DNA of 64,000 nucleotides, from the sequence record ON286972; one strand, written 5' to 3'. This document shows, piece by piece, positions 1-64,000 of the stretch. The number at the start of each line of letters is the position of its first letter. Positions within the stretch are counted from its first letter, which is position 1. A model generated the notes under the pieces. The model did no database searches. It saw nothing but the letters and a program-made list of their open reading frames with translations, and was not told where the DNA came from. A program made the translations under genes and the position numbers. The DNA comes from Escherichia phage A4.

Positions 1-1439
1 TTATTAGCATTGTTAAAATTAGTTTCTTTATTAAACGTGGACACCGAGTTAACTGTTAATAAATTAGTTGAACTACCAGTTCCTAATATAGTATTACCTT
101 TAACGTTCAAATTACCATTAGTTGTAACATTTGAAACCGCCGTAACATCACCCGTTAAAGTACTAATACCATCAACTTCTAAGTTTCCATGTAATTTGGT
201 TACACCATTTTGCATTTCAACTTGTACTTTGTTCATAGAACTAAATGACAAAATATTATTTTCCCCACTAATACCAACATTTGTATTAGAATTATTAGCA
301 AAACGTAATGTTGGTGCGGTTGCGGGTGCAGTGGTGCTTTGATATAAATTCAAAGAACCGTTTGTTACTCGCACACGTTCAACACCTGCTGTGGTTAAAC
401 CAATAGCGGCATCTGCTGGGTGGAAAATACCAGTTTTTGTGTCAGTCCATTTACTTGGATCGTTTCCTGGGTTAGTATTTGGGTCATATGGAGCGTTATT
501 AAAGCCTATAGCTGGCTCTGTAGCACTACCATAAGTTACCCCTAGTCTTCCTTTGCCTATCAGTCCATCATCAACCATAGAGTCACCAGTGCGGCGTAAG
601 CCCTCTAATACGAGGTTATCTAAGGTAGTTTGAACTGTACCTGCGTTGGTACTGAATTGACGTTGACTACCAACCATGATAGTGTTATCATACAGTACTG
701 AAGAAGCTGAAATACTAGCTCTTGACTGACGTAGGCGAATGTTTTTAGTTTCAGTGATGATAATCCAGTCACTATCAGCTAATGCAGTTTGGCCTTGTGG
801 TGTTAAAGATGTATCAAACGGTGTAGTGATCGATTCATCTTGTGCCAAATTCACAAGACCTTCATGACCACTTGCTGGGATTGCAGTTGTTACAATACGA
901 GCAAATGCATAACTTACCAATTTTTTAGTTGGTTCAATTGGGTTTTGATCTATATAATATAGAATTTCAATCCAATCACCTTGACCAGTTGGGTTCACTG
1001 GTGTGAATTTAACTGGATTTGTTGTAGGGGTATTTTGTGTATAGTGCTCTTGTGCGGCATCCATAATACCACGAACTACATAATAATCACCATTCAAAGA
1101 AACTGATGGTGCAGGTAATGCAGCATAGGATGCGGGTGGGTTTGTATCATCTTCAATAGCATCATATGTACCAAGGAATTGCAATCCACTTGTTACAGAA
1201 TCTGGTAATTGAGATGACAATAGTTTACCATTTGCATCTAGGTTTGCAAAACGTCTATACGCAACTGAACCATCTTCAAATTCGAGAACACCTTCGAATG
1301 CTTTCCATTCAGTGTTGTATCGAATCATACCTGTACGCATTTGGTCTGCTGTTACTATCGTTGGGGCTTTTGGTAGTTCAAGGAAAGCTTTGCTATCTAT
1401 GATAACACCACCATCACCACGAATTCTATTAATTGACAT
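1..1439 (-). CDS. tail fibre protein, partial (C-terminus beyond window edge)
   Basis: Minus-strand frame open from ATG 1439-1437 (MSINRIRGDGGVIIDSKAFLELPK...) to position 1; absent from ORF track because no stop lies in the window. Thr/Asn/Gly-rich distal part resembles the 1845-aa fibre. Late-promoter-like motif upstream. Confidence 0.5.
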   Translation of the reverse strand, partial: MSINRIRGDGGVIIDSKAFLELPKAPTIVTADQMRTGMIRYNTEWKAFEGVLEFEDGSVAYRRFANLDANGKLLSSQLPDSVTSGLQFLGTYDAIEDDTNPPASYAALPAPSVSLNGDYYVVRGIMDAAQEHYTQNTPTTNPVKFTPVNPTGQGDWIEILYYIDQNPIEPTKKLVSYAFARIVTTAIPASGHEGLVNLAQDESITTPFDTSLTPQGQTALADSDWIIITETKNIRLRQSRASISASSVLYDNTIMVGSQRQFSTNAGTVQTTLDNLVLEGLRRTGDSMVDDGLIGKGRLGVTYGSATEPAIGFNNAPYDPNTNPGNDPSKWTDTKTGIFHPADAAIGLTTAGVERVRVTNGSLNLYQSTTAPATAPTLRFANNSNTNVGISGENNILSFSSMNKVQVEMQNGVTKLHGNLEVDGISTLTGDVTAVSNVTTNGNLNVKGNTILGTGSSTNLLTVNSVSTFNKETNFNNAN

Positions 1440-1460
1440 TATTGACTATCCTCATACAAT

Positions 1461-1476
1461 TATATCAAGTATTTAT
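1461..1476 (-). promoter_or_regulatory. late-promoter-like motif
   Basis: Minus-strand ATAAATACTTGATATA upstream of the partial fibre gene. Confidence 0.4.
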
Positions 1477-1478
1477 TT

Positions 1479-1512
1479 TAAGAAAAAGAAAAGGCCAACC
1501 ATAGTTGACCTT
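1479..1512 (-). terminator. rho-independent terminator
   Basis: 9-bp stem AAGGCCAAC/GTTGACCTT (one wobble) followed on the minus strand by a U-rich run. Confidence 0.5.
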
Positions 1513-1520
1513 AGTGTTTA

Positions 1521-2309
1521 TTAATTACGTACTGGGATCTTAGATTGATCTGGATATACAAAAGTTGCTGCTTTTTGTGCATCAAAAATAGTAGTTGCTG
1601 CATCAATTGCAGTTTGTTGTGCAGTTGCTGCATCAAAGTAACCGTCGATTTGTGCCAATAGACCATTGAAAATTTCAACCATCTCATCACCATCAACTGT
1701 TACAATCTCACCACTATCTAGATAGATATTAATAGTTTGGGAACCATTAATCGCTTGTGTATAATAGTTGTTTAACATCTGACGACCATTAACATCACTA
1801 GGGAATGTTACATCAACTGTTCCGTCAGCATTTTTATAATGATAACCACTATTAATTAAATTATCTCGTTCATATGCGGTTCTTTGCTTCAAATCAGCTT
1901 TAACATCAGCCAAATCCATATCAATGTAGGTTTGTGTTTTTACTGCTGTTAATGCTGCATATGGTGCTACTTCGGTTTCGTTAAATGTAACTACTGCATC
2001 ACCTTCAATTTTGCGATATTCAAGGTATTCACCCTTTGAATTTCTATCGCCAACAGATACATATTCTAACCACCAAAATCCTTCTTTCTTGCGAACTTCA
2101 TCAGCATTTTGTGGGATTACTGCATTTGGGGTTATTTTTATTCCATACAATGGTCTAATATCACTATATGTGTAATGATATTTACCATTAGGATCATTGG
2201 GTGGTTGTGGACTAAATGAAAGACCTTTTACATTTTTTGGATTTGAAATAATGCTTCCTAGTTTATAATCTGCTGTTGAACTACCACTTACATATGTAAA
2301 TTGAGCCAT
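1521..2309 (-). CDS. hypothetical protein in fibre locus (fibre accessory or distal subunit)
   Basis: 262-aa ORF between two fibre genes with hairpins on both sides; no motif recognised. Confidence 0.35.
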   Translation of the reverse strand: MAQFTYVSGSSTADYKLGSIISNPKNVKGLSFSPQPPNDPNGKYHYTYSDIRPLYGIKITPNAVIPQNADEVRKKEGFWWLEYVSVGDRNSKGEYLEYRKIEGDAVVTFNETEVAPYAALTAVKTQTYIDMDLADVKADLKQRTAYERDNLINSGYHYKNADGTVDVTFPSDVNGRQMLNNYYTQAINGSQTINIYLDSGEIVTVDGDEMVEIFNGLLAQIDGYFDAATAQQTAIDAATTIFDAQKAATFVYPDQSKIPVRN

Positions 2310-2346
2310 AATATTACCTCATTAAAAATTAAATTATTTACAAAGA

Positions 2347-2368
2347 GGTACAGGAAAAATCCTGTACC
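2347..2368 (-). terminator. intergenic hairpin (possible terminator)
   Basis: GGTACAGG-aaaaat-CCTGTACC between the two fibre genes; weak U-tract. Confidence 0.35.
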
Positions 2369-2380
2369 AATTATTTTATA

Positions 2381-5300
2381 TTAAGCAGTACGTTGAGCAA
2401 TAAACATATCTACTACTGGACTGTATCCATCATAAATCAACTGAACGATACTCACTCCACCTGGATTTGTGTTAATTTCACCACCAACGTTTGCATAAGT
2501 TCCGTCCCAATCAAAACTATGTCCACCAGTTGTATCTTGTGCGACATAGATATAATAAGAACCAGCTTTACCACTACCAATTAAACCAGTTATTGGTGTC
2601 ATCATTACGTTTTGATCTAGTGTTATATAATACACATTTGATAGACCATCTGGTGTCCAATTACCACCAACAGCAGCAGTACTTGCAGTAACTTTAGGTG
2701 ATGGAGTAACAGCATACTTTTTAGTAGTTACACTTTCAGTTACTAAATCAGCAATATCTGTATGTAGTGTACCTTCAATAGTTACATCTTTAGCAAATGT
2801 TGCATTTTCAGCAAATGAAGATGTACCAGTAACTGTGATTGCATCAGCAGACGCAGAACCTAGTGTTACAGCACCTTTAAGGTTAGTAGCACCAGTAATT
2901 GCTGCACCACCCGCAACTACATTGAAGCCACCCGCAGTGATTTCGATACCACCAGTACTAACAGTTAGTTTCTTACCGATAGTAACAACATCAGATAGTG
3001 TAGTTGCACCAGTAACTGCTAGAGTTGTGTTAATCTTAGCACTTGCCATAGTTGCTAGGCCAGAAGTTGTAATAGTTGCAGTAGTTACTGCACCAGACGC
3101 ACTAACGTTTGCACCAGACACATCACCAGTTGTGGTGATTGCACCATCACCAGCGTTGATAGTAGCACCATTAGTTGCAATACCACCTTTCAAAGTACTC
3201 AAACCTTCAGCAGTGATTGTTGAACCAACTGTTAGGGTTGTACCAGCAGCGATAAAGGTTGTAGAAGTTAGAGATTTAACTTCAACTGCACTTGCAGATT
3301 GGTCCAGTGTACCAATAATCTTACCACTAACAGTAAAGTCGCCAGTAGTTACTGCGTTACCATTAACAGTTAGGCTGTTAGCTGTTGAACCTTGTGCACC
3401 GAATGTTGCAGCACGTGCGTGCATATCTTCATCAGTAGTAATATCCTCAACTGCGTGAATTGTGGTATTAGAAGTTAATGAGTTCAGGGAAATATCCTGA
3501 CCAGCCAAATCTACTGAACCGTTAATATTACCAGCAACAAATAGGTTACTACCAATATAAGTATCACCAACAAATTGGATAGTTTCCGGTCTTGAACTAA
3601 CTTTAGGACCGATGATAATACCTTTCGCAGAAATATCAGCTTTAGGCATAGTCACAGTAGAAGCATCAGAGATGTTCACGGATGCACCATTAACAACCAA
3701 AGCACCACCAACAGTCAAACCAGTAGTTACCGCTGCACTACCAAATGTACCTTTACCAGTTGTGGTAATTGTAGTACCAGTAATGTCACCAGCAGCAGTG
3801 ATTGCGGTATTTGCACTAACAGCCAAACCACCAGTTAGAGTGCTTAGACCAGTAACTTCTAGTGTTTCTCTGGATTTCAAGCTTTTCGCATCAACTGGAG
3901 TAGTAGATAGATCCAATGTTCCAGGGTTTAGTGTTCCATTAATGGTAACATCACCAGAAACTGTTAGTGAACTGAGAGCAGCTTCACCAGCGGTTAGTTT
4001 TCCAGTTAGATTTGTAGTACCAGTAACAGCCAAAGCACCACCAGCACTTAGAGCACCAGTAACTTCCGCACTACTTAATGTAGCTTTACCACTTGTTGAA
4101 AGAGTAGTAGTGTTAGTACCACCATTTAGAGTTGAAACACCAGTAACAGTTAGTGTAGTACCAGCAGTTACAGAACCGAGTGCAGTTAAGTTAGCACTTG
4201 CATCAACACCTTCAACGTTTAGAACAGCAGAACCTAAGTTTAGGCTACCTTCAGGTGTAAATGCACCTTTAACAGTTAGGTCACCAGTAACAACTGCATC
4301 ACCTGAAACATCAACACTTGCTAGTGTTGCTTTACCAGAAGTTTGTAGAGTTGCGGATTGAACTTCACCAGTAGTTTTGATTAATGCAGAACCTGCATCA
4401 ACCCCACCAGATAGAGTACTTAGTCCAGTAACACCTAATGTTTCACCAATTGTCAAATAACCACCAACAGTTGCGTCATTATCAACTGCTACACCAACAC
4501 CAGTAGCACTTACTTGGATTGATTTAGAAGTAATTTTACCACCAACATCAACAGTACCATCAAAAGTTGCAGCACCTACAGTATGTAGGGTTGAACTTAG
4601 TGTAGTTGCACCAGAAATTGTTGGAGCACCAGTAATTGTACCAGTAGTTAGAATTAGGTCAGTACCAACAGTAGTACTTGTAGTACTTGCTAATGAGTTA
4701 GTTTCCAAATCAGCATTTGTGATAGTCAAGTTACCATCGATAGTAACGTCATTATCAACTTGTAGTGATTTAACAGTCAAATCAGTTGTACTAAAATCAA
4801 CGGAAGTTGCAGTGAAAGCACCTTCAACGTGCAAATCACCAGTAACATCTGTTGGTTTAGCTAGTGTTATTTTATCTCCAGCACTTGTGTATGAACCAGC
4901 ACTTACTGAACCATCAACCACTGCCGCAGCAGCAACTTTCAAGTTTCCAGAAGCAACAGTCAAGCCACCTTTAGCAGTAATACCACCGACGTTTACAGTT
5001 ACTGCGTTACCAAATGTTGAAGTACCAGTAACTTCAAGTGCACCAGAAACGGTCGCTTTACCACCGACTGTTGCATCACCAGTAACATTCAATTTACCAG
5101 CGGTTGCTTCAGTACTTGTTAGTTTTGGTAGAATACTTGGTTCAGTATTTTCAGTAACAGTAATAACACCAGAAGAAGTTAGTGATTTAACAGTTAGATC
5201 TGCCGCAGCAGCATTAATTGCACCATCAACAGTTAAGCTTCCACCAATGGTTGCACCTTCAGTTGTTGTTAATGATTTAGAACTGATATCAACTGGGCTT

Positions 5301-7918
5301 AAATCTAATCCACCTTCAGGTGTAAATGTACCTTTAACAGTTAAGTCACCATGTGCAACTGTATCATTTTCTAAATTAATACCATCGGTATTAACAATAG
5401 AAGGAGTAGTTACAGAAACAGCAGAAACAGCAGCCAATGTACTTTCACCAGTAACATTTAATGTAGAAATGTTTGCTGTAGTTACTGTTGCTGTACCAGT
5501 TGTACTGTTAGTTGTAGTAATATCAGTACTTTGTAATTTTGGTAGAATGTTAGTTCCAGTAGCATCATTACTAATCACAGGACCAGCACTAGTTAAAGAT
5601 TTAACACTTACATCTGCTGCACTTAAATCTACAGTACCATCAACAGTTAGGTTTCCACCTATATGTGCACTTTCAGATACATCAAGTGTTTTAACAGTTA
5701 CATCAGCCGCACTTAGGTCAATAACACCAGCCGTTAAAGTTCCAGTAACATTCAAATCACCACCAACTGATGCATTATGATCTACACTTAGACCAGTTCC
5801 GGTTCCGGTAATTTGTGCGGAAGCTGCGGTCACTTTAGTAGTTGCTGTGATATTTGGGGCAGAGATAGTACCGTCAGATTCAATTGAACCAGTTTCTAAT
5901 GCATCAGAACCAACACCAGTAACTTTACCAGTAACTTCAACTTTCAAGCCACTAAAGAGTGCGTTTCCACCAACACTTAGATTAGTTCCCACTGCAACTT
6001 CTTCAGTTGTGGTTACAGAATTAGGTAGAATGTCTAGACCATCAACGTTTGCTTTAATTGCAGCACCAGATAGTGTACCAGTAACGTTCAAATCTTTAAC
6101 AGTGGTTGTTTGACCAACAACTTCAAATAAACCATCAACTACCGTGTTACCAACCAATGTGGTAGTACCGTCAACTGTTAGGTTTCCAGATGCAGTTACG
6201 TCAACACCTTTAACATTACCAGATGCAGTTACATCTTTAGGAGTAATGTCTTGACCAGCTAGTGTAATACCAGTTGTAGTTCCAGTAACAGTCAAATCAG
6301 TTATAGTTGTGCCTTTTAGAACGGAATCCCCATCAACTGTTAGTGTACCAGAAGCATCTAGATTAACACCACTAATATTACCAGAAGCAGTTACATCTTT
6401 AGGTGTAATATCTTGACCAGAAATGTCAGGAACAAAACCAGTAACTGTACCAGTGAAATTAACGTCTTTGAATTGAGCCTTACCATCCACATCTAGAGTT
6501 AATGTATTTGGATCTTGTACCGCATTACCAGTTATTTTCAAATAATCAAATAGGTTCAAACCTTTTGCTGTAATACCGTAGGTAGATGCAGATACATCAC
6601 CAAATGTAGCAGTTTTCAGTACTGTTAGATTTGCTGGGGTCATTAATTCAGACTGTACTTCGTTTTGTAGAATTACAGTTGGGCGTAAACCAGGAGCAGT
6701 ATATGTAAAGTTAACTTTAGCATTCGTGTCTGCTACGTTTCCACCTAAAGTGACAGATTTTAAATTAGCATTCGCAGTTGAACCAACAATATTAGATTCT
6801 AGGTTTAATGCACCTTTTAGTGTAGTTAGTTTTTCAACAACTAAATTATCCGCAGTAATATCACTTAGTACAAAGTTACCTGATAGTGTTCCAGTAATAT
6901 CCAAATCACCAACAGTAGTTTTACCAGTAATATTAGTAGTTCCATCAACTTGTAGGTCAGTTAATTGTGTTTTACCTTTAGTTACACGTAGAATTGGTGT
7001 GGTTGGATCTTGTATTGAGTTACCAGAAAGTGTTAGGTAATCAAATAGGTTCAAACCTTTTGCGGTAATACCATTGGTTGCTGCTGATACATCACCAAAT
7101 GTAGCAGTTTTAAGTACTGTTAGATTTGCTGGAGTCATTAGCTCGGACTGTACTTCGTTTTGTAGAATTACAGTTGGGCGTAATCCTGGAGCAGTGTATG
7201 CAAAGCCTAGGCGTGCAGTCGAGTCCGCTGCATTAGAACCTAAAGATACAGCTTTTATGTTTGCTACAGTATTAGTACCAATGATGTTTGATTCTAGGGT
7301 TACAGCACCTTTTAATGTAGATAGTTTTTCAACAACTAAATTATCGGTATTAACATCCCCTAATGTGAAATCACCATCTAATTTACCAGTTACAGTTAGA
7401 TTCTCAACGGTTGCACCAGTTGCAGTAATATCAGTTGCTGATACAGTTGCAATGGTTGCTTCATTAGCAGTTAATTTATCAAAGCTTGCAGTGGTTGCTG
7501 CCGCAGCAGTGAGGTTACCATTTAATGTTGTTGTACCATTAACTTCTAATGCAGAAGTGGTGGTATCTTGAAAAATTGCTTTTCCTGATGTTTGTGTAAT
7601 ATCTTTGGCAAAAGTAGAAGTGCCATTAAAAGTAGCATTGGAATTAATAGTTGCTGTATCGGAACCAGCAGTAGTATTACCAATAACTGTATTGCCAAGT
7701 ACATCCATTCCACCCTTAAGTGACGCTTTGCCTGTAACATCGAGTGTTGTGTTGATTGTTGCTTGATCTACTGTAATTGCAGTGAAGGTAGCATCAGCGA
7801 AACTAACGGTCCCCTTAATGGTTACGTTTTTATCGAAGACCGCATTACCTTTAACTGATAATTCTTTACCAACATTAGTATTACCAGTTACTGCTAGATC
7901 TGTTTTTATCGAGTACAT
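2381..7918 (-). CDS. long tail fibre protein, highly repetitive
   Basis: 1845-aa ORF rich in Thr/Gly/Val/Ala with recurring LTVDG and DLTVKSL beta-strand-like repeats and two tandem ~165-aa repeats; GGAGGG Shine-Dalgarno before the ATG. Confidence 0.6.
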   Translation of the reverse strand: MYSIKTDLAVTGNTNVGKELSVKGNAVFDKNVTIKGTVSFADATFTAITVDQATINTTLDVTGKASLKGGMDVLGNTVIGNTTAGSDTATINSNATFNGTSTFAKDITQTSGKAIFQDTTTSALEVNGTTTLNGNLTAAAATTASFDKLTANEATIATVSATDITATGATVENLTVTGKLDGDFTLGDVNTDNLVVEKLSTLKGAVTLESNIIGTNTVANIKAVSLGSNAADSTARLGFAYTAPGLRPTVILQNEVQSELMTPANLTVLKTATFGDVSAATNGITAKGLNLFDYLTLSGNSIQDPTTPILRVTKGKTQLTDLQVDGTTNITGKTTVGDLDITGTLSGNFVLSDITADNLVVEKLTTLKGALNLESNIVGSTANANLKSVTLGGNVADTNAKVNFTYTAPGLRPTVILQNEVQSELMTPANLTVLKTATFGDVSASTYGITAKGLNLFDYLKITGNAVQDPNTLTLDVDGKAQFKDVNFTGTVTGFVPDISGQDITPKDVTASGNISGVNLDASGTLTVDGDSVLKGTTITDLTVTGTTTGITLAGQDITPKDVTASGNVKGVDVTASGNLTVDGTTTLVGNTVVDGLFEVVGQTTTVKDLNVTGTLSGAAIKANVDGLDILPNSVTTTEEVAVGTNLSVGGNALFSGLKVEVTGKVTGVGSDALETGSIESDGTISAPNITATTKVTAASAQITGTGTGLSVDHNASVGGDLNVTGTLTAGVIDLSAADVTVKTLDVSESAHIGGNLTVDGTVDLSAADVSVKSLTSAGPVISNDATGTNILPKLQSTDITTTNSTTGTATVTTANISTLNVTGESTLAAVSAVSVTTPSIVNTDGINLENDTVAHGDLTVKGTFTPEGGLDLSPVDISSKSLTTTEGATIGGSLTVDGAINAAAADLTVKSLTSSGVITVTENTEPSILPKLTSTEATAGKLNVTGDATVGGKATVSGALEVTGTSTFGNAVTVNVGGITAKGGLTVASGNLKVAAAAVVDGSVSAGSYTSAGDKITLAKPTDVTGDLHVEGAFTATSVDFSTTDLTVKSLQVDNDVTIDGNLTITNADLETNSLASTTSTTVGTDLILTTGTITGAPTISGATTLSSTLHTVGAATFDGTVDVGGKITSKSIQVSATGVGVAVDNDATVGGYLTIGETLGVTGLSTLSGGVDAGSALIKTTGEVQSATLQTSGKATLASVDVSGDAVVTGDLTVKGAFTPEGSLNLGSAVLNVEGVDASANLTALGSVTAGTTLTVTGVSTLNGGTNTTTLSTSGKATLSSAEVTGALSAGGALAVTGTTNLTGKLTAGEAALSSLTVSGDVTINGTLNPGTLDLSTTPVDAKSLKSRETLEVTGLSTLTGGLAVSANTAITAAGDITGTTITTTGKGTFGSAAVTTGLTVGGALVVNGASVNISDASTVTMPKADISAKGIIIGPKVSSRPETIQFVGDTYIGSNLFVAGNINGSVDLAGQDISLNSLTSNTTIHAVEDITTDEDMHARAATFGAQGSTANSLTVNGNAVTTGDFTVSGKIIGTLDQSASAVEVKSLTSTTFIAAGTTLTVGSTITAEGLSTLKGGIATNGATINAGDGAITTTGDVSGANVSASGAVTTATITTSGLATMASAKINTTLAVTGATTLSDVVTIGKKLTVSTGGIEITAGGFNVVAGGAAITGATNLKGAVTLGSASADAITVTGTSSFAENATFAKDVTIEGTLHTDIADLVTESVTTKKYAVTPSPKVTASTAAVGGNWTPDGLSNVYYITLDQNVMMTPITGLIGSGKAGSYYIYVAQDTTGGHSFDWDGTYANVGGEINTNPGGVSIVQLIYDGYSPVVDMFIAQRTA
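6404..7396. repeat. tandem intragenic duplication (2 x ~495 bp) in the long fibre gene
   Basis: DNA near 6541-6700 and 7041-7200 is near-identical; encodes two ~165-aa copies each containing TAPGLRPTVILQNEVQSELMTPANLTVLKTATFGDVSA. Confidence 0.7.
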
Positions 7919-7965
7919 TCATTTCCCTCCATTTGGGTAAAATTAAAATACTTATTAACTGTGTT

Positions 7966-7985
7966 AATATGTAATTATTTATTTG
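7966..7985 (-). promoter_or_regulatory. late-promoter-like motif (variant)
   Basis: Minus-strand CAAATAAATAATTACATATT upstream of the 1845-aa fibre gene. Confidence 0.3.
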
Positions 7986-7993
7986 TATATATG

Positions 7994-8025
7994 AAAAAGC
8001 CAGGCACTAAGACATCATACCTGGC
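7994..8025 (-). terminator. probable terminator
   Basis: GCCAGG...CCTGGC stem with large loop, then UUUUU on the minus strand. Confidence 0.4.
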
Positions 8026-8032
8026 ATAAATC

Positions 8033-8935
8033 TTATTTCCCAGCGATAACAATCTTACCACTGAATTGTTCATCAGATACAAAAGTAACATTACCATCTG
8101 TATCAATTTGTGTATCCACGAATACCAAATCAAACGGTGCAGATGCTGTTGAACCAGGTACATCATTACCATAGATTGCCACGTACAAAGAATCAGGACT
8201 TTGTTTATGTGTATCAGCAGTGACAGTGTAAGTGAATTTATCAGCAGCAGCAATCCAGTCTGCTTTGTTAATCAATTTTCCGTATGGGGTAGTCATAGCG
8301 GTTGCTCCTATAATATTAACTTTAACCTCAGTAATACCATCTGGGAGGCCAAGCATTTTAATTGTAATATCCCCAAATCCAGACACTGTAATTTCGGAAT
8401 TAACCACACTACGAATATTTGGATTACCGTCTGTTGGTGTATCTTCCATTTGAACTAAAATGTCACGACCACGGTCATGTTGTGATTCAGGAATGGTATA
8501 TGTATATTCATCGACTGTTCCAGGAATAAGAACAAATGCTGCAACAGGGACAGAGAATGAAGTTACATAAGGACTATCGGTTACTGGACCACCACCATTA
8601 AATGGTTTCCAAATCCCAAGGTCTTTAATATATATTTGAACGATGTTGGTTGCATCAACCATAAAATAAACATCACCATCAGTTCCTAGTGTATCAGCAG
8701 GAGCGATATCACCACGCAAAATACCACTTGCACCACTACCACCATGAGCATTAAAATATGCTAAGGTTACTAGGTGTGTGTTTGCGGTTGGGTCACCAGC
8801 AGAAACCGGAAGAAGTCTTGTTCCAGAATAATCTTGGATTTGCACAATATCACCATTTGTTGTGAATTGTGCACCATTTTTACCTAGAATAAATTTCTTC
8901 TTCAAAGTTCCTTCTAAATTAGAAAAAACTGCCAT
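8033..8935 (-). CDS. tail fibre / tailspike protein (short paralogue)
   Basis: 300-aa ORF; N-terminus MAVFSNLEGTLKKKFILGKNGA is near-identical to the N-terminus of the adjacent 723-aa protein. Confidence 0.5.
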   Translation of the reverse strand: MAVFSNLEGTLKKKFILGKNGAQFTTNGDIVQIQDYSGTRLLPVSAGDPTANTHLVTLAYFNAHGGSGASGILRGDIAPADTLGTDGDVYFMVDATNIVQIYIKDLGIWKPFNGGGPVTDSPYVTSFSVPVAAFVLIPGTVDEYTYTIPESQHDRGRDILVQMEDTPTDGNPNIRSVVNSEITVSGFGDITIKMLGLPDGITEVKVNIIGATAMTTPYGKLINKADWIAAADKFTYTVTADTHKQSPDSLYVAIYGNDVPGSTASAPFDLVFVDTQIDTDGNVTFVSDEQFSGKIVIAGK

Positions 8936-8952
8936 TTTGAAATATCTCCTTA

Positions 8953-11124
8953 TTATGGAAGTGTAATGTATGTAATTGGGGATTCGGCTAACAATGGAGT
9001 CCCATCAGGGAAAGCAGTTTTTATTTCGTCTGCTATATCAATGCAAAATACCGAGTTGACCACGTATGTAGCTCGTGTTATATGAGTGTGGAGATCAGTC
9101 CCATTTTCACCAGCACCAGGAATTACAATTCTTGTACCTGCTGCTTTAGCATATTGGTTTGTACCCCATGCAGTGTTATGTGTTCGAATAGTTTTAGCAC
9201 CAACTACTGCTGCTTTAAGCTGTTCATATTTTCCTACGAATGCACCAGCTACTGTTACTACATATTTACCCCCAGATTGTTTGTGTAAAATTGTTCCTTT
9301 GGGGAAATATCTACCACCTGGGAATTCATCATAAGGTAGATAATATTGCTCCGTGACTGGTATCAGTACTGGGCCACGGTGACCAGTTCCATCTATTTCA
9401 GTTGTTACCGTGAAGTTATTACCAGATTGATCTATTCTATCAACATACATTCGTGAGAATGAATAATTTGATATATTAGCGTCATCTTGAACTATATTAC
9501 CAATCCAACTGGTATATGTATAATTAGTTCTGGTATAAACGCCACCACCTTCACCATCTTGATATTGACCAATTACATCTAAATTCTTTGTATAAATTTT
9601 ACTGAATTTTGATGATGATGGTAATCCACGCCAATATAATTTTTCACAAGTTATATTGTGCATATCAGTTTCGTTAGTCCATGCGTTTGCACCGGATGTG
9701 TATATTTCTATACTAGATTCAGGAATGAAAACGTTTTGAACTTTAAAATCTTTTGGTGGACCTGCATACCATGCATATTGGTGTGTTGCATCAGCAGGGT
9801 TAACACCCCATGTAAATTTAATCATTCTGTTTGTTGGTGCAGTTGCTGGATCATCCAAATAGCGACCAGTTAATCCGTCAACAACAAAATCTTGACATCC
9901 ATAAGTGATGATACCTGCGGCAGTTAAGCCAGTTCCAGTTGATATTGTGGTTGATGGAAATGTCTCATTATCTATTATATTAAAATTCTTACCGACTTCA
10001 ACGTGTATACATTGACGACAGTTATATACTCTATTTCGAGCAATAGTGAAGTTTTTAACATATTGACTATCTGGAATATCAACTCCATATGGACCTTTAC
10101 CAGCAACACCGATACCGATACCCCAGTTTGATAGTGGGATTGGAGCGTTAGTACCATCAACGTTTTCAATATGGTTTCCTTCAATGATTAGACCATCAGT
10201 GAAGTGTCTTGAAACTACGTTTAATTCAATACCATCACCATAGATATCGTGAATATGGTTATATGCATAGCGAGCATATTTTACTATCTCACCACTACCA
10301 CCTTGCTGTAGAACACCAAAGTTAACATCGTACATTTCATTGAAACAAAAGTCGAGAATACCTTCTGAAGTTAAATCACGCATAAAGAATGCACAGGTGA
10401 ATGTTGTACCATAAAAGCGGTTGAAATAGAACTTACCATTACCACCAGAAAACTGAATATAACTACGAGCAATGTTTGCCCCTTGTATTTTACAGTTGGT
10501 TGCTGATATCATTGTTTTACCAGTGCCAGTTAATGTGCCACCATACCATTCAATATTTTCAAAATATATTGCTTTGGATAAACGATAAACACCTTTACCT
10601 TGTATTTGGATATCATGAGCTTTAGCGTAATCAGCACAAGCTTGAACTGCGTCAGTATCATCAGCAATACCATCACCGATAGCACCAAATTCTTCAGGTG
10701 TTATATAATACAAAGCTTGTTGTAGTGTTCCACCAGAAACCAAACCAATATAATCAGAACCATTAGTACTGGATAATACTTTAGTATTAACATACATTGA
10801 TTTTATCCATGCACCATTCTTCTTAGCGAAAATATCTAGGATACCACCACTTTCTTGGTCTAATTGCAAATAAGTATAATTATTCTTACCAAGACTATTA
10901 TCTGGGATTTCATTCCCAAATAATACGGTTGGGTGGTCAGCGAGATACTTTGCAGTAATCGCTGAATTATCATTAATCGGTTCACCAACTTGTACGGGCA
11001 ATAAGATGCTTCCGAAACTATCTGTAATAGACAGGGAATTGTTAGCATAATTAATTAATGCCCCATTTTTACCAAGTATAAACTTGGTTTTCATTGTCCC
11101 TTCAAAGTTAGAAAAAACTGCCAT
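8953..11124 (-). CDS. tailspike protein with probable parallel beta-helix (putative depolymerase)
   Basis: 723-aa ORF; shared N-terminal anchor MAVFSNFEGTMKTKFILGKNGA; central region has periodic hydrophobic/Asn/Gly turns (IIEGNHIENV..., FTIARNRVYNC...) typical of pectate-lyase-fold tailspikes. Confidence 0.5.
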   Translation of the reverse strand: MAVFSNFEGTMKTKFILGKNGALINYANNSLSITDSFGSILLPVQVGEPINDNSAITAKYLADHPTVLFGNEIPDNSLGKNNYTYLQLDQESGGILDIFAKKNGAWIKSMYVNTKVLSSTNGSDYIGLVSGGTLQQALYYITPEEFGAIGDGIADDTDAVQACADYAKAHDIQIQGKGVYRLSKAIYFENIEWYGGTLTGTGKTMISATNCKIQGANIARSYIQFSGGNGKFYFNRFYGTTFTCAFFMRDLTSEGILDFCFNEMYDVNFGVLQQGGSGEIVKYARYAYNHIHDIYGDGIELNVVSRHFTDGLIIEGNHIENVDGTNAPIPLSNWGIGIGVAGKGPYGVDIPDSQYVKNFTIARNRVYNCRQCIHVEVGKNFNIIDNETFPSTTISTGTGLTAAGIITYGCQDFVVDGLTGRYLDDPATAPTNRMIKFTWGVNPADATHQYAWYAGPPKDFKVQNVFIPESSIEIYTSGANAWTNETDMHNITCEKLYWRGLPSSSKFSKIYTKNLDVIGQYQDGEGGGVYTRTNYTYTSWIGNIVQDDANISNYSFSRMYVDRIDQSGNNFTVTTEIDGTGHRGPVLIPVTEQYYLPYDEFPGGRYFPKGTILHKQSGGKYVVTVAGAFVGKYEQLKAAVVGAKTIRTHNTAWGTNQYAKAAGTRIVIPGAGENGTDLHTHITRATYVVNSVFCIDIADEIKTAFPDGTPLLAESPITYITLP

Positions 11125-11137
11125 TAATCAATCCCCC

Positions 11138-12265
11138 TTAGATGTTGTTTTCAATTGGTTGGATTGGTGCTTGCCATGCTAGAGTACAAATTACTTTCAT
11201 TTGACCATAATTACTGTTATTAACTGATTCATTAAAAACACAAGCAATGATTTCATCTTCTGCTGACGGTTCATGGTTTGTTTCATTAACGATAAAGCGT
11301 AGTGCACGGTTGATATCAAAATAATCAACTGGTGCAATAATAGTACCACCGATATCTTCTTGTGCTTCCCCACCTACACGAATGTGCATTTCAGTTACAG
11401 GGTCAATATAAGCTTGGGTGATATCAACTTCAATATTAGTTACTACATAACCTGCTGGGCATGTACCGATTACCAATACTGCGTTGGTCCATGAATGATC
11501 AATCGTGTTTACAACGATAATTGAATCTTTACCATTCTGACCCGGATCACCTTGCTTACCTTCTGGACCAGGTTCACCATCTTTACCACGGAACTCAATA
11601 CCTTCACTCCATTCTTTTGTTGGAGGGGTGGTTTGATTATTAATATCTACGTAATATAGTTTTCCATCAGTCGTGTTATAGAAGCAATAATCTTCTGGTA
11701 AGTTATCAATACTTGGGAAAGCAGGACCGTCACTGTCAATATGGAAACGACCACGTGGACCTTGTTCACCACGGAAATCAATACCATTACTCCATGAACC
11801 AGCTTTTTGATTATAAAAATACACTTTACCATCGGAAGTATTATAGAAAGTATATTGGTCAAATAGACCAGTGGTTGGGAAAACAGGACCAGAAGAATCA
11901 ATTTTAAATGATTTACCTGGTGCACCAGTATCACCTTTACCAAATTCTACTGTGTTCCAAGTACTTGGTTCTACACCAGCATCATTTGTTTTAAAATATA
12001 GTTTTGCAGTTCCATTTGCTAGACTTAAATAACACCAACCTTCTGGTTTATCAACTGCAAATGTACCGTCTGGTATTTCCATACCAACATCATCAGGATA
12101 GAAATTTTTACCATTAGTACCGTCATGTCCAACGACTAGACCCAAATCTTGTATTGTATTATCAGCGAATGTTACAATCAAATGTCCAGCAGAGTTAATT
12201 ACTAAACTCTTAATACCAGAATTGTTACATGAACCGCCAGACCCATTGTTGAATGAAATTGTCAT
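11138..12265 (-). CDS. tail fibre protein with collagen-like Gly-X-Y repeats
   Basis: 375-aa ORF with GDTGAPGKS, GEQGPRGRF and GKDGEPGPEGKQGDPGQNGKD triplet runs, each followed by an FxIDSxGPxFP...FYNTxDGK unit, repeated three times. Confidence 0.55.
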   Translation of the reverse strand: MTISFNNGSGGSCNNSGIKSLVINSAGHLIVTFADNTIQDLGLVVGHDGTNGKNFYPDDVGMEIPDGTFAVDKPEGWCYLSLANGTAKLYFKTNDAGVEPSTWNTVEFGKGDTGAPGKSFKIDSSGPVFPTTGLFDQYTFYNTSDGKVYFYNQKAGSWSNGIDFRGEQGPRGRFHIDSDGPAFPSIDNLPEDYCFYNTTDGKLYYVDINNQTTPPTKEWSEGIEFRGKDGEPGPEGKQGDPGQNGKDSIIVVNTIDHSWTNAVLVIGTCPAGYVVTNIEVDITQAYIDPVTEMHIRVGGEAQEDIGGTIIAPVDYFDINRALRFIVNETNHEPSAEDEIIACVFNESVNNSNYGQMKVICTLAWQAPIQPIENNI

Positions 12266-12291
12266 AATTATTCCCTTTATGAATTGTTATC

Positions 12292-12307
12292 ATATAGGAA
12301 TATTTAT
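12292..12307 (-). promoter_or_regulatory. late-promoter-like motif
   Basis: Minus-strand ATAAATATTCCTATAT upstream of the collagen-like fibre gene; identical 16-mer at 48038-48053. Confidence 0.45.
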
Positions 12308-12334
12308 CTGTTCAATGCAGCAACGAAGACCAAT

Positions 12335-12344
12335 AATAAATAAA
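12335..12344 (+). promoter_or_regulatory. late-promoter-like motif
   Basis: ATAAATAAAT ~30 nt before ATG 12375. Confidence 0.35.
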
Positions 12345-12374
12345 TGAAAGTTCACTACACAAAAGGGCTTAACA

Positions 12375-12872
12375 ATGGCTTTAAGATCAAAGAATTTTCT
12401 TTTCAAACGCAAAGGAAAAGATGGAGCTATTCAGGATTTTCCAGATTCTGATAGTTGGTATCCATCAAATGACGATTATCACTGGAACGAAGTGACATTA
12501 CCAATGGCAAGCGGTGGCTACTATGGTAGTACAACTGGTCTACATACAATTTCCTTCACATTACGTGAATTTATTGGAAGAATTTATGTGTTAGCAACAT
12601 TAGCTAGTAACCCAACTGATGATGATTGGTTCCCGATTAAATTTACCGAATCATGTAATTATTATCTGGAATTTACTGATACCAGAATTTACAACCCAAA
12701 TAATGGCGATAGTATGCTTGAGCATGGTACAACTGGCACATTTGCAGAAACACTAACTGGTAATTTTACATATTTGAAAGTTGGTATCGACCGTAATTAC
12801 ATTAGTCAGAATCCAACTGATATTCAAAAGAGTATGGCTGGAAAAATTGAAGAAATTTTAATAAACTTTTAA
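12375..12872 (+). CDS. hypothetical protein
   Basis: 165-aa ORF, first of three co-oriented genes; AAAGGG Shine-Dalgarno and ATAAATAAAT motif upstream. Confidence 0.3.
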   Translation: MALRSKNFLFKRKGKDGAIQDFPDSDSWYPSNDDYHWNEVTLPMASGGYYGSTTGLHTISFTLREFIGRIYVLATLASNPTDDDWFPIKFTESCNYYLEFTDTRIYNPNNGDSMLEHGTTGTFAETLTGNFTYLKVGIDRNYISQNPTDIQKSMAGKIEEILINF

Positions 12873-12875
12873 GGA

Positions 12876-13490
12876 TTGGAAATGAAATTAGAAACAGAAC
12901 AACCAAAACTGTTCGTTAAGGGTCATGTACTAATTACTGACGTTACTGATCCTGCGAATGAAAAAATTGTACTCGATAAATCGAACGCAATTCACCCAGA
13001 AAACATGAGTACTGCAATCGCTAACGCACTAGCATATAACCAAGATAGTTCTGGTATCCCAGTTGGTTCAATATCAGAAATGCGTTTTGGTAACGGTGGT
13101 ACTGTAGTATTGAGTACTGGGCGTGTAACATACAAAAAACCACGTGTAACTTCATTTGGTGGTCTATATTCACAAACATATTTGAAGAAAATAAACCCAC
13201 GAATCTCAAGTAGTATTGATTCACAATATAATAACATCACAACTGTTCATATTCCAGGTCAAGCATACACCGATATCGTTTGTATTTGTACTTTGGGACT
13301 AGGTGAACCAGTAGACCAGAATACAAGTTCAAGTACTAACATGGACGGTACTTACGTATTTGATGAATTGGGTTTATATACTGATGGTGATAATGGTATG
13401 CCGTTATCTCATATTATTTTCCACCCAGTAGAGAAAAGTGCGAACCGTGTTTTACAAATAAAATATACTGTTCGTGTACAACTACAGTAA
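12876..13490 (+). CDS. hypothetical protein
   Basis: 204-aa ORF tightly packed after the previous gene. Confidence 0.3.
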   Translation: MEMKLETEQPKLFVKGHVLITDVTDPANEKIVLDKSNAIHPENMSTAIANALAYNQDSSGIPVGSISEMRFGNGGTVVLSTGRVTYKKPRVTSFGGLYSQTYLKKINPRISSSIDSQYNNITTVHIPGQAYTDIVCICTLGLGEPVDQNTSSSTNMDGTYVFDELGLYTDGDNGMPLSHIIFHPVEKSANRVLQIKYTVRVQLQ

Positions 13491-13500
13491 GGAGTGGTAA

Positions 13501-14598
13501 ATGAATAATTATACTATATATCGCAGTGATGGAAGCGTTTATGCTTCCATTCCAAACAACGTTATCCTTGGTCCTAACCAACCAGGTACTAACCCAGTTC
13601 CTATTAACTTAGTTGGGCGTAATAAGGTTGGTTATGGTCAAGCATGGAACGAAAACTTTCTACACTTAGTTGAGCATTTTAGTGGTCCATCTGCACCACG
13701 TGGTAGTGTTAAAGGACAAATTTGGTATAAAAACACTGGTAACATTGGTGAACTACTTATTTCTCTAGTAGATAACGCTCGTCAACCAATAGACACTGCT
13801 TCTGAAGCAGATTGGGCATCAATCCCAATGATCACAATTTTCAACACCATCCCAGATGGCGAAAGTAGTGTTATGGGTCGTATGGTTTTGACAAATAACG
13901 GTGATTCACTCCGTGTTTTGATGAAAAACAAAGAATGGCGTGAAATTCAAACATCTCGTCCTGAAAACAAAGAATATTCATCACTATTGGATATAAACTA
14001 TGATTTAGGTAAAAAATATATTGAATTTACCCAAACTGAAAGTACTAAGACACTTGCATATTTCAACTTAGGTGGTGGTTCTAAGGTAGATCCAGACAAC
14101 TGGACATCATTTAGTAATGGTAATGGTGTTTTCCAATTCGGAAGTAACTATTTCTATGATTTGAAGATTATGATTCGTGAAGTACAGGATAGTACTGGTG
14201 AAGTTGTTTCTTTACCATTCAACTCCAAGACATTTATCATTAAAGGTCAATTCTATATTGACAATGAAGGTGCTTTTGTGCCAGGTTCTATACCATGTAG
14301 TGAGATTCCAGACCCACGTCGAATTACAAGTCTGGAAGTTATTAAAGATGTTATTACCAGTTCACAACCAACTTGGGATGTTAATATGGTAGTTAATGGT
14401 GTGGACCCAACAATTCCAAATCCAGGTGGAATGACGAAGACTGATTATGAAGCATGGGTTATCAACTCACTCAATACTAATAAACATTTAGGTTTCCGTG
14501 TTGATGGTTCAATTTCCGGTTTAGGAACTGGTCAAAGTGTTAAGCTTCAGGCTTCAGTACTGCTTAATATAACTGGTATTCCTATTATTGGTGTGTAA
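13501..14598 (+). CDS. hypothetical protein (possibly structural)
   Basis: 365-aa ORF with GGAG Shine-Dalgarno; followed by a strong bidirectional terminator. Confidence 0.3.
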   Translation: MNNYTIYRSDGSVYASIPNNVILGPNQPGTNPVPINLVGRNKVGYGQAWNENFLHLVEHFSGPSAPRGSVKGQIWYKNTGNIGELLISLVDNARQPIDTASEADWASIPMITIFNTIPDGESSVMGRMVLTNNGDSLRVLMKNKEWREIQTSRPENKEYSSLLDINYDLGKKYIEFTQTESTKTLAYFNLGGGSKVDPDNWTSFSNGNGVFQFGSNYFYDLKIMIREVQDSTGEVVSLPFNSKTFIIKGQFYIDNEGAFVPGSIPCSEIPDPRRITSLEVIKDVITSSQPTWDVNMVVNGVDPTIPNPGGMTKTDYEAWVINSLNTNKHLGFRVDGSISGLGTGQSVKLQASVLLNITGIPIIGV

Positions 14599-14600
14599 TA

Positions 14601-14633
14601 CAAAAGAAAAGGAGCCATTGGCTCCTTTTTTTA
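14601..14633. terminator. bidirectional rho-independent terminator
   Basis: aaaagaaaaGGAGCCattGGCTCCttttttt at a convergent junction; T-runs on both strands. Confidence 0.7.
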
Positions 14634-15095
14634 ATATCTATATGGTAGACTATTGACAAATTGTGTACCAGCGTTTATACTTTCCCATAAAGAATAAAAA
14701 TCTTTCATCAAATTGACATTTAATAATGTATTTTTAGCTCCAGGGTGAAGAGGTTTAGGCCATGAGCCAATTTTAACCCAAGCATATCCAGAGCTTTCCT
14801 TATTGAGAATAGGAACAAACTCATTTTCAACAACAACAACGAAAGAATAATATTTGAACTTACCATTCTTAGTACAAAATACATCAAAGGGTATAATATC
14901 AATTATATCAGGTAACGAATCTCCCAATTCTTCTCGTATTTCACGATGCAAAGCTTGCAAAGGGGATTCGTTGTATTCGAGTTTTCCACCAACAAAAGCC
15001 CAGTTGTTTGAATAGGTACTGCTTTCAGATCTAAGATTGAGCATCATATGACCAGTACTTTTAGATAAAAATATTGCTCCTACTGCCTCATTCAT
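14631..15095 (-). CDS. Nudix hydrolase
   Basis: Complete Nudix box GKLEYNESPLQALHREIREELGD (GX5EX7REUXEEXGU). Confidence 0.8.
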   Translation of the reverse strand: MNEAVGAIFLSKSTGHMMLNLRSESSTYSNNWAFVGGKLEYNESPLQALHREIREELGDSLPDIIDIIPFDVFCTKNGKFKYYSFVVVVENEFVPILNKESSGYAWVKIGSWPKPLHPGAKNTLLNVNLMKDFYSLWESINAGTQFVNSLPYRY

Positions 15096-15104
15096 ACATC
15101 CTCC

Positions 15105-16448
15105 TTATTTGTCAGTGAATGATATCTTCCAATATCCCTGACGGTATTGCGACATAATACTCTTATGCCATTTGAATTTTTCATTGTATCTATAATAGTG
15201 ACTGTCTTGACGATTGTAAACATAATTAAGTACTGAAGACGGTTCAATTAGTTCAGCACCTTCATTTGTTATTTTGAACAAATAATTTGGTGGAATAACT
15301 GTGTCTTTGTAAATTAAATCTCTTGCACTATTATTTACATAATATTGTTCAGGTATAGCTGAATACAATTCTGCATCTTTGGATATCAACGCTATGATAG
15401 AGTAATCGACAACATAATTACTACTATCCAATTGAACAACAATCTTGTTTGCCTTATCTTCGTGTCCCATTGATATTATAGTTCCACGCAAAGGATTACT
15501 TTCTTCGATTGCTTGTTGGAATTTAATACCGAGTTTCTTATCTTTGTATTCAGGCTCTAAGTACTGAATATATTTCTCCCAAGAATATATACCACCGTTG
15601 GATGTTCTCTCACTCATACTTTGACTTACCAATGTAAGGACATAAGTATCTGCGTTTTTATCCGATGCTTCTGTTATTTCTTCAACTTTGATGCATAAAT
15701 TTTTAGGAGTGAATACATCAGTAATTATATCCTGATAGTTTCCTATTTCAAAATCCAATTCATCACGACCACTTTCTATATTAGTTGTTATCTGTTGTAT
15801 AAGCTTTGGCTTTTCAACGATAGCAGGTAATGATAACCATATAGTTGTTTCAAATGTAAGAACCATAATATCAAGTTCAGTATCAGTTCCTTGTGGAAAT
15901 CCACGAGTACTGAATTGACAGTCAATTAATTCCACATCACTTTGTGCCGTCCAGTCTAATGGGTTATCAGATAGTTGCAATTGAACACTTGGAGCAAACA
16001 ATGTACTGATTTGCTCATATAATTCCATTTTTGTTTGCAGTTGTGTAACCCATATGTTTAAATCAAATGTAAATGTCCAAGGTACAGGGTTATGTCTTGT
16101 TATTTTATACTGCTTATCCAACTCAGGAGTGAATTCATTTGGTGCAGGGGACTTATTTGTCCCCATAATAATAGTTTCGTTCGCATTTGAACGAATACTT
16201 TTACGATCCAATTTCAATTGATTCACACTAATAGTCATGATCGGTGCAGTAGGCATTACGTTCTCACTGTTACCATTGATAACAGCAGCAGCCAAACGTG
16301 AAATATCTGCATATCTACATGGAACTTGCTTGTATCTTGGTTTACCTTCGTCATCAACTCCATTTTGTACTTGAAACCCACCAAAAATCCTGATAAGATG
16401 TTTCAGTACTCGACGAAATTGACCATCATAGTAGTATTCTACTTTCAT
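15105..16448 (-). CDS. hypothetical protein
   Basis: 447-aa ORF; start overlaps the stop of the upstream gene (ATGA), suggesting translational coupling. Confidence 0.35.
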   Translation of the reverse strand: MKVEYYYDGQFRRVLKHLIRIFGGFQVQNGVDDEGKPRYKQVPCRYADISRLAAAVINGNSENVMPTAPIMTISVNQLKLDRKSIRSNANETIIMGTNKSPAPNEFTPELDKQYKITRHNPVPWTFTFDLNIWVTQLQTKMELYEQISTLFAPSVQLQLSDNPLDWTAQSDVELIDCQFSTRGFPQGTDTELDIMVLTFETTIWLSLPAIVEKPKLIQQITTNIESGRDELDFEIGNYQDIITDVFTPKNLCIKVEEITEASDKNADTYVLTLVSQSMSERTSNGGIYSWEKYIQYLEPEYKDKKLGIKFQQAIEESNPLRGTIISMGHEDKANKIVVQLDSSNYVVDYSIIALISKDAELYSAIPEQYYVNNSARDLIYKDTVIPPNYLFKITNEGAELIEPSSVLNYVYNRQDSHYYRYNEKFKWHKSIMSQYRQGYWKISFTDK

Positions 16449-17953
16449 TCTTTATCCCCTTTTGCACGGTATAGAGTGTTTGGTTTTGCCGCGTCGTGTA
16501 ATGGGACACGATTAGGACTGTTAACGAACTCGGTTAGGGCTAAATCTGCACCTTCCCACGGTTTACGTCCACCATAATCAAAGATTACCCAAGATTTTTT
16601 AACTTCACTGTATTCCCAAAGAGTTACAGGGTTGTAATCCGTGCGATAGAAGTATTCACCATCAGTAGGATCAGATGGGAACGTGTCCCCTTCTTGCACA
16701 GTGCCGCGAGCAGGTGGAATTTTAGGTCTTGAATCTTGTTGCGAGTCTATGTTACCATACACACTGTTAGAACTGAAAGGTAAGTTAACATGTGTATCTG
16801 GTGGAACTTGCCATGTACCATCTAAGTACTGGTACATTGTTGGTTTTTCATATTGAATGTAAAAATCCTCAGCATTTTTAGGTGGAACGTCACCAGTTGA
16901 GTATTCAACGTCACAATTGAGCCACTTTTTGAGAGATTTGTCATATTGATACAGGGAATATCCAGTAACATCTGAATCATTCTCTTTATAGAAGAAATCA
17001 CCATCAGATGGTTTACGTGGAAACGTTGTTCCATACGGTACTGAAACATTTTCCCATGAATTGTTGACTTTCTCTTTCAGTACTGGTAAAGTTTTCTTCA
17101 AGAAGTACATTTTGTTAGCTGGTTCTTCTGGGAAGTCATATCCATTAAGAACAAACTTTGACAAATCGGTTGTATCTGGTCTATCATCGTATATATGTTC
17201 ATTTGTGAAGTGGATATAAGGGACTTCATCATCAGCTTGCATTATAATACGGTTCATGATATCCATTTCGTTATCATAACTGCTGTTTGGTGAAGAACCA
17301 TTGGAACCACTGTTACCATTACCATTATTTGGGTCATCTGGGTTGTCTGGATAATCATTATTAGTAAGTAAGTCCGCGTACTCAGGTGAATCGGTAATAG
17401 GTTTGACACGAATTTTGTAAATGTGATGTTGCCATGTTGCAGAGTAACCTTCAGATGTTCTAAAGCCGTCCTGAACTACGTAAAAACGGTTTAAACCTGA
17501 ATCTTTACCAACAACATCGAAATCACGAAGGTTTGGAAGTTCAATTACATCACCAGGCATAATTTTTCTTCCCAATCGCTGCATCATTGTGTTATAATGA
17601 ACTGTAATGTCCATTGTGTTGAAGTTAAAGAACAACCCAGGAATTTTTAAATCAGGTGTTGCTTCTTGGACTTGATAAACACAACTAAGTGTGATAGCCT
17701 CTAGATTGTAACTACGATTTGAGGTTTCACCAAAAATTAGGTCACCAATACTTGACGCAGCGGAACCATCAGTGATATAATCACCACCGTAAGAATAGTC
17801 GTTAGGAGTTGTTGATGGTTTAGCACCGACAAAGGCATAAAGCCACATGTCTACGCCACCAATATTGTATTGTTCAGCAATGGCAGAATCTATGAATTTA
17901 TAATCATTGGTTCTACCTTTTTTCCACATTCTGTATGCCATTTTGTTCTCCAA
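16445..17953 (-). CDS. hypothetical protein with internal repeats and Asn/Gly-rich linker
   Basis: 502-aa ORF; repeated FPxxPSDGDFFY...W units and an NNDYPDNPDDPNNGNGNSGSNGSS low-complexity segment; GGAG Shine-Dalgarno. Confidence 0.35.
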   Translation of the reverse strand: MENKMAYRMWKKGRTNDYKFIDSAIAEQYNIGGVDMWLYAFVGAKPSTTPNDYSYGGDYITDGSAASSIGDLIFGETSNRSYNLEAITLSCVYQVQEATPDLKIPGLFFNFNTMDITVHYNTMMQRLGRKIMPGDVIELPNLRDFDVVGKDSGLNRFYVVQDGFRTSEGYSATWQHHIYKIRVKPITDSPEYADLLTNNDYPDNPDDPNNGNGNSGSNGSSPNSSYDNEMDIMNRIIMQADDEVPYIHFTNEHIYDDRPDTTDLSKFVLNGYDFPEEPANKMYFLKKTLPVLKEKVNNSWENVSVPYGTTFPRKPSDGDFFYKENDSDVTGYSLYQYDKSLKKWLNCDVEYSTGDVPPKNAEDFYIQYEKPTMYQYLDGTWQVPPDTHVNLPFSSNSVYGNIDSQQDSRPKIPPARGTVQEGDTFPSDPTDGEYFYRTDYNPVTLWEYSEVKKSWVIFDYGGRKPWEGADLALTEFVNSPNRVPLHDAAKPNTLYRAKGDKE

Positions 17954-17982
17954 AATAAATCGGTATATCTGTATTTACTAGG

Positions 17983-18010
17983 TAGACAAACTGAAAGAAT
18001 GTGATATAAT
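17983..18010 (+). promoter_or_regulatory. sigma70-like early promoter upstream of clpA
   Basis: TAGACA-N16-TGaTATAAT (extended -10), ~40 nt before the clpA AGGAG/ATG. Confidence 0.5.
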
Positions 18011-18049
18011 GATTTTAATGACAGTGAGAAGAATCACATAGGAGAGAAC

Positions 18050-20335
18050 ATGAATTTAACACAGCTATTCAAAAGCAGCGACGACCTTGCAACCTCTATG
18101 GGTCATACTTTCTTGACAATCGATCACATCAGTGCTACAGTGCTGACAGTGGATAGCATTATTGATGTATTTGGGACAATGAACGTTGACGCAACGAAAG
18201 TGCGTGATCGCTTGATTGAATATCTGAAAAATACCAATGTTCCACACGCACCACGCAGCACTATGGGGGAAGAAGTTAATCGCACTACACTAATCGTCAA
18301 TCGTGTAATGCAAGAACTATCTAAGAAATCTGTCATCGAACAACTCAAACGTGACGATTTCTCAATTGATGCATTCTTTGTACTGTTTGAATGTTTGTCA
18401 TTCCCAAACACTGCATTAGAAGCAGCATTGTTGGAAGAGGGTGTAACTCGTACTGAAGCGGCCCGTACTCTTCAGAAATATGTAGAATCTCTTGATTCTG
18501 AAATTAACCTACAAAGCATCGCTGATGAACCTACTGGGGAGAAAAAGGTGGCTCAACAACAACCTGCATCAAAACAGAAATCAATCGAAGATTACACGAC
18601 CAACCTAACACAGTTGGCTAAAGATGGTAAACTGGACCCAATGATTGGTCGTCAAAAAGAACTGGACGCACTAATTGAAACTCTGGCTCGTAAAACTAAG
18701 AAGAATGCTATTCTGACTGGTGAAGCTGGTGTTGGTAAAACTCAGATTGTTGACGGTCTAGCACAAGCCATTGTTGATGGTAATGTACCAGAACATCTAC
18801 AAAACATTGAGATTTTATCTCTTAACGTTGGTGCACTAACTGCTGGTACTAAGTATCGTGGTGAATTCGAAGAACGTATTGATAATCTTCTCAAAGAACT
18901 GAAGAAACGTGAAAATACAATCGTGTTCATTGACGAAATCCATATCATGGTAGGTGCAGGTTCTGCAAGCAACGGTTCAATGGATATGAGTAACATGTTG
19001 AAACCAGCACTATCTCGTGGTGAGATTCGTGTAATCGGTGCAACTACTTATGATGAATACCGTAAAAACATCGAGAAAGATAGTGCATTGACTCGTCGTT
19101 TCATGAAAATTGACGTAGTTGAGCCAACTATTGAAGAAACTCGTGCGATTGTAAATGGTCTGCAAGGTACATATGAGAAATTCCATAACGTAACTTTCAG
19201 TACTGAAGCAATGGATGCGATTGTGTCTTTGAGTGATAAGTTCCTGAAGAACAAACACTTCCCAGACAAAGCAATCGACCTTATGGATGCAGCAGCAGCT
19301 AAGAAACGTTCACGCGATGAATCTGATAATGTGATTTCACTACGCACAATTCAAGAAGTTGTTGCGGGAATTGCAAACTTGGATATCAACGTAGTAGCTT
19401 GTACTGAAACTGAACGTATGAAGTCACTACCAGCAGCACTTCGTAGCCGTGTATTCGGTCAAGAAGAAGCAGTGGAGAAATTGGTTGATAACGTAATGGT
19501 TGCACGTGCAGGACTTCGTGAGAAAGCAAGTGTTCAGGGTGCATTCATGTTTGTCGGTCCGTCTGGTACTGGTAAAACTGAAATCACTAAAGCACTAGCC
19601 GATGCAATGGGTTCTGAACTGATTCGCTTCGATATGTCTGAATTTTCACAAGAACATACCGTTGCAAAACTAATTGGTTCACCTCCTGGCTATGTTGGTC
19701 ACGATACTGGTAATGGTCTGCTACTCGACAAAATTGAGCAATTCCCGAATGCAGTTCTACTGCTGGACGAAATTGAAAAAGCACACCCTAAAGTACTGCT
19801 AACCTTCCTACAGGTTCTGGATGAAGGTCACCTAACTGGTTCACAGGGTAAAACTGTATACTTTAACAACGTAACAGTTATTATGACAACCAACTTGGGT
19901 GCAGCAGATGCAAATAAACGTAGTCTGGGTTTGAGTGGTGGTGAAACAGCACAGGAGAAGGCAGTGAAAGCTTTCCTACCACCTGAATTCCTAAACCGTA
20001 TCGATAGCATCGTGAAGTTTAATGAGCTATCCAGTGAAGCTATCCAGAGCGTTATTGATAAGTTCATGGCTGGTCTAAATGAGCAAATCAAAGAGCGTGG
20101 CGTGAAAGTAACACTGACTAAAGCGGCACGTGAATGGTTAGAAGCAAATGGTGTTCAGCCTGGAATGGGTGCACGTCCAATGAAACGTACAATCGAGCAG
20201 AACATCCGTGTTCCTCTGGCTAAAGAAATGCTATGCGGTTCACTGGTAAATGGTGGTAACGTAACATTTGATGTGATTAACGGAAAGTTGGGTATCAAAC
20301 CAAAACGTCAAGTTAAAACCCCATCTGTAGTGTAA
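18050..20335 (+). CDS. clpA: ClpA-like AAA+ unfoldase (Hsp100/Clp ATPase, two AAA+ modules)
   Basis: Walker A GEAGVGKTQ and GPSGTGKTE; Walker B IVFIDEIH and LLLDEIEKAH; N-domain present; no ClpB middle coiled coil; LGL tripeptide (KRSLGLSGG) at the ClpP-docking IGL-loop position; reads close to E. coli ClpA along its length. Confidence 0.9.
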   Translation: MNLTQLFKSSDDLATSMGHTFLTIDHISATVLTVDSIIDVFGTMNVDATKVRDRLIEYLKNTNVPHAPRSTMGEEVNRTTLIVNRVMQELSKKSVIEQLKRDDFSIDAFFVLFECLSFPNTALEAALLEEGVTRTEAARTLQKYVESLDSEINLQSIADEPTGEKKVAQQQPASKQKSIEDYTTNLTQLAKDGKLDPMIGRQKELDALIETLARKTKKNAILTGEAGVGKTQIVDGLAQAIVDGNVPEHLQNIEILSLNVGALTAGTKYRGEFEERIDNLLKELKKRENTIVFIDEIHIMVGAGSASNGSMDMSNMLKPALSRGEIRVIGATTYDEYRKNIEKDSALTRRFMKIDVVEPTIEETRAIVNGLQGTYEKFHNVTFSTEAMDAIVSLSDKFLKNKHFPDKAIDLMDAAAAKKRSRDESDNVISLRTIQEVVAGIANLDINVVACTETERMKSLPAALRSRVFGQEEAVEKLVDNVMVARAGLREKASVQGAFMFVGPSGTGKTEITKALADAMGSELIRFDMSEFSQEHTVAKLIGSPPGYVGHDTGNGLLLDKIEQFPNAVLLLDEIEKAHPKVLLTFLQVLDEGHLTGSQGKTVYFNNVTVIMTTNLGAADANKRSLGLSGGETAQEKAVKAFLPPEFLNRIDSIVKFNELSSEAIQSVIDKFMAGLNEQIKERGVKVTLTKAAREWLEANGVQPGMGARPMKRTIEQNIRVPLAKEMLCGSLVNGGNVTFDVINGKLGIKPKRQVKTPSVV

Positions 20336-20369
20336 AAAGAAAAGGAGAGCCATTGGCTCTCCTTTTTTG
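20336..20369. terminator. bidirectional rho-independent terminator, near-copy of 14601-14633
   Basis: aaaagaaaaGGAGAGCCattGGCTCTCCtttttt at the clpA / giant-gene convergent junction. Confidence 0.7.
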
Positions 20370-23300
20370 TTATTGAATATTCAATAGATTTTCTATATCA
20401 GTTCCAGTAATTGACAATCCATTTCTGAATGTATCTAATGGAATTGGTGGATAGAAGTTTTGATATTGAGTAAACTTATCAATGCTCCCCAAGTTCAATC
20501 CATTAAAGCTATAAGACGTTCCTTTAGTAAAATTATGTTCCGCACTATACATGACACCACGTAATAGACGGTCAGTGTTTCTTACCTGAACCTTCTCATA
20601 TCCAACCACAATAATATCATCATTCTGTGCCGCAGCACCTGACAGTACTGAATCAGTAATGATATATGGGCTTATTGAACGAGGTTTAGCAACATAAGTG
20701 ATTGCCTCATCTTCAACGGTTGTAATGTTAATTACACCACATCCTACTTCTTTGATGAACGTGTTATTGACCACAGGTTGTGCATACTGCCACACGCGAT
20801 CATAACTTAGTACTGGTTGAATAACATCAACATCGTATTCAAATACAGTGATTTCAATACCATCAGTCATTTTAGCTCGTACTAGTTCACCCAGGACACC
20901 TTTACCAGAGATTGGCTGATTGTAACCATTATCAATTGTAATACCATCAACTTCAAAAATCTCATTGGAAACTAACCACAAATCAATTTCATCAGGTGTG
21001 ATACCATCATTGAATTTACCACCATATAATGTTTCGTCATAGAATACTTCATAGTTCAATGCATGTATACTGTAATGACGATTATTTTCATATAGTTTAA
21101 GTCCATTGTCATCAAACTCAGGGTCTTGGAAAGTGCGGATTCTAACTAAGTTCATTGATAATGTATAAAAACGCTCATTACTTTCACGCTTAGTTATACT
21201 ATCAAACATTAACACTACACCATTACTATCAACCAACTCTACGTTACCATTACCCAATACACGTACTGTGTATAGTTTTGGTTTTTTAGAGGATTGGATT
21301 TTACTAGCACTTAATATAGTTACCCAGTTACCGTCTTGGAATCGTACATAATCTTCACCATCTGGCGTGAAAATCATAACCTTATCACCATCTTTCAAAC
21401 CTTCATCGTGAACCTTGATTTCAGTAATTGTTTTAATTTCTGAAATTGGGAAGAAGTATTTTTCAGATTCTTTGAACACATCTTTACCCATATTCTCAAT
21501 GACAATATCATATGATGGAATACTTACAACTGCTTCTGACATATTGTAAGGGTTTTGTACGATCATACCCTCAATCTGGAATCTACTTGTGTCTTTTAAT
21601 TGCTCTTGAGCAACTTCATCGAAACCGTAACCATCAACAGTGAAACGTAATTGTGCCATTGTTCTTCCTGATGGGTTTAGTTCAGAAATGTCGATGATAT
21701 AAGGATCAATCTCACTATCTTTAACTTCCCATTTAATGGATTTGGTTTGTGATTCCAATGCCAAGTTATCGAATGCATTCATATCATTGAAATATTTTGC
21801 AGTATTGATACTTTCCAGTACTTCAACATATGCAGAATACATTGGATTATTCTGGTCTTGTGGTAAATCATTTAAATCAATTTCAGCCAATACAACTGAT
21901 TCTCCGGTTGTTATGAATAAGTCTTCCATGAAATCAGATATGCTGTAACTTTCAGGAATCGGTAGATATTCACCTGCCGCATTCACAACATACACATATT
22001 TCCTTGGCATCATAACAAAAGCATACTTATCAACTGCACGATTACTTAAGATTTCTCTAGCAACATAATAATGATCTAGAATATTCTTATTAAATGTTTG
22101 TCGCATTGCAGATAACACATGAACGGTATCAGAATAATAACGGTCATTTAATGTGGTATCATACTTGTAGCAATAAACACCATATTCTATCTCTAGTATA
22201 TTACGAACTTGGTCTTCATTAGTAAACTCAGGGTGATTTTTCTTGATCATATCGACATATTTTTCATATAATTCAATACTAATCTCAAAATAACCATAGT
22301 TGTAATCACTACTTGCACTGAACCCAAAAGGTAGGCGAGTATTAGGATTATCATTATAGTTCGTACCCTTAAATGGACAACCAATCTCATTAGAAACCAT
22401 GTCATCAGATATATTCTTAAACATTTTCACACGAGTTGCTAATGTATTGTATTGAATATATTTCTTAACGTCTTCTAAAATGTTACTGTTGTTTGTATCA
22501 GCAGTTACCTGCTCCAAATCAGCAGTAAATTGGTCAGTCATTGCAATATCAGTTGAATGGGCTTTATACCATGCATCAATTCCTTTAATGACACCATTAC
22601 TAATATCCAAATCTGAATATTTGGTAGTCATTTCAATACCAATCTGTGAAATTAAGGTATTATTATCATATTCAGGGAATGTATAAACATATCTCTGTAA
22701 TTCATAATCATTTCCTATATCCGAAGCATTAGATTGATACTTACTATTGGTTGATTTCAACTCATCAATTGTATAATTACTATCATACGGGTCACATTGA
22801 ATATTATCATAATGCATAATAACGTCGATTTCTTGGAATCGTCTGTTAGGTGTGATAAAGTCACTTGGTAGTGAACCAATCTTTTCCCAACGTTGGGTTA
22901 CGTCATTAAATTGTGCATATTCTAAATCCCAAATGTCTTTTTCAGTCTTAACCCACACACCATCAACTAAAATATAGCCATCTGGGTCAAGGTCATTACT
23001 GATACCATTAATCAAATCATCATCAGAAGTTTTCTGTTCTATTTGAGAACGGATTTTGGTTCTGTATGGTTTAACTTCTTCGAAGTACTCAACAATTTGA
23101 TTAATCAAGTTGTCATTTGAGTAGTTTTGTACGAGAGATTGTTCTAAACCTACAATATAGATATATGAGGTTTTGAATACCCAGTCAACAACACTTTGTT
23201 CAGTGTGTACGTACTTAACCATATCAAAAACAATATTACTTTGATATAAGTTGAATGAATTTTTCAACAACGCTAACGCATTACGAACGTTAACCTCATG

Positions 23301-26300
23301 AGAATTCAAAGAACCATCATCATTGTAAACATTGTACCCAGAATATAACATTGAATTCAATTCAACTGTACTATTCTCACGTCCAATAGCTTTCCAGTAT
23401 ATATTATTACGAGATGCAGTCTTGATGTATAATGTCCAAACACCATCACTATCAGTTACACGGATAATATCACCAATTTGGTAATTTTTAGTGTTTGCGT
23501 CATCTAAACTAACTTCTTGTGTATATTCAGTGTTGCTATCGTATCCAGTATCGTACCAATCAGCCAGATTCCAGTACTGGGTCATATCCAAAGATGTACC
23601 AAGTGATTCTATGAAGTCAGCTTGTTTAATCATCTTGTGTTGACCTTCACCTCTATTTTCTAGAGTGATTGTAACAGTACTACCAACTGCACTTGGACTG
23701 TTCATCAATTGAATGTATCCATTTGGATCAATGTGAACAAAATATACTGAACTAGAAGATAATGGTGCTGGTAGAGTTCCGATGGAACTTACAAATACTG
23801 CATCATTCTCTTTAAAGCGGTTATCTTCTGGTGCAATTACCAATTCATTGTTAAATGATAGAACACGGAATGTAATATCATTTGGGTTCATTTTTAATGT
23901 TTTCACATTAAACACATCATTCATAACAACACTGTTAGTTGTGATGTTCTGTGAACGGTAAAAGTTATTTGCACTCTCAACAAACGCACGACGAGCTTCA
24001 ATGACATTCTGGAACCAAGTTTTATTAGAACCTAAACCAGTTTCAACTTTAGGATAAATTATTTCATTTACAACACCAGTTGAAGTAGTTTCTTGACCAA
24101 TTAGTGAGTTCCATAGTGAATTCCAAATATCTGGGTTAAAGTCATAACTATCACCTTCTTTACAGAGTTGATATTGATCATGCTTCAGTACTTCGATATT
24201 GTCATTTCTATATGAAATTGTCAAAATGCTTGTATCATCATTAACTTCAAATTGCATATTACTTAGAATGAAACTATTTTCATTAATAGGTGCAAACCAA
24301 GGAACATTCAATTGTGTTGGATCTTGAATAATACGTGCAATATCAGTACAAGACTTACTACGAGTAGTCATTGGTGGAACATAAATGGTATTACGAACCC
24401 AGAAATAATAACGAACTACATATGTATCAGTGATTGGATCATATTCCATAGATGAACTGTAGTTCTCATCCATTGCAATCCCACTTGGGAGATACATAGT
24501 ATTGTTTTTATTTTTATTGGCTTGTTCTGCACAATATTTTTCCCAGTTGTATGGTTCTACTGGTGAACTAACCCATTCTAGAACATCAATAACACTGTGT
24601 GGTAATAATTTACCCCAATTATAACGCTTATATTCATTAGTTGCTTTTACATCAACGTTACCATCCTCATCAAAGATTGGACGGGTATAATCCAGATAGA
24701 ATGCAGTGCTAGTGTTCCACCACACTTTACCTACCTTTTCAGCACCCCATGCTTGTAATAGTTCACCGTTACTGCTATACTGTGCTGGGTCCACTGGAGA
24801 GATGAAATCAACATCTTGCATTGCAACCCCAGGAATAACACCGTTAATTGGGTCAAACACATTCAAATACAATGCAGTAATGTTTGTTCTTTCATCATAC
24901 GTAGTAGGACGGTCAAACAAAGTGCTTTCAGGTGCACTGTAACTATATTTTTTAGCAATATATTCATCGCGTTCTTGTTGAGTACTAAATCTACTAACAT
25001 AACGATACAAACGTGGTGCTGATTCTACTGTTGAAAAGTCAATAGTAATGGAAGTGTCAAATGGCACTACCATAACTTTTGGATCTAGTCCAGAAGTGTA
25101 GTATTGGCATTCATCACGTAGGGCATCAGGCATAAAGTTTGTTTCATCAACAAAATAATAATAATCACCATCATTGAGTGGGATATCATCAGACAATAGT
25201 ACTTTACAATATTGCTCAGCATATGGATCTTCACTTTCAATTGGTGTAATAGAAACCATTGTAATACCAGTATCTACTAAATCATACACATTCCATTCGT
25301 TATTGATATCTTGGAACATCCAAACAGATGTTGGGATTTTACCAGAATTATTCATATAACTAATGCGGTCTTGATTTGCAGTTTCGTAATTTAATGTGGT
25401 ATAATCAATTTCATCTAGGGTTACTGGTCCAATATTAGGTAATTGGATATTCTCACTTCTCCCATTACGCATAGGGAATGAGAATTTACCTTTTGGACGA
25501 CTAATCCAGCGTGAATCTTCACCAATTTCACCATAATATACAATTTCATTCTCAGATTCAACCTTATCGGAATAACGGTCAAATGTAATCATTTGTGGTT
25601 GTTGTTTAAACTCATTATTAATTAGTTTAAATTGAAGATTTTTAACACCATCAATGTTACCATAAGAACCAACACGGAATGCCCATTCTTGTAATGCTTT
25701 ATACTCATCAGTATTATATGATTTAGATACACGTAATACTTTTTCTAGTACTTGGTTAGTGCCTTTATCATGAATAAAACCTTTATAGAAATCAATTCGA
25801 CCAGGCTCATTAGTGATCATACGTTGTAAGTAATCACGAGACTGATAGCCAATTAAGTGGTTTGAAAGTTCATTTAATTGAACATCACTAACTGGGGTTT
25901 CATTATCATAATACTGTTGGAAATTAGACACCAAAGTTTCAAATGATGGTAATGTACCAGCTTCTAGGATGATAAATCCAGGAGCTTGTAAACGTCCAGA
26001 CCATGAACCAGTGATATATCCATACAATTTAATCAATTCTTGAACTGCACCATAGGTTGGTTCATAGATATAATCACCGAAAATCGTCTGATCATCAAAA
26101 ATAACAGCATGTTCATAAGAACTGATACTTAAACGAATAAGTGCTATGCGTTTATTTGATTCTTCAGTAGTTCTTACCGTGAATATGTTACCAATACGAG
26201 ATGTTTCAATCTCAAATTGACGTATACCTTGGTTTGAATCATCTAATAATGACCAAACACCACCACTATTTTGTGCAATTGACTGAACTGAACCAAAATC

Positions 26301-29300
26301 TGTACCAAATTTAGCATTAATTGCTGATGGGGTACAAGAAATGAATTCACCAGTACTCAATTGTTGTTGACTCCAGATTAAAAAGTCTTTTGCAATTGTA
26401 TTCCAGTCCTGTTGGATACCAGATTCATCAACTTCTTCAAAAATCCAACCATGTTGCTTTAGATACTCACCATAACCACAAATAAATGTGTAAACTTCCT
26501 GGAAGGTATTCATCAAAGTTCCGTAAGGAATGGATGCATCATTTTTCCACTCATTATAATGAACAACATTACGATTATCAACTTTCAAAGATACTTTATG
26601 ACCGTTTTTAACAGGCAATTTATAATTGAATGTTGCAGAAACTAAATCATAACCATCAATTTGGTAAGCACTACCAGTCCAAGTAATTTTAATTGCACTC
26701 ATTTGCTCATTTCTAATATTATTAGAACGAACTAAACCGATAGATTGGTTTTCTTGTGAAATTAGACCAGTTGCTTCTGATGTAAATGTTAATTGATCAG
26801 CTTTAGTGAATCCACCTAGTTTATGACCCACATTAATATGAGAAGAACGAACAATTTCACCGTACTTAGTTGTAATATTTTTGTTTTGATACATCAAATA
26901 ATCACTAACAATCATTTGATAACCAATAACGCGAGTACTATTCTCACCATGTACGATTGTATCACTATTAAAGTTCAAACGTAAACGAGTATCACCATAT
27001 AAAAACTGTGGTTCATTACCAGATACAGTTTTTAATGTATTATTTCGGGTATCCCAGAAATAGTTTGTGAACTGTGCAGGTTTAGCTTTGAATAACATCA
27101 ATAATTCATCATATGCAAACATTGCTGTGTTCATATAAGTGAATTCCATATCACCCATATCACCATAAGTCCACGGTTCAGCACGATGATTTAGACTACC
27201 ATATACAAGACCTAAAACTTCAGGAGCAATGTACTCAATGACGCAAATATCAACACCAGATGCTGTCTGCTTGCCTGTTTTAGTGATCTTAAAGGGTTGT
27301 GTACCAAAACGTTTGTACTTGTCATATTGACCTTTACGTGCACCAAACAAGATAGTACCCGTTGAGCTATCACCTTTCTCGTTACCAACGTCCCATAACC
27401 CACTAGGAACCATGTTACCTTGTTCGTTGATAACTAATGCCTCATAAACATAAACAACATCACCATCACGTTCGCCAACTTGAACTGCGGTAGGTTCATA
27501 TTCCTGGTTCCACCAAACTGGACGTTGGGAGAAACCAAACATTTCCCACGGATGGGTTGCTGGGCGATATGTACCAAATTGGTCAGTGTAGATTGCTCGC
27601 CATGAACCACGGGCTGCTATTTGTGTTTGTTGACCATTAACCATATAATGTGTTCCAGTATAGTTCCAAGTCATCCAGTTATTTGGATCATAATCATGTG
27701 AACTGTTACTGATACCATTGGTTGCGATGAAGTTAATATAACCACGTAGTAGTAAGTTCTTTTTCTCTTCGTCATTATACTCTGTATCTCTGAAATACGG
27801 AGTCGGGAAAAGATCAGAAGCATCTAGCTTAGGTTGGTAATCTTCATCTTTGAAAATAACATCAATACTATTGAAAATTCTATTTTCTAACTCATATATA
27901 ACGTCATCCATTTTATCAACACCGTTTATTACACGGTATGCTTTAGTGATTGCACCTGTATGACTGATGTTATAACAGCTTTGCTTACTACCAGCATTCA
28001 AAAATGTTGCTTTTTCTGGAACGTGTGCTTTCAAAATACCCAAAAACTGTGGAGTTGGTGGTACAAACGCACGAATGAAGCCAGAAGTACTTGCTACGTT
28101 ATCATAATAGAATGGGAAAGTATTATCATGACCCATATTAATAATTGTTAGAATTTCATCAACAATATTAGAAGCATTATTAGCTAAGAAGTTTGCTGGG
28201 TTCTCATTGTACAAACGGATCATTTGTGTATTGAACTTGTTTACGAAACGGAAATATTCGGATTGCATAAACAATACAGATTCAAATAGGTCAATATCTT
28301 CATTTGCAGAATGTGCCATTAACGGTAGCATTGATGCTTCGTTTTGAATAATCTTAGTACCAACGGAGTTATCCACTAAACCTTTAGACAAACGATCTTC
28401 GTAGTCGTTGAAATCATCAACGGAACCACTGGTGATATTCTTTTGAATGATATCTTTAAAATGTAATGTAAAATTACTTTGGTTGATATAAAGAATATTA
28501 TCGTTGTATGGGTTATTTTGTAAATTGATTGGGATTTCATATGCACCCAACTCTTTATTTGGTACTTCAGTACTGCTGTATGTTCTAATTTGAATCACTG
28601 ATTCATCTTTAAGAGCTACATCTTCACCTAAAGTGATGCTTTGAACCTTGTTATTATATACATGACGTGTATAATCGGTTACATCAACTCCATCAACTTG
28701 AATTTCAATGATTTCGGTACTCTTACCATCAATAATTTTCTGGGCTAATTCAAATGTGCGATTGAAACGTTCACTTTGAATACCTTCACCACTAATTACA
28801 TGCCAATCCATATAGGTTTGACGTTCTTCTTTGTAATATTGATAGGTACGATCCACTTCAGTAACATATGCATACATACCTTCTAATGGATTTTTAAAGT
28901 TTTCCATTTCGAATACAGTATTGAATACACGATACATATCAGTGTGTTCTATTTGTGGCGTTTGTTTAACGAATTGCTTTGAATCTTCCTTAGAACGAAC
29001 CCAATCGGTCTTAAGGTGTAGTTCATTATCTTTACCAACTACATTATAGTAGTACAATCCAGAAATTTCAGTTTCAACACCCAAATGATCATATGTATAA
29101 CGAACACTTTGTAGGAAGTTTTCGTACATATAGTAATTATAATTACCTAGTTCGATATTATAACCATATACTTTATCAGTGCCGTAATTATAGTTGATTT
29201 TAAAACCAAATAGGGATGAACCAACAAAATTACTTGATGGATAAATTGTAGAATCATTTAATTTAAAACCATCACGGTCATATAATTGGAATTGTGGGAA

Positions 29301-30347
29301 TACGTTTACACCAGATTTTGTTTGTGCTCTAATCCAGTTAACACCATTCCAGTACATGGATGTATTTTTATATACATTACCATCACGCACCAAAATAACA
29401 TCACCATTATGTGGCTCACCACTTGGGCGGTCGTCAGTTTCTTCATCTGGGTCCAATGCTAGACCATATGTGCGAGAACCATCTTGCATTTTCTTAATAA
29501 AAACTTTATAAATGCGGTTGTTTTCACCAACGTTACCTATACTAGTGAAAAGAATACGCATACCATCTTGTGGAATAATCCCGTCAATACGAATACCATC
29601 ATTTACGTCTTTTTGGACGATATCTTCTGGTTTAATTGTATCAGAGAAAAGATCCACAACACCACGGAAATGTGTCCCGTAGTTAATTAATTCGATATTT
29701 TTATTGTACTCGATGATTGGTGCTTGTGCACGAATAAAACGAGTATCTTGTGTCATGTCAGCAGTTAGTACTGTTCCATCTTCTAGTGTTTGACCAATAG
29801 TATACCAAAAGTTCTGTAGGGACCATGTGTTTCCGTTATCAGCACCACGTTCCATAACAATAAAGTCAGGAGTTGTGATACCATAACTATTTTTACTATC
29901 CCACAAATAGGAACTATAGTTGGTCATTTTGTTTGGGTTAATTGGCGGTGTCCAAGAATAGAACTTACCAGAAAATAGACGGCTCTCGTTTGAAGTTAAC
30001 GTGCCGTAGTGTTCCATGTAGCCAACCAAATCATCATAAAATTGAAGCGAACGAATGCTTGTGTCATCATTACGAGACACATATGCTGTTGATAATTGAT
30101 ATAGCTGACGTTCAACGGTTGCTTCGTCAAGGAAAATCTTAGCAGATGCAGCAGGAGAACCCATATCACCAATATATCCATCAACGATTTCATTATCCGC
30201 TGGATTGAACCATTGTTGAATTACATCATCACTAACCTTTTGAATGTCTTCTAAGCCTTGCATCCATTCAGGTAATCTTTTAATGAAAAGCTTCTGTTGT
30301 ACTGCTTCTGCCGTTTTAGTTGGTAGAAACTTAAAATTATTAGTCAT
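20370..30347 (-). CDS. giant baseplate-associated structural protein (at the T4 gp7 / P2 gpI position)
   Basis: ~3325-aa continuous ORF with no low-complexity repeats. Start moved from 30377 to the ATG at 30347, which has a GGAG Shine-Dalgarno 8 nt upstream; the 30377 ATG has none. Assignment by position after the gp25 and J-like genes only. Confidence 0.5.
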   Translation of the reverse strand: MTNNFKFLPTKTAEAVQQKLFIKRLPEWMQGLEDIQKVSDDVIQQWFNPADNEIVDGYIGDMGSPAASAKIFLDEATVERQLYQLSTAYVSRNDDTSIRSLQFYDDLVGYMEHYGTLTSNESRLFSGKFYSWTPPINPNKMTNYSSYLWDSKNSYGITTPDFIVMERGADNGNTWSLQNFWYTIGQTLEDGTVLTADMTQDTRFIRAQAPIIEYNKNIELINYGTHFRGVVDLFSDTIKPEDIVQKDVNDGIRIDGIIPQDGMRILFTSIGNVGENNRIYKVFIKKMQDGSRTYGLALDPDEETDDRPSGEPHNGDVILVRDGNVYKNTSMYWNGVNWIRAQTKSGVNVFPQFQLYDRDGFKLNDSTIYPSSNFVGSSLFGFKINYNYGTDKVYGYNIELGNYNYYMYENFLQSVRYTYDHLGVETEISGLYYYNVVGKDNELHLKTDWVRSKEDSKQFVKQTPQIEHTDMYRVFNTVFEMENFKNPLEGMYAYVTEVDRTYQYYKEERQTYMDWHVISGEGIQSERFNRTFELAQKIIDGKSTEIIEIQVDGVDVTDYTRHVYNNKVQSITLGEDVALKDESVIQIRTYSSTEVPNKELGAYEIPINLQNNPYNDNILYINQSNFTLHFKDIIQKNITSGSVDDFNDYEDRLSKGLVDNSVGTKIIQNEASMLPLMAHSANEDIDLFESVLFMQSEYFRFVNKFNTQMIRLYNENPANFLANNASNIVDEILTIINMGHDNTFPFYYDNVASTSGFIRAFVPPTPQFLGILKAHVPEKATFLNAGSKQSCYNISHTGAITKAYRVINGVDKMDDVIYELENRIFNSIDVIFKDEDYQPKLDASDLFPTPYFRDTEYNDEEKKNLLLRGYINFIATNGISNSSHDYDPNNWMTWNYTGTHYMVNGQQTQIAARGSWRAIYTDQFGTYRPATHPWEMFGFSQRPVWWNQEYEPTAVQVGERDGDVVYVYEALVINEQGNMVPSGLWDVGNEKGDSSTGTILFGARKGQYDKYKRFGTQPFKITKTGKQTASGVDICVIEYIAPEVLGLVYGSLNHRAEPWTYGDMGDMEFTYMNTAMFAYDELLMLFKAKPAQFTNYFWDTRNNTLKTVSGNEPQFLYGDTRLRLNFNSDTIVHGENSTRVIGYQMIVSDYLMYQNKNITTKYGEIVRSSHINVGHKLGGFTKADQLTFTSEATGLISQENQSIGLVRSNNIRNEQMSAIKITWTGSAYQIDGYDLVSATFNYKLPVKNGHKVSLKVDNRNVVHYNEWKNDASIPYGTLMNTFQEVYTFICGYGEYLKQHGWIFEEVDESGIQQDWNTIAKDFLIWSQQQLSTGEFISCTPSAINAKFGTDFGSVQSIAQNSGGVWSLLDDSNQGIRQFEIETSRIGNIFTVRTTEESNKRIALIRLSISSYEHAVIFDDQTIFGDYIYEPTYGAVQELIKLYGYITGSWSGRLQAPGFIILEAGTLPSFETLVSNFQQYYDNETPVSDVQLNELSNHLIGYQSRDYLQRMITNEPGRIDFYKGFIHDKGTNQVLEKVLRVSKSYNTDEYKALQEWAFRVGSYGNIDGVKNLQFKLINNEFKQQPQMITFDRYSDKVESENEIVYYGEIGEDSRWISRPKGKFSFPMRNGRSENIQLPNIGPVTLDEIDYTTLNYETANQDRISYMNNSGKIPTSVWMFQDINNEWNVYDLVDTGITMVSITPIESEDPYAEQYCKVLLSDDIPLNDGDYYYFVDETNFMPDALRDECQYYTSGLDPKVMVVPFDTSITIDFSTVESAPRLYRYVSRFSTQQERDEYIAKKYSYSAPESTLFDRPTTYDERTNITALYLNVFDPINGVIPGVAMQDVDFISPVDPAQYSSNGELLQAWGAEKVGKVWWNTSTAFYLDYTRPIFDEDGNVDVKATNEYKRYNWGKLLPHSVIDVLEWVSSPVEPYNWEKYCAEQANKNKNNTMYLPSGIAMDENYSSSMEYDPITDTYVVRYYFWVRNTIYVPPMTTRSKSCTDIARIIQDPTQLNVPWFAPINENSFILSNMQFEVNDDTSILTISYRNDNIEVLKHDQYQLCKEGDSYDFNPDIWNSLWNSLIGQETTSTGVVNEIIYPKVETGLGSNKTWFQNVIEARRAFVESANNFYRSQNITTNSVVMNDVFNVKTLKMNPNDITFRVLSFNNELVIAPEDNRFKENDAVFVSSIGTLPAPLSSSSVYFVHIDPNGYIQLMNSPSAVGSTVTITLENRGEGQHKMIKQADFIESLGTSLDMTQYWNLADWYDTGYDSNTEYTQEVSLDDANTKNYQIGDIIRVTDSDGVWTLYIKTASRNNIYWKAIGRENSTVELNSMLYSGYNVYNDDGSLNSHEVNVRNALALLKNSFNLYQSNIVFDMVKYVHTEQSVVDWVFKTSYIYIVGLEQSLVQNYSNDNLINQIVEYFEEVKPYRTKIRSQIEQKTSDDDLINGISNDLDPDGYILVDGVWVKTEKDIWDLEYAQFNDVTQRWEKIGSLPSDFITPNRRFQEIDVIMHYDNIQCDPYDSNYTIDELKSTNSKYQSNASDIGNDYELQRYVYTFPEYDNNTLISQIGIEMTTKYSDLDISNGVIKGIDAWYKAHSTDIAMTDQFTADLEQVTADTNNSNILEDVKKYIQYNTLATRVKMFKNISDDMVSNEIGCPFKGTNYNDNPNTRLPFGFSASSDYNYGYFEISIELYEKYVDMIKKNHPEFTNEDQVRNILEIEYGVYCYKYDTTLNDRYYSDTVHVLSAMRQTFNKNILDHYYVAREILSNRAVDKYAFVMMPRKYVYVVNAAGEYLPIPESYSISDFMEDLFITTGESVVLAEIDLNDLPQDQNNPMYSAYVEVLESINTAKYFNDMNAFDNLALESQTKSIKWEVKDSEIDPYIIDISELNPSGRTMAQLRFTVDGYGFDEVAQEQLKDTSRFQIEGMIVQNPYNMSEAVVSIPSYDIVIENMGKDVFKESEKYFFPISEIKTITEIKVHDEGLKDGDKVMIFTPDGEDYVRFQDGNWVTILSASKIQSSKKPKLYTVRVLGNGNVELVDSNGVVLMFDSITKRESNERFYTLSMNLVRIRTFQDPEFDDNGLKLYENNRHYSIHALNYEVFYDETLYGGKFNDGITPDEIDLWLVSNEIFEVDGITIDNGYNQPISGKGVLGELVRAKMTDGIEITVFEYDVDVIQPVLSYDRVWQYAQPVVNNTFIKEVGCGVINITTVEDEAITYVAKPRSISPYIITDSVLSGAAAQNDDIIVVGYEKVQVRNTDRLLRGVMYSAEHNFTKGTSYSFNGLNLGSIDKFTQYQNFYPPIPLDTFRNGLSITGTDIENLLNIQ

Positions 30348-30380
30348 GTATAGGACTCCATAAATTCGTTCATTCATTTG

Positions 30381-30392
30381 ATTTATTTATGC
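30381..30392 (-). promoter_or_regulatory. late-promoter-like motif before the giant gene
   Basis: Minus-strand CATAAATAAAT ~35 nt upstream of ATG 30347. Confidence 0.4.
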
Positions 30393-30395
30393 TAT

Positions 30396-30419
30396 AAAAA
30401 AGGCGACCCGAAGGCCGCC
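30396..30419 (-). terminator. terminator/attenuator between J-like gene and giant gene
   Basis: Minus-strand GGCGGCC-UUCG-GGUCGCC (one G-U) followed by UUUUUU. Confidence 0.5.
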
Positions 30420-30428
30420 ACGATTTTA

Positions 30429-33400
30429 TTAAAAACCAATATTAATATTACTTTTAGCTAGAGAGTTAACGATTTGTACGTTATCAACGGTAGCAGTACT
30501 AATGAATATTTGGTCAGGTCTAGAAGGTATCTCAAACAATGAACCAAACTTAGAATTAGGGTTTTGAGCTACAATTACAACAGTACTAATGTGTCTACCA
30601 AGTTGGGTATGAAGGTACGTACACAAATCAGTATAATAGAAACTTTCACCAAAATCCCAGTTCTCAACTGCAAAGTACTGGTTAGTTAATGAAACAATAT
30701 TTTGACGAATTTCATCATCACTCATTGTACTATTAGGTAATTTCACTACTTTGAAATCAGCTTTATAATCCGGTGCTGCACTATTACCAAATAAAGGCAA
30801 ATATTCAGCACTGTGCCATATCAAACTATCACTAATTACAGTTTTCTTCTCAACATCCTTGAAGATATCTTGTAATTCAACCGATGTTGGTGGTTTAGGC
30901 ATATCACCTTTAGCACCATTCTTCAACCAAATATCAACTTCTGTCTTATATGAGTTTGTTAAAACATACATATCAATTAAGTTGGTTCTGCTTGGGTCGA
31001 TTCGATTATCATCTGGTGCATAATGCTTCCAGTGGAAGTTAATAGACGTTCTAGCATTAGTTTTTATAGTAAGTTCAGATGTAATATCCTTATAACCATA
31101 ATAATTAAGCTTTTTATTAGCGTCAACACTTGTACCCATGTTTTTAATACAACGATAGAAAGCAGTTTCTGGAGTAGCCGCACTTGGGTCTGTAACTTCA
31201 GTCATGTTCTGAATTAGAACACCCAAACGGTCATTGTTATTACCAACTGTTTGTTCGATGAAGTAATATTGCCCTTCGTATTGGAATGCAATAATAAAAC
31301 CAGTACCTTTACTATATAGTTCACTTAGTGTAGTTGAGCGAATTTCATTATTACGAATGAATTCTTGTCTCTTGTACGCATTAGTTTCCGCTAATGCCTG
31401 ATCCATTGTGTAATTCCATGTTGAATCCATGATAGTGAATGATGAATTTGGTAATGTCAATGAAGAAATAGTAAAATCTTCATTTTGTTGAAATACCAAT
31501 ATACCACCATATTTTCTAGAATCTTCACCTGTCCAATCAGGAACAATAGATTGGAATTGGTTAGGATTTAATGGAATACCATTACTATCCATACTTTCTG
31601 ATGTAATTACAACTCTTGAACCATCCAAATAACCATTTTCTTGTTTTATTGTATCCAGAATCTGGAAATCAATGTTATTGGTTAGGCCCACGTTACTAGT
31701 ACTGGTAGAGTTTGATGAAAGAATCTCAATTTTATCACTTTGCACTGAACCAGTACTAATATCAGTGATTTTCTTAGAGCTTACAAAGTAAAAACGAACT
31801 TTTTCTCCACCAACAAATACATACTCAACACCATTGGAATCAAATTCCCATGTTTCAGCAGTGTATTGGATGTTAACCATCACCTGTACTAACGAACCAT
31901 TGTATGTTATAGTATCACTAGTGGTTGTCATTTCCAAAGGAACCCATGTAGTGGATACAATATCATAAATTAGAATAAAGTTAGTTTTCTTATCTAACAT
32001 TGCAGCAATATTTTGTACTTCAACTGTGTTGAAACGAGTTCTATATGGGCTAATGTACTCCTGAATCTGCATAGAGGAAGAAATTGGTGTACTTAGAACA
32101 TAAAAACCGTTAGGTAACACGCTAACAATACTAGCCCATACGATATTATTTGAACTACTACCGAATTTAATTAATGTACCAACTTTATAATCACCATAAA
32201 TTGTACCAGTTGCCCCAATAATACGACCATAAGTATTAGTTGCATAGCTTGAACTATATGATGGAACCCAGTTTTGTTGTAATTCAACACGTACTGTATT
32301 CTGCGGATATGCTTGATACTTCTGAATAACAGCATTTTCACCAATTAATGGTTGTATATCATCGATAACAATACTAGAATTAGATTTAGTACTTGGTAAA
32401 TTAACAGATTTATTGTATTTGGTGACATTTTTGTACATTGCACCATCATCACTAAACACGTCAGTGTTTTGATACTTACCAGTTGGGTCATTTATGTCAA
32501 TAAATCGTGATTGTCCACTGTAAATTCGGTTAATCGCTTTAGATTTCAGTACTGCATTACCTTGACTCAACGGAGCAATGTTATAATCTTCACCATTCAC
32601 AAAACGGTTTTGAGTATAATACATTTGTGGTGCACGAGCTTTAATTTGCTCAAGGGTTTCTGCACTTTGTGCACGGTCTGATTCAAATTGTAAACTAAAT
32701 TTAATATCTAATGTACTATTCTCATAGTTAGATTGTGATTTAGTTCTGTAAATGTACTTAACACTTTTGTTTTGAATGTCAGCAGTTTTGATGTTGTATG
32801 TTTCGCCATTACTAACACGATACCAAACGCGATATGTACCACGTGGAACAACACCACTACGTGAATCAGGGAACTTAATACTGATTTGGTCACGATCACG
32901 AGTAGTTACCGCATAAATTGTTTTAAGTTGGCGTGTTACAGTGTTATATGCGATACTTTCCATCGATGGAACCTTAGTCCATTTAGTACGAACTATACCA
33001 TCTTCAGTGATTTCCTGTACCCATACGTCAGTTTCGTTAATATTGTCTACGTTTATATCCTGAATACGGTTTTCTTGTCTTACATCGTATTGGAAATCTT
33101 GATATTGTAATGTTCCTTGAATAAAATAAACAAAGAATCCAGTATTAGGTGAACTAAAACCATTACCATCATTCTGATACACAATATATTTCTGTTCTTG
33201 TGGCTCAGGGTGTCTTTCATCAACACCAATAACGTTAATATCTGGGTTTACGACTTCAAATGTCATCGATTCACCATTTACTGTTGCGGTGAATGGTAAA
33301 TTAGGTGCAGACATAGGTAAAGTGTTCATTCTATACAAATGACGAGACACACCATTAATATCTAAACGTTTTACTGGATTACCAAACTGGTTCGTACTGA

Positions 33401-33893
33401 CAAATGCACTATTCATCACCAGAATAAAGTTTTCATACCAGTTAGAGTCCATTGGGTCATTCCAACGGATAATTTTATCTTTAAGAGATTCGTTATAGCT
33501 GTTGCGAACGTCTTGGTTAGTTTTAATTTCAGTTAGTTTTGCTGTTGCTCGCCCTGGATATGCACGACGAGGTGAATATGAGATCATTTTAGCTAATTTA
33601 AGTACAGATGCACGACGACTAGCAGTATCTAGGAAGTTTTCACGCGTGTTTAAATCCATACGAAATGCTAAGTTTTGTCCAAGCATCGCAATGGTATCTA
33701 AAATGAAGATAAACTGGTCATTCTCAATCCAGTCATTGAATGAATCAGGATATGTTTGACGCAAATAATCAATCATACTTTGACGTATAGTATCGAAGTC
33801 ATAAGCCGTCAGATTTATTTTATAGAAACTTTCATATACCTGGGTCCAGTCTTCCCCCGCGTATAAATTAGATTGTCTTTTTTGTTGTGACAT
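30429..33893 (-). CDS. baseplate wedge protein (at the gp6 / P2 gpJ position)
   Basis: 1154-aa ORF directly downstream of the gp25 homologue; assignment by conserved W-J-I gene order only. Confidence 0.45.
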   Translation of the reverse strand: MSQQKRQSNLYAGEDWTQVYESFYKINLTAYDFDTIRQSMIDYLRQTYPDSFNDWIENDQFIFILDTIAMLGQNLAFRMDLNTRENFLDTASRRASVLKLAKMISYSPRRAYPGRATAKLTEIKTNQDVRNSYNESLKDKIIRWNDPMDSNWYENFILVMNSAFVSTNQFGNPVKRLDINGVSRHLYRMNTLPMSAPNLPFTATVNGESMTFEVVNPDINVIGVDERHPEPQEQKYIVYQNDGNGFSSPNTGFFVYFIQGTLQYQDFQYDVRQENRIQDINVDNINETDVWVQEITEDGIVRTKWTKVPSMESIAYNTVTRQLKTIYAVTTRDRDQISIKFPDSRSGVVPRGTYRVWYRVSNGETYNIKTADIQNKSVKYIYRTKSQSNYENSTLDIKFSLQFESDRAQSAETLEQIKARAPQMYYTQNRFVNGEDYNIAPLSQGNAVLKSKAINRIYSGQSRFIDINDPTGKYQNTDVFSDDGAMYKNVTKYNKSVNLPSTKSNSSIVIDDIQPLIGENAVIQKYQAYPQNTVRVELQQNWVPSYSSSYATNTYGRIIGATGTIYGDYKVGTLIKFGSSSNNIVWASIVSVLPNGFYVLSTPISSSMQIQEYISPYRTRFNTVEVQNIAAMLDKKTNFILIYDIVSTTWVPLEMTTTSDTITYNGSLVQVMVNIQYTAETWEFDSNGVEYVFVGGEKVRFYFVSSKKITDISTGSVQSDKIEILSSNSTSTSNVGLTNNIDFQILDTIKQENGYLDGSRVVITSESMDSNGIPLNPNQFQSIVPDWTGEDSRKYGGILVFQQNEDFTISSLTLPNSSFTIMDSTWNYTMDQALAETNAYKRQEFIRNNEIRSTTLSELYSKGTGFIIAFQYEGQYYFIEQTVGNNNDRLGVLIQNMTEVTDPSAATPETAFYRCIKNMGTSVDANKKLNYYGYKDITSELTIKTNARTSINFHWKHYAPDDNRIDPSRTNLIDMYVLTNSYKTEVDIWLKNGAKGDMPKPPTSVELQDIFKDVEKKTVISDSLIWHSAEYLPLFGNSAAPDYKADFKVVKLPNSTMSDDEIRQNIVSLTNQYFAVENWDFGESFYYTDLCTYLHTQLGRHISTVVIVAQNPNSKFGSLFEIPSRPDQIFISTATVDNVQIVNSLAKSNINIGF

Positions 33894-33941
33894 TTATTAA
33901 TCCTTTAAGCCAATAAAGTACTGGGTCAGTACTGAAATTTT

Positions 33942-33957
33942 ATATAGAAATATTTAT
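33942..33957 (-). promoter_or_regulatory. late-promoter-like motif
   Basis: Minus-strand ATAAATATTTCTATAT upstream of the J-like gene. Confidence 0.45.
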
Positions 33958-33985
33958 CCAAAAGAAAAGCACTCCGAAGAGTGCT
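33957..33985 (-). terminator. rho-independent terminator after gp25 gene
   Basis: Minus-strand AGCACUC-UUCG-GAGUGCU followed by UUUUCUUUU. Confidence 0.55.
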
Positions 33986-33992
33986 TAGTAAA

Positions 33993-34388
33993 TTATAATT
34001 TAGATGTTGTGAATGTCGCCATTCTATTATTACTTCTGGCATCAAACACTATAGTTAGTTGTTCTAATTTATCAAGCATTACATACTCTAAAATTATATC
34101 CAAACGATAACCATATTCAACATTACTAACTGTTAGATTTTTTAAATTCAAACGTGGGTCTAATGAAATAATTCTACGAGCGTCAGCTTCTAAAAGATTT
34201 TTTGTATTATAACCATCAAGTTCAAAAATCAAATCCCAAGCAATGAAACCATAATCAGCATCAAATGCTCTTTCACCTTTCTTTGTATTGAAGTGGTTCA
34301 TCAAATCCTGTCTCACCAACTCAGCATCATACAGAGTTTGTGTTTTACCCACAACAGGAGTAGAGAAACCTTTAAAAACTATTGCCAT
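33993..34388 (-). CDS. gp25: baseplate wedge protein gp25 (gpW family)
   Basis: TKKGERAFDADYGFIAWDLIFE aligns with T4 gp25 TRKGSRPFDPEFGCDLSDQLFE; size (131 aa) fits. Confidence 0.8.
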   Translation of the reverse strand: MAIVFKGFSTPVVGKTQTLYDAELVRQDLMNHFNTKKGERAFDADYGFIAWDLIFELDGYNTKNLLEADARRIISLDPRLNLKNLTVSNVEYGYRLDIILEYVMLDKLEQLTIVFDARSNNRMATFTTSKL

Positions 34389-34401
34389 AGACTTTCCTCA
34401 T

Positions 34402-34890
34402 TTATACGGATTCAACAATCCTTGCCATTTTTTCAGCACGAGAAGTTGTTTGACGATACCAAGCGGAATCACGCATTTCTTTGCCAGCGGTTTTATAATC
34501 ACCACGACCCAATGCTGCCATTGCTTTCTTAAAGTTCAATACACGAGATTTACCCATTTGGAATACCATCATCCAAAGTACACGTTGTACTTGAATAGGT
34601 GCAGTCATTCCGAATTGATCGTAAATCTCTTTTGCTTCTCTGTATGCATTTAGGGAATCTTTTTGAAGTAATGCTTCAGCTTCAGCTTCCGTTAGCCCTG
34701 CACTGAAATTTTCACCTTTTAGTACTAAGTGACCATATCCAATGGTATCTAGTCCTAGGCTATCTTTATAAACTCTGAATTTACCATTCTTGAAATAACC
34801 TAATTTAGTTTGGAAAGCAATAGTACCTTCAAACTCTTTAATTTCTTTCAAATACTGTGCATCATCAGGTTTAATTTCCCATTTACTCAT
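34402..34890 (-). CDS. T4-type lysozyme (GH24), stand-alone
   Basis: EFEGT...DTIGYGHL...MVFQMG...SAWYRQT matches T4 lysozyme catalytic Glu/Asp/Thr and the conserved MVFQMG block; paralogue of the gp5 C-terminal domain; two AATAAATATT motifs upstream. Confidence 0.85.
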   Translation of the reverse strand: MSKWEIKPDDAQYLKEIKEFEGTIAFQTKLGYFKNGKFRVYKDSLGLDTIGYGHLVLKGENFSAGLTEAEAEALLQKDSLNAYREAKEIYDQFGMTAPIQVQRVLWMMVFQMGKSRVLNFKKAMAALGRGDYKTAGKEMRDSAWYRQTTSRAEKMARIVESV

Positions 34891-34903
34891 ATACTTCTCC
34901 TAT

Positions 34904-34929
34904 AATATTTATTGGATAAAATATTTATT
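34904..34929 (-). promoter_or_regulatory. tandem late-promoter-like motifs before the lysozyme gene
   Basis: Two AATAAATATT copies on the minus strand between the gp5-like stop and the lysozyme ATG. Confidence 0.4.
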
Positions 34930-37588
34930 GACATGCCTCAATTCTACGAGCCATTAACTCTGCACGACGAGTTGTTTGACGATACCAAGCTGAACTACGT
35001 ATATGAGCAGCAGCACCACGATAATCACCTTTAGCTAAACATCCAAGCATACCCTTGAATTTTTGAACTTTGTATTTGCCCATTTGGAATACCATTTGAC
35101 ATAGTACTTGTTGAGCAATAACAGGTGTTTTTAAATCCCATGCCGCATATATTGATTTGGCATCATTAATTGCTTGCGTACTGTCTCGTACTAATATTGC
35201 TTCAGCTTCTGCTTCAGTTATACCACCAGAAAAATCTTCACCTCCGACAATAAGGTGTCCATATCCAATTGTAGGGAATCCACGGCTATCAATATAACGC
35301 CAGAATTTTCCATTTCTGAAATATCCAAGTGCTGTTTGATATTGGATAGTACCTTCGTGTTCTTTAAGTTCGGATATAAATTGGGAATCACCCGGAGCAA
35401 CTTTCCATCCAACGGCAGTTTTATCAACATTACCTACATTATAATTTTGTTCAACTTTTGGAGCGGTTCCTGCATTTCGAGGCTTACGTTCTCTACGACG
35501 AGGAACATGACGAGAACCACGTTGTGAATAACCAGTTCCAATAGTTCGTATGCGAGTTGATATTACCAATTCATCACTATCAGCAGATGGTCTGACCACA
35601 TCTTTAGGGTTATTTTGTGTTGATGGTTGACCCCCAATTAATGTTTTATTCGCAGCGGCAGAACCCTGACCAGTTACAGTTGTGTAGAATAATCCAGGAT
35701 CAACTGAACCACTAAAACCATAGATATTAGATGAGCGAACTCTTATTTCAAATCGTAATATACCATTAGCAGTTCCTATCACTTGTCCTTTTTCAACAAC
35801 ATCTTTATTGAATAGGTCAGAAGTTAAACCATAGAAAACAGATTTATAACCAGATTTATGCTCAACAATAAGAGCATCACCACTGATACCAACAATCCCA
35901 CCATCTGGTGCAACCACACTTCCACGGGCTTGAATTTCCCATCCACTACTATCACGCTTGGTTCCATTCTCGGTCGTTACACCCTTACCCCAATAACCAT
36001 TCTGGCGAATAGTACCGCTACATGGCATAAGCATATGCAAACCTTCAAACGTCTGCGAATAACCAGTCATTCCTGGTTCAGCCGCCATTAAATCTTGTGT
36101 TTGAACTTCACTTGTCTCTGGGGCATAATTTACAAATTGAATTGCTTCTGTTTCTTGTTGCTCTGCAAGTGTAGGTTGAACATCATTTGCTGGTTGTGGC
36201 TCAACTGGAGATGTTGTACTACCTTGACCACCACCACTTATACCAGGATCAACCCTATCACCGTGGTTTTCTGCATCTTTCCAGTTAGCAATCATATGAA
36301 TGTGGTCATTAAGACCCACTGATGGAGTTTTGAAGTCAGGAGCCATGAATGCAGCACTACCACTATTACCTGCACTATCAACTGTTAGGTTTTGACCACC
36401 ACCACTAATGTTAACGGATGAACCACCAATAACGTTTGCAGAGGATGAACCTTTAATAGATGCAGTTGACCCAGCCGTAATATCAGTACTGCTACCACTT
36501 TGAAGACGTAATGAAGCACCAGTAACCAAACGAAGATCAGCACCAGAATTAATTACAACCTGACCATTGACCTTAGCATCCAAATTACCTACCAATTCCA
36601 GTTTGGTATTTCCACCAACACGAGTATTGAAGTCTTGCCCACTTTCAATATTATAAGAACGACCTGCAACCATGTTAATATCTTGACCTGCACGAATGTT
36701 TATGTTTTTATCACAGTGCATTTCAATATCACCATCGCCAGTGAATTTAATACGAGCCGTGCCATCACGGTTAATTAATAAAACATTACCAGTAGCTTCA
36801 GAAATAAGAAGTTGTGCACCACTACGCGTTTTAATAACAATACCTTCATTCTTACGGGAACCAACACGAGTGTCATTAACTGGGTTGTTAAATTGTGTGT
36901 CTTGGTATCCATCAGGGTCTTGATCCCATGTTGGCTTGGTCAATTCTTCTTCTGTATATCCATCATCAAGAATAAAACTATTACCACGAGGTGTACTCAT
37001 ACCATATACAGTACTGGTTGTTTGACGAGTACTGCTGCGGTTTGCAACACCTGCTTCATCATCGTATAATAAGTTTTGTTTTTTCAATCCTTCAACAGCA
37101 GGAACGTTAATATATTTGTCTTGCATGTCAGTTGTGATTGTGTTACGATCATAATCAGTTACTGGTAATGGCATATCAGTACCATTGTAATTGGTATCCG
37201 CAGTTGCCATTCCAGGAACCATTGTATTCATACGTTGGTCATAAACACATCCAATCCAGTAAGCTTGGAATGTACGTGCTTGTGCAAAAATAACAACAAC
37301 AGTACATCCCACATCTGGTGGAACGGCCCAAAAACCATAACCCTTTGGATATTGTCCATAACTATCTGCACTCGGTATTCCTGGAGTTTTGCCAGCAAAC
37401 GGAGCCATATAAGAAGCTTCAATCCATGAATCTTTAGAGTTTTTATCACTTTGTGAACCTTGTATCCATACTTTTAGCTTACCAGATTTCGTAGGATCAC
37501 GGTTATCCATAACGGTTGCTAATTGTGGATAAGATGGGTCAAAACGACCCAACTGTTCCTTTGCATACTTTTTACTTGTATCTGCCAT
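34925..37588 (-). CDS. gp5: baseplate central spike, gp5-like, with C-terminal lysozyme domain
   Basis: N-terminal OB-fold-like segment (GRFDPSYPQLATVMDNRDP...), beta-helix-like repeats (aa ~285-410), an M23/LytM-like segment with zinc ligands replaced (…GILRFEIRV, aa ~505-635) and a C-terminal GH24 lysozyme domain (aa ~725-887). Confidence 0.75.
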   Translation of the reverse strand: MADTSKKYAKEQLGRFDPSYPQLATVMDNRDPTKSGKLKVWIQGSQSDKNSKDSWIEASYMAPFAGKTPGIPSADSYGQYPKGYGFWAVPPDVGCTVVVIFAQARTFQAYWIGCVYDQRMNTMVPGMATADTNYNGTDMPLPVTDYDRNTITTDMQDKYINVPAVEGLKKQNLLYDDEAGVANRSSTRQTTSTVYGMSTPRGNSFILDDGYTEEELTKPTWDQDPDGYQDTQFNNPVNDTRVGSRKNEGIVIKTRSGAQLLISEATGNVLLINRDGTARIKFTGDGDIEMHCDKNINIRAGQDINMVAGRSYNIESGQDFNTRVGGNTKLELVGNLDAKVNGQVVINSGADLRLVTGASLRLQSGSSTDITAGSTASIKGSSSANVIGGSSVNISGGGQNLTVDSAGNSGSAAFMAPDFKTPSVGLNDHIHMIANWKDAENHGDRVDPGISGGGQGSTTSPVEPQPANDVQPTLAEQQETEAIQFVNYAPETSEVQTQDLMAAEPGMTGYSQTFEGLHMLMPCSGTIRQNGYWGKGVTTENGTKRDSSGWEIQARGSVVAPDGGIVGISGDALIVEHKSGYKSVFYGLTSDLFNKDVVEKGQVIGTANGILRFEIRVRSSNIYGFSGSVDPGLFYTTVTGQGSAAANKTLIGGQPSTQNNPKDVVRPSADSDELVISTRIRTIGTGYSQRGSRHVPRRRERKPRNAGTAPKVEQNYNVGNVDKTAVGWKVAPGDSQFISELKEHEGTIQYQTALGYFRNGKFWRYIDSRGFPTIGYGHLIVGGEDFSGGITEAEAEAILVRDSTQAINDAKSIYAAWDLKTPVIAQQVLCQMVFQMGKYKVQKFKGMLGCLAKGDYRGAAAHIRSSAWYRQTTRRAELMARRIEACQ

Positions 37589-39738
37589 TACTCACCACCT
37601 GGGTTTATTATACTATCTTTACGTTTAAGTGCACGAGCGACAATAGCACCTTGAATTTGTTGCGTGAAAGTACCGTTTGTACCAAAATCATGAATTATTT
37701 TGTTTACGCGATAGATTGTTTCGTTGAATGTGGTTGGCGTGGTTATGTCCAAAATACCAGTATTATCATTAATTGAAACTACTGGTTGTAATTTCAATAA
37801 CAAATATGCTTCAGTTGAAATATAATTTGCATATTTGAAATCCTCTGGATTTATATATAATGCTTCACCATTTACCAACATATCCAAATATTGAAGATAT
37901 GCATGATCACCCCATCCCAACCAATATGGGTCACCAATAACACGCATATCCAACTTACACATAAATGGACGGTTATAATAGTTGTCGCGTATTTTACGTC
38001 TGTCCATTTCATATGTACTGCTATTATCGTTATCAGATGCTGATAAGGTTGTATGGTTATTTGTTGCTTCAGTTGGTATAGTGAATATTTCACCTCTACG
38101 GTCGCCAATACCATCAGCACCCATATCATTTTCTTCATATACACTACGATAATCTTCAATGTATTCTGGAAGGACATGAACTTTATAATTCATATAAGCA
38201 TCTTGTTCTGCTTGATTACCCACACCCATTGCATTTTTTAATTGCTCATCTATTTCATTAAGTAAAGCTGTTTGGGCTTGTGTTATAATTTCACCTTTAC
38301 TTCGTGCTTTTCTTATATCACTAGTTTTATTCCAAGCATCCAACGGGTTACTATATTGAACCCCTTGTATGGTCAATTCTTGTGATGCATGTGTACCACT
38401 TCTGTTACCTTGGTCTTGTATTGGGCCTGGGTTACGTGTAGTAGCTACATAAAATTGTTGGTCGAAATTCATATCCAAATCTAATATTTCATTATTCAAT
38501 CCACTGAATTGATAATTGTATATTTTCATTCTTAACTTTTCTTCATTATCTCTAGGGTCAAGATAACGTTCAGAGTTTTCTAGGAATGTCTCGAAGTTAA
38601 AGTTTTCTGGCTGTAAATCGGATTCATGAACAACATCACCAATACGAAAACGAACAATATTAAAAATAACTTTATATACTGATGTGTTACGTAAATTATC
38701 AAAACCAACATATTGTTTAAGTGGGATTATATTAACAAATTGACGAACGCTAGTACTATCCCCTTCACGAACAGTACATGCATCAATAACATCATCAATT
38801 ATTCTTGATATTGGTGTACTTGGATTCCATGAAAAGTTTTTAGAACCCTGTGAACCATTTTTTGTTGAAGTTACTTCAGTCATTTGTTTAGAATCATAGT
38901 TTATGAACATATCAGCAAGTTCAGGTGCAACTTTAAATTCAAAAAATTTACCTTCTGCCAGTTCTGGAAATTTCATACACAAATAACCATACTGTTGTTC
39001 TGACATTTCATTTAACTTATCTTCCAAATCATAACAAAATGCTCCAAATTGTGCAGCAGTACATGAGAATGTTTCTTTTAATGTCCATTCTACGTTATCA
39101 ACCAATGCAGCACGATTGTGTACTAAGTTAATGGTATATAACATTGTACTACCAGTTGTACTGGCACTTGCTTTAACGTTGTTAATCTTCACTGACCAAC
39201 GTTTTGTAGTGTTTGGTATGACTTGAGGAACACCATCTTCATTATAACCAATGAACTTTAGTTCAAGGATTAATGGTAAATCCATAAATTTATGATAACG
39301 AAGTTTATTACTTAATGATATCAACTCATCATAAAAACTCATACTATTGTTTTCTGACATACTTATTGAAGCAGTATTAAATGTATAGTTTGTTGTCATA
39401 CCAGGAGTTGAGGGACCAGCTTGCGTCATCTGAACATTTGTGATATTATACTTACCAGTAACACCACTTTCAGTGATTACATAACGTTGAACTTCAGCAT
39501 CTGGATTTGACCAGAACATTTTAAAGTCATCTTTATCTAAGGCAAACAAAGTAAAGTGCCATGTTGCTGAATTGTATTTTAATAAAACATTTTCATTGTC
39601 AATAATAAAATCAGAAATCTTTTTATCGTCATAAATTCTATCAGTATGTGTGCTTTGGATTGGTTTTGATTGTACATTACTTACTTTAGCACCATATTTG
39701 TTACTCTGACTAGGGTCTAGTCCAATTTTAGTATCCAT
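37588..39738 (-). CDS. baseplate hub-position protein (hypothetical)
   Basis: 716-aa ORF whose stop overlaps the gp5-like start (TAATG); sits where gp27/gpD-type hubs lie; no direct motif match seen. Confidence 0.35.
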   Translation of the reverse strand: MDTKIGLDPSQSNKYGAKVSNVQSKPIQSTHTDRIYDDKKISDFIIDNENVLLKYNSATWHFTLFALDKDDFKMFWSNPDAEVQRYVITESGVTGKYNITNVQMTQAGPSTPGMTTNYTFNTASISMSENNSMSFYDELISLSNKLRYHKFMDLPLILELKFIGYNEDGVPQVIPNTTKRWSVKINNVKASASTTGSTMLYTINLVHNRAALVDNVEWTLKETFSCTAAQFGAFCYDLEDKLNEMSEQQYGYLCMKFPELAEGKFFEFKVAPELADMFINYDSKQMTEVTSTKNGSQGSKNFSWNPSTPISRIIDDVIDACTVREGDSTSVRQFVNIIPLKQYVGFDNLRNTSVYKVIFNIVRFRIGDVVHESDLQPENFNFETFLENSERYLDPRDNEEKLRMKIYNYQFSGLNNEILDLDMNFDQQFYVATTRNPGPIQDQGNRSGTHASQELTIQGVQYSNPLDAWNKTSDIRKARSKGEIITQAQTALLNEIDEQLKNAMGVGNQAEQDAYMNYKVHVLPEYIEDYRSVYEENDMGADGIGDRRGEIFTIPTEATNNHTTLSASDNDNSSTYEMDRRKIRDNYYNRPFMCKLDMRVIGDPYWLGWGDHAYLQYLDMLVNGEALYINPEDFKYANYISTEAYLLLKLQPVVSINDNTGILDITTPTTFNETIYRVNKIIHDFGTNGTFTQQIQGAIVARALKRKDSIINPGGE

Positions 39739-39749
39739 GTGTTACTCCA

Positions 39750-40064
39750 TTAACCTACACTGCGTGTACCATTCAGGTATGCTTGAATGCGTTGACTTGA
39801 AGGTATTCTAATAGTTATACCAGTTTGAAAGTTGTAAATAGGGTCTTCACCCAATAAATCAGGGTTAAGTAATGCAAATACGTAATACAAACGCTCATTG
39901 CCATACATTTCATACGCTAAACGCCACGGTTGGTGGTTGTACTTTGCAGGTATTTCATAAAAATCATCAGTATCTGCTGGAATTATGTCACGAGGTAATG
40001 TATAATCCAGATACCATGTTTGTTTAACTTTTGCATAAGGTGAATATTGACTATAGTTTGACAT
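39750..40064 (-). CDS. LysM-like small baseplate protein (tail protein X-like)
   Basis: 104-aa ORF; YEIPAKYNHQPWRLAYEMYGNERLYYVFALLNP...GITIRIP fits a LysM-like fold as in P2 gpX / T4 gp53. Confidence 0.45.
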   Translation of the reverse strand: MSNYSQYSPYAKVKQTWYLDYTLPRDIIPADTDDFYEIPAKYNHQPWRLAYEMYGNERLYYVFALLNPDLLGEDPIYNFQTGITIRIPSSQRIQAYLNGTRSVG

Positions 40065-40822
40065 TAAATGAATCCTCCATTGCGAAGCATATCACCACGC
40101 TTAAATGCGTTAAGATTAAACTTCTTAGTCATAAATTCTGATGTTGGTTGCTCTTCTAATTGAATAGTTACAGATATCTTTTGTGGAACCCACACTTCAT
40201 CTTGTGGATTCATGTACCCAGAACTTCTTAATTGTTCAAAAAATTGTCTACTATCCATATCGGACAAATTAAAAGTACTGTTACTACTATCCAATGGTAC
40301 TTGAATATAAGAAACATCATTTGGATAGGTAAAATTATATGATTTCATTACTACAGGAATATCATTATATGTATAACGACCATACCCACTTAGTAATAGG
40401 ATTGGTGGTGGTGCACCAGGAACAGCTAAATCGGGGTTATTAGCTGATGCAGCTTTTCTACCAAAATCCATCAATGATACAGAGCGAATAAAATGCATAC
40501 ATGCTAAAGTGTATAGAGCTTCAGCAGCAGTATTTGCATAAAATTCACCTTGTATCGTGAAAATAGTATTACTTGTATTTTTATAGTTGTTATAGTTACT
40601 ATTTGAATGCACAGGAGACTGTGTTTCATACTGAATACTTCTTTGTTCAGTGATTGTTGGCGTTACGGTCCATACCAAACCATTGGTTGGACGCAAAAAC
40701 GATAGTAGTGTTGGGTTGGCTCCGTCACCAAAATCCCCATACACATAGTTAGCACCAGCGGCTTTAGGTCTTAGTCGGATTCGACGATCAATCATTTGTG
40801 TTACTCCATTACAAGGAAACAT
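40064..40822 (-). CDS. hypothetical baseplate protein
   Basis: 252-aa ORF, first gene of the minus-strand baseplate operon. Confidence 0.3.
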   Translation of the reverse strand: MFPCNGVTQMIDRRIRLRPKAAGANYVYGDFGDGANPTLLSFLRPTNGLVWTVTPTITEQRSIQYETQSPVHSNSNYNNYKNTSNTIFTIQGEFYANTAAEALYTLACMHFIRSVSLMDFGRKAASANNPDLAVPGAPPPILLLSGYGRYTYNDIPVVMKSYNFTYPNDVSYIQVPLDSSNSTFNLSDMDSRQFFEQLRSSGYMNPQDEVWVPQKISVTIQLEEQPTSEFMTKKFNLNAFKRGDMLRNGGFI

Positions 40823-40839
40823 TTGAAGTATTTATAGGT

Positions 40840-40867
40840 GGGACAAAGCTGATTTTAGTGCTATAAT
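40840..40867 (+). promoter_or_regulatory. sigma70-like promoter upstream of gene 55
   Basis: GGGACA-N16-TGcTATAAT. Confidence 0.5.
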
Positions 40868-40919
40868 ATTAGCGATGGCACACGGATTGTGCCTATTGGT
40901 CATTACATGGAGAGTTACA

Positions 40920-41759
40920 ATGATAAACAAGCCGAAGCGTAAGAAGTATCTGAATAACGCAGACTTATTACGTGAAATACATAAAAGTAAGATATCATAC
41001 TGCTGGCTTTTGGATAAAAGTTATGGTATGTATGATTATATTGTGTTTCATGAGTCTGAAATCACAGAAGAATTACTTGAAAAGGCAAAAGCAGCACGAA
41101 TCAAACGTTTGAATAATGAAATGCTTGATAGTGTTCGCGAAAAAGAGAATATGAGTGCTAAGAAAGCAAAGGAATATGCTGATGAGCACGGTCTATTCGT
41201 AAATGATGTACCACTGGATGAAGTGGTGATTAGAGTTATCACTGATGAGCACATTCCACCAGATACACGAGTGAATTTTGAACCATTTAAACATTATATC
41301 GTTGATAATGAAGGTATTCTGTATGAAGTTGTTCGTTCACATTGGAAAGGCGACTTGGAAGATGGCGATTTCTGCTTAACACATGGTAAAATCACAAATG
41401 AACTCGGTAAAATGTTCATTAAACTAGCCGAAGAGATCTCTCACAAATCTAACTACAGAAATTATACGTATTTGGATGAAATGATGGGTGATGCTAGAAT
41501 ACAATTAGTTAAAAATGCACTTCTCTTTAAAGAGAGTATCTTGTATAAGAAAGATAAACCCGCTGTCCAACTAAATCCTTTCTCATACTATACGTCATTC
41601 GTTAACAATAGCTTCCGTTCTATTTTGAACAGTGAGAAGAATGTACGTAACATTCGCGACGACCTTCTTGAGATGCATGGTTTTACACCATCACATACAA
41701 GACAGATTGAAATCGAAATGAATATGATTGAAAGGAAAAATGACGATGGCACTATTTGA
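40920..41759 (+). CDS. gp55: late-transcription sigma factor gp55-like
   Basis: KPKRKKYLNNADLLREI aligns with T4 gp55 KPKYNYVNNKELLQAI, and NPFSYYTSFVNNSFRSILNSEK with [23 protein letters not shown]. Start set at ATG 40920 (GGAGAG Shine-Dalgarno) instead of 40875. ~280 aa versus ~185 in T4. Confidence 0.75.
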   Translation: MINKPKRKKYLNNADLLREIHKSKISYCWLLDKSYGMYDYIVFHESEITEELLEKAKAARIKRLNNEMLDSVREKENMSAKKAKEYADEHGLFVNDVPLDEVVIRVITDEHIPPDTRVNFEPFKHYIVDNEGILYEVVRSHWKGDLEDGDFCLTHGKITNELGKMFIKLAEEISHKSNYRNYTYLDEMMGDARIQLVKNALLFKESILYKKDKPAVQLNPFSYYTSFVNNSFRSILNSEKNVRNIRDDLLEMHGFTPSHTRQIEIEMNMIERKNDDGTI

Positions 41760-42777
41760 TAAAGCAATTACATTCACTGATATTCATTTAGGATTAAAGA
41801 ATAACAGTAAGCAGCACAACGAAGATTGTTTGAACTTCATTAAATTTATGATTGATGAAGCCAAAAAGAAAGGTATTAAAGTATGTGTGTTTATGGGAGA
41901 TTACTTCCATAACCGCAGCAACATTAATATTCAAACATTAAACTATGGTTTACAAATTCTCCAATTACTAAATGACAACTTTGATAAAGTTTACTTCTTA
42001 GTTGGGAACCATGACATGTATCATAAAAACAAACGCGATATTACAAGTATTAATATGGCACAAGTTTATGAAAACATCGAGTTCATTAATGAAATTACTA
42101 CAATCGACGATTGTACTTTCATTCCATTTATGATTGAAGATGAATACAAAATGCTACCTAAATTACAAAGCAAATATGTATTTGGTCATCTTGAATTACC
42201 TGGATATTTGCTTAACAAAATGGTAGAAATGCCAGATCATGGCAAAGAGACTGAAGGTTCTTTTGGTGGTTGTGAGTATGTTTTTAGTGGGCATTTCCAT
42301 AAACGACAATCAAAACTCACATCCAAAGGAACTCGTGTCATTTATACTGGTAACTGTTTCCCTCATAACTTCTCAGACACATGGGATGATGCTAGAGGTG
42401 TTATGATTCTTGAACACGGTTCAGAACCAACATTCAAATCATGGGATGCTGCACCGAAATACAGAACATTTACTTTGTCAGAGCTACTAACTGATCCAAG
42501 TTATTACTTACAAGATAACTCTATCTCGAAAGTTCAGGTTGATATTCCAATCACAACTGATGAGATTAGTTTTATTCGTGATACTTTTACTAAACTTTAT
42601 AATATTCGTGAGTTTAACGTTGTTACAAGTAAACAAAGTATCAAAGAACTTTTGGAAGAAGGTGAACACTTTGAAAGTACTGAATCAGTTGATGAGATAG
42701 TTTTACAACAAATCATGGAAATTGATTCTCCAATGTTCGACAAGAATCTACTAATACAAATCTATAGATCATTATAA
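41746..42777 (+). CDS. gp47: recombination endonuclease subunit gp47 (Mre11/SbcD-like)
   Basis: Metallophosphoesterase motifs FTDIHLG, GDYFHNR, VGNHD, GHFH; start at ATG 41746 after AAGGA; overlaps gene 55 end by 14 nt. Confidence 0.85.
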   Translation: MALFDKAITFTDIHLGLKNNSKQHNEDCLNFIKFMIDEAKKKGIKVCVFMGDYFHNRSNINIQTLNYGLQILQLLNDNFDKVYFLVGNHDMYHKNKRDITSINMAQVYENIEFINEITTIDDCTFIPFMIEDEYKMLPKLQSKYVFGHLELPGYLLNKMVEMPDHGKETEGSFGGCEYVFSGHFHKRQSKLTSKGTRVIYTGNCFPHNFSDTWDDARGVMILEHGSEPTFKSWDAAPKYRTFTLSELLTDPSYYLQDNSISKVQVDIPITTDEISFIRDTFTKLYNIREFNVVTSKQSIKELLEEGEHFESTESVDEIVLQQIMEIDSPMFDKNLLIQIYRSL

Positions 42778-42786
42778 GGGACACGG

Positions 42787-44934
42787 ATGTTAAACATTAC
42801 ACGTATAACAATGAGGAATTTCTTTTCCTTTGGTAATGCACCACAAGTTATTGATTTAAATGGTGCTGACATATCTTTAGTACTCGGTCAAAACAATGAT
42901 GCTGTCATTGAAGGTGGTGATAGTTCTGGTCGTCGTAACGGTGTAGGTAAAAGTGCAATTATTCAAGGTCTTGTTTTTGGACTATTTGGAAAAAGTATTG
43001 GTAACGATATTAAAATTCCAAACTTAGTTAATAAAACAAATGCTAAAAATTGTGAAGTTACCGTTGAGTTCGAGAAAGACGGTATACAATACCTTGTTGA
43101 GCGTGGGCGTAGTCCCACATATTTCAATTTCATCACTCTAGGTCAGGACAATAAAGTTCTCGATGAATCAAGAGGTGAAAAGAAAGATACACAAGAAGAT
43201 CTAAATGAAATTCTCGGAATCTCTCAATTACTTTTTGAGCACATTGTAGTACTGAATGCTAACGTTGAACCTTTCCTTGCTCTTTCTTCACAGAAACAAC
43301 GTGATATGATTGAAGAGCTATTAGGTATTACCCAATTAACAGAGAAAGCTGAACTGTTAAAGGATATGAACAAAGAGTCAAAACGTTTAGCTGACCAAGA
43401 GAAGTTTAAAATTGAAACAGTTGCAGCAAGTAATGAACGCATTCAACGCAGCATTGAAACCTTACAGGAACAGGCTAATAAGTTTGAAATTGATAAGGCT
43501 AATAGAGTGCAAAAACTAAAAAGTGAATTGGAAGTATACAGTACTTTTGTATTTTCTGATTTATATGCTGCTGCTGAAGAGAAAGAAGAAGCACTTCTAC
43601 ACATCTCTAAACGTTTACAACTCGAACGTAGAGTTCAAGAACTTGCAGTGAAATATGATCAGTACGATAGAGAACTAGCCACTAATAAAAATATTATTCA
43701 GCATAGTATCGATAAATTAAAAACTATTGATATTGAATCTGAATTAAAAAACCATGAAGAAATGGAACTGTGGAAACAACTAGAATCTATCTTAAAAGAT
43801 AATCAGTTGCAAAAGAATTTCAAAACACAGAAACTAAATTCACTAAATCTTTCGTTGAATGCTCATATTAAATCTCTTACAGCAGAAGAAGAGAAATTAA
43901 AATCAGTTGAGGATAGTAAATGTCCACTTTGTTTATCAGAGTTGGAGCATAATGAGCATGGTAATGGTATAAAAGATAAGATTAATGATACTATTCGTCT
44001 AATCAGAGAAAATATAAGTAAGGTTGAGTTGGAAATTGCAACACTATCAGATGAAATCAATGCAATTGAGATATTTGATATGCCCCCTAAACCTGTAACT
44101 TTCTATAATACCCTTACCGAAGCCCAAATGCATGACCATAAGCTACAAGAACTTATTAAAAAGAGTGAGGAAGAACAAATTAACATCTACCGTGATGAAC
44201 TAATGTCTTCTTATGAGGCTCTTGATGCATTAGAAGTAAAGGAAGTTCCAGATGCGTTGAATAAATCAGAAGTTAAAGAGTTAGAAATGACTTTTAACTC
44301 ACTTACTCAACAACTTGAACACGAATTGAACACAACTAATACGTTTATTAGTCAGATTAATACTTTAACAACCGATTCGTTGGTTCCTATTGATTATACT
44401 GACTTCAATAACCTTGAAAAATTGGCTAATCACCAAGATTTCTTAGTTAAACTATTGCTCAATAAGGATAGTTATGTTCGTAAACGTATCATTGAACAAA
44501 ATATCTCATATTTGAACTCCAGATTGCAGTATTATATTGATATGTGTGGTTCAGAACACAATGTGGTCTTCTTGAATGACCTTAGTGTTGAGATTGAGAA
44601 GAGTGGGCAGTACTTTGACTATAAACAATTGAGTCGTGGAGAACGAACACGTGTTAATATTGCATTATCATGTGCTTTCCGCGATACTTATGAATCATTA
44701 TATCAAAGTATTAATATTCTTATCATAGATGAGATGATAGATCAGGGTCTTGATTCAAGTGGTGTTCTAAGAGTATGGTCAATCTTCCAGGATATGGCTG
44801 CTGTACGTGGTAAAAACGTATATGCAATATCTCACAGAGAAGAATTACTATCTAAAACAGAAAAAATCCTTAAAGTGGTTAAAGAAGACGGTTTCAGTAC
44901 TGTTGAATATGCTACTCTTGATGATATTTTCTAA
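42787..44934 (+). CDS. gp46: recombination endonuclease ATPase gp46 (Rad50/SbcC-like)
   Basis: Walker A GRRNGVGKSAI, zinc hook CPLC, long coiled coils, signature SRGERTRVNIAL, Walker B ILIIDEMIDQGLD; aligns with T4 gp46. Confidence 0.9.
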   Translation: MLNITRITMRNFFSFGNAPQVIDLNGADISLVLGQNNDAVIEGGDSSGRRNGVGKSAIIQGLVFGLFGKSIGNDIKIPNLVNKTNAKNCEVTVEFEKDGIQYLVERGRSPTYFNFITLGQDNKVLDESRGEKKDTQEDLNEILGISQLLFEHIVVLNANVEPFLALSSQKQRDMIEELLGITQLTEKAELLKDMNKESKRLADQEKFKIETVAASNERIQRSIETLQEQANKFEIDKANRVQKLKSELEVYSTFVFSDLYAAAEEKEEALLHISKRLQLERRVQELAVKYDQYDRELATNKNIIQHSIDKLKTIDIESELKNHEEMELWKQLESILKDNQLQKNFKTQKLNSLNLSLNAHIKSLTAEEEKLKSVEDSKCPLCLSELEHNEHGNGIKDKINDTIRLIRENISKVELEIATLSDEINAIEIFDMPPKPVTFYNTLTEAQMHDHKLQELIKKSEEEQINIYRDELMSSYEALDALEVKEVPDALNKSEVKELEMTFNSLTQQLEHELNTTNTFISQINTLTTDSLVPIDYTDFNNLEKLANHQDFLVKLLLNKDSYVRKRIIEQNISYLNSRLQYYIDMCGSEHNVVFLNDLSVEIEKSGQYFDYKQLSRGERTRVNIALSCAFRDTYESLYQSINILIIDEMIDQGLDSSGVLRVWSIFQDMAAVRGKNVYAISHREELLSKTEKILKVVKEDGFSTVEYATLDDIF

Positions 44935-44947
44935 TATAATGAATAAA

Positions 44948-44970
44948 GGGAGCCTTAGCTCCCTTTTTTT
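44948..44970 (+). terminator. rho-independent terminator after gene 46
   Basis: GGGAGC-ctta-GCTCCC then TTTTTTT; the convergent endo VII-like stop codon lies inside the hairpin. Confidence 0.65.
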
Positions 44971-45446
44971 ATATCTAACATGTTTAATTTGCCGTCCTTA
45001 ATAAGCTTCCTAGCCTGTTTTACACGAGCAGTAGTGTTGCTACCAGGGACAACTCCTAACCCTTCCAGAATCGCGTTTTGCTGCGTTGCTGGGAGCCTTT
45101 TAAACTTATTAACATCCACAGTTAATGCCGTGTGATGAATCACTTGCTCTTCTGGTGGAATATTATTGTTCTTTTCAAGATAATCTGCCAGATTTCTTAG
45201 TACTTCATGAAGAGGTTTATCAGTTAAATGACGCAAGTATCGATTGAAAGAGTTCTGCACCTTACCTTCCCATGCGTTAACCTCATTTTGTAGAACTTCT
45301 CTACAATGCTGGTTTTCGAAGTGATAGTGGTCGAGTACTGGTTTCTTAATCGGTTCCTTGATTATAGGATCAATACCTTTTTGCTTTTTTAATAATTCAT
45401 TTCTGTACGTAGCAGCTTCCTTACTATCTTTAAGTCTTCGTTTCAT
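44955..45446 (-). CDS. endonuclease VII-like nuclease (T4 gp49-like) lacking zinc-binding cysteines
   Basis: LDHYHFENQ...LQNEVNAWEGK...SFNRYL...YLEKN aligns with T4 endo VII LDHDHELNG...LCNLCNAAEGQ...KFNRSG...YLKSD; catalytic D/H/H/N/E kept, the four Cys ligands are absent. Confidence 0.55.
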   Translation of the reverse strand: MKRRLKDSKEAATYRNELLKKQKGIDPIIKEPIKKPVLDHYHFENQHCREVLQNEVNAWEGKVQNSFNRYLRHLTDKPLHEVLRNLADYLEKNNNIPPEEQVIHHTALTVDVNKFKRLPATQQNAILEGLGVVPGSNTTARVKQARKLIKDGKLNMLDIKKGS

Positions 45447-45469
45447 AATGTGCCTTAGATCTAAGTTAG

Positions 45470-45486
45470 TTTATGAAATATTTATG
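45470..45486 (-). promoter_or_regulatory. late-promoter-like motif before the endo VII-like gene
   Basis: Minus-strand CATAAATATTTCATAAA ~25 nt upstream of ATG 45446. Confidence 0.4.
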
Positions 45487-45543
45487 AAATACATTCCTAA
45501 GAAATTTTTAAGTACTTTTTTTATAAAAAAGATTAGATATTTT

Positions 45544-45571
45544 GAGACACTTTTAAATTGCGTGCTATAAT
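45544..45571 (+). promoter_or_regulatory. sigma70-like promoter firing into the ORF-free region
   Basis: GAGACA-N16-TGcTATAAT; same spacing as the clpA and gene 55 promoters. Confidence 0.45.
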
Positions 45572-45577
45572 GTTTCA

Positions 45578-46064
45578 TGTAGTACTGACAATCCTGTTGA
45601 ATGCAGAAATGCATATAAATTAGAACCTAATCCACTCGAAAATGTAGAGGGTAGATGAGCAGTTCAACAGTGCGATGAGCAAAAGAAACCCGTTAGATGT
45701 GGGCATATTATGAACCCCTCACGGCGACACGGCTCAATAAAGAACTCCGATAAGCATACAGAGAGTTCCTCGATAGTTCCTCGATAGATGTATAAGGATC
45801 GCACCTTACCAGATTTGCTAAGGGAGTTTGATGATTCATTTCATTAAACAGCCTGAAGTTTGATTGTATAGACTTTCAGGTGAGTGTCAGGATGTTTAAG
45901 ACTGACGACCGTTGCACATGACTGCGATAGAGAGAAACAGAGCAACCCGCTTTCGTTCTTAATATTTTTACAATATAATTACGTTTAAATTTTAAGAAAT
46001 TCGCAATACAATAATACCGATGCCATCAGCGTCAAGAAACAGAGACTTAATTGTCTCTTTTTTA
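45578..46064 (+). ncRNA. candidate non-coding transcript (promoter to terminator), family unknown
   Basis: Bounded by the promoter at 45544-45571 and the hairpin/T-run at 46041-46064; contains an 8-bp stem-loop (CCTGAAGT...ACTTTCAGG), a tandem 11-bp repeat and only very short ORFs. Confidence 0.3.
46041..46064 (+). terminator. candidate terminator inside the ORF-free region
   Basis: AGAGAC-ttaatt-GTCTCT then TTTTTT. Confidence 0.5.
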
Positions 46065-46149
46065 TTATCTTCATTCCCCTGCGGGGGGATGAAATATCCT
46101 CAACAAATCCCGTCAAGTATTAAATCATTTAAAGTTCTTTATAATTATA

Positions 46150-46245
46150 TTAAAATGAATATGAGTTAACGTAGTTAACGAATATTCTTCAGCTAACGAA
46201 TGAAATGAGTTAGATGAGTTCAATATAAATCAAATGAATTCCTTC
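46150..46245. repeat. cluster of short direct repeats (iteron-like)
   Basis: GTTAACG x2, TAACGAAT x2, ATGAGTT x3 within ~90 bp, followed by an A-tract. Confidence 0.4.
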
Positions 46246-46307
46246 AAGAATAAATCTTTTAAGATCATAATTTCTTTCATCTACTTTGTAAGTAAAAATC
46301 CAAAAAA

Positions 46308-46341
46308 CAAAAACAAAAAAAAACCAGCAACAATGTGCTGG
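46308..46341 (-). terminator. rho-independent terminator
   Basis: Minus-strand CCAGCA...UGCUGG hairpin followed by a run of nine U. Confidence 0.6.
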
Positions 46342-46354
46342 CTTCTTATGAGTA

Positions 46355-46516
46355 TTAGTGCTTCTCGTTCATCTTCTTTACTTTCTTATTGTATGCCTTA
46401 ATAAGCATATCTCTGTCATTTACTGGCATATTAAGTAGAGTTGCATAATCGACATTATCTACATAAACAGCAGCATCCATAAGGGCATTTTTAATATCTG
46501 ATTTATTCAACTCCAT
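46355..46516 (-). CDS. small hypothetical protein (53 aa)
   Basis: Short ORF (MELNKSDIKNALMDAAVYVDNVDYATLL...) between the zinc-ribbon gene and a terminator; weak Shine-Dalgarno; below ORF-track size cut-off. Confidence 0.2.
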   Translation of the reverse strand: MELNKSDIKNALMDAAVYVDNVDYATLLNMPVNDRDMLIKAYNKKVKKMNEKH

Positions 46517-46533
46517 ATCATCCAGAAGTTCTT

Positions 46534-47421
46534 TTATTTCTTCTGGGTTTGAGAAGAGAAGCTGAGATCGAAAAAATGAGTAGGGTCATACTTTAATCCA
46601 GTAAGTTCCCATTGATGCTGACATTCAATACATTCAACTTCCATTGTATGCGATACACCAATCTCTAGTACTTCATCCATTTTCTCTCTGATTTGCTTGA
46701 TCACTTCTTTTGATTGAGTACCTAACCATTCACTTATGAATTTCTTATCTGATACTTCATCACCATCAGGAGTAATTACTTTATCAATAACTCCAGCAAT
46801 CATATCAAAGTTTAGTTGTGCCATGTTTTCAAATACTTCAGAAAACATTTTAATTTTATCATCTTCTGAAATATCAATAGTACTCTCAAGATACTTAGTT
46901 TTTTGTTGTTCAGCTAACATACGTTGAGAAAACTCTGAATATTCTTTCCAAGTAAGTGGTCTGAACTGAAGAGACAAACCATTATTAAGATCAATACTAG
47001 GAATTTCAGTAAAAGATTCTGCCGTTTCCAATAGATAAGAAAGATCACGTTCAAAACGGCCTTCTTTGGAACATGATGGACATACGACATTGACATCATA
47101 ACTGGTTTCTTTGGATGCTAACTTGATAGCAATAAGAATTTGCTCAACATCATTGACAAAAAGCTCATCTGCGTTTAGAATGTTTGGTACACAGTTTTCG
47201 ATAACAGATGACACTGCACTACCATTGAGTAACATATCAGGTGTATTGAGCATCATTTCGTCACGAGCACTACGAGCACAGACACCACATTTAATGCCTT
47301 TGCTCCCCAATACACCATCTTTGTACTGGAAAATGTTGTTAGTGACGAGTTTAGTACTAATTTCTTCGATTTTTGTGTATTTTGCTAACGGGTTCATTGA
47401 CATAATACTTTCTCCATGCAA
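46534..47421 (-). CDS. Cys-rich (zinc-ribbon) hypothetical protein
   Basis: 295-aa ORF with CGVC, CPSC and CIEC pairs suggesting two zinc ribbons; function unassigned. Confidence 0.5.
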   Translation of the reverse strand: MHGESIMSMNPLAKYTKIEEISTKLVTNNIFQYKDGVLGSKGIKCGVCARSARDEMMLNTPDMLLNGSAVSSVIENCVPNILNADELFVNDVEQILIAIKLASKETSYDVNVVCPSCSKEGRFERDLSYLLETAESFTEIPSIDLNNGLSLQFRPLTWKEYSEFSQRMLAEQQKTKYLESTIDISEDDKIKMFSEVFENMAQLNFDMIAGVIDKVITPDGDEVSDKKFISEWLGTQSKEVIKQIREKMDEVLEIGVSHTMEVECIECQHQWELTGLKYDPTHFFDLSFSSQTQKK

Positions 47422-47480
47422 TAATTATGAAAGTATTTATGTATGTTCAAAACTTCAAAATCACCCAAGAGGAATATTTT

Positions 47481-47969
47481 ATGATAAAGACAACAATCAA
47501 ACGTTTGTTCCAAGCCTTTGGTATCTTTATGGTTGTTATGTTAGTAATCGGTATGATTGTTCCGAAAAGCGAAACATCCACAACTAAAGAATCAGAGTAC
47601 AAAGAGCAGTTAACTAAACGTGAATTACCAACACAAATTGTTAGCTACAAAGGTAAACTGTATAACGAAGATCCTAACGAGGAACATTTAAAATGGACAT
47701 TCATCCAATTCACTGTTAACGGTGATGAAGTACTGATGGGTCAGACATATGAATCATGGAGTTATATTGGAAGTACTGCATCTGGATATGATGTTTATTA
47801 CAACATTAACGACTTCACTTATACTGTCGGCGGTGTTCAAAAGACAGTAAAACTTGAAGGTACATTGTATGTTAATAGAGAAACAAACTCTATCATATTC
47901 AGTAATAAAAATGTTAGTGACGGTTCACCAAAACGAACCTATAGTGCAGTACTGGAACCACGATACTAA
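47481..47969 (+). CDS. membrane-anchored hypothetical protein
   Basis: Start set at ATG 47481 (AAGAGGA Shine-Dalgarno); one N-terminal hydrophobic helix FGIFMVVMLVIGMIV then soluble domain; terminator follows. Confidence 0.45.
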   Translation: MIKTTIKRLFQAFGIFMVVMLVIGMIVPKSETSTTKESEYKEQLTKRELPTQIVSYKGKLYNEDPNEEHLKWTFIQFTVNGDEVLMGQTYESWSYIGSTASGYDVYYNINDFTYTVGGVQKTVKLEGTLYVNRETNSIIFSNKNVSDGSPKRTYSAVLEPRY

Positions 47970-47989
47970 AATAATTAAATAAAATCAAA

Positions 47990-48024
47990 GCCCATATGGT
48001 TAATATCCATGTGGGCTTTTTTTA
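47990..48024 (+). terminator. rho-independent terminator
   Basis: 10-bp stem GCCCATATGG/CCATGTGGGC (one wobble) then TTTTTTT. Confidence 0.7.
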
Positions 48025-48037
48025 TACATTGCATTTC

Positions 48038-48053
48038 ATAAATATTCCTATAT
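48038..48053 (+). promoter_or_regulatory. late-promoter-like motif
   Basis: ATAAATATTCCTATAT ~25 nt before ATG 48077. Confidence 0.45.
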
Positions 48054-48076
48054 AAACTTAATGTAGGAATTATTAT

Positions 48077-50248
48077 ATGGCTGTAAACAACAGTGATTAC
48101 TTACTACAACAGATAGTGAATAAATCTAATGATACCGTAGATGGTCTTTCAGCTATACGTGAATTGTTAGCAGAAAGTTTAAAGAATGATAAAAAGAAAA
48201 ATAATGGTGGTGGTAACCCATCACCTGGCGATTCATCTGGACCAAGTGGTGGTGGACGCGGTTCTCGTGGTAATTCATCCTCTATGGGTAAAATGTTCAG
48301 AGCAATGTCCAGCGAAATGACAAACGTTGGTAAAACAATGATGAGTACTTCAGCGAATGTCAGTACTGTCATTAACTCAATGGGTATGAGTGCATCATCC
48401 GTAGCTGGCTCTCTTTCTATGATCCCTGGTCCTGTAGGAATGGCAGCATCAGCATTTAAAATGGTTGCTGATGTAGGGATGGCAGTATATAACGTAATGA
48501 ACGCCCAGCTTGAAATGTACAACAGAGTCAACAGTGCGGGTGTTTCTCTTGCTGAAGGTTATGGCTCTTTGCTAAAAGGTTCAGGTTCAGCGTTAATGTC
48601 TATGGATCTATTCAGTGAAGTAATATCAACTCATAGTGATGTTATTGCACAATTGGATGGTTCGTATGGAGATGGCGTTAAGGAATTTGGTAAATTGTTA
48701 GGTGTAGTTCAAAATGCCCAAGATAAACTTGGCCTATATGGTATGTCACAAAAAACTTTATCAGATTTAGCAGCACGTAACATCAAAATTCAAAAACAAT
48801 TTGGTGGTGCAGAACTAGTAAGGAATATAAACCAAGCACAAAGTACCCAAGAGTTAATTAAAACTATGTCTACTTTTAGTAAGACAATGGGTATGTCAAT
48901 TGATGAATTACTTAAAAAGACACAATCACTTGATAAATCATTTGATGCAAGAATACTAAAAACTACACTAAACAACTGGGTGGGACTATCAGAAGAAACC
49001 GCAACATTAACCACTAAAGCACTTACCGAAGCGGCAGGTGGTATGGGGGATATGGGTACTGATTTCCTAAGATTGATTAGCCACAGAATATCAATTGGTG
49101 GTGTTCCTGATGATTTATTATCTCCAATGATTAGCGAATTCGCTGACCTTGGTGAGAACATGGTTAAGTCTGGTGTAACCGATGCAAAAGCTATACGTGA
49201 AGCACAATATCAGTGGGTGAAGAAAAACAGAAAACGCGTTGAAGCAGATATGGAAGATATGCAACGAAGTCAAAACTTCACCGCTGCCGCATTTGCTAAG
49301 CAAATGTTAGATATGGAAGCTGCAATTAATGCTGACAAAAATCGACCAGCAGATAAAATCGCAGAATTTACTGATAGATTGAACAGATGGGTCAGTACTG
49401 AATTTGTTGCTCCATTCAATAAAATGTATGCTGATGTTCAAAATAATGTTGTTGATTATTTGACAGCAATTGCAGATCGTACCGATAGTGCATGGGGATT
49501 TATTTGGGAATTGGCTAAAGATGGATTTGGGTTAGTTCCAATATTCAAGGATGCGGTTTCTTATGTTGACCGTATTGGTAACGAATTTGTATTATGGCTT
49601 GAGGGATTGGGTTCTGACATATTTGGGGACACATATACTCAAGTTTCAAAAGCATTCGATGACTTCATGAAGAATCTCATGGATTTACCTGGAAAGTTAT
49701 GGGATAAAGTAAAAGGATGGTTTGGTTCAGATGATAAATCTGAAAAACAAGAAGAACCTAAAAAGAAAATAGAAGAGAAAGCTACATCTTTCTGGGATTC
49801 TATTGGTAATTCAGTAGACGATTTCACAAAATTTGTAGAAGAAAAAACACTTGACTTCCAAAAATGGAAATCTTCTAAATTATATACACCACCTAGACCA
49901 TTTAACGTAGATAATGCATATCGAGTCTTGGGCTATGAACCACCTAAAAACGTCCAGACTACAGTAATGCCAAATACACCACCTATGATGGAATTAACTC
50001 GTAAACATTATGATAAATCCGCATGGAAACCTGGTGAAGCACCATTCCCACCAGAACCAGATCGTGATATAAAATCTCTGGTAACGCCTCAAAACGGAAC
50101 TATAAATAATGACATGAGTTCAGAAGAGATCAAAGAAATTTTTAAACGTCTAGCAGAAATGAGTGAACAATCACTCGCAGCAACAAATCAGACAAATAAT
50201 TACTTAAGAACAATTTCTGAAAATACACAAGGTGAACGCAATAGTTAA
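48077..50248 (+). CDS. hypothetical virion protein (Gly/Ser/Met-rich N-terminus)
   Basis: 723-aa ORF immediately upstream of portal; late promoter motif upstream. Confidence 0.4.
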   Translation: MAVNNSDYLLQQIVNKSNDTVDGLSAIRELLAESLKNDKKKNNGGGNPSPGDSSGPSGGGRGSRGNSSSMGKMFRAMSSEMTNVGKTMMSTSANVSTVINSMGMSASSVAGSLSMIPGPVGMAASAFKMVADVGMAVYNVMNAQLEMYNRVNSAGVSLAEGYGSLLKGSGSALMSMDLFSEVISTHSDVIAQLDGSYGDGVKEFGKLLGVVQNAQDKLGLYGMSQKTLSDLAARNIKIQKQFGGAELVRNINQAQSTQELIKTMSTFSKTMGMSIDELLKKTQSLDKSFDARILKTTLNNWVGLSEETATLTTKALTEAAGGMGDMGTDFLRLISHRISIGGVPDDLLSPMISEFADLGENMVKSGVTDAKAIREAQYQWVKKNRKRVEADMEDMQRSQNFTAAAFAKQMLDMEAAINADKNRPADKIAEFTDRLNRWVSTEFVAPFNKMYADVQNNVVDYLTAIADRTDSAWGFIWELAKDGFGLVPIFKDAVSYVDRIGNEFVLWLEGLGSDIFGDTYTQVSKAFDDFMKNLMDLPGKLWDKVKGWFGSDDKSEKQEEPKKKIEEKATSFWDSIGNSVDDFTKFVEEKTLDFQKWKSSKLYTPPRPFNVDNAYRVLGYEPPKNVQTTVMPNTPPMMELTRKHYDKSAWKPGEAPFPPEPDRDIKSLVTPQNGTINNDMSSEEIKEIFKRLAEMSEQSLAATNQTNNYLRTISENTQGERNS

Positions 50249-50263
50249 AGGATTAATAATATA

Positions 50264-51991
50264 ATGAGTTGGAAACGTCACATGACTATGGGAAGATCAA
50301 AATTATCGATCGTACCCCAGCAATCCAATAGTAATAAATCCCCTGGGAGCAAAACTAATTTTGCTTCCTACCTTCCGGTGGTTTATAACGGATTGGCAAA
50401 CCGTACTGACCGTTACAGTCAATACGACCAGATGGATCAAGACCCAGAAATCAGAACGGCACTAAACATTATTGCTGACTTTTGTACACAGAGTACTGAA
50501 GATTTTGGTCTACCATATAAAATTAAATATAAAGATAATATTGGTGATACGGAAGTAACCACTATTGAAGACCGCTTAGATGCATGGACTGAACAGAATG
50601 ATTTCAAAACAAGAATGTATGAAATTGTTCGCGGACTACTTAAGTACGGTGACCAGTTCTTTATTCGTGACCCAGAAACATTCGACTGGTATTGGGTTAA
50701 CCCAAAAAATGTCGAACAGGTTTTTGTTAACGAAGCAACCGGAAAAACACCAGTAATATACTATATAAGAGATGTATCTCTTAACCTTAAAGATAAAGTT
50801 TTTAGTAACCTTCAAATTGGTTTTGATAAAGCTTCATATCCAGGGGCAATACCGAACACACTAGGTGGTGGTGGTCAAGTTGCCGCAGGTGGTGCATCTG
50901 GTTTTACCAACCAAGGTAATAGTTCCGATCCATTTAATACAAATGGTCGTATGGATATTATACCAGTTGGTGCAGAACACGTAATTCATCTGTCACTAAA
51001 TACAGGACAAGATGGAGTTTGGCCTTTCGGTACAAGTATACTAGAAGATGTCTTTAAAGTCTACAAACAAAAAGAACTTCTTGAAGATAGTATTATTATC
51101 TATCGTGTACAACGTGCACCAGAACGCCGCGTATTCAAAATTGATGTTGGTGATATGCAAACTAACCAAGCAATGGCATATGTTGAACGCTTTAAAAATG
51201 AAATCCATCAAAGACGTATACCTTCTAATAAAGGTGGCAGTACTTCATTGATGGATGCAGCATACAACCCACTAAGTATATTGGAAGACTATTTCTTCCC
51301 ACAAACTTCCGAAGGTCGTGGTTCAGATGTTCAAACACTACCTGGTGGTGATAACTTAGGTCAGATTGATGACTTGAGATATTTTAATAATAAACTAATT
51401 CGTGGCTTACAAATCCCAGCATCTTACCTTCCACAAGGTCCAGATGACGGCGGCGTATCACTATTTGGTGATGGTGCAACTCAAGCAATGGCAAGTGAAT
51501 TACGTTTTAATAACCAATGTATGCGTTATCAGCGTCTAGTTGCAAAAATTTTCGATGCCGAATTTAAGCGTTTTATGGTAAAAAATGGATATAACATTAG
51601 TACTTCTTCTTTTGAAGTTATTATGAATCCACCAATTAACTTGGCTTCTTATCGTAAAGCAGAATTGGATGCGAAACTCATTAATACATATATGCCACTT
51701 AATGAATTACCATATATGGCGAAACAAACTATCCTTGAAAAAATGGGCTTCTCCCAGAAAGATATTGTTAAAAATGAACAGCTATGGTTACAAGAGAATC
51801 CACAAGATTCTAATGCACCACAACAAGAAGATGTTGCTGGATTACAGTCAGTTGGTATCGACTCTCCTAATGACCCAGGTATGGACCTAGGATTAGATGC
51901 AGATGGTAATCTGGAAAGTGCTGACGCTGAATACCAAAATCAGCAAGGAAATGGCTCTTTTGACCCTAATAATTTAGGTGAATCTTTTTAA
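50264..51991 (+). CDS. gp20: portal vertex protein gp20
   Basis: IIYRVQRAPERRVFKIDVGDM...TLPGGDNLGQIDDLRYF aligns with T4 gp20 [21 protein letters not shown]...TLPGADNTGNMEDIRWF. Confidence 0.9.
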   Translation: MSWKRHMTMGRSKLSIVPQQSNSNKSPGSKTNFASYLPVVYNGLANRTDRYSQYDQMDQDPEIRTALNIIADFCTQSTEDFGLPYKIKYKDNIGDTEVTTIEDRLDAWTEQNDFKTRMYEIVRGLLKYGDQFFIRDPETFDWYWVNPKNVEQVFVNEATGKTPVIYYIRDVSLNLKDKVFSNLQIGFDKASYPGAIPNTLGGGGQVAAGGASGFTNQGNSSDPFNTNGRMDIIPVGAEHVIHLSLNTGQDGVWPFGTSILEDVFKVYKQKELLEDSIIIYRVQRAPERRVFKIDVGDMQTNQAMAYVERFKNEIHQRRIPSNKGGSTSLMDAAYNPLSILEDYFFPQTSEGRGSDVQTLPGGDNLGQIDDLRYFNNKLIRGLQIPASYLPQGPDDGGVSLFGDGATQAMASELRFNNQCMRYQRLVAKIFDAEFKRFMVKNGYNISTSSFEVIMNPPINLASYRKAELDAKLINTYMPLNELPYMAKQTILEKMGFSQKDIVKNEQLWLQENPQDSNAPQQEDVAGLQSVGIDSPNDPGMDLGLDADGNLESADAEYQNQQGNGSFDPNNLGESF

Positions 51992-52061
51992 TAATAAATA
52001 ACAATGTATATAAATGAAGGGAACGTAAAAAATTCCCTTCATATTAATGCAAGGAGATAGC

Positions 52062-52292
52062 ATGTTAAAGGATATCTTTGAATCGAATTCTGATTCTATG
52101 TACGACCCTGAAGATGATCAGACCGTATATAAAATTACGGATTCTAGAAAACCCAAACTCACATTGCAAGTACTTAACAATCTGCGTAAGTACAGAGAAT
52201 TTAAAGCAAATGAAGAACAGCGTAGAAATAATGTAGTCGCTGTTGTTTATGCTCCAGCACCAGCACCTGATGCTAATGCCGGAATGATGTAA
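52062..52292 (+). CDS. small head-module protein (possible prohead core component)
   Basis: 76-aa ORF between portal and acidic protein; start at ATG 52062 five nt after AAGGAG. Confidence 0.4.
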   Translation: MLKDIFESNSDSMYDPEDDQTVYKITDSRKPKLTLQVLNNLRKYREFKANEEQRRNNVVAVVYAPAPAPDANAGMM

Positions 52293-52333
52293 TACCTTAA
52301 AAATCGCTCTTTTTAAAGCTTTTAAAAATGACG

Positions 52334-52363
52334 AATTTTTTCAGTACTAAATAATATCATACT
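52334..52363 (+). promoter_or_regulatory. conserved 30-nt leader element before the acidic head protein gene
   Basis: AATTTTTTCAGTACTAAATAATATCATACT; near-identical to 55102-55133. Confidence 0.45.
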
Positions 52364-52396
52364 TTATAGGAATTAAATATATCTTTGGAGGATATA

Positions 52397-53239
52397 ATGG
52401 CTAATTTAAAACTACTACAAGAAGCAATCGAAGCTTTTGCTAACGGCGAGCAAGATGTAGCTGATAAAAAAATGCGTAAGTACTTTGTTGAACAAGCACA
52501 AGAAATTAACAAAGAACTAGAAGAAAGCATGGACGACGAAGAATGCTGCGATGAAGACGACAAAGAAGAGAAACTAGAAGAAGACTTCGACGTTTCCCCA
52601 GATGCTGGTCTTAATAGTCAAATCGAATATTCTCTTGGTGAAGAAGACAAGAGTGCTGAAGATGATATCGAATTCCAAGCTGGTGAAGAAGATTCTGAAG
52701 GTGAAGTTGGTGCAGAAGGTGAAGAAGTCCCTTCCGAAGACCAATGGGCGTCCATTCAAGATGCTTTCCGTGGCCTACAACAAATGTTTGATGAAATCTC
52801 CGGCGAAGGTGAAGTTGACCTAGACGCTGAAGAACCAGTAGGTGGCGAAGAAGAAGTTGATCTAGAAGTTGGTTCCGAAGACGGCGGTGATGATTTCGCT
52901 GATGTTCAATTCGGTGATGAAAAAGTTGGTGAGTCTTTCAAACTAAAAGCAGTTGCTGATGTTGATAAGAAAGAAAAAGCTGGTGCAAATACTAAATCCC
53001 CAGTTGCTTCCCAAGCTAAATCTCCAGTACAAGGCGTAGCTCCAGTAAAAATCGCTAAAAACTCAACTCCAGTAGTTGATGACAAATTTGATGGCGTAGA
53101 TACTGAATCTCACACCGTACCAGAAGATATGAATAATGTTATGGATAGCGGCAAAGGCGTAATGAAAGACGTTAAGAAAGTAACCACTGGTTCTTCTAAG
53201 TCTCGTTCCCCACTACCAAAATCACAACCAAAATTCTAA
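52397..53239 (+). CDS. highly acidic prohead core / scaffold-like protein
   Basis: Long Asp/Glu runs (EEDSEGEVGAEGEEVPSED...); start at ATG 52397 after GGAGG (track start 52385 is TTG inside the Shine-Dalgarno). Confidence 0.5.
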   Translation: MANLKLLQEAIEAFANGEQDVADKKMRKYFVEQAQEINKELEESMDDEECCDEDDKEEKLEEDFDVSPDAGLNSQIEYSLGEEDKSAEDDIEFQAGEEDSEGEVGAEGEEVPSEDQWASIQDAFRGLQQMFDEISGEGEVDLDAEEPVGGEEEVDLEVGSEDGGDDFADVQFGDEKVGESFKLKAVADVDKKEKAGANTKSPVASQAKSPVQGVAPVKIAKNSTPVVDDKFDGVDTESHTVPEDMNNVMDSGKGVMKDVKKVTTGSSKSRSPLPKSQPKF

Positions 53240-53269
53240 TAATAAATAAAACAAAGAAAGGAGATCATT

Positions 53270-53890
53270 ATGAGTATGATTCGTGAATGGTCTTCATTCA
53301 ATGATTCACAAATTGTTATGGAACATCGTGATAATGGGCTGGGAGGTCGCGATTGCTATCTTCGTGGTATCGCAATTCAAGCTGACCAGCGTAATTTGAA
53401 CGAAAGAATTTACCCTTTAGCCGAAATTGCTAAAGCTGTTAATAATATGGCTCAACGTTTGGCTAAAGGCGAAAGCATTCTAGTAGAATGTGACCACCCT
53501 GAAACTTTGACTATTAACCTTGACCGTGTAGCAGCAATGATTACTAAAGTCTGGATGGAAGGTTCTAATGGGATGGCAGAAATCAAATTACTTGATACTG
53601 CACATGGTCAAAATATTCGTAAAATGCTCGAAGCAGGTGTAAAACTTGGTGTAAGTTCTCGTGGTTCCGGTAACGTTGATTATAATGGAATAGTTTCTGA
53701 TTTCGAAATTATCACAATTGATATTGTTGCTCAACCTAGTGCTCCCGAAGCGTACCCAACAGCGGTATTTGAGTCTTTGATGAGTAAGTACGGCTCACCT
53801 TGCAATGGACCTAAAAAAATCACAGAATCTAAATCAGTAAATAAACTAGATTCTGAAATTTATGATTTTTTCAAGAAATTAAAAGGTTAA
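53270..53890 (+). CDS. gp21: prohead core protease gp21
   Basis: NERIYPLAEIAKAV, VECDHPE, GVSSRGSGN, VAQPSAPEAYPT align with T4 gp21 KRLYPKRILEKAV, GELNHP, GVSSRGLGS, VWGPSAPDAWVTP. Confidence 0.9.
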   Translation: MSMIREWSSFNDSQIVMEHRDNGLGGRDCYLRGIAIQADQRNLNERIYPLAEIAKAVNNMAQRLAKGESILVECDHPETLTINLDRVAAMITKVWMEGSNGMAEIKLLDTAHGQNIRKMLEAGVKLGVSSRGSGNVDYNGIVSDFEIITIDIVAQPSAPEAYPTAVFESLMSKYGSPCNGPKKITESKSVNKLDSEIYDFFKKLKG

Positions 53891-53902
53891 CATTTTAAAA
53901 TT

Positions 53903-53918
53903 ATAAATATTTGTATAT
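53903..53918 (+). promoter_or_regulatory. late-promoter-like motif before scaffold gene
   Basis: ATAAATATTTGTATAT, then ATTTCAGTACT leader and AAAGGAG Shine-Dalgarno. Confidence 0.5.
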
Positions 53919-53958
53919 TTGAAGTACAGATATTTCAGTACTTAAAGGAGAGAACAGA

Positions 53959-55077
53959 ATGTCTAAATTAGAAAAGCTTCTAAAAGAATCATCTCTTTCT
54001 GATGAAGCAAAACAGCTAATTCAGGAAGCATGGAATGAAGAAAAGAACACACTAGCCGCTGAAATGCGTGAAGAAATGAAAGGCCGTTATAAACAAGACC
54101 TAGCTGAACTAACAGAAGGTCTTAACACTATGGTTACTCAAGTTATCGCTGAAGAAATGGGTGCAGTATATGACGAGAAAAAACGTCTCGTTGAAGACCG
54201 CGTTACCCTCCGTAAAACTCTTGGTAACTTCTCTGAATTCGCTAATTCAGTACTAGCTGAAGAAGTTAAACAAATGCGTAACGAACGTAAACTAGTTCAA
54301 GAAAGCCTCGGTAAATTCGTTAATTTCTCTAACGGTATCCTAGCTGAAGAACTAAAAGAATTCCACAGCGAAAAACGTCAACTAGTAGAAGCTCGTGTAA
54401 AACTACTTGCTGAAGGTTCTCGTCAAATTGCAGAAGCACGTAATAACTTTATCAAACGTACCTCTGAAAGTGCTGCTAAATATATTGCAGAAACCACTCA
54501 GAAAAATCTTTACGCTTTGAAACAAGATCTTGCTGAAGCTAAACAAAATATGTTCGGTCGTAAAATCTTTGAAGCATTTGCTCAAGAATTTAATACCAAA
54601 CAATTTAATGAGAATTCACTACTTCGTTCTTTGACTGAATCAATCAAATCTAAAGAAGATGAGATTGCTCAAGTTAAACAAGAACTAAATGAATCTGTTA
54701 ACGCAGTTAAAGAAGTTCAATCAAAACTACGTATCATGGAAGATACACAGGCACGCAATGCGATTATGTCTGAATTGGTTAAGCCTTTGACTAGTCAACA
54801 AAAACAAATTATGGAATCCCTTCTAGCTGCTTCTCCAACAGAAAAGCTTAAAGAAGATTTCAGCAAGTACCATAAGTCTGTACTTAACGGTACTAAAGTA
54901 AATGAATCTGCTACCACTCGTCAAGCAGTTCAACCTTCAGCGAAGAAAACAACCCTAGCAGAAGGTAAAGTAATCACTGGCAACCGTCAGGCTATTGTTG
55001 AAAGCGAAGAAATGACCGCTGACGATATGGCATTCCTAAAAGAACTCGACGTTCTTTCTGGTATCAATAAAAAATAA
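53959..55077 (+). CDS. gp22: prohead scaffold protein (at the gp22 position)
   Basis: 372-aa charged protein with coiled-coil character, between protease and capsid genes; late promoter motif upstream. Confidence 0.6.
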   Translation: MSKLEKLLKESSLSDEAKQLIQEAWNEEKNTLAAEMREEMKGRYKQDLAELTEGLNTMVTQVIAEEMGAVYDEKKRLVEDRVTLRKTLGNFSEFANSVLAEEVKQMRNERKLVQESLGKFVNFSNGILAEELKEFHSEKRQLVEARVKLLAEGSRQIAEARNNFIKRTSESAAKYIAETTQKNLYALKQDLAEAKQNMFGRKIFEAFAQEFNTKQFNENSLLRSLTESIKSKEDEIAQVKQELNESVNAVKEVQSKLRIMEDTQARNAIMSELVKPLTSQQKQIMESLLAASPTEKLKEDFSKYHKSVLNGTKVNESATTRQAVQPSAKKTTLAEGKVITGNRQAIVESEEMTADDMAFLKELDVLSGINKK

Positions 55078-55101
55078 ACATTTTAAAGCATTTTAATAAT
55101 C

Positions 55102-55133
55102 AATTTTTTCAGTACCATAAATAATAACATACT
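55102..55133 (+). promoter_or_regulatory. conserved leader element before major capsid gene
   Basis: AATTTTTTCAGTACCATAAATAATAACATACT containing CATAAATA. Confidence 0.5.
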
Positions 55134-55169
55134 GAAAAACGAATATAACATCTTTAAGGAGATAATATA

Positions 55170-56345
55170 ATGTCACAACTACTAAATGAATCCAAATGGG
55201 TAGCAGTTAAAGAGAAACTAGTTGAAGGTCTTCAAGGTACTCGTAAATCCGTAATGGAAACCGTTCTTGATAACCATCGTAAAGTTATGCTACAAGAATC
55301 TGCAACCGCTGGTGCAACTTCTGCTGGTAACATCGCTACTCTAAACAAAGTGATTCTACCAATTATGCGTCGTGTAATGCCAACCGTTATCGCTAACGAA
55401 ATCATCGGTGTTCAACCAATGACTGGCCCAGTTGGTCAAATCCACACTCTACGTGTTCAATACGCTGACAACGCACCAGGTGTTGTAGCTGGCGAAGAAA
55501 TGCTATCTCCATTCAAGATTGCTAAATCTTACACTGGTGAGCTAAACTCTGACAACAGCAACCCACAAGCTGCTCCTACTAGCCAACTAGAAGGTACTAT
55601 GGGTCGTCGCGTTAACATCCGTATCCTACGTGAAACTGTTGAAGCGAAATCTCGTCGTCTATCTGCACGTTGGACTGTTGAATCTGCACAAGATGCACAA
55701 TCTCAACATGGTATCGACGTTGAAGCTGAACTAATGGCTGCTATCGCACAAGAAGTTACCGTTGAAATCGACCAAGAACTACTAAGCCGTCTACGTGCTC
55801 TACCAGGTGCTGCTGCTGTAACTTATGACCAATCTAAAGTAACTGGCGTTGCTACTTTCGTTGGTGATGAGCACGCTGCTCTAGCTACCCTAATCAACCG
55901 TCAAGCGAACGAAGTTGCTCGTCGTACCAAACGTGGTGCTGCGAACTGGGCTGTTGTTTCCCCAACCGCTCTAACTATTCTACAATCTGCAACTACTTCT
56001 AGCTTTGCACGTACTACTGAAGGTACTTTTGAAGCACCAACTAACGTTAAATTCGTTGGTACTCTAAACAGCACCATGCGTATCTTTGTTGATACCTACG
56101 CAAGTGACGTAGAAGATATTCTAATTGGTTATAAAGGTAATGCAGAAACTGATGCTGGTGTATTCTATTGCCCATACATCCCACTAATGGCATCTGGTAC
56201 TGTTATGGACCCTAACACTGGAGAACTCGTTACAACTTTCTTAACCAGATACGGGTATGTTCAGTTGACCGATAGCACCAGTTCACTAGGTAACGCTGCG
56301 GACTACTACAGCAAAATCGCTATCAAAAACGTTACTTTCATGTAA
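55170..56345 (+). CDS. gp23: major capsid protein gp23-like
   Basis: IANEIIGVQPMTGPVGQ, VEAKSRRLSARWTVESAQDAQSQHGIDVEAEL and GYKGNAETDAGVFYCPYIPL align with T4 gp23; strong terminator follows. 391 aa versus 521 in T4. Confidence 0.9.
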   Translation: MSQLLNESKWVAVKEKLVEGLQGTRKSVMETVLDNHRKVMLQESATAGATSAGNIATLNKVILPIMRRVMPTVIANEIIGVQPMTGPVGQIHTLRVQYADNAPGVVAGEEMLSPFKIAKSYTGELNSDNSNPQAAPTSQLEGTMGRRVNIRILRETVEAKSRRLSARWTVESAQDAQSQHGIDVEAELMAAIAQEVTVEIDQELLSRLRALPGAAAVTYDQSKVTGVATFVGDEHAALATLINRQANEVARRTKRGAANWAVVSPTALTILQSATTSSFARTTEGTFEAPTNVKFVGTLNSTMRIFVDTYASDVEDILIGYKGNAETDAGVFYCPYIPLMASGTVMDPNTGELVTTFLTRYGYVQLTDSTSSLGNAADYYSKIAIKNVTFM

Positions 56346-56368
56346 TAATAAAGAATTTAAATATACTA

Positions 56369-56398
56369 GGGACTCTTCGGAGTCCCTTTTCTTTTTTT
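56369..56398 (+). terminator. strong rho-independent terminator after major capsid gene
   Basis: GGGACTC-ttcg-GAGTCCC then TTTTCTTTTTTT. Confidence 0.8.
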
Positions 56399-56474
56399 CA
56401 GAAAAAAAGCTTGACAAGTAGATTTTAATTATATATAATTACCACATACCAAAAATCACAAAGAGACAAATAAA

Positions 56475-57581
56475 ATGCCAAAAGTAAGTATCGACAAAGA
56501 AAAATTCATTGAAGAGATGAACAACAAGTATGGAGCATATGGTGAATTTGATTTCAGCACTTTAGTATTCAAAGCCAGTAAGACAACAGTTAAATGTAAT
56601 AAATGCGGAAAAGAAAATACTAAACCTGCACTACGTCACATTTCATGTACATGTTCTTCATGTTATTCAAACATGTCACAGCGTTCGAACAACGAAAAAT
56701 TTATCAGCACGGTAGAAACTAAATTTGGAAAAGATAAATTCAAATTTGATAAACTAAATTACATTAACGCTATAACAAAAGTAACAATACTCTGTACAGA
56801 CGAAGAACATAACGATTACTTTGAAATTACACCAAACAAATTTCTTACTGGTAAGGGATGTCCTATATGTAATAAAAATGAAGCATACAGTACTGAAGAA
56901 TTCGTAGAAAAAGTAAAAGAAAATTATGGTGATTCATTAGATTTAACTAACACAGTATATGTAAATCAAAAAACTAAAGTAACTGTGTATTGTAAAGCGG
57001 GTAACCATGAATGGACAGTTGATCCGAAAACTTTACTTGTTGGTAAGACTGGTTGTGGTACATGCTCCGGTAAAGGTGGTCGCAGTACTGAACGTTTCAT
57101 TGAACTGGTATCACCTATCCATAACCATAAGTATGATTATAGTTTGGTTGAATATACTATAAGCGAGAATTATGTTGATATTGTATGTCCAACTCATGGT
57201 GTTTTCTCCCAACAACCAAAAGCACATATGGCTGGTAAAGGATGCCCATCATGTGGTGAATATGGATATCAGCCATCAAAACCTGGATATTTCTATGTTC
57301 AAAAACTAACTAATAAAGATAAGACAGTGTACAAGTATGGAATCACTGGCGATATGAAACGCCGTGTAAATGAGCAAAGTCGTCATTCTGATTTTGAACA
57401 CACTGTACTGGTAGAACGTTACTTTGAAGATGGTCATAAACCCTTAGTACTGGAAAAGTTTTTGAAACAATACATTGATAGTGGTGTAGTAACTACTGAA
57501 GAGTTGCCATCAGGATTCACAGAAACTTTTGATGCTAAGTATCTTGAAACAGTACTGGAGATTGTAAATACATTTGAATAA
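56475..57581 (+). CDS. zinc-ribbon repeat protein with C-terminal GIY-YIG-superfamily-like domain (putative free-standing endonuclease)
   Basis: Four ~60-aa modules each ending in a Cys pair (CNKCGKEN / GKGCPICN / GCGTCSG / GKGCPSCG), then GYFYVQKL...YKYGITGDMKRRVNEQSRH; motif reading only. Confidence 0.45.
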   Translation: MPKVSIDKEKFIEEMNNKYGAYGEFDFSTLVFKASKTTVKCNKCGKENTKPALRHISCTCSSCYSNMSQRSNNEKFISTVETKFGKDKFKFDKLNYINAITKVTILCTDEEHNDYFEITPNKFLTGKGCPICNKNEAYSTEEFVEKVKENYGDSLDLTNTVYVNQKTKVTVYCKAGNHEWTVDPKTLLVGKTGCGTCSGKGGRSTERFIELVSPIHNHKYDYSLVEYTISENYVDIVCPTHGVFSQQPKAHMAGKGCPSCGEYGYQPSKPGYFYVQKLTNKDKTVYKYGITGDMKRRVNEQSRHSDFEHTVLVERYFEDGHKPLVLEKFLKQYIDSGVVTTEELPSGFTETFDAKYLETVLEIVNTFE

Positions 57582-57605
57582 ACACTAAGCAGGGAAGCTT
57601 TCACT

Positions 57606-57956
57606 ATGTTAACTGTATACATTTTTAAAAAAGAAGAGTACTTAAAGAGTCAGTACTCAAAAATTGAGATCAATGTTCCTTATGGAACGTTGGTGGGTTA
57701 TGATGAGGCTACGGAGACGTTGTATTACAATGATGATCGTCTGGATTACAGTACTGATCATTTTATAGAAGATATATTGAGTACTGAATCAGAAGACATG
57801 TTGTATGAAGAATATATTGACAAATACAAAGAACGCATGTCGAAGTTACATGCTGATGCTCCAGTACTGAACACTCCTAAAACCCCATCCGAGTTTGATC
57901 CTCAAAATCCATTTCAACGCCTGATAGATGCGGGTGTAAACTTCAGAATTAGTTAA
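57606..57956 (+). CDS. hypothetical protein
   Basis: 116-aa ORF between the two GIY-YIG-like genes. Confidence 0.3.
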   Translation: MLTVYIFKKEEYLKSQYSKIEINVPYGTLVGYDEATETLYYNDDRLDYSTDHFIEDILSTESEDMLYEEYIDKYKERMSKLHADAPVLNTPKTPSEFDPQNPFQRLIDAGVNFRIS

Positions 57957-57986
57957 TAATAAATATCTCCATACTAGGAGATATCT

Positions 57987-58295
57987 ATGTCACAAATATG
58001 TTATGTAATCACTAATAGTGCATGGCCTGAATATGTAAAGATAGGCTTCACTACAAAATCAGAGATGAAAGAGCGTTTAGGTGTTTATCAGACAGCTTCA
58101 CCATTCAGGGATTTTGAGGTATACCATCAGGTTATGTTTGACGATGCACGAACAGCAGAAAAGGAAGTGCATAAGAGATTAAAGCAAATGAATGCAACAA
58201 GGCAACCTAACTCTGAATGGTTCAAGATGCCTAAAAAGTTAGCTGCAAATATTATTGATTCCGTATTGGATGATATGGAAAATGATTTACTATAG
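57987..58295 (+). CDS. T5orf172 / GIY-YIG-like domain protein
   Basis: CYVITNSAWPEYVKIGFTTKSEMKERL...VH..L...EWF fits the T5orf172-type GIY-YIG pattern; GGAG Shine-Dalgarno. Confidence 0.55.
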   Translation: MSQICYVITNSAWPEYVKIGFTTKSEMKERLGVYQTASPFRDFEVYHQVMFDDARTAEKEVHKRLKQMNATRQPNSEWFKMPKKLAANIIDSVLDDMENDLL

Positions 58296-58335
58296 ATATA
58301 AATATGATATATATTAAACAAAAAAGGATTTTTAC

Positions 58336-59946
58336 ATGAGCATAAGTTTTAATCATCCACAGAATACTGTAACCAGTACTGCGGAAAATGGTTCATTGAA
58401 TCTAATAGTACTAGGTGGTACACCAACTAATCCTCGACCAATTAGAATGAATTCTTCATCGGTAATACTACCTGTTCAGGATTTACCTATTGGTGAAGCA
58501 GGGGCGATAGTATTTGACAAAAACACTCTTACTTTGAAGTATCATGATGGTACGAACTGGATTGAAATGTTAAGTGCTGCCGATGTAGTTGCACCAATTG
58601 AACAACAGATTCAGGATATCAATTCTATACTTGGAACTAAGGTTGATAGAGTAACCTATTCAATGTCATCAATTCCAACTGCTTCTATTAGCGGAACTAC
58701 ATTGAATATTATATTCCCAACACCTTCATCAATTCAAGGAGCTAATGGTTTGTACACGAGTGCTAAACCTGGATGTATTATGCATTATAGCTTGACATCT
58801 GGACAAACCGTTGCTAGTATACGTGAACAAATGTCGGGTAGTACTGGTGGACAGAGTGGTCGTGACGGCTCCCAAGCTAAACCGTGGAAAACATCCGATG
58901 GTTGGTGTTTTGCTGATGGTATGTGGTGGCAGTGGCAAGGTGCTAATGGTACAATAACCAAACAAGTACCAAACTTGAACCGTGATGGATATTTAAGAAG
59001 TATCACCACTAGTGGTATAACCAAAACTGACGCAATTATTGCAGGTGGTGGTTCATTAACACCGAGTACTTTCACTATTCCAGACCACATTCATGGGACT
59101 GGTAAAATGTTAGGTACTAACGGTAGTGATGCGGATGATGCTGTTTTCATTAGTGGTAGAGCATGGAATGATGGCAGAGGCTATCGTGGTCCTGCAATCT
59201 TTGGTGATAAGAATGCCCGTATGGAGTTTAGTGTAGATGGTAATAATGCAGCAACTGCATTATCAACTTCACAACCAATTTATGATGATGCGAATGCCCG
59301 CACAATAACCCATAACCATACAGTAACAGGTATTGACGTACCACACTTTAACACTGCAATTTTGTATAACATTTCCGAACCATCAGTTGCGATGAGCGAA
59401 AATACTGCAAATGATCGTTTTGTTCGTAAAACTGGTGATACAATGTCTGGTGAATTATACATTGCTAACCGTGCTGGTATTCGTGGTGGTGGTGATTTGT
59501 ACTTATTCTTCCAGAACGCTAGTGGTGGTGAACGTGCAGCAGTATACTTCCAAGGTAATGAACTAAGACTTCGTGCTGGTGGTGGTGCTGTAACAGTTAA
59601 CAGTGGTGGTTCTTTGTATATTCCAGGTTCATTAACAGTTAACGCAGCATCAGCAACTGTCGGAACGAAACATATAGTACGTTCTGTTAACGGCTCAACT
59701 GCTGGTTCTGATGGTAATGTAAATATATCTGTCGGATCAGTACAAGATGTACGTTTTTTCAATCAAGATTATTATTGGCCGGGTGGTAATGAGTTATCAT
59801 GGCACTTTGTGTGTCCATCAGGTGCAGTACTAAGTGGTATAAATGTACAAGATGTTGGTAAAAACTCTGCTGATAACATTGGTGGTGTGAATTATAAATT
59901 TATACAAATTTTGGTTGATGGTAGCTGGAGAAATATAAACGGATAA
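58336..59946 (+). CDS. tail fibre protein
   Basis: DRFVRKTGDTMSGELYI fibre hallmark plus Gly-rich beta repeats; N-terminus MSISFN mirrors MTISFN of the collagen-like fibre protein. Confidence 0.5.
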   Translation: MSISFNHPQNTVTSTAENGSLNLIVLGGTPTNPRPIRMNSSSVILPVQDLPIGEAGAIVFDKNTLTLKYHDGTNWIEMLSAADVVAPIEQQIQDINSILGTKVDRVTYSMSSIPTASISGTTLNIIFPTPSSIQGANGLYTSAKPGCIMHYSLTSGQTVASIREQMSGSTGGQSGRDGSQAKPWKTSDGWCFADGMWWQWQGANGTITKQVPNLNRDGYLRSITTSGITKTDAIIAGGGSLTPSTFTIPDHIHGTGKMLGTNGSDADDAVFISGRAWNDGRGYRGPAIFGDKNARMEFSVDGNNAATALSTSQPIYDDANARTITHNHTVTGIDVPHFNTAILYNISEPSVAMSENTANDRFVRKTGDTMSGELYIANRAGIRGGGDLYLFFQNASGGERAAVYFQGNELRLRAGGGAVTVNSGGSLYIPGSLTVNAASATVGTKHIVRSVNGSTAGSDGNVNISVGSVQDVRFFNQDYYWPGGNELSWHFVCPSGAVLSGINVQDVGKNSADNIGGVNYKFIQILVDGSWRNING

Positions 59947-59949
59947 TTT

Positions 59950-60405
59950 ATGATAACTTTAAAAAATTTTAAATCATATGAAGGTAATGACCCTAAATTA
60001 AAAAAATTAAATGTTGCTTTTTTAATTTCAGAATGTGGAATGGATTGGTATGATTCTCAAAAATTATTTTCCGAAAATACAATGAAAATTGTGGTTGATA
60101 AAAATAATATAGTTTGCAATGCAACACGTGATATTACTATGATGTATCCAGTGGATGCTAGTGTATATGAAATTGAATATGATGGTGATGGACATGAACT
60201 AAGAGGAAAAATATATCATGAAGAAGATGGCACTTTTTCTGAAAGACCACCTCGTAAACCTACCCCACAACAAATATTCAATGATTTGAGTGAACGTAAA
60301 AAAGTACTGGACATGAAGAAAGAATTCGATATGTTGAGCACTGAAGAAGCTGCTGAGTACGAGAAGCTAATCTCTGATCTTAAAGAAGTACTAAATCTAC
60401 TATAA
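59950..60405 (+). CDS. hypothetical protein (possible fibre assembly chaperone by position)
   Basis: 151-aa ORF immediately after a fibre gene; 13-bp-stem terminator follows. Confidence 0.3.
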   Translation: MITLKNFKSYEGNDPKLKKLNVAFLISECGMDWYDSQKLFSENTMKIVVDKNNIVCNATRDITMMYPVDASVYEIEYDGDGHELRGKIYHEEDGTFSERPPRKPTPQQIFNDLSERKKVLDMKKEFDMLSTEEAAEYEKLISDLKEVLNLL

Positions 60406-60413
60406 TACATAAA

Positions 60414-60453
60414 ATAGACATACTACTCATTTAGGTAGTGTGTCTATTTTTAT
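60414..60453 (+). terminator. rho-independent terminator
   Basis: 13-bp stem ATAGACATACTAC/GTAGTGTGTCTAT (one wobble) then TTTTTAT. Confidence 0.6.
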
Positions 60454-60605
60454 CCCTTTAAATTGGATGTATTTTTATTAAATTAAAATAAATATCAATG
60501 CTTATGTACAGAGTAGAAAACTATTAAGTACAGTGCTCTATTTTGTTTATAAGTTTTTTTATTTTATTTTTAATAATTTACAGTCAAAAGAGGGGTTTTA
60601 TATAC

Positions 60606-61103
60606 ATGTTAATTTATAGAGGTTGGGAACAGTATTATCCAGAATCTGAATATTCATTTTCATTTTATAGAGATGAAAATGGCAATGATTGGTATGAATT
60701 GCGTGATGAATTAATGAAATTGTCCAATGTTTGTGGTTTTCTTGTAGCTTATCGCGGGGATGGAGATCCAAATAATAATTACATCGCCAGTGCTAGTTCG
60801 GAAATTGATAGACTCTCTCCTGTAAATCATGATTTGTATATTGTAGATATAAGTATCATACCTGATGATTTCTTAGAGAATCCGTGGAATTATATGTTGT
60901 ATAATGATACAATAGTTCCAAATGCAATCATGCGACAACAAGAAATAGACATGGCAGTTCGTTGGGCTGATGAAGAAATCAAGATGCTAACGACCCCACG
61001 CTTACTTCAAGCTTATCTAGCAGAAGTTCGTGCATACCGTGCAGAACTGTTGGCAATAGATTTAAATGAAACCCCATTTATTGATTTACCATTCAGACCA
61101 TAA
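60606..61103 (+). CDS. hypothetical protein
   Basis: Track ORF begins at a TTG (60543) in AT-rich spacer; ATG 60606 has an AGAGGGG Shine-Dalgarno and is taken as the start. Confidence 0.35.
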   Translation: MLIYRGWEQYYPESEYSFSFYRDENGNDWYELRDELMKLSNVCGFLVAYRGDGDPNNNYIASASSEIDRLSPVNHDLYIVDISIIPDDFLENPWNYMLYNDTIVPNAIMRQQEIDMAVRWADEEIKMLTTPRLLQAYLAEVRAYRAELLAIDLNETPFIDLPFRP

Positions 61104-61110
61104 AATTTTT

Positions 61111-61138
61111 GGGACACATTGAGAAGTACTGATATAAT
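61111..61138 (+). promoter_or_regulatory. sigma70-like promoter upstream of the polymerase block
   Basis: GGGACA-N16-TGaTATAAT. Confidence 0.45.
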
Positions 61139-61205
61139 AGAGACATTCCACGAGGAACATTGTGGAGTGTCTATTTTTTTTTCATTAACACATGGAGATA
61201 CAACA

Positions 61206-61508
61206 ATGGCTAAGTCTAAAAAAGAAGCAAAAGTAGAAATTCGTGACCTAAACGACGAACAACGTAAACGTCTAAGTGATGGTCTAAACAATGCAGTGGT
61301 ACAGCTAACCTTTATTGATGATACCAAAGCTTCCTATACTGATTTCATCAACTCTCTTTCTGATGAGCTAGGTATTGATGCATCCGATATCAAACAAGCT
61401 GCACAACGCATTTACAAAGGCGATTACTTTGATAAGCAAAACAAACTAGACAACATCGAAACTATCCTAAGCGTAACTAATAATCTACCACAAGCTGATG
61501 ATTATTAA
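61206..61508 (+). CDS. hypothetical small protein
   Basis: Start at ATG 61206 after GGAG; early-type promoter (GGGACA-N16-TGaTATAAT) just upstream. Confidence 0.35.
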   Translation: MAKSKKEAKVEIRDLNDEQRKRLSDGLNNAVVQLTFIDDTKASYTDFINSLSDELGIDASDIKQAAQRIYKGDYFDKQNKLDNIETILSVTNNLPQADDY

Positions 61509-61535
61509 TCAGTACTGAATACTTAAAAATTTATG

Positions 61536-61563
61536 AGCCTCCAATGTTGGGGGCTTTTATTTT
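61536..61563 (+). terminator. rho-independent terminator before the polymerase gene
   Basis: AGCCTCC-aatgtt-GGGGGCT then TTTTATTTT. Confidence 0.55.
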
Positions 61564-61593
61564 AACTTAATACAATGTAAAGGAATACAATAG

Positions 61594-64000
61594 ATGTATA
61601 TCGATGCTTATATGGAACGTAAACGTACTGGTGATATTCTTCATGTAGTTGAACGTAAAAACGGGAAGCGTATTCTCCGTGAACTGGAGCCAGTATTTGA
61701 GTATTATGTAGAATCACCATTAGGTACACACAAAACTGTATATGGTACAATGGCACAACATCTTGAGTTTTCTTCACAGGCTCAAATGAATAAAAGCGTA
61801 GAGCAACACAAAAGTGAAGGTCTACGAATTTTTGAAAGTGATTGTAACATTACGTTTAAAACGTTAGCGAAAGAGTACATGGGTAAGGGTTCTCCTGACC
61901 TTAACATTGCATTCTTCGATATCGAAACAGACTTCCATAAGAAGTTTGGGTATGCACCACCATCAGACCCGTTCAACCGTGTAACTGCAATTTCTTTGTA
62001 TCAATCATGGACTGGTAAGGATTATGTTTTAACACTTCCTCCAGTTGACATGGAAATTTACGAAGCACAAGACATTGTTCGACGTTTGAACGAAGAGACA
62101 AATGATCCTAACAGTACTGTCATCCTTTATACGGATGAAAAAGAAATGTTTATGGAATTCTTTAGTCTTATTGATGATTCTGATGTATTATCAGGGTGGA
62201 ATAGTGAGTTCTTTGATATTCCATACATGATTAACCGCACAAAGAAAATCTTCAATGAAGCAACCACTGCTCGTTGGTGCTTGTGGAATAAGAAGCCTAG
62301 TGCTCGTGAAGCAGATAACTTTGGTAAAACTGTAGTAACCTATGATTTAGTTGGTCGTGTTCACTTAGATTATCTTGCTCTTTATAAGAAACATGCTGGT
62401 CAAGTTGAACAATCATATAAACTAGATTACATTGCAGAGAAAGTAACTAAAGAGAATAAAGTATCTTATGAAGGTTCTTTGGATAAACTATATCGTGAAG
62501 ATTACATTACCTTCTTGCGTTATTCTAAGCAGGATAGTATTCTTCTGAAGAAAATTGATGCTGTATGTGACTTTATCAACCTGCACAACCGTCTTGCTCA
62601 TAAAGAGTGTGTACTAATTAGTACTACAATGGGTTCGGTAGCTCTGATTGATACTGCAATTATTAACCTTGCACATAGTCGTGGTGAAGTGGTATTCAAC
62701 AAAGCACCTAAAGATGATTTTGAAGTTGATTATGAAACAGAATCATATGAAGATGAAGATGATGAAGCAGATGAGAAAATTAGTGCTAAAGCTGCTGGTG
62801 CATGGGTACAAGATCCAGTACTAGGTTTGGTGAGTGATTTGGGATGTACTGACTTTAACTCACTGTATCCAACTGTACTTCGTACACTTGGTATGAGTAC
62901 TGAATGCATTCTTGGTCAACTTCGTCAGGATTACACTGATGCGTATCTTGCTGCTAAAATTCAAGAGCAAAAGGCCAAATCCAAATCGAAATCATTCGAA
63001 CCAGACTGGACTGCTGCATGGCATGGTTTGTTTGCTGCTGTTGAGTTTACAATGGTTCATGAGAAATCAGATCAAACGATCATTGTTGATTTGGAAGATG
63101 GAAGTTCTTTCCAGGCGACAGGTAAAGAGTTGTATGATATAATCTTTGCCGAGGACAGTACTATTGTTCTAAGTGCTAACGGAACACTATTTGACAAGTC
63201 TAAGTATGGTGTAATTCCAGACATTCTAACTCAATGGTATTCTGAACGTAAAGCACAACAAAAGATGGTAATTGATTACAAACACATGTATAGTGATGGT
63301 TGGGAATTTAATGGTCATGAGAAAGTTGAACCACTTCTATCCAACTATACTCCTGGTACAATGTTCCGCACCAACTTACATGAAAATGATCCTGTTTATC
63401 TATTGCGTATTGCAATTGGTAAAGGTCAATGGGAAGATGTAGCTAAACTAATTGTTGAAAATGGTTTAGAACTAAAAGACGGAAGAATTTTCTGTTCTAA
63501 AGAAGATAAAGCATATTTCAAACAACAAAGTGCATTCTGGAAACAGAACCAGCAGATTCGTAAGATTCTTCTAAACAGTCTATATGGTGCACTATTGAAC
63601 AAAGGTTCACGTTTCTTTGATAAGCGTTTGGGTCAGTCTGTTACCTTAACTGGTCGTTCTATGACTAAACACATGGCGAGTCGTATCAATGAAATTACAA
63701 CTGGTGTTTACAATCACCAGGGTGGTTCTGTAATTTATGGCGATACTGACTCCGTATACTTCAGTGTAACCCATTACTTGAAAGAACAAGGTATTCCGTA
63801 CAATCTATCTAAAGAAGAAATTGTTGATATGTACATTAAAATTGGTGATGAAGTTGGTGAGTCCTTCCCATCTTTTATGCATCAGATGTTCAACACTGGA
63901 ATTGAGAAAGGTAAGATTGTAGGTGCTGACCTTGAGATGGTAGGTTCTCGTGGATTGTTCCTGAAGAAGAAACGTTATGCAATTCTGAAGTACTGGGAAG
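61594..64000 (+). CDS. gp43: DNA polymerase gp43 (family B), partial, 3' end beyond window
   Basis: Exo I FFDIETDF, Exo II SGWNSEFFDIPYM, motif A CTDFNSLYPT, motif B KILLNSLYG, motif C YGDTDS; aligns with T4 gp43. Confidence 0.95.
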   Translation, partial: MYIDAYMERKRTGDILHVVERKNGKRILRELEPVFEYYVESPLGTHKTVYGTMAQHLEFSSQAQMNKSVEQHKSEGLRIFESDCNITFKTLAKEYMGKGSPDLNIAFFDIETDFHKKFGYAPPSDPFNRVTAISLYQSWTGKDYVLTLPPVDMEIYEAQDIVRRLNEETNDPNSTVILYTDEKEMFMEFFSLIDDSDVLSGWNSEFFDIPYMINRTKKIFNEATTARWCLWNKKPSAREADNFGKTVVTYDLVGRVHLDYLALYKKHAGQVEQSYKLDYIAEKVTKENKVSYEGSLDKLYREDYITFLRYSKQDSILLKKIDAVCDFINLHNRLAHKECVLISTTMGSVALIDTAIINLAHSRGEVVFNKAPKDDFEVDYETESYEDEDDEADEKISAKAAGAWVQDPVLGLVSDLGCTDFNSLYPTVLRTLGMSTECILGQLRQDYTDAYLAAKIQEQKAKSKSKSFEPDWTAAWHGLFAAVEFTMVHEKSDQTIIVDLEDGSSFQATGKELYDIIFAEDSTIVLSANGTLFDKSKYGVIPDILTQWYSERKAQQKMVIDYKHMYSDGWEFNGHEKVEPLLSNYTPGTMFRTNLHENDPVYLLRIAIGKGQWEDVAKLIVENGLELKDGRIFCSKEDKAYFKQQSAFWKQNQQIRKILLNSLYGALLNKGSRFFDKRLGQSVTLTGRSMTKHMASRINEITTGVYNHQGGSVIYGDTDSVYFSVTHYLKEQGIPYNLSKEEIVDMYIKIGDEVGESFPSFMHQMFNTGIEKGKIVGADLEMVGSRGLFLKKKRYAILKYWE

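Follow-up and report, generated by a model that had tools for sequence, protein, structure and literature searches.

Comparative evidence for a 0.5-kb structured non-coding RNA family in Rak2/121Q-like jumbo phages and enterobacterial islands

The locus and its transcription signals

The window analysed here is a stretch of 64,000 nucleotides from Escherichia phage A4 (sequence record ON286972), and it consists of DNA of a 121Q-like jumbo phage. An endonuclease VII gene in this window adjoins a region of ~540 nt in which no conserved ORF was found, and the genes downstream of this region are convergent and late. The original prediction had described the region as a promoter followed by only very short ORFs, and indeed the longest ORFs in the interval have only 34-49 aa on both strands. 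The comparisons presented here indicate that the ORF-free stretch is very probably the gene for a structured non-coding RNA of ~0.5 kb, which belongs to a family absent from Rfam. An nhmmer search over all fetched loci gave 163 matches, including 113 full-length and 86 unique ones. Clustering at 96% identity left 64 of these; 67 copies below 96% identity were used as the large alignment set, and a smaller alignment, A1, contained 28 copies including the one in the window. The signals and conserved elements that delimit the unit are the following:

45543-45571, + strand: promoter, with a -35-like TGAGACA (45543-45549) and an extended -10 TGCTATAAT (45563-45571); consensus scan
45577-46115, + strand: conserved RNA body; alignment A1 and the 67-copy set
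46041-46064, + strand: hairpin P17 and U-run, AGAGAC-TTAATT-GTCTCT then TTTTTT; terminator scan
46071-46092, + strand: hairpin P18, UCAUUCCCC-UGCG-GGGGGAUGA; near-invariant
46104-46115, + strand: conserved tail CAAAUCCCGUCA
46116-46244, + strand: AT-rich, weakly conserved downstream stretch; 70.5% identity to 121Q

The promoter, originally placed at 45544-45571, is a near-consensus extended -10 promoter of the sigma-70 type that is conserved upstream of the jumbo-phage copies, where the architecture TG(G/A)(G/A)AC(A/G)...TGnTATAAT is found. The same site can be read as TTGAGA-18-TATAAT with TG (11/12 matches) or as GAGACA-16-TATAAT (45542/45544-45571, + strand). Because promoter-like sites are not enriched in the interval 44500-47500 (15 versus 12.9 expected), the promoter call rests on conservation among the copies and not on the scan. 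The promoter belongs to the 'divergent RpoD-like' class known from the phages CBB and GAP32, and the paper on CBB reports this class and not the RNA (PMC5259590). Transcription would start at about 45577-45579, and the local numbering of the RNA, 1-539, is the window coordinate minus 45576.

Six terminator-like sites were detected in the interval 44500-47500, versus 1.2 expected. The proposed terminator at 46041-46064 was recovered as P17, a hairpin that contains G+C and has a U-run after it, as in intrinsic terminators, and where present P17 is 91-97% paired with 4-5 covarying pairs. Its proposed role as the right boundary of the unit did not hold, as conservation continues to 46115 and, more weakly, to ~46244. 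Nor is it a family-wide 3' end, as P18 and the tail follow it. A rough scan scored the hairpin and U-run in 30 of the 67 copies, with a few of the 37 negatives being parsing errors or near-threshold cases. Roughly one copy in two thus has the P17 terminator, which makes it optional within the family, and the conserved unit extends past it, so that the RNA measures ~490 nt to the U-run and ~540 nt to the tail. The copies without the terminator continue into genes of the same orientation, which lie 90-190 nt further on. P18 was kept in every copy, including those in bacteria, and shows only C/U changes, which retain G-U wobble on the + strand. The most invariant element of the family, P18 with the tail, sits behind the terminator in the copies that have one, an odd place for it in a discrete trans-acting RNA; the absence of a defined 3' end, with about half of the copies terminator-free, also speaks against an RNA of that kind. 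The AT-rich stretch that follows contains the short repeats GAGTTAACG, TAGTTAACG and CAGCTAACG at ~46160-46200 and aligns with a UP-element and TTGACA early promoter that follow other copies, the TTGACA having decayed to TTCAGC in the window.

Between the window and its orthologue in 121Q, the RNA body is 93.9% identical, versus 74-82% for the flanking genes and 61-70% for the flanking spacers. On this measure nothing else in the neighbourhood is as well conserved as the RNA body and, judged from the divergence of the two phages, purifying selection has been stronger on it than on the neighbouring protein genes. The window copy appears to be a stand-alone unit at its locus, because the downstream genes are convergent with it and the hairpin and U-run were present in all of the positional orthologues examined (rows of A1).

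Comparative structure of the RNA

RNAalifold predicted 69 pairs, 46 of which showed compensatory changes. A model that includes pseudoknots had 84.5% of its cells paired in A1, versus 36-45% in slid controls, and 83.8% in the 67 copies, versus 39-43%. Double changes were observed at 69 of its 105 pairs, versus 20-30 in slid controls, and this was not reached in any of 500 shuffles. These results, which come from the covariation analysis against related phages that had been proposed as a check, support a fold of 18 helices or more, four of them pseudoknots. G-U cells outnumber A-C cells by 359 to 24 in the well-aligned helices, which identifies the + strand as the RNA strand. About 100 positions are invariant in A1, and many invariant nucleotides are single-stranded. 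The z-score of the single-sequence minimum free energy is unremarkable (-1.68), so the case for structure rests on comparison and not on folding energy. The predicted elements, from 5' to 3', are:

45594-45670, + strand: 5' domain, in which pk1 encloses P2 and P3
45594-45601 with 45663-45670, + strand: pk1, CUGUUGAA with UUCAACAG, the latter in the loop of hairpin P4
45602-45613, + strand: P2, with a GAAA loop
45632-45651, + strand: P3, with the invariant loop GAAAAnGUA; 95-97% paired, 5/5 pairs covarying
45659-45673, + strand: P4 (GCA...UGC), preceded by invariant GAUGAG (45654-45659); 100% paired, 2/3 pairs covarying
45676-45680 with 45732-45736, + strand: P5; 97-99% paired, 3-4 covarying pairs
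45689-45690 with 45723-45724, + strand: P5a (CC:GG), inside P5 with a variable arm; ~96-98% kept
45727-45729 with 45789-45791, + strand: pk2 (ACA with UGU); 96-99% paired
45742-45746 with 45775-45779 or the duplicate 45764-45768, + strand: P7 (GAACU with AGUUC); 98-99% paired, 5/5 covarying
45764-45785, + strand: tandem duplication, AGTTCCTCGAT twice, which duplicates the 3' strand of P7
45794-45807, + strand: P8; 79-82% paired
45819-45826, + strand: invariant single-stranded Shine-Dalgarno-like UAAGGGAG
45852-45880, + strand: P10, whose loop AUUGUA (45863-45868) pairs in pk3
45863-45868 with 46007-46012, + strand: pk3 (AUUGUA with UACAAU); 98.7% paired in 67 copies, 99.4% in A1
45886-45906, + strand: P11 (GUCAG...CUGAC); 94% paired, 3-5 covarying pairs
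45907-45954, + strand: core, with invariant GACCGU (45907-45912) and invariant ACCCGC (45945-45950)
45911-45915 with 45942-45946, + strand: pk4 (GUUGC with GCAAC), in the P14 loop; 100% paired
45923-45927 with 46001-46005, + strand: P13, enclosing P14 and P15; 99.7-100% paired, 4 covarying
45930-45934 with 45950-45954, + strand: P14; 100% paired
45957-45959 with 45995-45997, + strand: P15, a variable arm; 98% paired, 3/3 covarying
46019-46033, + strand: P16 (GAUGC-CAUCA-GCGUC); covarying GACGA/UCGUC in BF-type copies, by eye

All four pseudoknots vary in a compensatory manner. When pk1 was checked sequence by sequence, the 8-bp duplex was found in 37 of 62 copies, and its variants included CUGAUUGA/UCAAUCAG, CUGCUUGG/UCAAGCAG, CUGAAAGG/CCUUUCAG and GUGUGG/CCACAC. 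At pk2 the variants AUG/CAU, AUA/UAU and ACA/UGU were observed, including a double compensatory change between the window and 121Q (local positions 152/153 and 213/214). Single positions of pk3 show up to four pair types (for example AU 25, UA 19, CG 10 and GC 8), and pk4 reads GUCAU/AUGAC in the 121Q paralogue at 90 kb.

Several helices need qualification. P2 is only 43-58% paired in the automatic alignments, its support coming from compensatory variants noted on visual inspection, and the automatic alignment is also poor at P16 because of indels. Covariation does not inform P5a, as its two pairs never vary; a version extended by two more pairs to CCGU/ACGG failed in 28 of 28 sequences. The 8-bp stem-loop originally noticed at 45851-45879 corresponds to P10, and its inner six pairs (P10b) stood up, being 95% paired in the 67 copies with 4 covarying. 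The outer five (P10a) scored poorly and are unconfirmed, because they are paired less (48% in the indel-prone 67-copy alignment) than when the partner is slid by one column (77%). The tandem 11-bp repeat, AGTTCCTCGAT twice, is real but is absent from 121Q, UE-S1 and all 27 other rows of A1, and by this comparison it is an insertion private to Escherichia phage A4.

That the region is what is left of a protein gene, or consists of several small-protein genes as annotated in a number of GenBank records, is scarcely credible. Some records do place 2-4 'hypothetical proteins' under the match, but the called mini-ORFs are inconsistent in strand and position from record to record. Over 67 homologues the longest ATG-ORF has a median length of 45 aa, and when each frame is taken separately the median is 15-21 aa. 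Compared with 121Q, the window has substitutions distributed 6/10/12 over positions modulo 3, which is no 3-periodicity, and the indels, occupying 52 columns, are not multiples of three, whereas substitutions within the RNA helices compensate each other. Neither a conserved frame nor codon-periodic substitution was therefore detected, and related phages carry no conserved gene at this locus, where an intact one had been named as a sign of a decayed pseudogene. The 49-aa ORF across P16-P18 has its frame broken in 121Q by a 1-nt indel. The element UAAGGGAG was also considered as a translation signal and rejected, as no conserved start codon or ORF follows it in A1; its AAGGGA is invariant in the 28 copies, and a divergent subfamily has AAGGGAG or AAAGGAG.

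The proposed scan against Rfam matched no known family. With Rfam 15, which covers GOLLD, ROOL, OLE, raiA, HEARO, introns, RNase P, tmRNA, 6S and ribozymes among others, no match reached the gathering score in the whole window. In E-value mode the locus, 10 other copies and the divergent subfamily gave only scattered sub-threshold snoRNA, miRNA and sRNA noise that did not recur, and the only match in the bacterial loci was a TPP riboswitch, which is unrelated to the RNA. ARAGORN found no tRNA or tmRNA in the window, in agreement with the earlier failure to find a tRNA or a group I intron core by eye. A group I intron was rejected on the basis of the unit's own promoter, its intergenic location and the absence of an Intron_gpI match at E < 10. 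For bacterial RNase P RNA no model match was obtained, and a likeness of ACAGAGCAACCCGCUUU to CR-V, seen by eye, dissolves because the segment forms the local covarying P14 and pk4. A motif resembling the hammerhead (GAUGAG ... GAAA) was also dismissed, since it lacks a conserved A14 and has no match from a covariance model. Literature searches on 121Q, PBECO4, RaK2, GAP32 and CBB turned up no earlier account of the RNA, although it may overlap with one September 2026 preprint on non-coding RNAs from a genome language model. Long non-coding RNAs do have a precedent in the wider Rak2-related clade, where RNA-seq of phage PA5oct defined ncRNA001-004 as abundant transcripts, 236-619 nt long, of regions without ORFs (PMC7318152). 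Of these, only ncRNA002 was compared with the RNA, and it was rejected as a homologue, showing no similarity and lacking all of the invariant motifs.

Copies in phages and bacterial islands

The window RNA is not one of a kind but a member of a multi-copy family. The family was found in 71 phage records and in every Rak2/121Q-like jumbo phage, with 2-6 diverged copies per genome, and its carriers include phages of E. coli, Salmonella, Klebsiella and Serratia, such as 121Q, PBECO4, phAPEC6, RaK2 and BF. Rak2-like phages generally contain 4-6 copies at fixed positions, but only 2 were found in RaK2 itself. Neither self-BLAST nor nhmmer revealed a second copy within the 64-kb window. Each paralogue class has the same flanking genes across genera, and no presence/absence polymorphism was seen. 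The fixed positions of paralogues at the heads of gene arrays are also compatible with a role in cis.

The order endonuclease VII, RNA, orf53 and hub gene is kept in Serratia phage BF, Yersinia phage fHe-Yen9-04, GAP32 and CBB, where the flanking proteins share only 50-76% identity. This conserved synteny bears on the possibility that the RNA derives from a mobile element, as its remnant or its passenger, namely a group I/II intron-like ribozyme, a guide RNA of the IS200/IS605 omega-RNA or HEARO kind, or a MITE-like, non-autonomous element with P18 as its subterminal hairpin. Such an origin would agree with the multiple copies per genome, the presence on integrative islands, the conserved terminal hairpin, and the nuclease genes nearby, with endonuclease VII beside the window copy and HNH endonuclease genes 2-3 genes from two of the 121Q copies. 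However, the positions are orthologous and fixed across genera despite the divergence of the flanks and without presence/absence polymorphism, and the unit has its own promoter and lies outside any host gene. The Rfam intron, HEARO and ribozyme models are unmatched even at E < 10, and genes for TnpB, IscB, reverse transcriptase or transposase are absent from the adjacent positions. A mobile-element derivation is highly unlikely and appears to be largely refuted by synteny.

Islands in Serratia, Silvania, an Enterobacteriaceae MAG and E. coli also contain the RNA as a single copy, and in most of these cases it adjoins an integrase gene, a gene for a CI-like repressor, or the two together. Comparison of all island ORFs by tblastn with jumbo-phage loci, and of island ORFs with each other, revealed no consistent partner protein common to islands and phages, which suggests that the function lies on the host side or in the RNA alone. 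The only matches were an ADP-ribosylglycohydrolase-like ORF, a DUF4326 protein and island backbone proteins, and the first of these is probably a host gene because it lies ~4 kb away, beyond host thiamine genes. Annotation of the island neighbours with PHROGs and PADLOC identified integrase and ParB besides unknowns, as well as a candidate defence system, PDC-M45, on the E. coli island, and these neighbours do not explain the RNA.

Possible roles of the RNA

The ends of the unit and its dispersal within genomes raise the possibility of an RNA-primed replication origin, in the manner of ColE1 RNA II or of the R-loops at T4 oriF/oriG, which we consider rather unlikely. The transcript would stay hybridised near the U-run and the G/C hairpin, be processed and prime the leading strand, and island copies would allow the islands to be replicated by an infecting jumbo phage. 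The 4-6 copies are dispersed over genomes of 350 kb, and the four of 121Q are all on the + strand; several copies per phage genome are a feature shared with the T4 and ColE1 comparison systems. The promoter class is common to replication genes, being found in 121Q upstream of the ssb, primase, exonuclease and topoisomerase genes, and T4 oriF and oriG have middle-mode promoters. The ~490 nt from promoter to U-run come near the length of ColE1 RNA II (~550 nt), and conserved DNA follows the U-run, first the G/C hairpin and then the AT-rich stretch with short repeats. Furthermore, 121Q encodes RNase H, UvsW-like and gp41-like helicases and a primase, and two ParB/RepB genes adjoin the copy in Serratia fonticola. 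However, four covarying pseudoknots and the invariant loops far exceed the needs of known primer RNAs, and the jumbo-phage RNA, which is more elaborate and better conserved than these, is also present on islands that carry no replication genes. Every paralogue here was retained from before the divergence of the genera, in contrast to the T4 origins, which are redundant and poorly conserved. No antisense copy-control RNA corresponding to RNA I was apparent, and no initiator gene is associated; the one minus-strand promoter-like site within the RNA (45890-45863) lies in its middle rather than at the 5' end, in a region that varies between copies. The position between integrase and repressor genes would be unusual for an origin, and the GC skew of the window tracks gene orientation, with no origin-like signal.

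The gene context of the copies is also relevant to a cis-acting transcription module, either for antitermination as with putL/putR of phage HK022 or for control of read-through at P17, a possibility we likewise regard as somewhat improbable. Its targets would mostly be sense operons, with antisense action over the baseplate-hub genes in the window and over cI on the islands. As in HK022, the element is promoter-proximal, paralogues stand at operon heads and the fold is conserved while the sequence has diverged. The RNA begins at the transcription start after its own promoter, at least in the jumbo-phage copies; three of the four 121Q paralogues head long co-directional gene arrays, and each of the several paralogues in a genome has a different conserved downstream gene. 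The terminator-free half of the copies must read through, conserved sequence continues past the terminator, and in the divergent subfamily conserved hairpin-rich sequence reaches the ribosome-binding site of the next gene. On the islands L080 and L158 the RNA, a cI antisense and a 286-aa gene share one strand. The put element, however, comprises two promoter-proximal stem-loops of ~70 nt, which neither the size nor the architecture of the RNA matches; with ~500 nt and four pseudoknots the RNA exceeds put or EAR in complexity by an order of magnitude. The positional class of the window faces convergent late genes and is followed by the terminator in all examined orthologues, and the downstream genes of the paralogues are mutually unrelated. 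Because the terminator is inconstant within the family, it cannot serve as the expression platform of a riboswitch-like device.

We tentatively favour a trans-acting, self-standing RNA machine, which could be an RNP scaffold, an RNA-only assembly or ribozyme-like, by analogy with GOLLD, ROOL and OLE. Four pseudoknots and ~100 invariant positions are typical of RNA machines and not of simple leaders or primers. GOLLD and ROOL, and more loosely OLE and raiA, resemble the jumbo-phage RNA in being non-coding RNAs of several hundred nucleotides with pseudoknots and invariant junction nucleotides, borne by phages or prophages, and the function of GOLLD and ROOL was unknown at their discovery. No homology to any of the four was detected with the Rfam models. 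They come from Firmicutes and from rumen or lake samples, whereas the jumbo-phage RNA is found in phages and islands of Enterobacterales; unlike GOLLD and ROOL, it does not lie beside tRNA genes and has 2-6 paralogues at fixed positions per genome. Host RNA polymerase probably transcribes the RNA from about 45577 during the early or middle phase, with some transcripts ending at the optional hairpin and U-run (46064) and the others extending through P18 and the tail to 46115. The folded RNA itself would be the functional product, and its target may be a component common to Enterobacterales hosts. Such a shared target would explain why both virulent jumbo phages and integrated islands retain the RNA.

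A more far-reaching proposal, which we regard as distinctly unlikely, is that the family represents a new class of large RNAs, comparable in scale to RNase P, GOLLD or ROOL, which would be catalytic or self-assemble and which Rak2-like jumbo phages would need in several specialised paralogues. Its single island copies, lying between integrase and repressor genes and in one case next to the candidate defence system, would then provide a handle in phage-island conflict. An island might hijack a jumbo phage that infects its host by means of the RNA or origin module common to both, or might use its own copy as a decoy against the phage.

To our knowledge, large and intricately folded RNA classes of bacteria and phages are rare, with only a handful known. 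RNase P, group I/II introns, OLE, GOLLD and ROOL each opened a line of research. The comparative support for the jumbo-phage RNA is unusually strong, comprising four pseudoknots and dozens of compensatory pairs, and because phages that carry it can be cultivated (121Q, PBECO4, phAPEC6, RaK2 and BF), it is readily open to experiment. The annotation of jumbo phages gains a missing gene class, with 4-6 unannotated or mis-annotated loci in most genomes. The RNA links virulent jumbo phages with small integrative islands of their hosts, and it may indicate how phage genomes of 350 kb begin replication or organise transcription.

The locus and its conservation

The RNA lies within an 870-bp gap that separates two minus-strand gene sets in the window. 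The original prediction of a structured non-coding RNA at 45572-46110 was correct and understated. The features it described are confirmed: the promoter (TTGAGA-18-TATAAT with an upstream TG), the hairpin plus T-run, the tandem repeat and the stem-loop were all found, with only very short ORFs (longest ≤49 aa) between promoter and hairpin.

Features of the locus
44955-45446, minus strand: endonuclease VII (endoVII) gene, one flank of the gap
ending at 45571, plus strand: promoter
45577-46115, plus strand: conserved ORF-free stretch, the RNA body
45764-45785: tandem repeat, AGTTCCTCGAT twice
45851-45879: stem-loop, hairpin P10 of the RNA model
46041-46064, plus strand: hairpin plus T-run, P17 of the model
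46355-46516, minus strand: 53-aa ORF, other flank of the gap
46534-47421, minus strand: baseplate-hub gene, beyond the 53-aa ORF

No tRNA was found by ARAGORN. Rfam 15 gave no match at gathering score across the 64 kb, and its E-value mode returned only noise at the locus. Around the gap, a bidirectional terminator was observed at 44945-44966, between the gp46-like gene and endoVII, and a strong minus-strand terminator at 46318-46347, with a 12-bp stem and a T-run, closes the operon of the hub gene and the 53-aa ORF just to the right of the RNA.

By megablast, the window belongs with 121Q and PBECO4 among the Rak2-like jumbo phages, which are ~350-kb relatives of Asteriusvirus; the corresponding gap in 121Q carries no annotation. 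With a more sensitive BLAST, the ORF-free stretch was matched in 71 phage records, at no more than five places per record.

Identity of phage relatives to the window stretch
Escherichia 121Q group: 84-88%
Klebsiella RaK2 / K64-1: 75-81%, core only
Serratia BF / Erwinia: 72%
Salmonella 7t3 / Munch: 70%
Yersinia fHe-Yen9-04: 69%
Pectobacterium CBB: 69%
Cronobacter GAP32: 67%

Between the window and 121Q, nucleotide identity is 93.9% in the RNA body (45577-46115), compared with 82.1% in endoVII, 76.9% in the gp46-like gene, 74.2% in the hub gene, 72.8% in the 53-aa ORF, and 60.7% and 70.5% in the left and right spacers. The non-coding stretch is thus more constrained than any other feature of its neighbourhood. 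A protein-coding reading is effectively excluded: the per-frame median longest ORF is 15-21 aa, the 28 substitutions relative to 121Q lack codon periodicity, and indels are common, with lengths that are not multiples of three. Some GenBank records do carry mini-ORF annotations here, which disagree in strand and position from record to record.

Fold and strand of the RNA

RNAalifold on a 28-copy alignment (A1) predicted 69 pairs, and 46 of these show compensatory double changes. The model, which comprises at least 18 helices, was built from RNAalifold, our own covariation scan and inspection. On A1, it leaves 84.5% of cells paired, compared with 36-45% in controls whose partners were slid 1-3 columns; changes on both sides occur in 69 of 105 pairs (20-30 when slid), and the covariation score is 0.356 (0.055-0.102 when slid). 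None of 500 shuffles matched the observed values. In the wider set of 67 copies below 96% identity, 83.8% of cells were paired, against 39-43% in controls. Helices P2, P9, P10a (the outer part of P10) and P16 were supported by inspection because indels spoil the automatic alignment. Four interactions, the pseudoknots, cross other helices.

Pseudoknots and variable arms of the model
pk1, 45594-45601 with 45663-45670 (P4 loop): 8-bp duplex in 37 of 62 copies, in many compensatory versions
pk2, 45727-45729 with 45789-45791: double compensatory change between the window and 121Q
pk3, 45863-45868 (P10 loop) with 46007-46012: 98.7% paired, at most four pair types per position
pk4, 45911-45915 with 45942-45946 (P14 loop): 100% paired
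45826-45850 and 45957-45997: arms P9 and P15 (A1)

In the well-aligned helices, G-U cells exceed A-C cells by 359 to 24, and therefore the folded molecule is the plus-strand transcript rather than the minus strand or duplex DNA. About 100 positions are invariant in the 28 copies, many within junctions and loops, and they include the motifs GAAAAnGUA, GAUGAG, UAAGGGAG, GACCGU and ACCCGC. By eye, a sub-module, (U)ACAAnAnAG(A/U)UCCGUC...AAAAUU, was also seen to recur in the variable arms of A1: some paralogues carry it in P9 and others in P15, and the 247-kb copy of 121Q has it in both arms. It behaves like an interchangeable structural cassette.

Copies in jumbo phages and bacterial genomes

The window holds a single copy. 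Four copies, all on the plus strand, were found in 121Q by a profile scan covering the genome outside 250-322 kb, and BLAST likewise reported four places.

Copies in 121Q
~90.3 kb, plus strand: after the sigma-factor gene
192.7 kb, plus strand: before gene 416 and a DNA methyltransferase
247.4 kb, plus strand: found by profile
326.6 kb, plus strand: orthologue of the window copy

A degenerate pattern based on the invariant motifs GACCGU ... ACCCGC of the core matched 63 loci in IMG/VR and 81 in metagenomes. The IMG/VR copies numbered at least five per genome in BF, GAP32 and CBB, four in fHe-Yen9-04 and 121Q, and two in RaK2. The nhmmer total was 163 matches, of which 113 were full-length, 86 unique and 64 left after 96% clustering. 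A 2-kb unannotated gap in 121Q (135194-137161) falls outside the family; it follows an array of ~17 paralogous ~60-aa genes and has a promoter-like site at 135736.

The order endoVII-RNA-53-aa ORF-hub is retained in BF, fHe-Yen9-04, GAP32 and CBB even though the proteins on either side share only 50-76% identity with their window counterparts, and each other paralogue class has its own conserved downstream gene. The duplications are therefore ancient, and the copies are positional orthologues. Comparison of the flanks of each class gave no sign of recent mobility; with paralogue positions fixed and flanking genes conserved, a mobile element is effectively excluded.

Among ~186,000 bacterial species representatives, the pattern matched four genomes (Serratia fonticola, a Serratia sp., Silvania hatchlandensis and an Enterobacteriaceae MAG), and BLAST found the RNA in 2 of 5,426 complete E. 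coli genomes. The bacterial copies are full-length homologues (E 1e-68 to 1e-78), with hairpin P18 and the tail included, at loci left unannotated by PGAP. These copies sit at the edges of integrated elements, adjoining a large serine recombinase in three cases and, on a metagenome contig, a tyrosine integrase. A CI-like S24 repressor gene often faces the RNA in convergent orientation, and in one case two ParB/RepB genes adjoin the RNA. In E. coli, it occupies a ~10-kb island beside ffs that also carries PDC-M45, a PADLOC candidate defence system. In strain LR-29-1, this island lies between ffs and ybaA, with the homologue inside an unannotated gap of 1.4 kb; the island also has a resolvase and an integrase disrupted by IS3, and PDC-M45 consists of dual-OB, DUF488 and DUF4326 genes. 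In two other islands (L080, L158), the integrase, the RNA and a conserved 286-aa gene share one strand with the CI-like repressor antisense, so that read-through from the RNA promoter would cross the repressor gene antisense into the 286-aa gene. No temperate phage with the RNA was found in INPHARED.

A divergent subfamily, found in metagenome contigs from ENA, has no more than the 3' half in common with the other copies, from UAAGGGAG through P18, and adds ~170 nt of conserved hairpins up to the ribosome-binding site of the next gene. It had no Rfam match. Its members (L103, L139, L161, L114, L149, L150) have a different 5' domain, and DUF6267 and BNR-repeat proteins are among the subfamily's neighbours.

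Ends of the RNA and its possible role

Every jumbo-phage copy examined is preceded by TG(G/A)(G/A)AC(A/G)-N13-14-TGnTATAAT, and island copies have weaker versions closer to sigma-70. This promoter belongs to the 'divergent RpoD-like' class that Buttimer et al. described for CBB and GAP32, where it lies upstream of genes for DNA synthesis (PMC5259590). The same class precedes the ssb, primase, exonuclease and topoisomerase genes in 121Q, and further plus-strand examples (TGGGACA-N13/14-TGnTATAAT) occur in the window at 40839-40867 and 61110-61138. The RNA is probably transcribed from the conserved promoter and co-expressed with replication genes.

At the 3' end, the hairpin plus T-run proposed as the terminus is indeed a good intrinsic terminator here, but conserved sequence runs beyond it.

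Elements beyond P17
46071-46092, plus strand: P18, UCAUUCCCC-UGCG-GGGGGAUGA, kept in every copy
46104-46115, plus strand: tail CAAAUCCCGUCA, kept in every copy

The P17 stem covaries, and P17 is present in only about half of the 67 copies; in the others, the P16-P18 linker is 7-28 nt. One bacterial copy retains P18 and the tail even behind a 10-bp P17. Variation in P18 is limited to C/U changes that preserve plus-strand G-U pairing, which weakly hints that P18 is transcribed. P17 may be leaky or subject to regulation; alternatively, P18 and the tail may function as DNA. Downstream, 46116-46244 is AT-rich and weakly conserved, and aligns with a UP-element and TTGACA early promoter that follow many other copies. 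In the window, TTGACA has decayed to TTCAGC, and 46160-46200 looks like a decayed promoter at a convergent locus; short repeats GAGTTAACG, TAGTTAACG and CAGCTAACG were noted there.

Two alternative roles deserve serious consideration, although both are rather unlikely. A cis-acting transcription module would suit the promoter-proximal position, the location at the heads of long operons, the half of copies lacking a terminator, the conserved sequence past it and the leader-like divergent subfamily; it is weakened by the sheer structural complexity, and further by the convergent setting of the class to which the window copy belongs. An R-loop or primer origin of replication would neatly account for the island copies as a means of replication by an infecting jumbo phage. 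The dispersed copies, the replication-class promoter, a length similar to ColE1 RNA II, the G/C hairpin and AT-rich DNA that come after the U-run, and the phage-encoded RNase H and UvsW are in its favour; the same complexity weakens it.

The comparative evidence establishes a gene-sized, strongly selected, plus-strand RNA structure whose family is absent from Rfam 15, a well-supported new family of large pseudoknotted RNAs, and the RNA itself is probably the functional product. At the window locus it probably stands alone, since the genes downstream are convergent and P17 is kept in all aligned positional orthologues. No earlier description was found in the searchable literature, a search that did not cover one recent ncRNA-mining preprint. 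GOLLD and ROOL, both large ornate phage or prophage RNAs, are closest in kind, but the present RNA differs in host range, copy number and fixed paralogues, and falls outside both since there were no CM matches. ColE1 RNA II, T4 origin transcripts and HK022 put RNA resemble it in layout only. The related jumbo phage PA5oct produces abundant lncRNAs from ORF-free regions (PMC7318152); its ncRNA002 (21951-22401; 451 nt, RNA-seq-supported, GC-rich), the one compared, is unrelated, and jumbo phages of the wider clade may carry several unrelated long ncRNAs.

No protein common to islands and jumbo phages suggested a partner. Four pseudoknots and invariant junctions amount to a complexity typical of RNA machines. 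This complexity, and the fact that phages and islands have the RNA but no protein in common, lead us to favour, tentatively, an RNA machine that works on its own, be it a ribozyme, an RNP scaffold or an assembly of RNA only, in the manner of GOLLD, ROOL and OLE. Such a machine would act on something common to Enterobacterales hosts, and the family is carried by experimentally tractable phages.

Follow-up and report, generated by a model that had tools for sequence, protein, structure and literature searches.

A probable tail tape measure protein encoded beside the portal gene in a RaK2/121Q-like jumbo phage

RaK2/121Q/PA5oct-like jumbo phages matter for phage therapy and for structural work. 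Their virions contain a large protein whose family is collected in PHROG 14121 under the label "virion structural protein". Members are RaK2 ORF088/gp447, CBB_251, GAP32_244, phAPEC6 gp231, PA5oct gp335 and the orthologues of PBECO4/121Q. By mass spectrometry of virions, the CBB protein was identified with 29 peptides (50% coverage) and the phAPEC6 protein with one peptide (1.4% coverage); the PA5oct protein was likewise detected in virions, and the records of RaK2 and GAP32 label theirs virion proteins. Several GenBank records already name family members putative tape measure protein; other database labels are "major capsid protein" and "hypothetical protein", and one record reads "pore-forming tail tip protein". 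The table of T4 homologues in the CBB paper holds no entry for gp29 (PMC5259590), and a tape measure protein goes unmentioned in the papers on phAPEC6 and PA5oct. In Atu_ph07, a "tape measure protein gp701" has been named (PMC6102473); by GenBank gene counting this is apparently a Gly-rich protein of 205 aa, which is neither a family member nor a credible ruler.

The window, i.e. the whole stretch of 64,000 nucleotides that was analysed (Escherichia phage A4, record ON286972), stems from a new RaK2/121Q/PBECO4-like jumbo myovirus. Its family member is encoded on the plus strand at 48077..50248 (ATG start, 723 aa). These are exactly the limits given in an earlier sequence-only reading, which had also placed the protein directly before the portal; downstream of it lies the T4-type portal gene (50264..51991; PF07230, E 5e-114). 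With 2.2 kb in DNA of 37% G+C and a full-length match to PHROG 14121 (E 5.6e-246, residues 1-723 against profile positions 1-745), the gene far exceeds a chance ORF. The same PHROG is matched by 15 of 15 aligned homologues. Orthologues were found by tblastn in 73 jumbo-phage records, and a repetition at E <= 5 yielded none beyond these. The PHROG 14121 proteins resemble the A4 protein in full-length homology, a size of ~700-740 aa, domain layout, position between a gp26-like gene and the portal gene, and the late promoter motif; in A4, an ORF of 180 aa that has a promoter and a terminator of its own is inserted between the gp26-like gene and the family member.

No clear resemblance to a terminase, a sheath or any other standard protein, the outcome that would have refuted the sequence-only reading, came to light: Pfam and NCBIfam gave no meaningful match, PF25671 (T4 gp29) did not surface in Pfam scans relaxed to E <= 10, and no homology to gp29 was detected. 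The family itself is known, however. The protein is thus not an orphan, and its assignment to a known family of jumbo-phage virion proteins is a useful annotation rather than the description of a new kind of system. Among the roles considered for it by the sequence-only reading (ejected internal protein, tape-measure-like protein, head decoration), the second is favoured by its linkage to baseplate hub genes, its helicity, the tape measure and lysin segments of its relatives and the unprocessed state of the CBB orthologue. The protein is probably the tail tape measure protein of this RaK2/121Q-like jumbo myovirus and the functional counterpart of T4 gp29. Such an assignment makes the gene testable and corrects the inconsistent database labels mentioned above.

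The protein lacks Cys and had been divided by the sequence-only reading into a Gly/Ser/Met-rich N-terminal third and a helical C-terminal part. The composition of residues 1-241 (Ser 14.9%, Gly 12.4%, Met 7.5%) agrees with the former description, but true Gly/Ser low complexity is confined to residues 41-72 (Gly 34%, Ser 25%). Confidence in the AlphaFold2 model is low (mean pLDDT 48); a Foldseek search of the PDB gave generic helical proteins only, with no fold match. DSSP applied to this model assigns helix nearly throughout, i.e. to most of residues 2-548, to 571-597 and to 682-722, so the N-terminal third appears helical as well, whereas the C-terminal part is interrupted by coil at ~549-570 and 598-681, the latter Pro-rich and poorly conserved.

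The best-conserved segments include the ~40 residues at each end. Residues 1-40 (48077..48196) comprise two conserved helices (MA..SDYLLQQ...AIRELLAE), a putative docking end on the side of the tube terminator. A Gly/Ser/Asn/Pro low-complexity linker follows (residues 41-72, 48197..48292), differing in sequence and length among relatives. Residues 73-190 (48293..48646) form a conserved, moderately hydrophobic Gly/Ala/Ser/Met-rich helical segment of glycine-zipper character, a candidate for membrane insertion; over residues 73-241, which are rich in Ser, Gly, Ala, Met and Val, hydrophobicity is modest, with a maximum Kyte-Doolittle 19-residue average of 1.26. One relative (P0082) shows a weak match to the C19orf12 glycine-zipper family. 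Residues 191-548 (48647..49720) constitute a long helical core, and residues 73-548 are the part shared with the most distant relatives (profile positions ~100-430). The variable stretch of about 549-681 (49721..50119), with many indels and partly Pro-rich coil, is followed by the conserved C-terminal helix (residues 682-723, 50120..50245), which ends in ...NNYLRTISENTQGERNS and is the putative hub-docking end.

The most constant neighbour of the family is a gp26-like baseplate hub gene (PF12322), located in the window at 46534..47421 on the minus strand and divergent from the family member. It adjoins the family member in 12 of the 12 contexts examined, among them the window, phAPEC6, CBB, RaK2, PA5oct and six metagenomic contigs. 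In the window and in the four named phages, the family member lies between the divergent gp26-like gene and the downstream portal gene, and in most genomes it is co-oriented with the portal and head-morphogenesis genes, 16 nt before them. This portal linkage breaks in two lineages, while the linkage to gp26/gp27 hub genes persists: in Vibrio phage 2.275.O, the gp27-like gene, the family member and the gp26-like gene stand in this order and in one orientation, the head block occupying the opposite strand, and in contig L013 the head block is inverted and the link to the portal is lost. In a further contig (L008), a gp27-like gene stands directly upstream of the pair of family member and gp26-like gene. 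The gp27-like hub gene of the window (37588..39738, minus strand, 716 aa) has a stop codon overlapping the start of the gp5-like spike-lysozyme gene. Its AlphaFold2 model matches T4 gp27 in Foldseek (1k28_D, E 3.6e-5; 2z6b_D, E 1.9e-5), and further matches are the hubs of phi812 and P1 and VgrG. Being globular and gp27-like, this protein was discarded as a rival for the tape measure role; the C-terminus of the 723-aa protein is proposed to dock on it. The baseplate cluster of the window revealed no other tape measure candidate or long helical protein.

The portal linkage found in most genomes accords with another of the earlier proposals, an ejected internal protein. The protein would then reside inside the head on the portal axis, e.g. 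in the inner body of 121Q/phAPEC6, be co-expressed with the portal and enter the cell together with the DNA or ahead of it, as a channel former or, in relatives, as a carrier of lysin domains. Like the ejected internal proteins of other phages (T7 gp14-16; T4 internal proteins and Alt; the phiKZ inner body), it has head genes as neighbours, occurs in virions and is possibly delivered to the envelope. In most genomes, its gene stands directly before the portal, protease, scaffold and major capsid genes in the same orientation; phAPEC6 and 121Q have on their portal axis an inner body measuring 91 x 18 nm; relatives bear peptidoglycan hydrolase domains, as ejected internal proteins do; and PHROG places the family in the category "head and packaging", though this is tied to its generic label. 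Finally, conserved (L/I/M)-x-E motifs lie close to the two ends of the protein.

Several observations make this reading unlikely. The (L/I)-x-E motif is frequent in this helical protein (15 occurrences), and published peptide lists of the CBB orthologue, from the first two numbered gel fragments and with residues 1-28 not observed, span the conserved positions: TVLLDIEKNTK (aa 29-39) runs across the aligned N-terminal motif, and QIAENTEPPRNV covers I-A-E and extends to the last residue, so the C-terminus is intact in virions. The motifs were therefore rejected as protease sites. By contrast, no N-terminal peptides of the CBB major capsid protein occur in the gel fragment examined. The peptides across both motifs and the intact C-terminus indicate that the orthologue is not processed like the gp21-processed head-core proteins of T4, and the check for gp21 cleavage suggested by the sequence-only reading thus revealed no trimming at the conserved positions. 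In addition, hub linkage outlasts portal linkage, a single phAPEC6 peptide fits poorly with a bulk component of the inner body (copy number was not estimated from the CBB spectral counts, since these come from SDS-PAGE gel fragments), and no sequence similarity to any ejected internal protein family was found. Placing the protein in the head would also leave these contractile-tailed phages without a candidate for the tape measure. A version that dispenses with processing, i.e. an inner-body protein of 121Q/phAPEC6-type capsids that is co-expressed with the portal and leaves through the tail to form a conduit across the envelope, with the true tape measure encoded elsewhere, is regarded as quite improbable.

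The tape measure reading draws further support from distant relatives. The tape measure proteins of long-tailed phages (T5 pb2, lambda gpH, PHROGs 167/58/1272/4200/1535/9570) are, like the A4 protein, long and helical with Gly-rich hydrophobic segments. They share the kinds of lysozyme and peptidase modules with the relatives of the A4 protein, and these relatives match their PHROGs. The A4 protein itself differs in that it bears no lysin domain and shows no significant match to these models or to the curated tape measure models of Pfam, NCBIfam and PHROG; upstream of its gene, no frameshifted tail-assembly chaperone gene was seen. Its orthologues P0028-P0030 match the tape measure PHROGs 4200, 1535 and 4070 at marginal E-values of 2e-4 to 9e-4. 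For 57 distant relatives, the annotated secondary matches listed are all to tape measure, tail lysin, endolysin, peptidase or hub lysozyme; PHROG 167 is matched in six members (best E 3e-16), and PHROGs 9570 and 16823 at ~6e-26. Relatives in the same genomic position match tape measure PHROGs at 1e-10 to 1e-26, mostly in C-terminal extensions that are absent from the A4 protein, and one relative matches Pfam TMP_3 at 1.3e-4. In these same-position relatives, some of which are longer, domains of the types Phage_lysozyme2 (tail lysozyme), VanY and M15 peptidase occur and imply that the proteins are delivered to the wall of the cell.

In a BFVD fold search, the named matches after family members are nearly all tape measure or minor tail proteins, and they lie below the threshold. 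Two profile matches in the PDB were treated as unspecific: the "central fiber protein" of mycobacteriophage Douge (E 0.046) and the tape measure protein of the archaeal virus HFTV1 (E 8e-5), which is equalled by designed helical bundles. Since such bundles reach the score of a genuine tape measure protein and the matches of the orthologues are marginal, part of the similarity to tape measure proteins may reflect generic helical composition. Sequence and fold searches of the PDB returned no orthologous chain, and no high-resolution tail structure of a RaK2-like phage was found in the literature.

In T4, the tail length determinator gp29 shares with the A4 protein the proposed role, a comparable size (590 versus 723 aa) and a tight family length; it is also helical with an internal hydrophobic stretch, and its gene is linked to genes 26 and 27. 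The two differ in that no sequence or profile similarity was detected: hhalign showed no homology, with probabilities of 0.2% and 0.8% in two comparisons with the single gp29 sequence and of 5% in one with the alignment of the gp29 family. The T4 gene belongs to the cluster 51-27-28-29-48-54, with gene 26 divergent from 51-27-28-29, whereas the RaK2-like gene mostly stands beside the portal gene. The 20 closest aligned sequences of the A4 protein measure 688-743 aa even at ~25% identity, and this core family is as tight in length as the near-full-length members of the gp29 family (566-600 aa). At 0.15 nm per residue, 723 aa would span 108 nm, which is to be read as consistency only with the 94-nm, 25-ring sheath plus baseplate of phAPEC6. 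The T4 tail is similar, its sheath having 23 rings. The combination of hub linkage outlasting portal linkage, lysin-bearing relatives, an unprocessed virion protein, helicity, and conserved ends and length makes a tape measure the most likely reading.

The hub linkage also accords with a component of the hub or tail tip, with another protein setting the tail length. It could be a scaffold for hub assembly acting as partner of gp26 or a "pore-forming tail tip" protein that inserts into membranes. The constant association with gp26-like and gp27-like genes, the glycine-zipper-like segment and the corresponding label of one GenBank orthologue agree with this, and the range of 619 to 1411 aa among distant family members could reflect added domains instead of tail lengths. 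Yet the baseplate cluster of the window offers no alternative long helical protein, length is tightly conserved in the core clade, and in phages that have been characterised a single molecule usually serves both as pore former of the tail and as tape measure, e.g. T5 pb2; a hub component without ruler function is thus rather improbable. A head decoration or capsid-cementing protein, also put forward by the sequence-only reading, is very unlikely: the gene does sit in the head gene block and phAPEC6 capsids carry an outer protein network, but an all-helical 80-kDa protein with a low-complexity linker, hub-gene linkage and lysin domains in relatives contrasts with the compact fold of Hoc/Soc-like proteins, which are present in hundreds of copies per capsid and would be expected among the most abundant virion proteins rather than with one peptide in phAPEC6.

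As a tape measure protein, the A4 protein would be produced late from its own ATAAATA promoter. A strong intrinsic terminator hairpin (47987..48019, plus strand; 13-pair stem, then a T run) is predicted to end transcription of the inserted ORF upstream and to insulate the gene. Just after it, a T4-type late promoter, CATAAATA (core ATAAATA), is located at 48037..48044 on the plus strand, 33 nt before the ATG, in the extended context ATAAATATTCCTATATAA that is common to other late genes of the window. In the window, 18 of 20 occurrences of ATAAATA fall within 80 nt upstream of a gene start on the same strand, compared to ~2.5% expected, and a gene for a gp55-like late sigma factor is present at 40875..41759. 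The same motif is listed before the orthologous orf251 of CBB, with Porf_251 given as ATAAATACGACTAT (PMC5259590, supplementary file 2). The late promoter claimed from the letters alone is thereby supported. A perfect TATAAATA at 50101-50108, inside the region encoding residues 549-681 and 155 nt before the portal ATG, may serve as an internal promoter for the portal gene.

A few copies of the long helical protein would then assemble with the hub, consisting of the gp27-like protein, the gp5-like spike and the gp26-like factor, with the conserved C-terminal helix docked in it. The extended helical body is supposed to fill the lumen of the growing tail tube and to set the stop of polymerisation, where the conserved N-terminal helices would meet the tube-terminating proteins. 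During infection, the protein would leave the tube ahead of the DNA, and the Gly/Ala/Ser/Met-rich segment (~73-190) may insert into the envelope and help to form a conduit for the DNA. That the protein lies in the lumen of the tube, acts as a ruler and might form a pore is our inference from the features described above.

The gene had no megablast match among phages or complete E. coli genomes, and the nearest DNA is only ~70% identical. At the protein level, identity to the nearest named phages amounts to 57-58%, compared with 78-97% for the neighbouring genes except an acidic virion protein of 284 aa (63%), which marks the gene as the fastest-diverging one of an otherwise highly conserved head/hub block. 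This divergence would be of relevance if host defences sense tape measure proteins.

The ORF at 48077..50248 (+) starts with ATG and encodes a protein of 723 aa that is probably the tail tape measure protein of the phage, doing the job of gp29 in T4. New here is the argument for this role, not a new system: the protein is a fairly divergent addition to a known family, and the tape-measure idea is already present in some database records. The Gly/Ser/Met-rich N-terminal third described in the sequence-only reading is borne out (residues 1-241 comprise 14.9% Ser, 12.4% Gly, and 7.5% Met). Two conserved helices (residues 1-40) are followed by a low-complexity Gly/Ser/Asn/Pro linker (41-72), a conserved helical segment of moderate hydrophobicity in which Gly, Ala, Ser, and Met abound (73-190), and a long helical core extending to residue ~548. 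A poorly conserved, in part Pro-rich region (549-681) precedes a strongly conserved C-terminal helix (682-722) that ends in NNYLRTISENTQGERNS. A portal gene of the T4 type (PF07230, E 5e-114) lies 16 nt 3' of the ORF.

The window harbors genes for a gp55-like sigma factor, gp47/gp46-like nuclease subunits, and endonuclease VII, head genes (portal, gp21-like protease, gp23-like capsid protein), and tail genes (gp26-like hub protein; gp5-, gp25-, gp6-, gp53-, and gp15-like tail proteins). Because of this gene set and the tblastn matches, all to jumbo myoviruses of ~350 kb (PBECO4/121Q/phAPEC6, K64-1/RaK2, GAP32/CBB, and others), the window is assigned to the RaK2-like group. Megablast against phage records gave no DNA-level match; the phAPEC6 locus shows ~80% nucleotide identity over most of the block, and a protein 99% identical to the 723-aa protein is encoded on a 359-kb contig of a draft E. 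coli assembly. The 723-aa protein aligns over its whole length with PHROG 14121 ('virion structural protein'; E 5.6e-246), and Pfam and NCBIfam scans assigned it to no family. Its orthologues were detected in virions of CBB (CBB_251; 29 peptides, 50% coverage), phAPEC6 (gp231c, 79.7 kDa; 1 peptide), and PA5oct (gp335; ESI-MS/MS). Their database labels disagree, ranging from hypothetical, virion structural, putative tape measure, and tail length tape measure protein to pore-forming tail tip protein and major capsid protein, the last of which is wrong. The RaK2 orthologue, ORF088, carries the GenBank note 'similar to Enterococcus phage phiFL4A gp48 tail tape measure protein'.

When 1.84 billion representative proteins were searched exhaustively with the profile, 263 relatives came up (E <= 1e-3), many of them 650-1400 aa long, with profile positions ~100-430 as the common part. 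PHROG 14121 was matched by 54 of the 57 relatives sampled for a PHROG scan, and the secondary annotated matches listed for these 57 are all tape measure protein, tail-associated lysin, endolysin, peptidase, or hub lysozyme. Tape-measure PHROGs matched by relatives include 167, 1272, 58, 4200, 1535, 9570, 16823, 6090, 794, 973, and 1292 (best E 6e-26), and Pfam matches comprise Phage_lysozyme2 ('phage tail lysozyme'), VanY, M15 peptidases, and one match to TMP_3. Four relatives (P0082, P0101, P0102, and P0139) resemble the family in their N-terminal part and carry the tape-measure or lysin parts as C-terminal extensions; the genes of the first three occupy the orthologous position, with a gp26-like gene on one side and the portal gene on the other. 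The cell-wall hydrolase domains of positional orthologues imply delivery of the family to the periplasm. Three full-length orthologues (P0028-P0030) match tape-measure PHROGs directly and weakly (E 2e-4 to 9e-4). When the 723-aa protein is compared with BFVD by Foldseek, family members including the PA5oct structural protein rank top, and tape measure or minor tail proteins make up nearly all of the named matches after them, none of which reaches the threshold.

The tape-measure-like option of the earlier reading is favored by lysin-bearing relatives, linkage to hub genes, and lack of trimming in the CBB orthologue. No homology to gp29 emerged when profiles were compared with T4 gp29 and with its family PF25671 (probability 0.2-5%). 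The 723-aa protein itself matched no tape-measure model significantly either and is therefore at most an analogue of gp29 rather than a recognizable homologue. Foldseek against the PDB gave no match beyond generic helical proteins. The best natural PDB sequence match, the tape measure protein of the archaeal virus HFTV1 (9h4p, E 8e-5), is unspecific, given that designed helical bundles reach equal scores. A 'tail tape measure protein gp701' cited for Agrobacterium phage Atu_ph07 (MF403008; PMC6102473) is, by gene counting, apparently a 205-aa Gly-rich protein (37510..38127, GenBank label PE-PGRS) and implausibly short as a ruler. Within the 45 kb of Atu_ph07 examined, gp26-like and gp27-like genes are present and no PHROG 14121 family member was found.

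In the window, phAPEC6, CBB, RaK2, PA5oct, and four metagenomic contigs (L006, L007, L008, and L009), the gp26-like gene (-) is divergent from the family member (+), and the portal gene comes next. The rearranged lineages are the informative ones. Vibrio phage 2.275.O shows the co-oriented order NVP2275O_438, 437, and 436, where 438 is a homologue of the gp27-like ORF716 of the window (tblastn E 1e-86), 437 is the family member (E 1.5e-33 with the family's alignment profile), and 436 is gp26-like (PF12322); its portal, protease, and capsid genes lie on the opposite strand. Contig L013 retains the gp26-like/member pair, with an inverted head block on the other side of the gp26-like gene; an ORF716-like gene adjoins the pair in L008, and in L012 the baseplate cluster comes after the portal gene in place of the protease and capsid genes. 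What is conserved over long range is therefore the neighbourhood of gp27-like hub, family member, and gp26-like hub. This order corresponds to the hub-gene neighbourhood of T4, where gene 26 is divergent from genes 51-27-28-29, and the family member occupies the place of gp29. The portal gene of L008 (13775..15928) contains an intein, with PF14890 (Intein_splicing) between two Portal_T4 halves.

ORF716 itself (37588..39738, -) encodes a 716-aa 'virion structural protein' (PHROG 11190), labeled in databases as structural protein only, and lies upstream of the gp5-like spike-lysozyme gene, whose start overlaps its stop. Foldseek with an AlphaFold2 model (mean pLDDT 66) matched T4 gp27 (1k28_D, E 3.6e-5; 2z6b_D, E 1.9e-5), the phi812 hub (E 9.5e-7), the P1 baseplate hub, and VgrG, and a gp27/VgrG-like baseplate hub fold is predicted from this model.

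The gp21 protease cuts T4-type head-core proteins after (L/I)-x-E. Conserved in the family are (I/M)-x-E at residues 27-29, L-x-E at 31-33, and I-x-E at 713-715. The published CBB tables of virion-derived peptides of CBB_251, a protein recovered from fragments 01 and 02 of an SDS-PAGE gel, argue against cleavage by this protease, raised earlier as a check. The peptide TVLLDIEKNTK (residues 29-39) runs across the aligned N-terminal motif positions, and QIAENTEPPRNV (711-722) runs across I-A-E to the last residue; GGGGSGGNPFK (64-74) and many further internal peptides are listed, and the 28-residue N-terminal tryptic peptide was not observed. In the gel fragment examined, the first peptides of the CBB major capsid protein lie at residues ~60-77, as expected if it is processed. 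Virions thus contain the orthologue in essentially full-length form, a state that agrees with a tail protein built outside the prohead and speaks against a head-core protein of the T4 style. An ejected, unprocessed protein of the head or portal axis, which might belong to the inner body observed in phAPEC6 and 121Q, is unlikely, given that the portal link is broken in Vibrio phage 2.275.O and L013 and the hub-gene linkage is kept.

Family length is kept at 688-743 aa in the 20 closest sequences aligned, even at ~25% identity and with an indel-rich region; near-full-length members of the gp29 family likewise span 566-600 aa. A helix of 723 aa would extend over ~108 nm at 0.15 nm per residue, consistent with, but not decisive beside, the phAPEC6 sheath (94 nm, 25 rings, on the baseplate) and the CBB tail (123 nm with collar and baseplate). 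A hub or tail-tip protein that inserts into the membrane and is not the ruler is likewise improbable, and a head decoration protein very much so. At 57.8% aa identity to phAPEC6, the putative tape measure protein diverges more than any other protein of the block (39750..58295); an acidic 284-aa virion protein encoded between the portal and protease genes (63%) and a 53-aa ORF (70%) come next. Most neighbours are 78-97% identical (gp26-like 78%, portal 91%, capsid protein 97%).

The late promoter proposed for the gene is confirmed as CATAAATA at 48037-48044, 33 nt 5' of the ATG and preceded by a 13-pair terminator hairpin (47987-48019). Across the window, ATAAATA behaves as the late promoter core, with 18 of 20 occurrences preceding a gene start on the same strand by no more than 80 nt (~2.5% expected). 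Examples are 48038-48044, 53903-53909, 55117-55123, and 58298-58304 (+) and 40829-40835, 47434-47440, and 33951-33957 (-); ATAAATAtTtCcTATAta is a frequent 3' extension common to several baseplate and head genes. The gene of the gp55-like late sigma factor spans 40875..41759. In the CBB supplement (PMC5259590), the motif is given upstream of late genes including orf251, the orthologue, and the stretch of the promoter list from orf251 to orf256 has no entry for the portal gene, orf252. The 3' end of the 723-aa ORF contains TATAAATA at 50101..50108 (+), an octamer that matches the T4 late promoter perfectly and may serve the portal gene, whose ATG lies 155 nt downstream.

Between the gp26-like gene and the 723-aa ORF, a 180-aa ORF (47427..47969, +) is inserted, more likely starting at ATG 47481 (162 aa) after an AGAGGAA ribosome-binding site. 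It shows a hydrophobic N-terminal helix, a near-consensus sigma-70-type promoter (TTGACA-17-AATAAT, 47397-47425), and the hairpin at 47987-48019 as its own terminator. No counterpart was found at the same place in phAPEC6, CBB, or RaK2 and no match in PHROG or Pfam; it looks like a moron-type insertion. Directly 3' of the gp26-like gene lies the 53-aa ORF (46355..46516, -), followed by a terminator (46318-46347). Having positional counterparts in three phages (phAPEC6 gp233, 69 aa, 70% identical; CBB gp249; NVP2275O_435), it seems to travel with gp26. Between this ORF and the endonuclease VII gene, ~0.9 kb (45447..46354) holds no ORF > 55 aa, tRNA, or Rfam family. Identity to the equivalent gaps is 85.7% over 754 nt in phAPEC6 and 64.7% over 567 nt in CBB, so that the region is about as conserved as the surrounding coding DNA; it may be an unannotated RNA or DNA element.

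Follow-up and report, generated by a model that had tools for sequence, protein, structure and literature searches.

A repeated, predicted late-promoter element ahead of two head-protein genes in a RaK2-like jumbo phage, and a covarying inverted repeat around its capsid promoter

The late promoters of phage T4 carry the -10 sequence TATAAATA and are read by gp55 together with gp33 and gp45. An ATAAATA motif has already been proposed as the late promoter of the phages CBB and GAP32, and a gp55-like protein (CBB_244) has been reported in CBB, for which no gp33 or gp45 homologs were reported (PMC5259590). In the T4 genes e, soc, 49, and I-TevI, read-through transcripts fold a hairpin that contains the late promoter and hides the ribosome binding site (RBS) (PMC3014915). 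Another described arrangement is the PeSL, a composite cassette of T4-like phages in which a stem-loop terminator is combined with an early promoter (PMC2839356, PMC4122927).

The window analyzed here (the whole stretch of DNA, 64 kb) comes from a RaK2-like (Asteriusvirus-related) jumbo myovirus and contains two copies of one element on its plus strand, each upstream of a head gene. Copy 1 (AATTTTTTCAGTACTAAATAATATCATACT, 30 nt, 52334-52363) precedes the gene of an acidic virion structural protein of 280 aa (52397..53239, plus strand), which matches PHROG 15696 ‘virion structural protein’ (E 6e-106), is annotated as ‘structural protein’ gp600 in its 121Q ortholog, and is flanked by the portal gene and a small ORF and by a gp21-like protease. 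Copy 2 (AATTTTTTCAGTACCATAAATAATAACATACT, 32 nt, 55102-55133, plus strand) is found upstream of the gp23-like major capsid protein (MCP) gene (55170..56345, plus strand; Pfam Gp23, E 5e-90, with the annotations of relatives in agreement). The sequence-only reading had placed a near-identical 30-nt element before these two genes, and both copies are indeed there, identical at 29 of 30 bases with one mismatch and a 2-nt insertion (CA) between them; the exact 14-mer AATTTTTTCAGTAC has just two sites in the window, which are copies 1 and 2. The similarity is longer than the 30 nt first recognized, since it spans ca. 80 nt (52298-52376 vs. 55068-55148), and its local alignment score of 38 exceeds that of every other pair among the 861 that the upstream regions of the window form (mean 10.4, sd 2.9); 2000 shuffles scored 30 at most. 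Blastn searches of whole genomes located the element at only one or two places per Asteriusvirus genome. Its rank among the 861 pairs and this scarcity agree with the earlier proposal in that the element is specific to the two head-protein genes, and its regulatory nature is likewise supported; its long form turned out to be confined to Asteriusvirus. For comparisons other than these blastn counts, 148.5 kb of the 348.5 kb of 121Q were used, and scans of viral and metagenomic sequences with the MCP protein provided only about 10 further distinct members of the clade.

Copy 1 is made up of a putative terminator tail (TTTTTT), CAGTAC, the putative -10 CTAAATA (52347-52353), the spacer ATATC, and the initiator CATACT, while copy 2 comprises a T-run with CAGTAC, the putative -10 ATAAATA (55117-55123), the spacer ATAAC, and again CATACT. 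The core (C/A)TAAATA is the predicted late promoter of the RaK2-like clade. Within the 64-kb window, 17 of the 20 ATAAATA sites lie between genes and face the one that follows. Their common pattern is ATAAATA-N4-YATA, and one of them, ahead of the gp22-like scaffold gene (53903..53909, plus strand), is invariant across all the relatives examined. Upstream of the MCP gene the invariant columns among 22 relatives are ATAAATA and CATAC; in farther relatives (65–70% MCP identity) the scaffold-MCP spacer is nearly absent and there is no promoter in it. The 8-mers at the two head genes, CATAAATA in copy 2 and ACTAAATA in copy 1, both qualify as TATAAATA-like -10 sequences, although copy 1, with two mismatches to TATAAATA, may for that reason be a weak promoter. 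Orthologous promoters in other genera read TATAAATA or xATAAATA, and those of copy 1 are TATAAATAATnACATAC in Munch, EJP2, GAP32, CBB, and XbC2. An extended form, ATAAATAAnnnCATAC, is common to the two head-gene promoters and is the sole part of the element shared beyond Asteriusvirus. A sigma-70 promoter was also considered in copy 1 and rejected, the candidate (ATGACG-16-AATAAT) being weak, with a match of just 9/12.

The presumed reader of the ATAAATA promoters is a gp55-like sigma factor encoded in the same window (40875..41759, plus strand), which matches PHROG 12791 ‘sigma factor for late transcription’ (E 1.5e-151) and also PHROG 234 ‘late sigma transcription factor’ (E 3.6e-17), and has an ortholog in 121Q that carries the annotation RNA polymerase sigma factor; no Pfam match was obtained for its product. 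From motif and spacing we infer promoter activity at both copies, with predicted starts at A52359 (copy 1) and A55129 (copy 2), i.e., the A of CATACT. No mapped 5′ ends or transcription start sites were found in the searchable literature for RaK2-like enterobacterial phages, and the RNA-seq paper on PA5oct contains no usable late-promoter or start-site data. Under T4-type spacing, transcription would begin at the A of this initiator and leave roughly 25 of the 30 bases upstream of the transcript.

The first part of copy 1 appears to belong to a further element. An AT-rich hairpin followed by a T-run (AAAAATCGC...GACGAATTTTTT, 52299..52340, plus strand) is found in the minimum free energy (MFE) fold of the window just after an 81-aa ORF, and this predicted structure is intrinsic-terminator-like, its putative U-tract being the beginning of copy 1. 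A hairpin and then a T-run occur at the same position in 14 of 14 relatives (-6.8 to -22.3 kcal/mol) with stems that differ in sequence (ATCGC, ATCCGT, ATGGCA, GTGCCAT, AACGC, or CCAGCT), and in phage Munch the orthologous hairpin has been annotated as a terminator. Most of these relatives have terminator hairpins of -12 to -22 kcal/mol, whereas in the window the stem, imperfect and rich in A+T, is weak (-6.8 kcal/mol) and escaped a simple terminator scan. The corresponding upstream part of copy 2, AAAAAATAAACATTTTAAAGCATTTTAATAATC (55068..55101, plus strand), aligns as a homolog of this hairpin without the G+C base of the stem, and the scan called no terminator-like site there. The T-run appears to have a different role in each copy, as terminator U-tract in copy 1 and in the 5′ arm of another hairpin (see below) in copy 2.

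The lineage distribution bears on the origin of the repeat. Within-genome scores between the regions upstream of the acidic and MCP genes are 36–40 in Asteriusvirus and 16–23 in other genera, and outside Asteriusvirus the T-run/CAGTAC part shows no conservation upstream of the acidic gene. As the long similarity is restricted to this genus, it most likely derives from duplication of a cassette or gene conversion, and not from an ancient common site. In RaK2, both copies have undergone one and the same change, from CATAC to ATATT.

The sequence-only reading had also pointed to related copies, described as a ‘related ATTTCAGTACT’, before the scaffold gene and a ‘J-like’ gene. TTTCAGTAC is present in both places, at 53933-53941 and at 33937-33929 (minus strand), but this part of the evidence is weaker. 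In total, it appears 12 times, where dinucleotide shuffles predict 0.87; under a maximal-order Markov model 10.6 would be expected, and eight of the 12 occurrences are in coding sequence. AGTACT and CAGTAC are over-represented five to six times genome-wide, chiefly as Ser-Thr or Val-Leu codon pairs, with a frame distribution of 36/4/18. We therefore rejected TTTCAGTAC as a genome-wide motif, its excess being due to this codon-pair bias. The two copies are arms of separate leader hairpins, in a genome in which CAGTAC is frequent in any case. One is in the scaffold mRNA leader (GAAGTAC...GTACTT, 53922..53943, plus strand), stops 2–3 nt short of the Shine-Dalgarno (SD) sequence, and recurs as a predicted hairpin at the corresponding position of 12 of 14 relatives (absent from RaK2 and the Vibrio phage), with changes in its 5′ arm that are solely A-to-G and preserve G-U pairs. 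The other (AGTACTG/CAGTACT, 33933-33917, minus strand) follows the late promoter ATAAATA at 33957-33951 (minus strand) of the ‘J-like’ gene (33893-30429, minus strand), for which the annotation in relatives gives a different identity, namely a gp6-like baseplate wedge protein. Being present in PBECO4 and absent from SE_PL and GAP32, this second hairpin is lineage-specific.

The unexpected feature of the element is the hairpin that encloses the capsid promoter. The arms of an inverted repeat, TTTTTCAGTA (55105..55114, plus strand, approximately -25 to -16) and TACTGAAAAA (55130..55139, plus strand, approximately +2 to +11), border a 15-nt loop (55115-55129) that contains the ATAAATA of the MCP gene, and the 10-bp stem is present in the MFE structure of the read-through RNA. 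From genus to genus the inverted repeat persists, with changes that compensate one another. Among 15 distinct sequences of relatives, the three core pairs are C-G in 12 and U-A in three, U-A in eight and A-U in seven, and G-C in 14 and G-U in one, so that none is ever broken and two show full compensatory changes. With the arms extracted and each side anchored independently, 79% of the cells are paired and the covariation score is 0.231, compared to 0.129 for shuffles (0 of 500 reached 0.231) and at most 0.106 for register-shifted controls. It is also an outlier among 47 late-promoter-like sites, with 9–10 bp instead of the typical 3–5. Distant relatives have different inverted repeats around ATAAATA (e.g., CTTAAA/TTTAAG in L102), and in the XaC1/L019/L098 subclade the hairpin is reduced to 4–5 bp. 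RNAalifold on a MAFFT alignment of the MCP upstream regions gave no structure, the arms being out of register there, and folding energies did not differ significantly from those of shuffled sequences (z = -1.64 for the MCP read-through region), which is no surprise with AT-rich RNA.

Some 27 nt separate the end of the 3′ arm from the downstream SD sequence of the MCP gene (AAGGAG), whose predicted unpaired probability is 0.39–0.41 in the read-through RNA and 0.44–0.52 in the promoter-started RNA, with similar values in 13 relatives. Because accessibility is nearly equal in both RNAs, RBS masking of the T4 e/soc type is unsupported at the MCP gene, and predicted accessibility did not support it at the acidic gene either. 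An outer helix touching the SD sequence in the MFE fold of the window (TTTAAAG/CTTTAAG) was dropped, as the folds of Munch, RaK2, GAP32, and others lacked it.

Taken together, we think it likely that the 30-mer is a T4-type late promoter with its flanks, carried by duplicated terminator-promoter cassettes, and that the capsid hairpin serves read-through RNA. The 30-mer would correspond to approximately -25 to +5 of a promoter read by the host RNA polymerase with the phage gp55-like sigma factor, and the two copies would be paralogous ‘terminator plus late promoter’ cassettes at the acidic core/structural and major capsid genes. At the acidic gene, the T-run would be the U-tract of a terminator ending transcription from the portal gene and the small ORF. 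In the capsid-gene cassette, the terminator stem would have decayed, and the T-run with CAGTA would pair with TACTGAAAAA as a conserved stem of 8–11 bp. Since the late transcript is predicted to start after the 5′ arm, this hairpin could form only in RNA reading through from the upstream head-gene promoters and not in the transcript of the capsid promoter itself. It would then mark or shape the read-through RNA; it could, for instance, shield the 3′ end of the scaffold mRNA or alter the use of the A-rich leader.

Covariation of an inverted repeat by itself cannot tell RNA pairing from DNA pairing or a symmetric protein site, and several other readings have to be weighed. It is conceivable, although doubtful, that the position of the capsid promoter in the loop of a conserved hairpin acts structurally, with the folded non-template DNA strand presenting a single-stranded ATAAATA to the gp55-like sigma factor, or with the hairpin working as an RNA switch. 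If the former were true, this would be a structure-activated promoter for the most highly expressed gene, in a clade without recognizable gp33 or gp45; in the latter case, read-through and promoter-proximal MCP mRNAs would be functionally distinct by a mechanism other than RBS masking.

We consider unlikely a DNA-level element at the capsid gene, in which TTTTTCAGTA and TACTGAAAAA would be half-sites for a dimeric regulator, or an extruded hairpin or cruciform would present a single-stranded -10 following an N4-like logic. This would agree with the dyad axis falling on the ATAAATA core, with arms that change jointly from CAG/CTG to CTG/CAG, and with the tolerance of DNA hairpins to G-T mismatches. 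However, the non-Watson-Crick pairs of the stem are all G-T on the plus strand, with no A-C, which favors a plus-strand RNA, and the inverted repeats of unrelated sequence in distant relatives (L102 and the Vibrio phage) fit a structure better than a recognition sequence. A 15-nt loop on a 10-bp AT-rich stem is moreover a poor cruciform, and other late promoters are without such arms, so there is no general requirement of the sigma factor for them.

The sequence-only reading had taken the 30-mer for a leader element with a common regulatory or RNA-binding site; as a transcribed leader through which one RNA-binding or translational regulator coordinates head-protein synthesis, we regard it as improbable. 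The confinement of the element to two head genes, the sharing and conservation of CATAC(T) and the A-rich leader after it, and the change in RaK2 common to both copies are all consistent with it, and read-through RNA from upstream promoters would carry the whole element. Nevertheless, its core is a predicted late promoter, the invariant part being a general motif before 17 genes in the window, and, as some 25 of 30 nt precede the predicted start, no more than about the final 5 nt would be included in the own late mRNA of each gene. The T-run/CAGTAC of the acidic gene is not kept outside Asteriusvirus, and no Rfam family was matched when covariance models were run over 51900-56500 (no match at E of 1 or less). 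Finally, the extra similarity as a functionless trace of recent duplication or gene conversion, with the MCP repeat arising incidentally from T-rich sequence upstream and A-rich sequence in the leader, could accommodate the lineage-specific similarity, the trivial pairing of T-runs with A-runs, the non-significant fold z-scores, and the erosion of the hairpin in one subclade, but has little probability in view of core pairs (C-G, W-W, and G-C) never broken in 15 distinct sequences, two compensatory switches, a signal that is lost in register-shifted controls, and a stem length that is an outlier among late promoters.

The reading that we prefer, a T4-type late promoter within duplicated cassettes, is mostly known biology, a T4-style late promoter having already been predicted for this clade. 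Like the T4 promoters and the ATAAATA of CBB and GAP32 (PMC5259590), the sites in the window are AT-rich -10-only motifs at structural genes, with no evident -35 element and with a gp55-like sigma factor encoded in the same window. Unlike in T4, the conserved unit is the 7-mer ATAAATA (CTAAATA in copy 1), the two head-gene promoters carry the extended ATAAATAAnnnCATAC, and CBB is without reported gp33 or gp45 homologs (PMC5259590). The promoter model is thereby sharpened to ATAAATA-N4-YATA in general, with ATAAATAAnnnCATAC as the extended form for the two head genes. In T4 itself, the spacer between genes 22 and 23 is 18 nt and there is no TATAAATA within ca. 120 nt upstream, so that this junction offers no direct precedent for the capsid arrangement.

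As for the structures, the hairpin at 52299-52340 resembles intrinsic (rho-independent) terminators in being followed by a T-run and in the covariation of its orthologs, while the MCP hairpin has no U-tract after its stem and hence is no terminator. The resemblance to PeSLs lies in a terminator stem-loop that is fused to a promoter and repeated in the genome, the repeats being alike enough for recombination; the layout of copy 1 is exactly this, with the hairpin at 52299-52340 and then the promoter at 52347-52353, and copy 2 has the appearance of such a cassette after decay. It differs in that the promoter is of late type and not early sigma-70, and in that there are only two copies, in a conserved head-gene block instead of in hyperplastic regions bordering variable genes; the cassette was not accompanied by any observed indel. 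The repeat also indicates that regulatory cassettes are copied within these genomes. In the T4 e, soc, 49, and I-TevI arrangement, as at the MCP gene, the promoter lies between the arms and only RNA started upstream can fold the hairpin. The MCP 3′ arm, in contrast, does not sequester the SD or start codon, SD accessibility barely changing, and the promoters upstream of the MCP gene are all late as well, so that its hairpin does not separate early from late RNA. The covariation of the hairpin around the capsid promoter across several genera is the part of these findings worth an experiment. Other genes in the window and in 121Q show the full T4-like design with the promoter in a hairpin, which, along with the capsid hairpin, suggests that jumbo RaK2-like phages routinely tune late gene expression by transcript-specific RNA structure.

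The window derives from a RaK2-like jumbo myovirus, and its head-gene block is 88% identical to that of Escherichia phage BF17, ~84–86% to those of other Asteriusvirus phages (121Q, PBECO4) and ~73–76% to those of Munch, EJP2, RaK2, GAP32, CBB and Yersinia phage fHe-Yen9-04. Gene order is that of T4 genes 20–23: portal (50264–51991), an 81-aa ORF (52047–52292), acidic virion structural protein (52397–53239), gp21-like protease (53270–53890), gp22-like scaffold (53959–55077) and gp23-like major capsid protein (MCP, 55170–56345). Within this block, the two copies of the element described in the sequence-only reading, before the acidic gene (52334–52363) and the MCP gene (55102–55133), were borne out, with 29 of 30 aligned positions identical and a 2-nt insertion in the second copy; the exact 14-mer AATTTTTTCAGTAC is confined to these two sites. 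The similarity is longer than first reported, ~80 nt (52298–52376 vs. 55068–55148), and its score of 38 exceeds that of any other of the 861 upstream-region pairs in the window (mean 10.4, SD 2.9), the maximum in 2000 shuffles being 30. Since blastn with the 68-nt MCP version hit each complete Asteriusvirus genome at only one or two places, this is a two-copy element and not a dispersed family. Repeats of another kind fill the fibre-like gene at 2381–7918 (minus strand, 1845 aa): they are direct and degenerate, their period being a multiple of 3, and among them are 222-nt and 197-nt copies (85% and 70% identity) at a distance of 495 nt.

Both copies contain the -10 element of a predicted late promoter, CTAAATA (52347–52353) in the first and ATAAATA (55117–55123) in the second. 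The window has 20 ATAAATA sites, 17 of them intergenic and aimed at the next gene, with ATAAATA-N4-(C/T)ATA as a common pattern. In the analysis of phage CBB this motif, also present in GAP32, was proposed as a late promoter and compared to T4 TATAAATA, and a gp55-like sigma factor was noted (PMC5259590). The window encodes a gp55-like late sigma factor at 40875–41759 (PHROG "sigma factor for late transcription," E 1.5e-151; PHROG 234, E 3.6e-17), and the acidic-gene promoter in other genera is TATAAATA. With T4-like spacing, transcription would start at the A of CATACT (52359 and 55129), leaving ~25 of the 30 nt upstream of the predicted transcript and making the term "leader" unsuitable. The element had been interpreted as a shared leader or RNA-binding site of the head genes; its regulatory, head-gene-specific character stands, but we read it as a promoter cassette, and Rfam gave no family match in its region. 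It combines known kinds of element, namely a T4-type late promoter, a terminator/promoter cassette and a promoter-in-hairpin layout, the only moderately surprising part being the covarying hairpin that encloses the MCP promoter. In relatives with 64–70% MCP identity (sequences L023–L088 and L104–L174, mostly aquatic metagenome contigs), the scaffold–MCP spacer measures only ~15–30 nt and lacks ATAAATA, so the predicted MCP-proximal late promoter arose within the enterobacterial RaK2-like clade. Elsewhere, double stop codons lead directly into the late motif of the next gene, with stop and -10 element overlapping, as TAATAATAAATA (51989–52000, 53237–53248, and 57954–57965) or ATAATAAATA (12331–12342), and the divergent intergenic region 12266–12374 has back-to-back late motifs at 12307 (minus) and 12336 (plus) between oppositely oriented structural genes.

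In every relative a hairpin and then a T-run directly follow the small ORF upstream of the acidic gene, with stem sequences that vary and are always complementary (ATCGC/GCGAT, ATCCGT/ACGGAT, ATGGCA/TGCCAT, GTGCCAT/ATGGTAT, AACGC/GCGTT, and CCAGCT/AGCTGG); the Munch record annotates it as a terminator. The TTTTTT of the first copy is the U-tract of this predicted terminator. Across window and relatives, folding energies lie between -6.8 and -22.3 kcal/mol, the weakest (-6.8 kcal/mol) being that of the window itself, where a simple terminator scan made no call at this hairpin. The homologous stretch upstream of the MCP gene has no G+C stem base. Within one genome, the upstream regions of the acidic and MCP genes reach a similarity of 36–40 in the window, BF17, and 121Q, and 16–23 in other genera, near the values of other late-promoter pairs (9–18). 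As high similarity is confined to Asteriusvirus, comparison of these sequences points to a lineage-specific event, in which the terminator-promoter cassette would have been copied or gene-converted into the MCP upstream region. The Asteriusvirus MCP upstream regions score 24–32 against the stretches 5' of the acidic gene in other genera, above those genera's own MCP regions. Across genera, both genes share only the extended promoter ATAAATAAnnnCATAC; in RaK2, CATAC has become ATATT in both copies alike, which fits either concerted evolution or a common constraint acting around the start. Resemblance to the PeSL composite cassettes of T4-like phages (PMC4122927) is limited, the promoter here being late-type and the copies only two. 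Directly 3' of the MCP gene (56368–56439) come a strong terminator (AGGGACTCTTCGGAGTCCCT plus T-run) and then a sigma-70 promoter that matches the consensus perfectly (TTGACA-17-TATAAT, 12/12); the gene behind it (56475–57581) has weak zinc-finger and T5orf172 matches and is annotated as "endonuclease" in relatives. The arrangement resembles a PeSL-like cassette of early type within the late head/tail block, possibly with a mobile endonuclease gene.

A related motif had also been claimed before the scaffold gene and a "J-like" gene; it is present at both, the latter being a gp6-like baseplate wedge gene and not a J homolog. Before the scaffold gene, TTTCAGTAC supplies the end of the loop and the 3' arm in a leader hairpin (53922–53943) ending just 5' of the Shine-Dalgarno (SD), predicted at the equivalent place in 12 of 14 relatives, whose 5' arm shows only A-to-G changes that keep G-U pairs. 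Before the wedge gene, TTTCAGTAC makes up the 5' arm in a 7-bp hairpin confined to Asteriusvirus. CAGTAC and AGTACT are moreover 5–6 times over-represented genome-wide for coding reasons, so recurrence of the 9-mer is weak evidence of a common site. No other 6-bp palindrome in the window exceeds expectation as strongly as AGTACT, the recognition site of ScaI: its 112 occurrences are 5.2 times the number expected from base composition, and most fall in Ser-Thr (AGT-ACT) or Val-Leu (GTA-CTx) codon pairs. At least 12 further palindromes of this length are wholly absent (e.g., CTGCAG, CTCGAG, CCATGG, CAGCTG, AGGCCT, AGCGCT, and ACCGGT), suggesting that restriction sites are avoided. At the gp25-like/gp6-like junction, 121Q has a gene for an HNH endonuclease, annotated as "protein associated with group I intron" (14100–14864 of its sequence L181), missing from the window (33894–33992) and PBECO4, and RaK2 has a ~250-nt non-coding insert containing ATTTCAGTACTT.

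At the MCP gene, TTTTTCAGTA (55105–55114) is complementary to TACTGAAAAA (55130–55139), giving a 10-bp stem with the promoter in a 15-nt loop. Arms were taken from 22 relatives (15 distinct sequences), each side anchored independently, and the core pairs were unbroken in all 15 (C-G 12/U-A 3, U-A 8/A-U 7, and G-C 14/G-U 1). The covariation score was 0.231 vs. 0.129 ± 0.016 in shuffles, none of 500 scoring as high, and at most 0.106 in register-shifted controls; wobble pairs are all G-T on the plus strand. Straddling stems at 47 late-promoter-like sites (window plus 148.5 kb of 121Q) typically span 3–5 bp, and those at the MCP sites 10 and 9 bp. The stem is shortened to 4–5 bp in the XaC1/L019/L098 subclade, and inverted repeats of unrelated sequence surround ATAAATA in more distant relatives (CTTAAA/TTTAAG in L102 and TATAT/ATATA in a Vibrio phage). 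Folding energies of the region against shuffles were not significant, as usual for AT-rich RNA; support for the hairpin comes from the comparative data. With its 5' arm upstream of the predicted start, it would form only in read-through RNA begun at the acidic, protease or scaffold promoter, and the terminator scan of the window found none between the acidic, protease, scaffold and MCP genes.

The same layout, a promoter within a hairpin, is found at T4 e, soc, 49 and I-TevI, where it keeps the ribosome binding site of long transcripts masked (PMC3014915). Unlike in those genes, the MCP 3' arm ends ~27 nt 5' of the SD, and predicted SD accessibility is nearly equal in long and short RNA (window and 13 relatives), so a masking role is not supported. 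The hairpin may instead protect the 3' end of upstream mRNA, conceal the A-rich 5' leader in read-through transcripts, or act at the DNA level. At four other late promoters, 48038–48079, 57959–57989, 12307–12263 (minus), and 47440–47401 (minus), an anti-SD arm overlaps or abuts the -10 element upstream of the predicted start (arm/SD pairs ATTCCTA/TAGGAAT, ATATCTCC/GGAGATAT, TATTCC/GGAATA, and TACTTTC/GAAAGTA), with predicted SD accessibility rising from 0.14–0.40 in read-through to 0.60–0.70 in promoter-started RNA. In 121Q (L179, 35020–35080), an 11–14-bp hairpin, AAAACTCCAAGATT...AATCTTGGAGTTTT, precedes a T-run; its loop contains ATAAATA, and its 3' arm includes the SD (GGAG) of the next gene, DnaJ-like gp49, thus terminator, late promoter and ribosome-binding-site mask in one element. 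The four window sites have the T4 e/soc/I-TevI design, and one of their genes (57987–58295) encodes a T5orf172/GIY-YIG-like protein, an echo of T4 homing endonuclease regulation.

Follow-up and report, generated by a model that had tools for sequence, protein, structure and literature searches.

Short A/T-rich sequences of one family recur before the virion genes of Escherichia phage A4, among them the scaffold gene, and they raise the question of whether they are late promoters of the phage T4 type and, if so, of what such a promoter consists. The window, by which we mean the whole 64,000-nucleotide stretch that was analysed (from record ON286972), is the structural and late-gene block of a Rak2/121Q-like jumbo myophage, with 83-87% DNA identity to Escherichia phages BF17 and 121Q. 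Bases 48000-60000 were 87% identical to BF17 and about 83% identical to 121Q, PBECO4, phAPEC6 and similar phages, and the entire window was collinear with 121Q genes 569-610. Its first part holds fibre genes and the genes for a ClpA-like ATPase, a 3325-aa virion protein and a gp6-like wedge protein, with gp25-like and lysozyme genes after them; the middle holds those for the late sigma factor, SbcD and SbcC, endonuclease VII, the baseplate hub and a 723-aa virion protein; and the end holds those for the portal, protease, scaffold and major capsid proteins, an endonuclease and tail fibres, and the start of a DNA polymerase gene. On the gene map used, 94.9% of the window is coding and 5.1% non-coding. 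Most gene labels in a preliminary description of this DNA were right; however, its "J-like" gene is, by the 121Q annotation, that of a T4 gp6-like baseplate wedge protein, and its "collagen-like" label refers to a single run of only seven G-X-Y repeats. Rfam and tRNA scans across the window gave no matches.

Late promoters of T4 carry the octamer TATAAATA at -13 to -6 and are read by gp55 together with gp33 and the gp45 sliding clamp. The preliminary description had presented the family in A4 as this octamer plus a conserved downstream addition, in the form of the 16-mer ATAAATATTYSTATAT before five genes. The 16-mer had exactly four matches in the window, at 12292-12307(-), 33942-33957(-), 48038-48053(+) and 53903-53918(+), with none expected and none in 100 dinucleotide-preserving shuffles; the fifth proposed site, 1461-1476(-), reads ATAAATACTTGATATA and contains only the heptamer ATAAATA. 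With up to three mismatches allowed, 14 matches were found in the window against 10 expected, which is chance level. A scan of IMG/VR for the exact 16-mer yielded, among the matches listed, mostly unrelated contigs, including giant-virus bins, and was uninformative on its distribution. Shorter variants, described as CATAAATA(A/T), were correctly placed before the giant gene (30390-), the capsid gene (55117+) and the endonuclease VII gene (45485-), but not before the lysozyme gene, where the base preceding each of the two boxes (34912-, 34928-) is A and not C. The T4 octamer itself was not enriched in the window, with 4 copies found and 9 expected. The consensus of the family is instead the heptamer ATAAATA, corresponding to -12 to -6, with the base at -13 free, and the 16-mer is a subset of the promoters with a T-rich spacer and a TATA(T) start region, not a family-wide consensus.

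The heptamer was less frequent in the window than expected (20 copies against 32), and 19 of the 20 copies were found inside the 5.1% of non-coding DNA (binomial p = 5e-24). All 19 were sense-oriented, with a start codon on the same strand following at a distance of 15-111 nt (median 32), so that neither a similar density in coding DNA nor placement on the wrong strand, for both of which the sites were checked, was seen; the sole copy inside a gene is at 50102(+). The genes preceded by the 19 sites are those for capsid, scaffold, protease, baseplate, fibre, lysozyme and endonuclease VII proteins, on either strand. The complete 121Q genome has 55 copies, compared with about 290 expected from base composition, and 33 of these lie in its 7.2% of non-coding DNA, preceding annotated virion structural genes (5, 18, 24, 45, 54, 155, 199, 201, tail sheath and tube, and others). 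Within the 121Q early block (105-200 kb, about 250 small genes), no copy of ATAAATA precedes any start codon. Around the capsid genes of 80 IMG/VR loci, 248 of 309 copies were in the 5.9% of DNA that is non-coding. Moreover, when expected counts were taken from a maximal-order Markov model, no hexamer was as under-represented as TAAATA, with z = -6.0 for the window and -15.6 for 121Q, and this avoidance is a signature of selection against spurious promoters.

It could be argued that the motif is a functionless by-product of A/T-rich intergenic composition and shared ancestry: intergenic DNA is indeed A/T-rich, much intergenic sequence is common to close relatives, and the exact 16-mer occurs by chance in many unrelated viral contigs among the matches listed. 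The orientation of the sites speaks against this, as all 15 copies in same-strand (tandem) intergenic regions are sense-oriented (p = 3e-5), and so do the genome-wide avoidance of TAAATA and the sharing of the motif by independent, non-orthologous sites within one genome. In addition, at the gp6-like gene of relatives with 33-41% protein identity, ATAAATA was present at the same place, followed by N4-(T/A)AT, although the flanks could not be aligned. We regard this explanation as effectively refuted.

A separate observation concerns over-represented words. The palindrome CAGTACTG, with the core AGTACT, was hugely over-represented, AGTACT being the top over-represented hexamer; CAGTACT had 104 matches in the window with 9 expected, and CAGTACTG had 194 sites in 121Q with about 3.5 expected. 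The palindrome was present in all genome regions and in all reading frames, and the excess was confined to the close Rak2-like clade. A literature text search for CAGTACTG returned primer sequences only.

The sequences around the heptamer were compared position by position, with the first A of ATAAATA numbered as position 1. Upstream of the box, from -19 to 0, no position departed significantly from background in either the window (n = 19) or 121Q (n = 33), and the sites had no conserved -35 element; the base immediately before the heptamer, which in T4 is T(-13), was A in 9, C in 5, G in 2 and T in 3 of the 19 window sites. In a sigma-70 promoter, 16-18 bp separate a TTGACA-like -35 hexamer from the TAnnnT -10 hexamer downstream of it. 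The TATAT of the 16-mer was considered as such a -10 hexamer and rejected, there being neither a -35 element nor a conserved final T (the last base is A, G or T). Promoters of the sigma-70 type in the window look different, namely TTGACA-17-TATAAT at 56411-56439 and TGnTATAAT before the gp55-like gene.

In total, 19 canonical and 2 variant sites were predicted to be late promoters, and four of these carry the exact 16-mer. The predicted promoter of the scaffold (gp22-like) gene (53959-55077), at 53903-53918(+), reads ATAAATATTTGTATAT and lies 49 nt before the ATG; at the orthologous site of 11 relatives, ATAAATAT-y-(tg/at)-TA-y-A is retained. That of the 723-aa virion structural gene (48077-50248), ATAAATATTCCTATAT at 48038-48053(+), directly follows a terminator hairpin (47987-48019). 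In 10 relatives, the only invariant block of this intergenic region was ATAAATA-NNN-CTATA, which was kept despite an extra ORF and terminator inserted just upstream of it in phage A4. The gp6-like baseplate wedge gene (30429-33893) has ATAAATATTTCTATAT at 33942-33957(-), also preceded by a terminator hairpin; 121Q and more than 12 Rak2-like contigs have this 16-mer unchanged, and wherever a Rak2-like contig has an intergenic promoter at this gene, the promoter reads ATAAATATTTCTATA(T/C), the alignment failing right after it. Before the tail protein gene with the short collagen-like run (11138-12265), ATAAATATTCCTATAT occurs again at 12292-12307(-), and the 121Q orthologue, ATAAATATTGGTATAT, has a changed spacer and unchanged flanking elements (TTGGTATAT in 121Q versus TTCCTATAT in the window). 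Orthologous promoters keep only ATAAATA and (C)TATA, and the spacer of 3-4 bases between them drifts.

The remaining sites in the fibre and tail region carry the heptamer with other downstream sequences. The partial fibre gene (<3-1439) is preceded by ATAAATACTTGATATA at 1461-1476(-), whose 121Q orthologue is ATAAATACATCATATA, and the 1845-aa long-tail-fibre-like gene (2381-7918) by ATAAATAATTACATAT, with N4-CATA, at 7967-7982(-). A predicted promoter for the gene at 12375-12872, ATAAATAAATGAAAGT at 12336-12351(+), is divergent from the tail protein promoter ending at 12307(-) and is conserved in 121Q. The first of the two variants, at 17963-17978(-), reads GTAAATACAGATATAC, a one-mismatch heptamer GTAAATA with N4-TATAC, and precedes a structural operon starting from 17941 that comprises gene 16445-17941, a gp15-like gene and a NUDIX gene; the orthologous 121Q site is GTAAATAAAGATATAC. 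Before the giant 3325-aa virion protein gene (20370-30347), the site ATAAATAAATCAAATG at 30375-30390(-) is identical in 121Q over 16 bases. The tail lysozyme gene (34402-34890) has two ATAAATA boxes 16 nt apart, at 34897-34928(-), as it also does in 121Q; the distal box is probably the more plausible promoter, because a start directed by the proximal one would fall inside the Shine-Dalgarno sequence. Further minus-strand sites are TATAAATACTTCAAATG at 40820-40835, before the structural gene 40064-40795 and divergent from the gp55-like gene; ATAAATATTTCATAAA at 45470-45485, before the endonuclease VII gene (44955-45446); and ATAAATACTTTCATAA at 47425-47440, before the baseplate hub gene (46534-47403).

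On the plus strand, an ATAAATA box that is conserved in 121Q precedes the small gene 52062-52292, at 51994-52009, and the second variant, CTAAATAATATCATAC at 52347-52362, precedes a virion protein gene (52397-53239) with a CTAAATA box of the Aeh1 type; its 16 bases are identical in 121Q. Both variants, GTAAATA (17978-) and CTAAATA (52347+), have kept N4-YATAC in the window as well as in 121Q, and together they suggest that -12 tolerates other bases, as it does in Aeh1. The prohead protease gene (53270-53890) is preceded by ATAAATAAAACAAAGA at 53242-53257(+) and the major capsid gene (55170-56345) by ATAAATAATAACATAC at 55117-55132(+), the orthologues of the latter keeping ATAAATA-A-nnn-(C/T)ATAC. 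We also observed a conserved 10-bp inverted repeat, with compensatory changes, whose arms (55106-55115 and 55130-55139) bracket the capsid site; the other late promoters have no inverted repeats around them. The last sites are ATAAATATCTCCATAC at 57959-57974(+), before the gene 57987-58295; TATAAATATGATATATA at 58298-58313(+), before the tail fibre gene 58336-59946; and an ATAAATA box at 60488-60503(+), which lies 111 nt before the tail-fibre-assembly-like gene 60606-61103 and is the least certain site.

Downstream of the box, over all 19 window sites, only position 13 stood out, with A at 12 of the 19 sites in the window and at 23 of the 33 in 121Q (p = 1.4e-4); the TT-N-TATAT proposed earlier is thus not a consensus of the family. 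Because the T4 box spans -13 to -6, the heptamer falls at -12 to -6 and position 13 becomes the predicted +1. The tetramer YATA was most frequent at a spacing of N4, in 8 of 19 window sites (p = 1.4e-9) and 9 of 33 sites in 121Q (p = 1.1e-8), and among non-identical IMG/VR sites N4-YATA was present in 39 of 199, with small shoulders at N3 and N5. The A of YATA coincides with the +1 that T4 spacing predicts, and the downstream part is better written as ATAAATA-N4-YATA. In a second subclass, S-AAA(T)G takes the place of YATA (12336, 30390, 40835, 53242). About half of the sites lack YATA, and the downstream element is therefore not obligatory.

We compared these patterns with T4, using the 50-kb late region from bases 70 to 120 kb with its 19 boxes before annotated starts. 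T4 has its box at -13 to -6 with an A/T-rich segment downstream, and among T4-like phages the base at -13 varies (PMC2988020, PMC1524935). In the T4 region, position 13 was A in 13 of 19 boxes and N4-YATA occurred in 4 of 19 (p = 2e-4), compared with 8 of 19 in the window, examples being AATAAATATATCTATAT before inh and TATAAATAGTATTATAT before gene 24. The two phages are alike in having a single -10-like box and no -35 element, in A(-12), A(-9) and A(-8), in A/T-rich DNA downstream and in a preference for A six bases after the box; they differ at -13, where T is common in the T4 region (13 of 19 sites) and infrequent in the window (3 of 19). As T4 late promoters show the downstream pattern too, it does not distinguish the clade, and the claim that the element extends the T4 promoter had to be given up. 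The supposed extension appears to be a start-site preference that is common to T4.

Two other explanations of the downstream element were weighed against a start-site preference. The (C/T)TATA(T) could be bound by some other phage protein, acting as a late co-activator or repressor, whose site would extend over the start in part of the promoters. The invariance of CTATA at the 723-aa gene promoter in 10 relatives, with a spacer that varies, would fit such a site, the usual description of T4-type promoters demands no particular sequence beyond the box, and in a clade reportedly without gp33 another factor could exist. The element, however, is placed exactly at -1 to +3 by T4 geometry and its phasing peaks at N4 and has shoulders on either side (N3 and N5), as wobble of the start site predicts; it is a short sequence without palindromic symmetry, S-AAA takes its position in many promoters, and T4, for which no such factor is known, has the same pattern. 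We consider a separate binding protein improbable. Still less probable, in our estimation, is that the 16-mer is conserved for a function of the first mRNA bases (5'-AUAU...) in the stability of the leader, in capping or in translation. A start at position 13 would place positions 13-16 in the transcript, and conservation does stop at about position 16, but this leaves only 3-4 conserved transcribed bases, beyond which the leaders differ completely both among promoters and among orthologues, and Rfam has no match anywhere in the window.

The predicted reader of the motif is a 279-aa gp55-like late sigma factor, the gene for which was correctly said to lie within the window, at 40920-41759(+). 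Its product matched the PHROG late sigma factor families phrog_12791 (1.5e-151) and phrog_234 (3.6e-17) and has hundreds of homologues of 279-290 aa in jumbo-phage contigs. A single-sequence search of PDB sequences gave no match for it, whereas a profile of 17 homologues matched T4 gp55 (PDB 7d7c_F) with E = 1.3e-7 over the sigma region-2 homology domain; since a profile was needed, the match is a remote one. T4 gp55 has 185 aa, compared with 279 for the A4 protein, in which about 120 residues are inserted behind the N-terminal helix; a conserved C-terminal RDDLLExxGF segment is also present in the gp55-like sigma.

The structure of the T4 protein allowed the aligned residues to be related to the bases of the box. 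The pockets of T4 gp55 that receive the flipped bases A(-12), A(-9) and A(-8) are formed by N13, L54, R57, F86, H95, Y97 and T99, with A(-12) stacking on Y97, A(-8) bonding T99 and A(-9) contacting N13 and H95 (PMC7892883). All three flipped adenines are present in ATAAATA. Residues F86, Y97 and T99 of T4 align to the invariant F203, Y223 and T225, and an invariant F221 stands in the place of H95. The counterpart of N13 is likewise an invariant N13, although this pairing lies in an N-terminal helix segment that matches weakly (E = 33 alone). The free base at -13 in A4 is in keeping with these contacts, as -13 is not read by any gp55 pocket.

The sigma gene itself is preceded by a sigma-70-type extended -10 promoter, TGcTATAAT, and is followed by gp47/gp46-like genes for SbcD and SbcC, as in T4. 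The nature of its promoter suggests a cascade, in which host sigma-70 would lead to the gp55-like sigma and this in turn to the virion genes.

The ATAAATA motif class has already been published for this clade, in phages CBB and GAP32, from sequence analysis alone. Buttimer et al. (2017) described ATAAATA as "promoter 3" of CBB, with A/T concentrated downstream and 35 sites before structural genes, likened it to the T4 sequence TATAAATA and noted a gp55-like sigma factor (PMC5259590); according to the account given there, GAP32 also has a predicted ATAAATA motif (Abbasifar et al. 2014, as cited in PMC5259590). The 14-nt motifs in Table S7 for CBB include CTAAATA variants and ATAAATATTTCTAT (PMC5259590), the latter, from Porf_237, being the same sequence as ATAAATATTTCTATAT at 33942-33957 of the window, at an apparently matching site. 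A4 thus resembles CBB and GAP32 in clade, in heptamer, in placement before structural genes and in CTAAATA variants, and it resembles CBB further in having a gp55-like sigma gene nearby that is preceded by a promoter of the TG-n-TATAAT class ("promoter 2"). It is nevertheless a different phage, only 83-87% identical in DNA to its nearest records, and the CBB publication goes no further than 14 nt and a mention of A/T richness, to which the present analysis adds the phased N4-YATA, the genome-wide avoidance and the conservation at orthologous sites. The CBB authors detected no gp33 or gp45 homologues in the clade (PMC5259590), and the T4 mechanism of activation is therefore not simply transferable. 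In Aeh1 the late promoter is CTAAATA (Nolan et al. 2006, PMC1524935); there C at -12 is the rule, whereas in A4 it is a rare variant (52347+) that retains a strong N4-CATAC. The PA5oct transcriptome paper gives only sigma-70-like TATAATA/TTGAC promoters and no usable mapping of late promoters, and a literature search found no mapped transcription start or expression timing for A4 or its close relatives.

Taken together, the placement, orientation and avoidance of the heptamer and the presence of a gp55 homologue support the T4-type reading given in the preliminary description, although neither the consensus nor the extension stands as worded there. We conclude that the ATAAATA sites are very probably (with a probability of roughly 85%) a set of gp55-type late promoters of the Rak2/121Q-like jumbo phage A4. 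We propose that host core RNA polymerase carrying the gp55-like sigma (40920-41759) would recognise a single -10-like box, ATAAATA, positioned at -12 to -6 as in T4 and without a -35 element, and that the A/T-rich stretch just downstream would open, allowing late transcription to start at the A six bases after the box, often within Y(-1)A(+1)T(+2)A(+3). Against this count the remoteness of the gp55 match, the insertion of about 120 aa and the replacement of H95 by F, as well as the distance of 111 nt between the 60488 site and its gene and the heptamer within coding DNA at 50102. A bolder version holds that the gp55-like sigma reads a bipartite sequence, ATAAATA plus the phased Y(-1)A(+1)TA, that this frees late transcription from a T4-style co-activator and clamp, and that the capsid promoter is a special case presented in the loop of its inverted repeat; we think this unlikely and offer it as speculation.

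The result is a map of 21 predicted late transcription units that can be used in annotating phage A4. It sharpens the description of the promoter of the clade to ATAAATA-N4-YATA with a free base at -13, the downstream part being common to T4. It also supplies defined sites at which 5' ends can be mapped and on which a gp55 variant with about 120 inserted residues can be studied in vitro.

Among the late promoters of the window, that of the major capsid gene had an additional feature: a perfect 10-bp inverted repeat, with arms TTTTTCAGTA and TACTGAAAAA, flanked it (55106-55139); the arms enclose the ATAAATA box together with the predicted start. The stem was retained in nine relatives by compensatory changes (CAGTA/TACTG, CTGT/ACAG, and TTGT/ACAA), and its fold energies lay between -5.8 and -9.0 kcal/mol, as compared to -1.4 to -3.3 for shuffled sequences. 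None of the 20 other late promoters was bracketed by a comparable inverted repeat, leaving the capsid promoter as the sole case (p = 0.003 for this promoter alone). The repeat could form an RNA hairpin in transcripts reading through from the scaffold gene, or it could act as an element at the DNA level.

Coding DNA of the window contained a single ATAAATA, at 50101-50108 (+) within the 723-aa structural protein gene (48077-50248). It was the full T4 octamer TATAAATA, and the portal gene begins 155 nt downstream of it; in phage 121Q the orthologue of the 723-aa gene likewise contained a heptamer, about 200 nt ahead of the 121Q portal gene. The box in the window may serve the portal gene as a late promoter situated inside the 723-aa gene. 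Upstream of the 723-aa gene, between it and the baseplate hub gene, there was an ORF of 162 to 180 aa (47427/47481-47969), which gave no match to PHROG or Pfam, was followed by its own terminator (47987-48019), and had no counterpart at the same position in 121Q; it looks like an inserted gene. At the gp6-like gene it was 121Q that carried the additional gene: comparison of 121Q (L081, 14100-14897) with the window (33894-33957) showed that an HNH endonuclease gene (gene 584) separates the conserved ATAAATATTTCTATAT promoter from the gp6-like gene. Some IMG/VR relatives (loci L088 and L099) also had an extra ORF between this promoter and the gp6-like gene. The insertion at this locus is that of a mobile gene; it lies downstream of a strong late promoter and presumably uses that promoter.

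Promoters of the sigma-70 type were interspersed among the late promoters. A perfect TTGACA-17-TATAAT was located at 56411-56439, directly 3' of the capsid terminator (56368-56387) and upstream of the endonuclease gene (56475-57581). Extended -10 boxes (TGnTATAAT), which match the 'promoter 2' class of the related phage CBB, occurred upstream of the gp55-like gene (about 40857-40865), the ClpA-like gene (about 18002-18010), and gene 61206-61508 (61130-61138), and also at 45563-45571. This last site falls within a gene-poor gap of 1.1 kb (45447-46533) that separates the endo VII gene from that of the baseplate hub. All ORFs in the gap were 55 aa or shorter, scans for tRNAs and Rfam families gave no match, and two terminator-like hairpins were present (46041-46058 and 46318-46347). 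A comparable gap occurs in 121Q at 326.5-327.3 kb.

The gp55-like sigma factor itself (gene 40920-41759) differed from T4 gp55 in carrying an insertion of about 120 aa that follows the N-terminal helix and precedes the sigma region-2 homology domain. A C-terminal segment, RDDLLExxGF(D/T)PS, was conserved, and one possibility is that it has a role in clamp binding.

The palindrome CAGTACTG, with core AGTACT, was in massive excess across the whole window (for example, at 693-700, 19198-19205, 33927-33934, 57083-57090, and 61510-61517) and throughout the 121Q genome (L081-L087), with 25 sites in the window against about 0.7 expected and 194 against about 3.5 in 121Q; AGTACT was the most over-represented hexamer (z = +18.8 in 121Q). 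In the window CAGTACT was observed 104 times (8.9±3.2 expected) and TTCAGTAC 35 times (3.2 expected). Copies were found in coding and non-coding DNA and in early as well as late regions; those in coding DNA used all frames, with a bias to xxC-AGT-ACT-G. The excess is specific to the close Rak2-like clade, with a density of 1.7 per kb versus 0.2-0.3 per kb in remoter relatives. The palindrome is possibly a site of protein binding, nicking, or modification.
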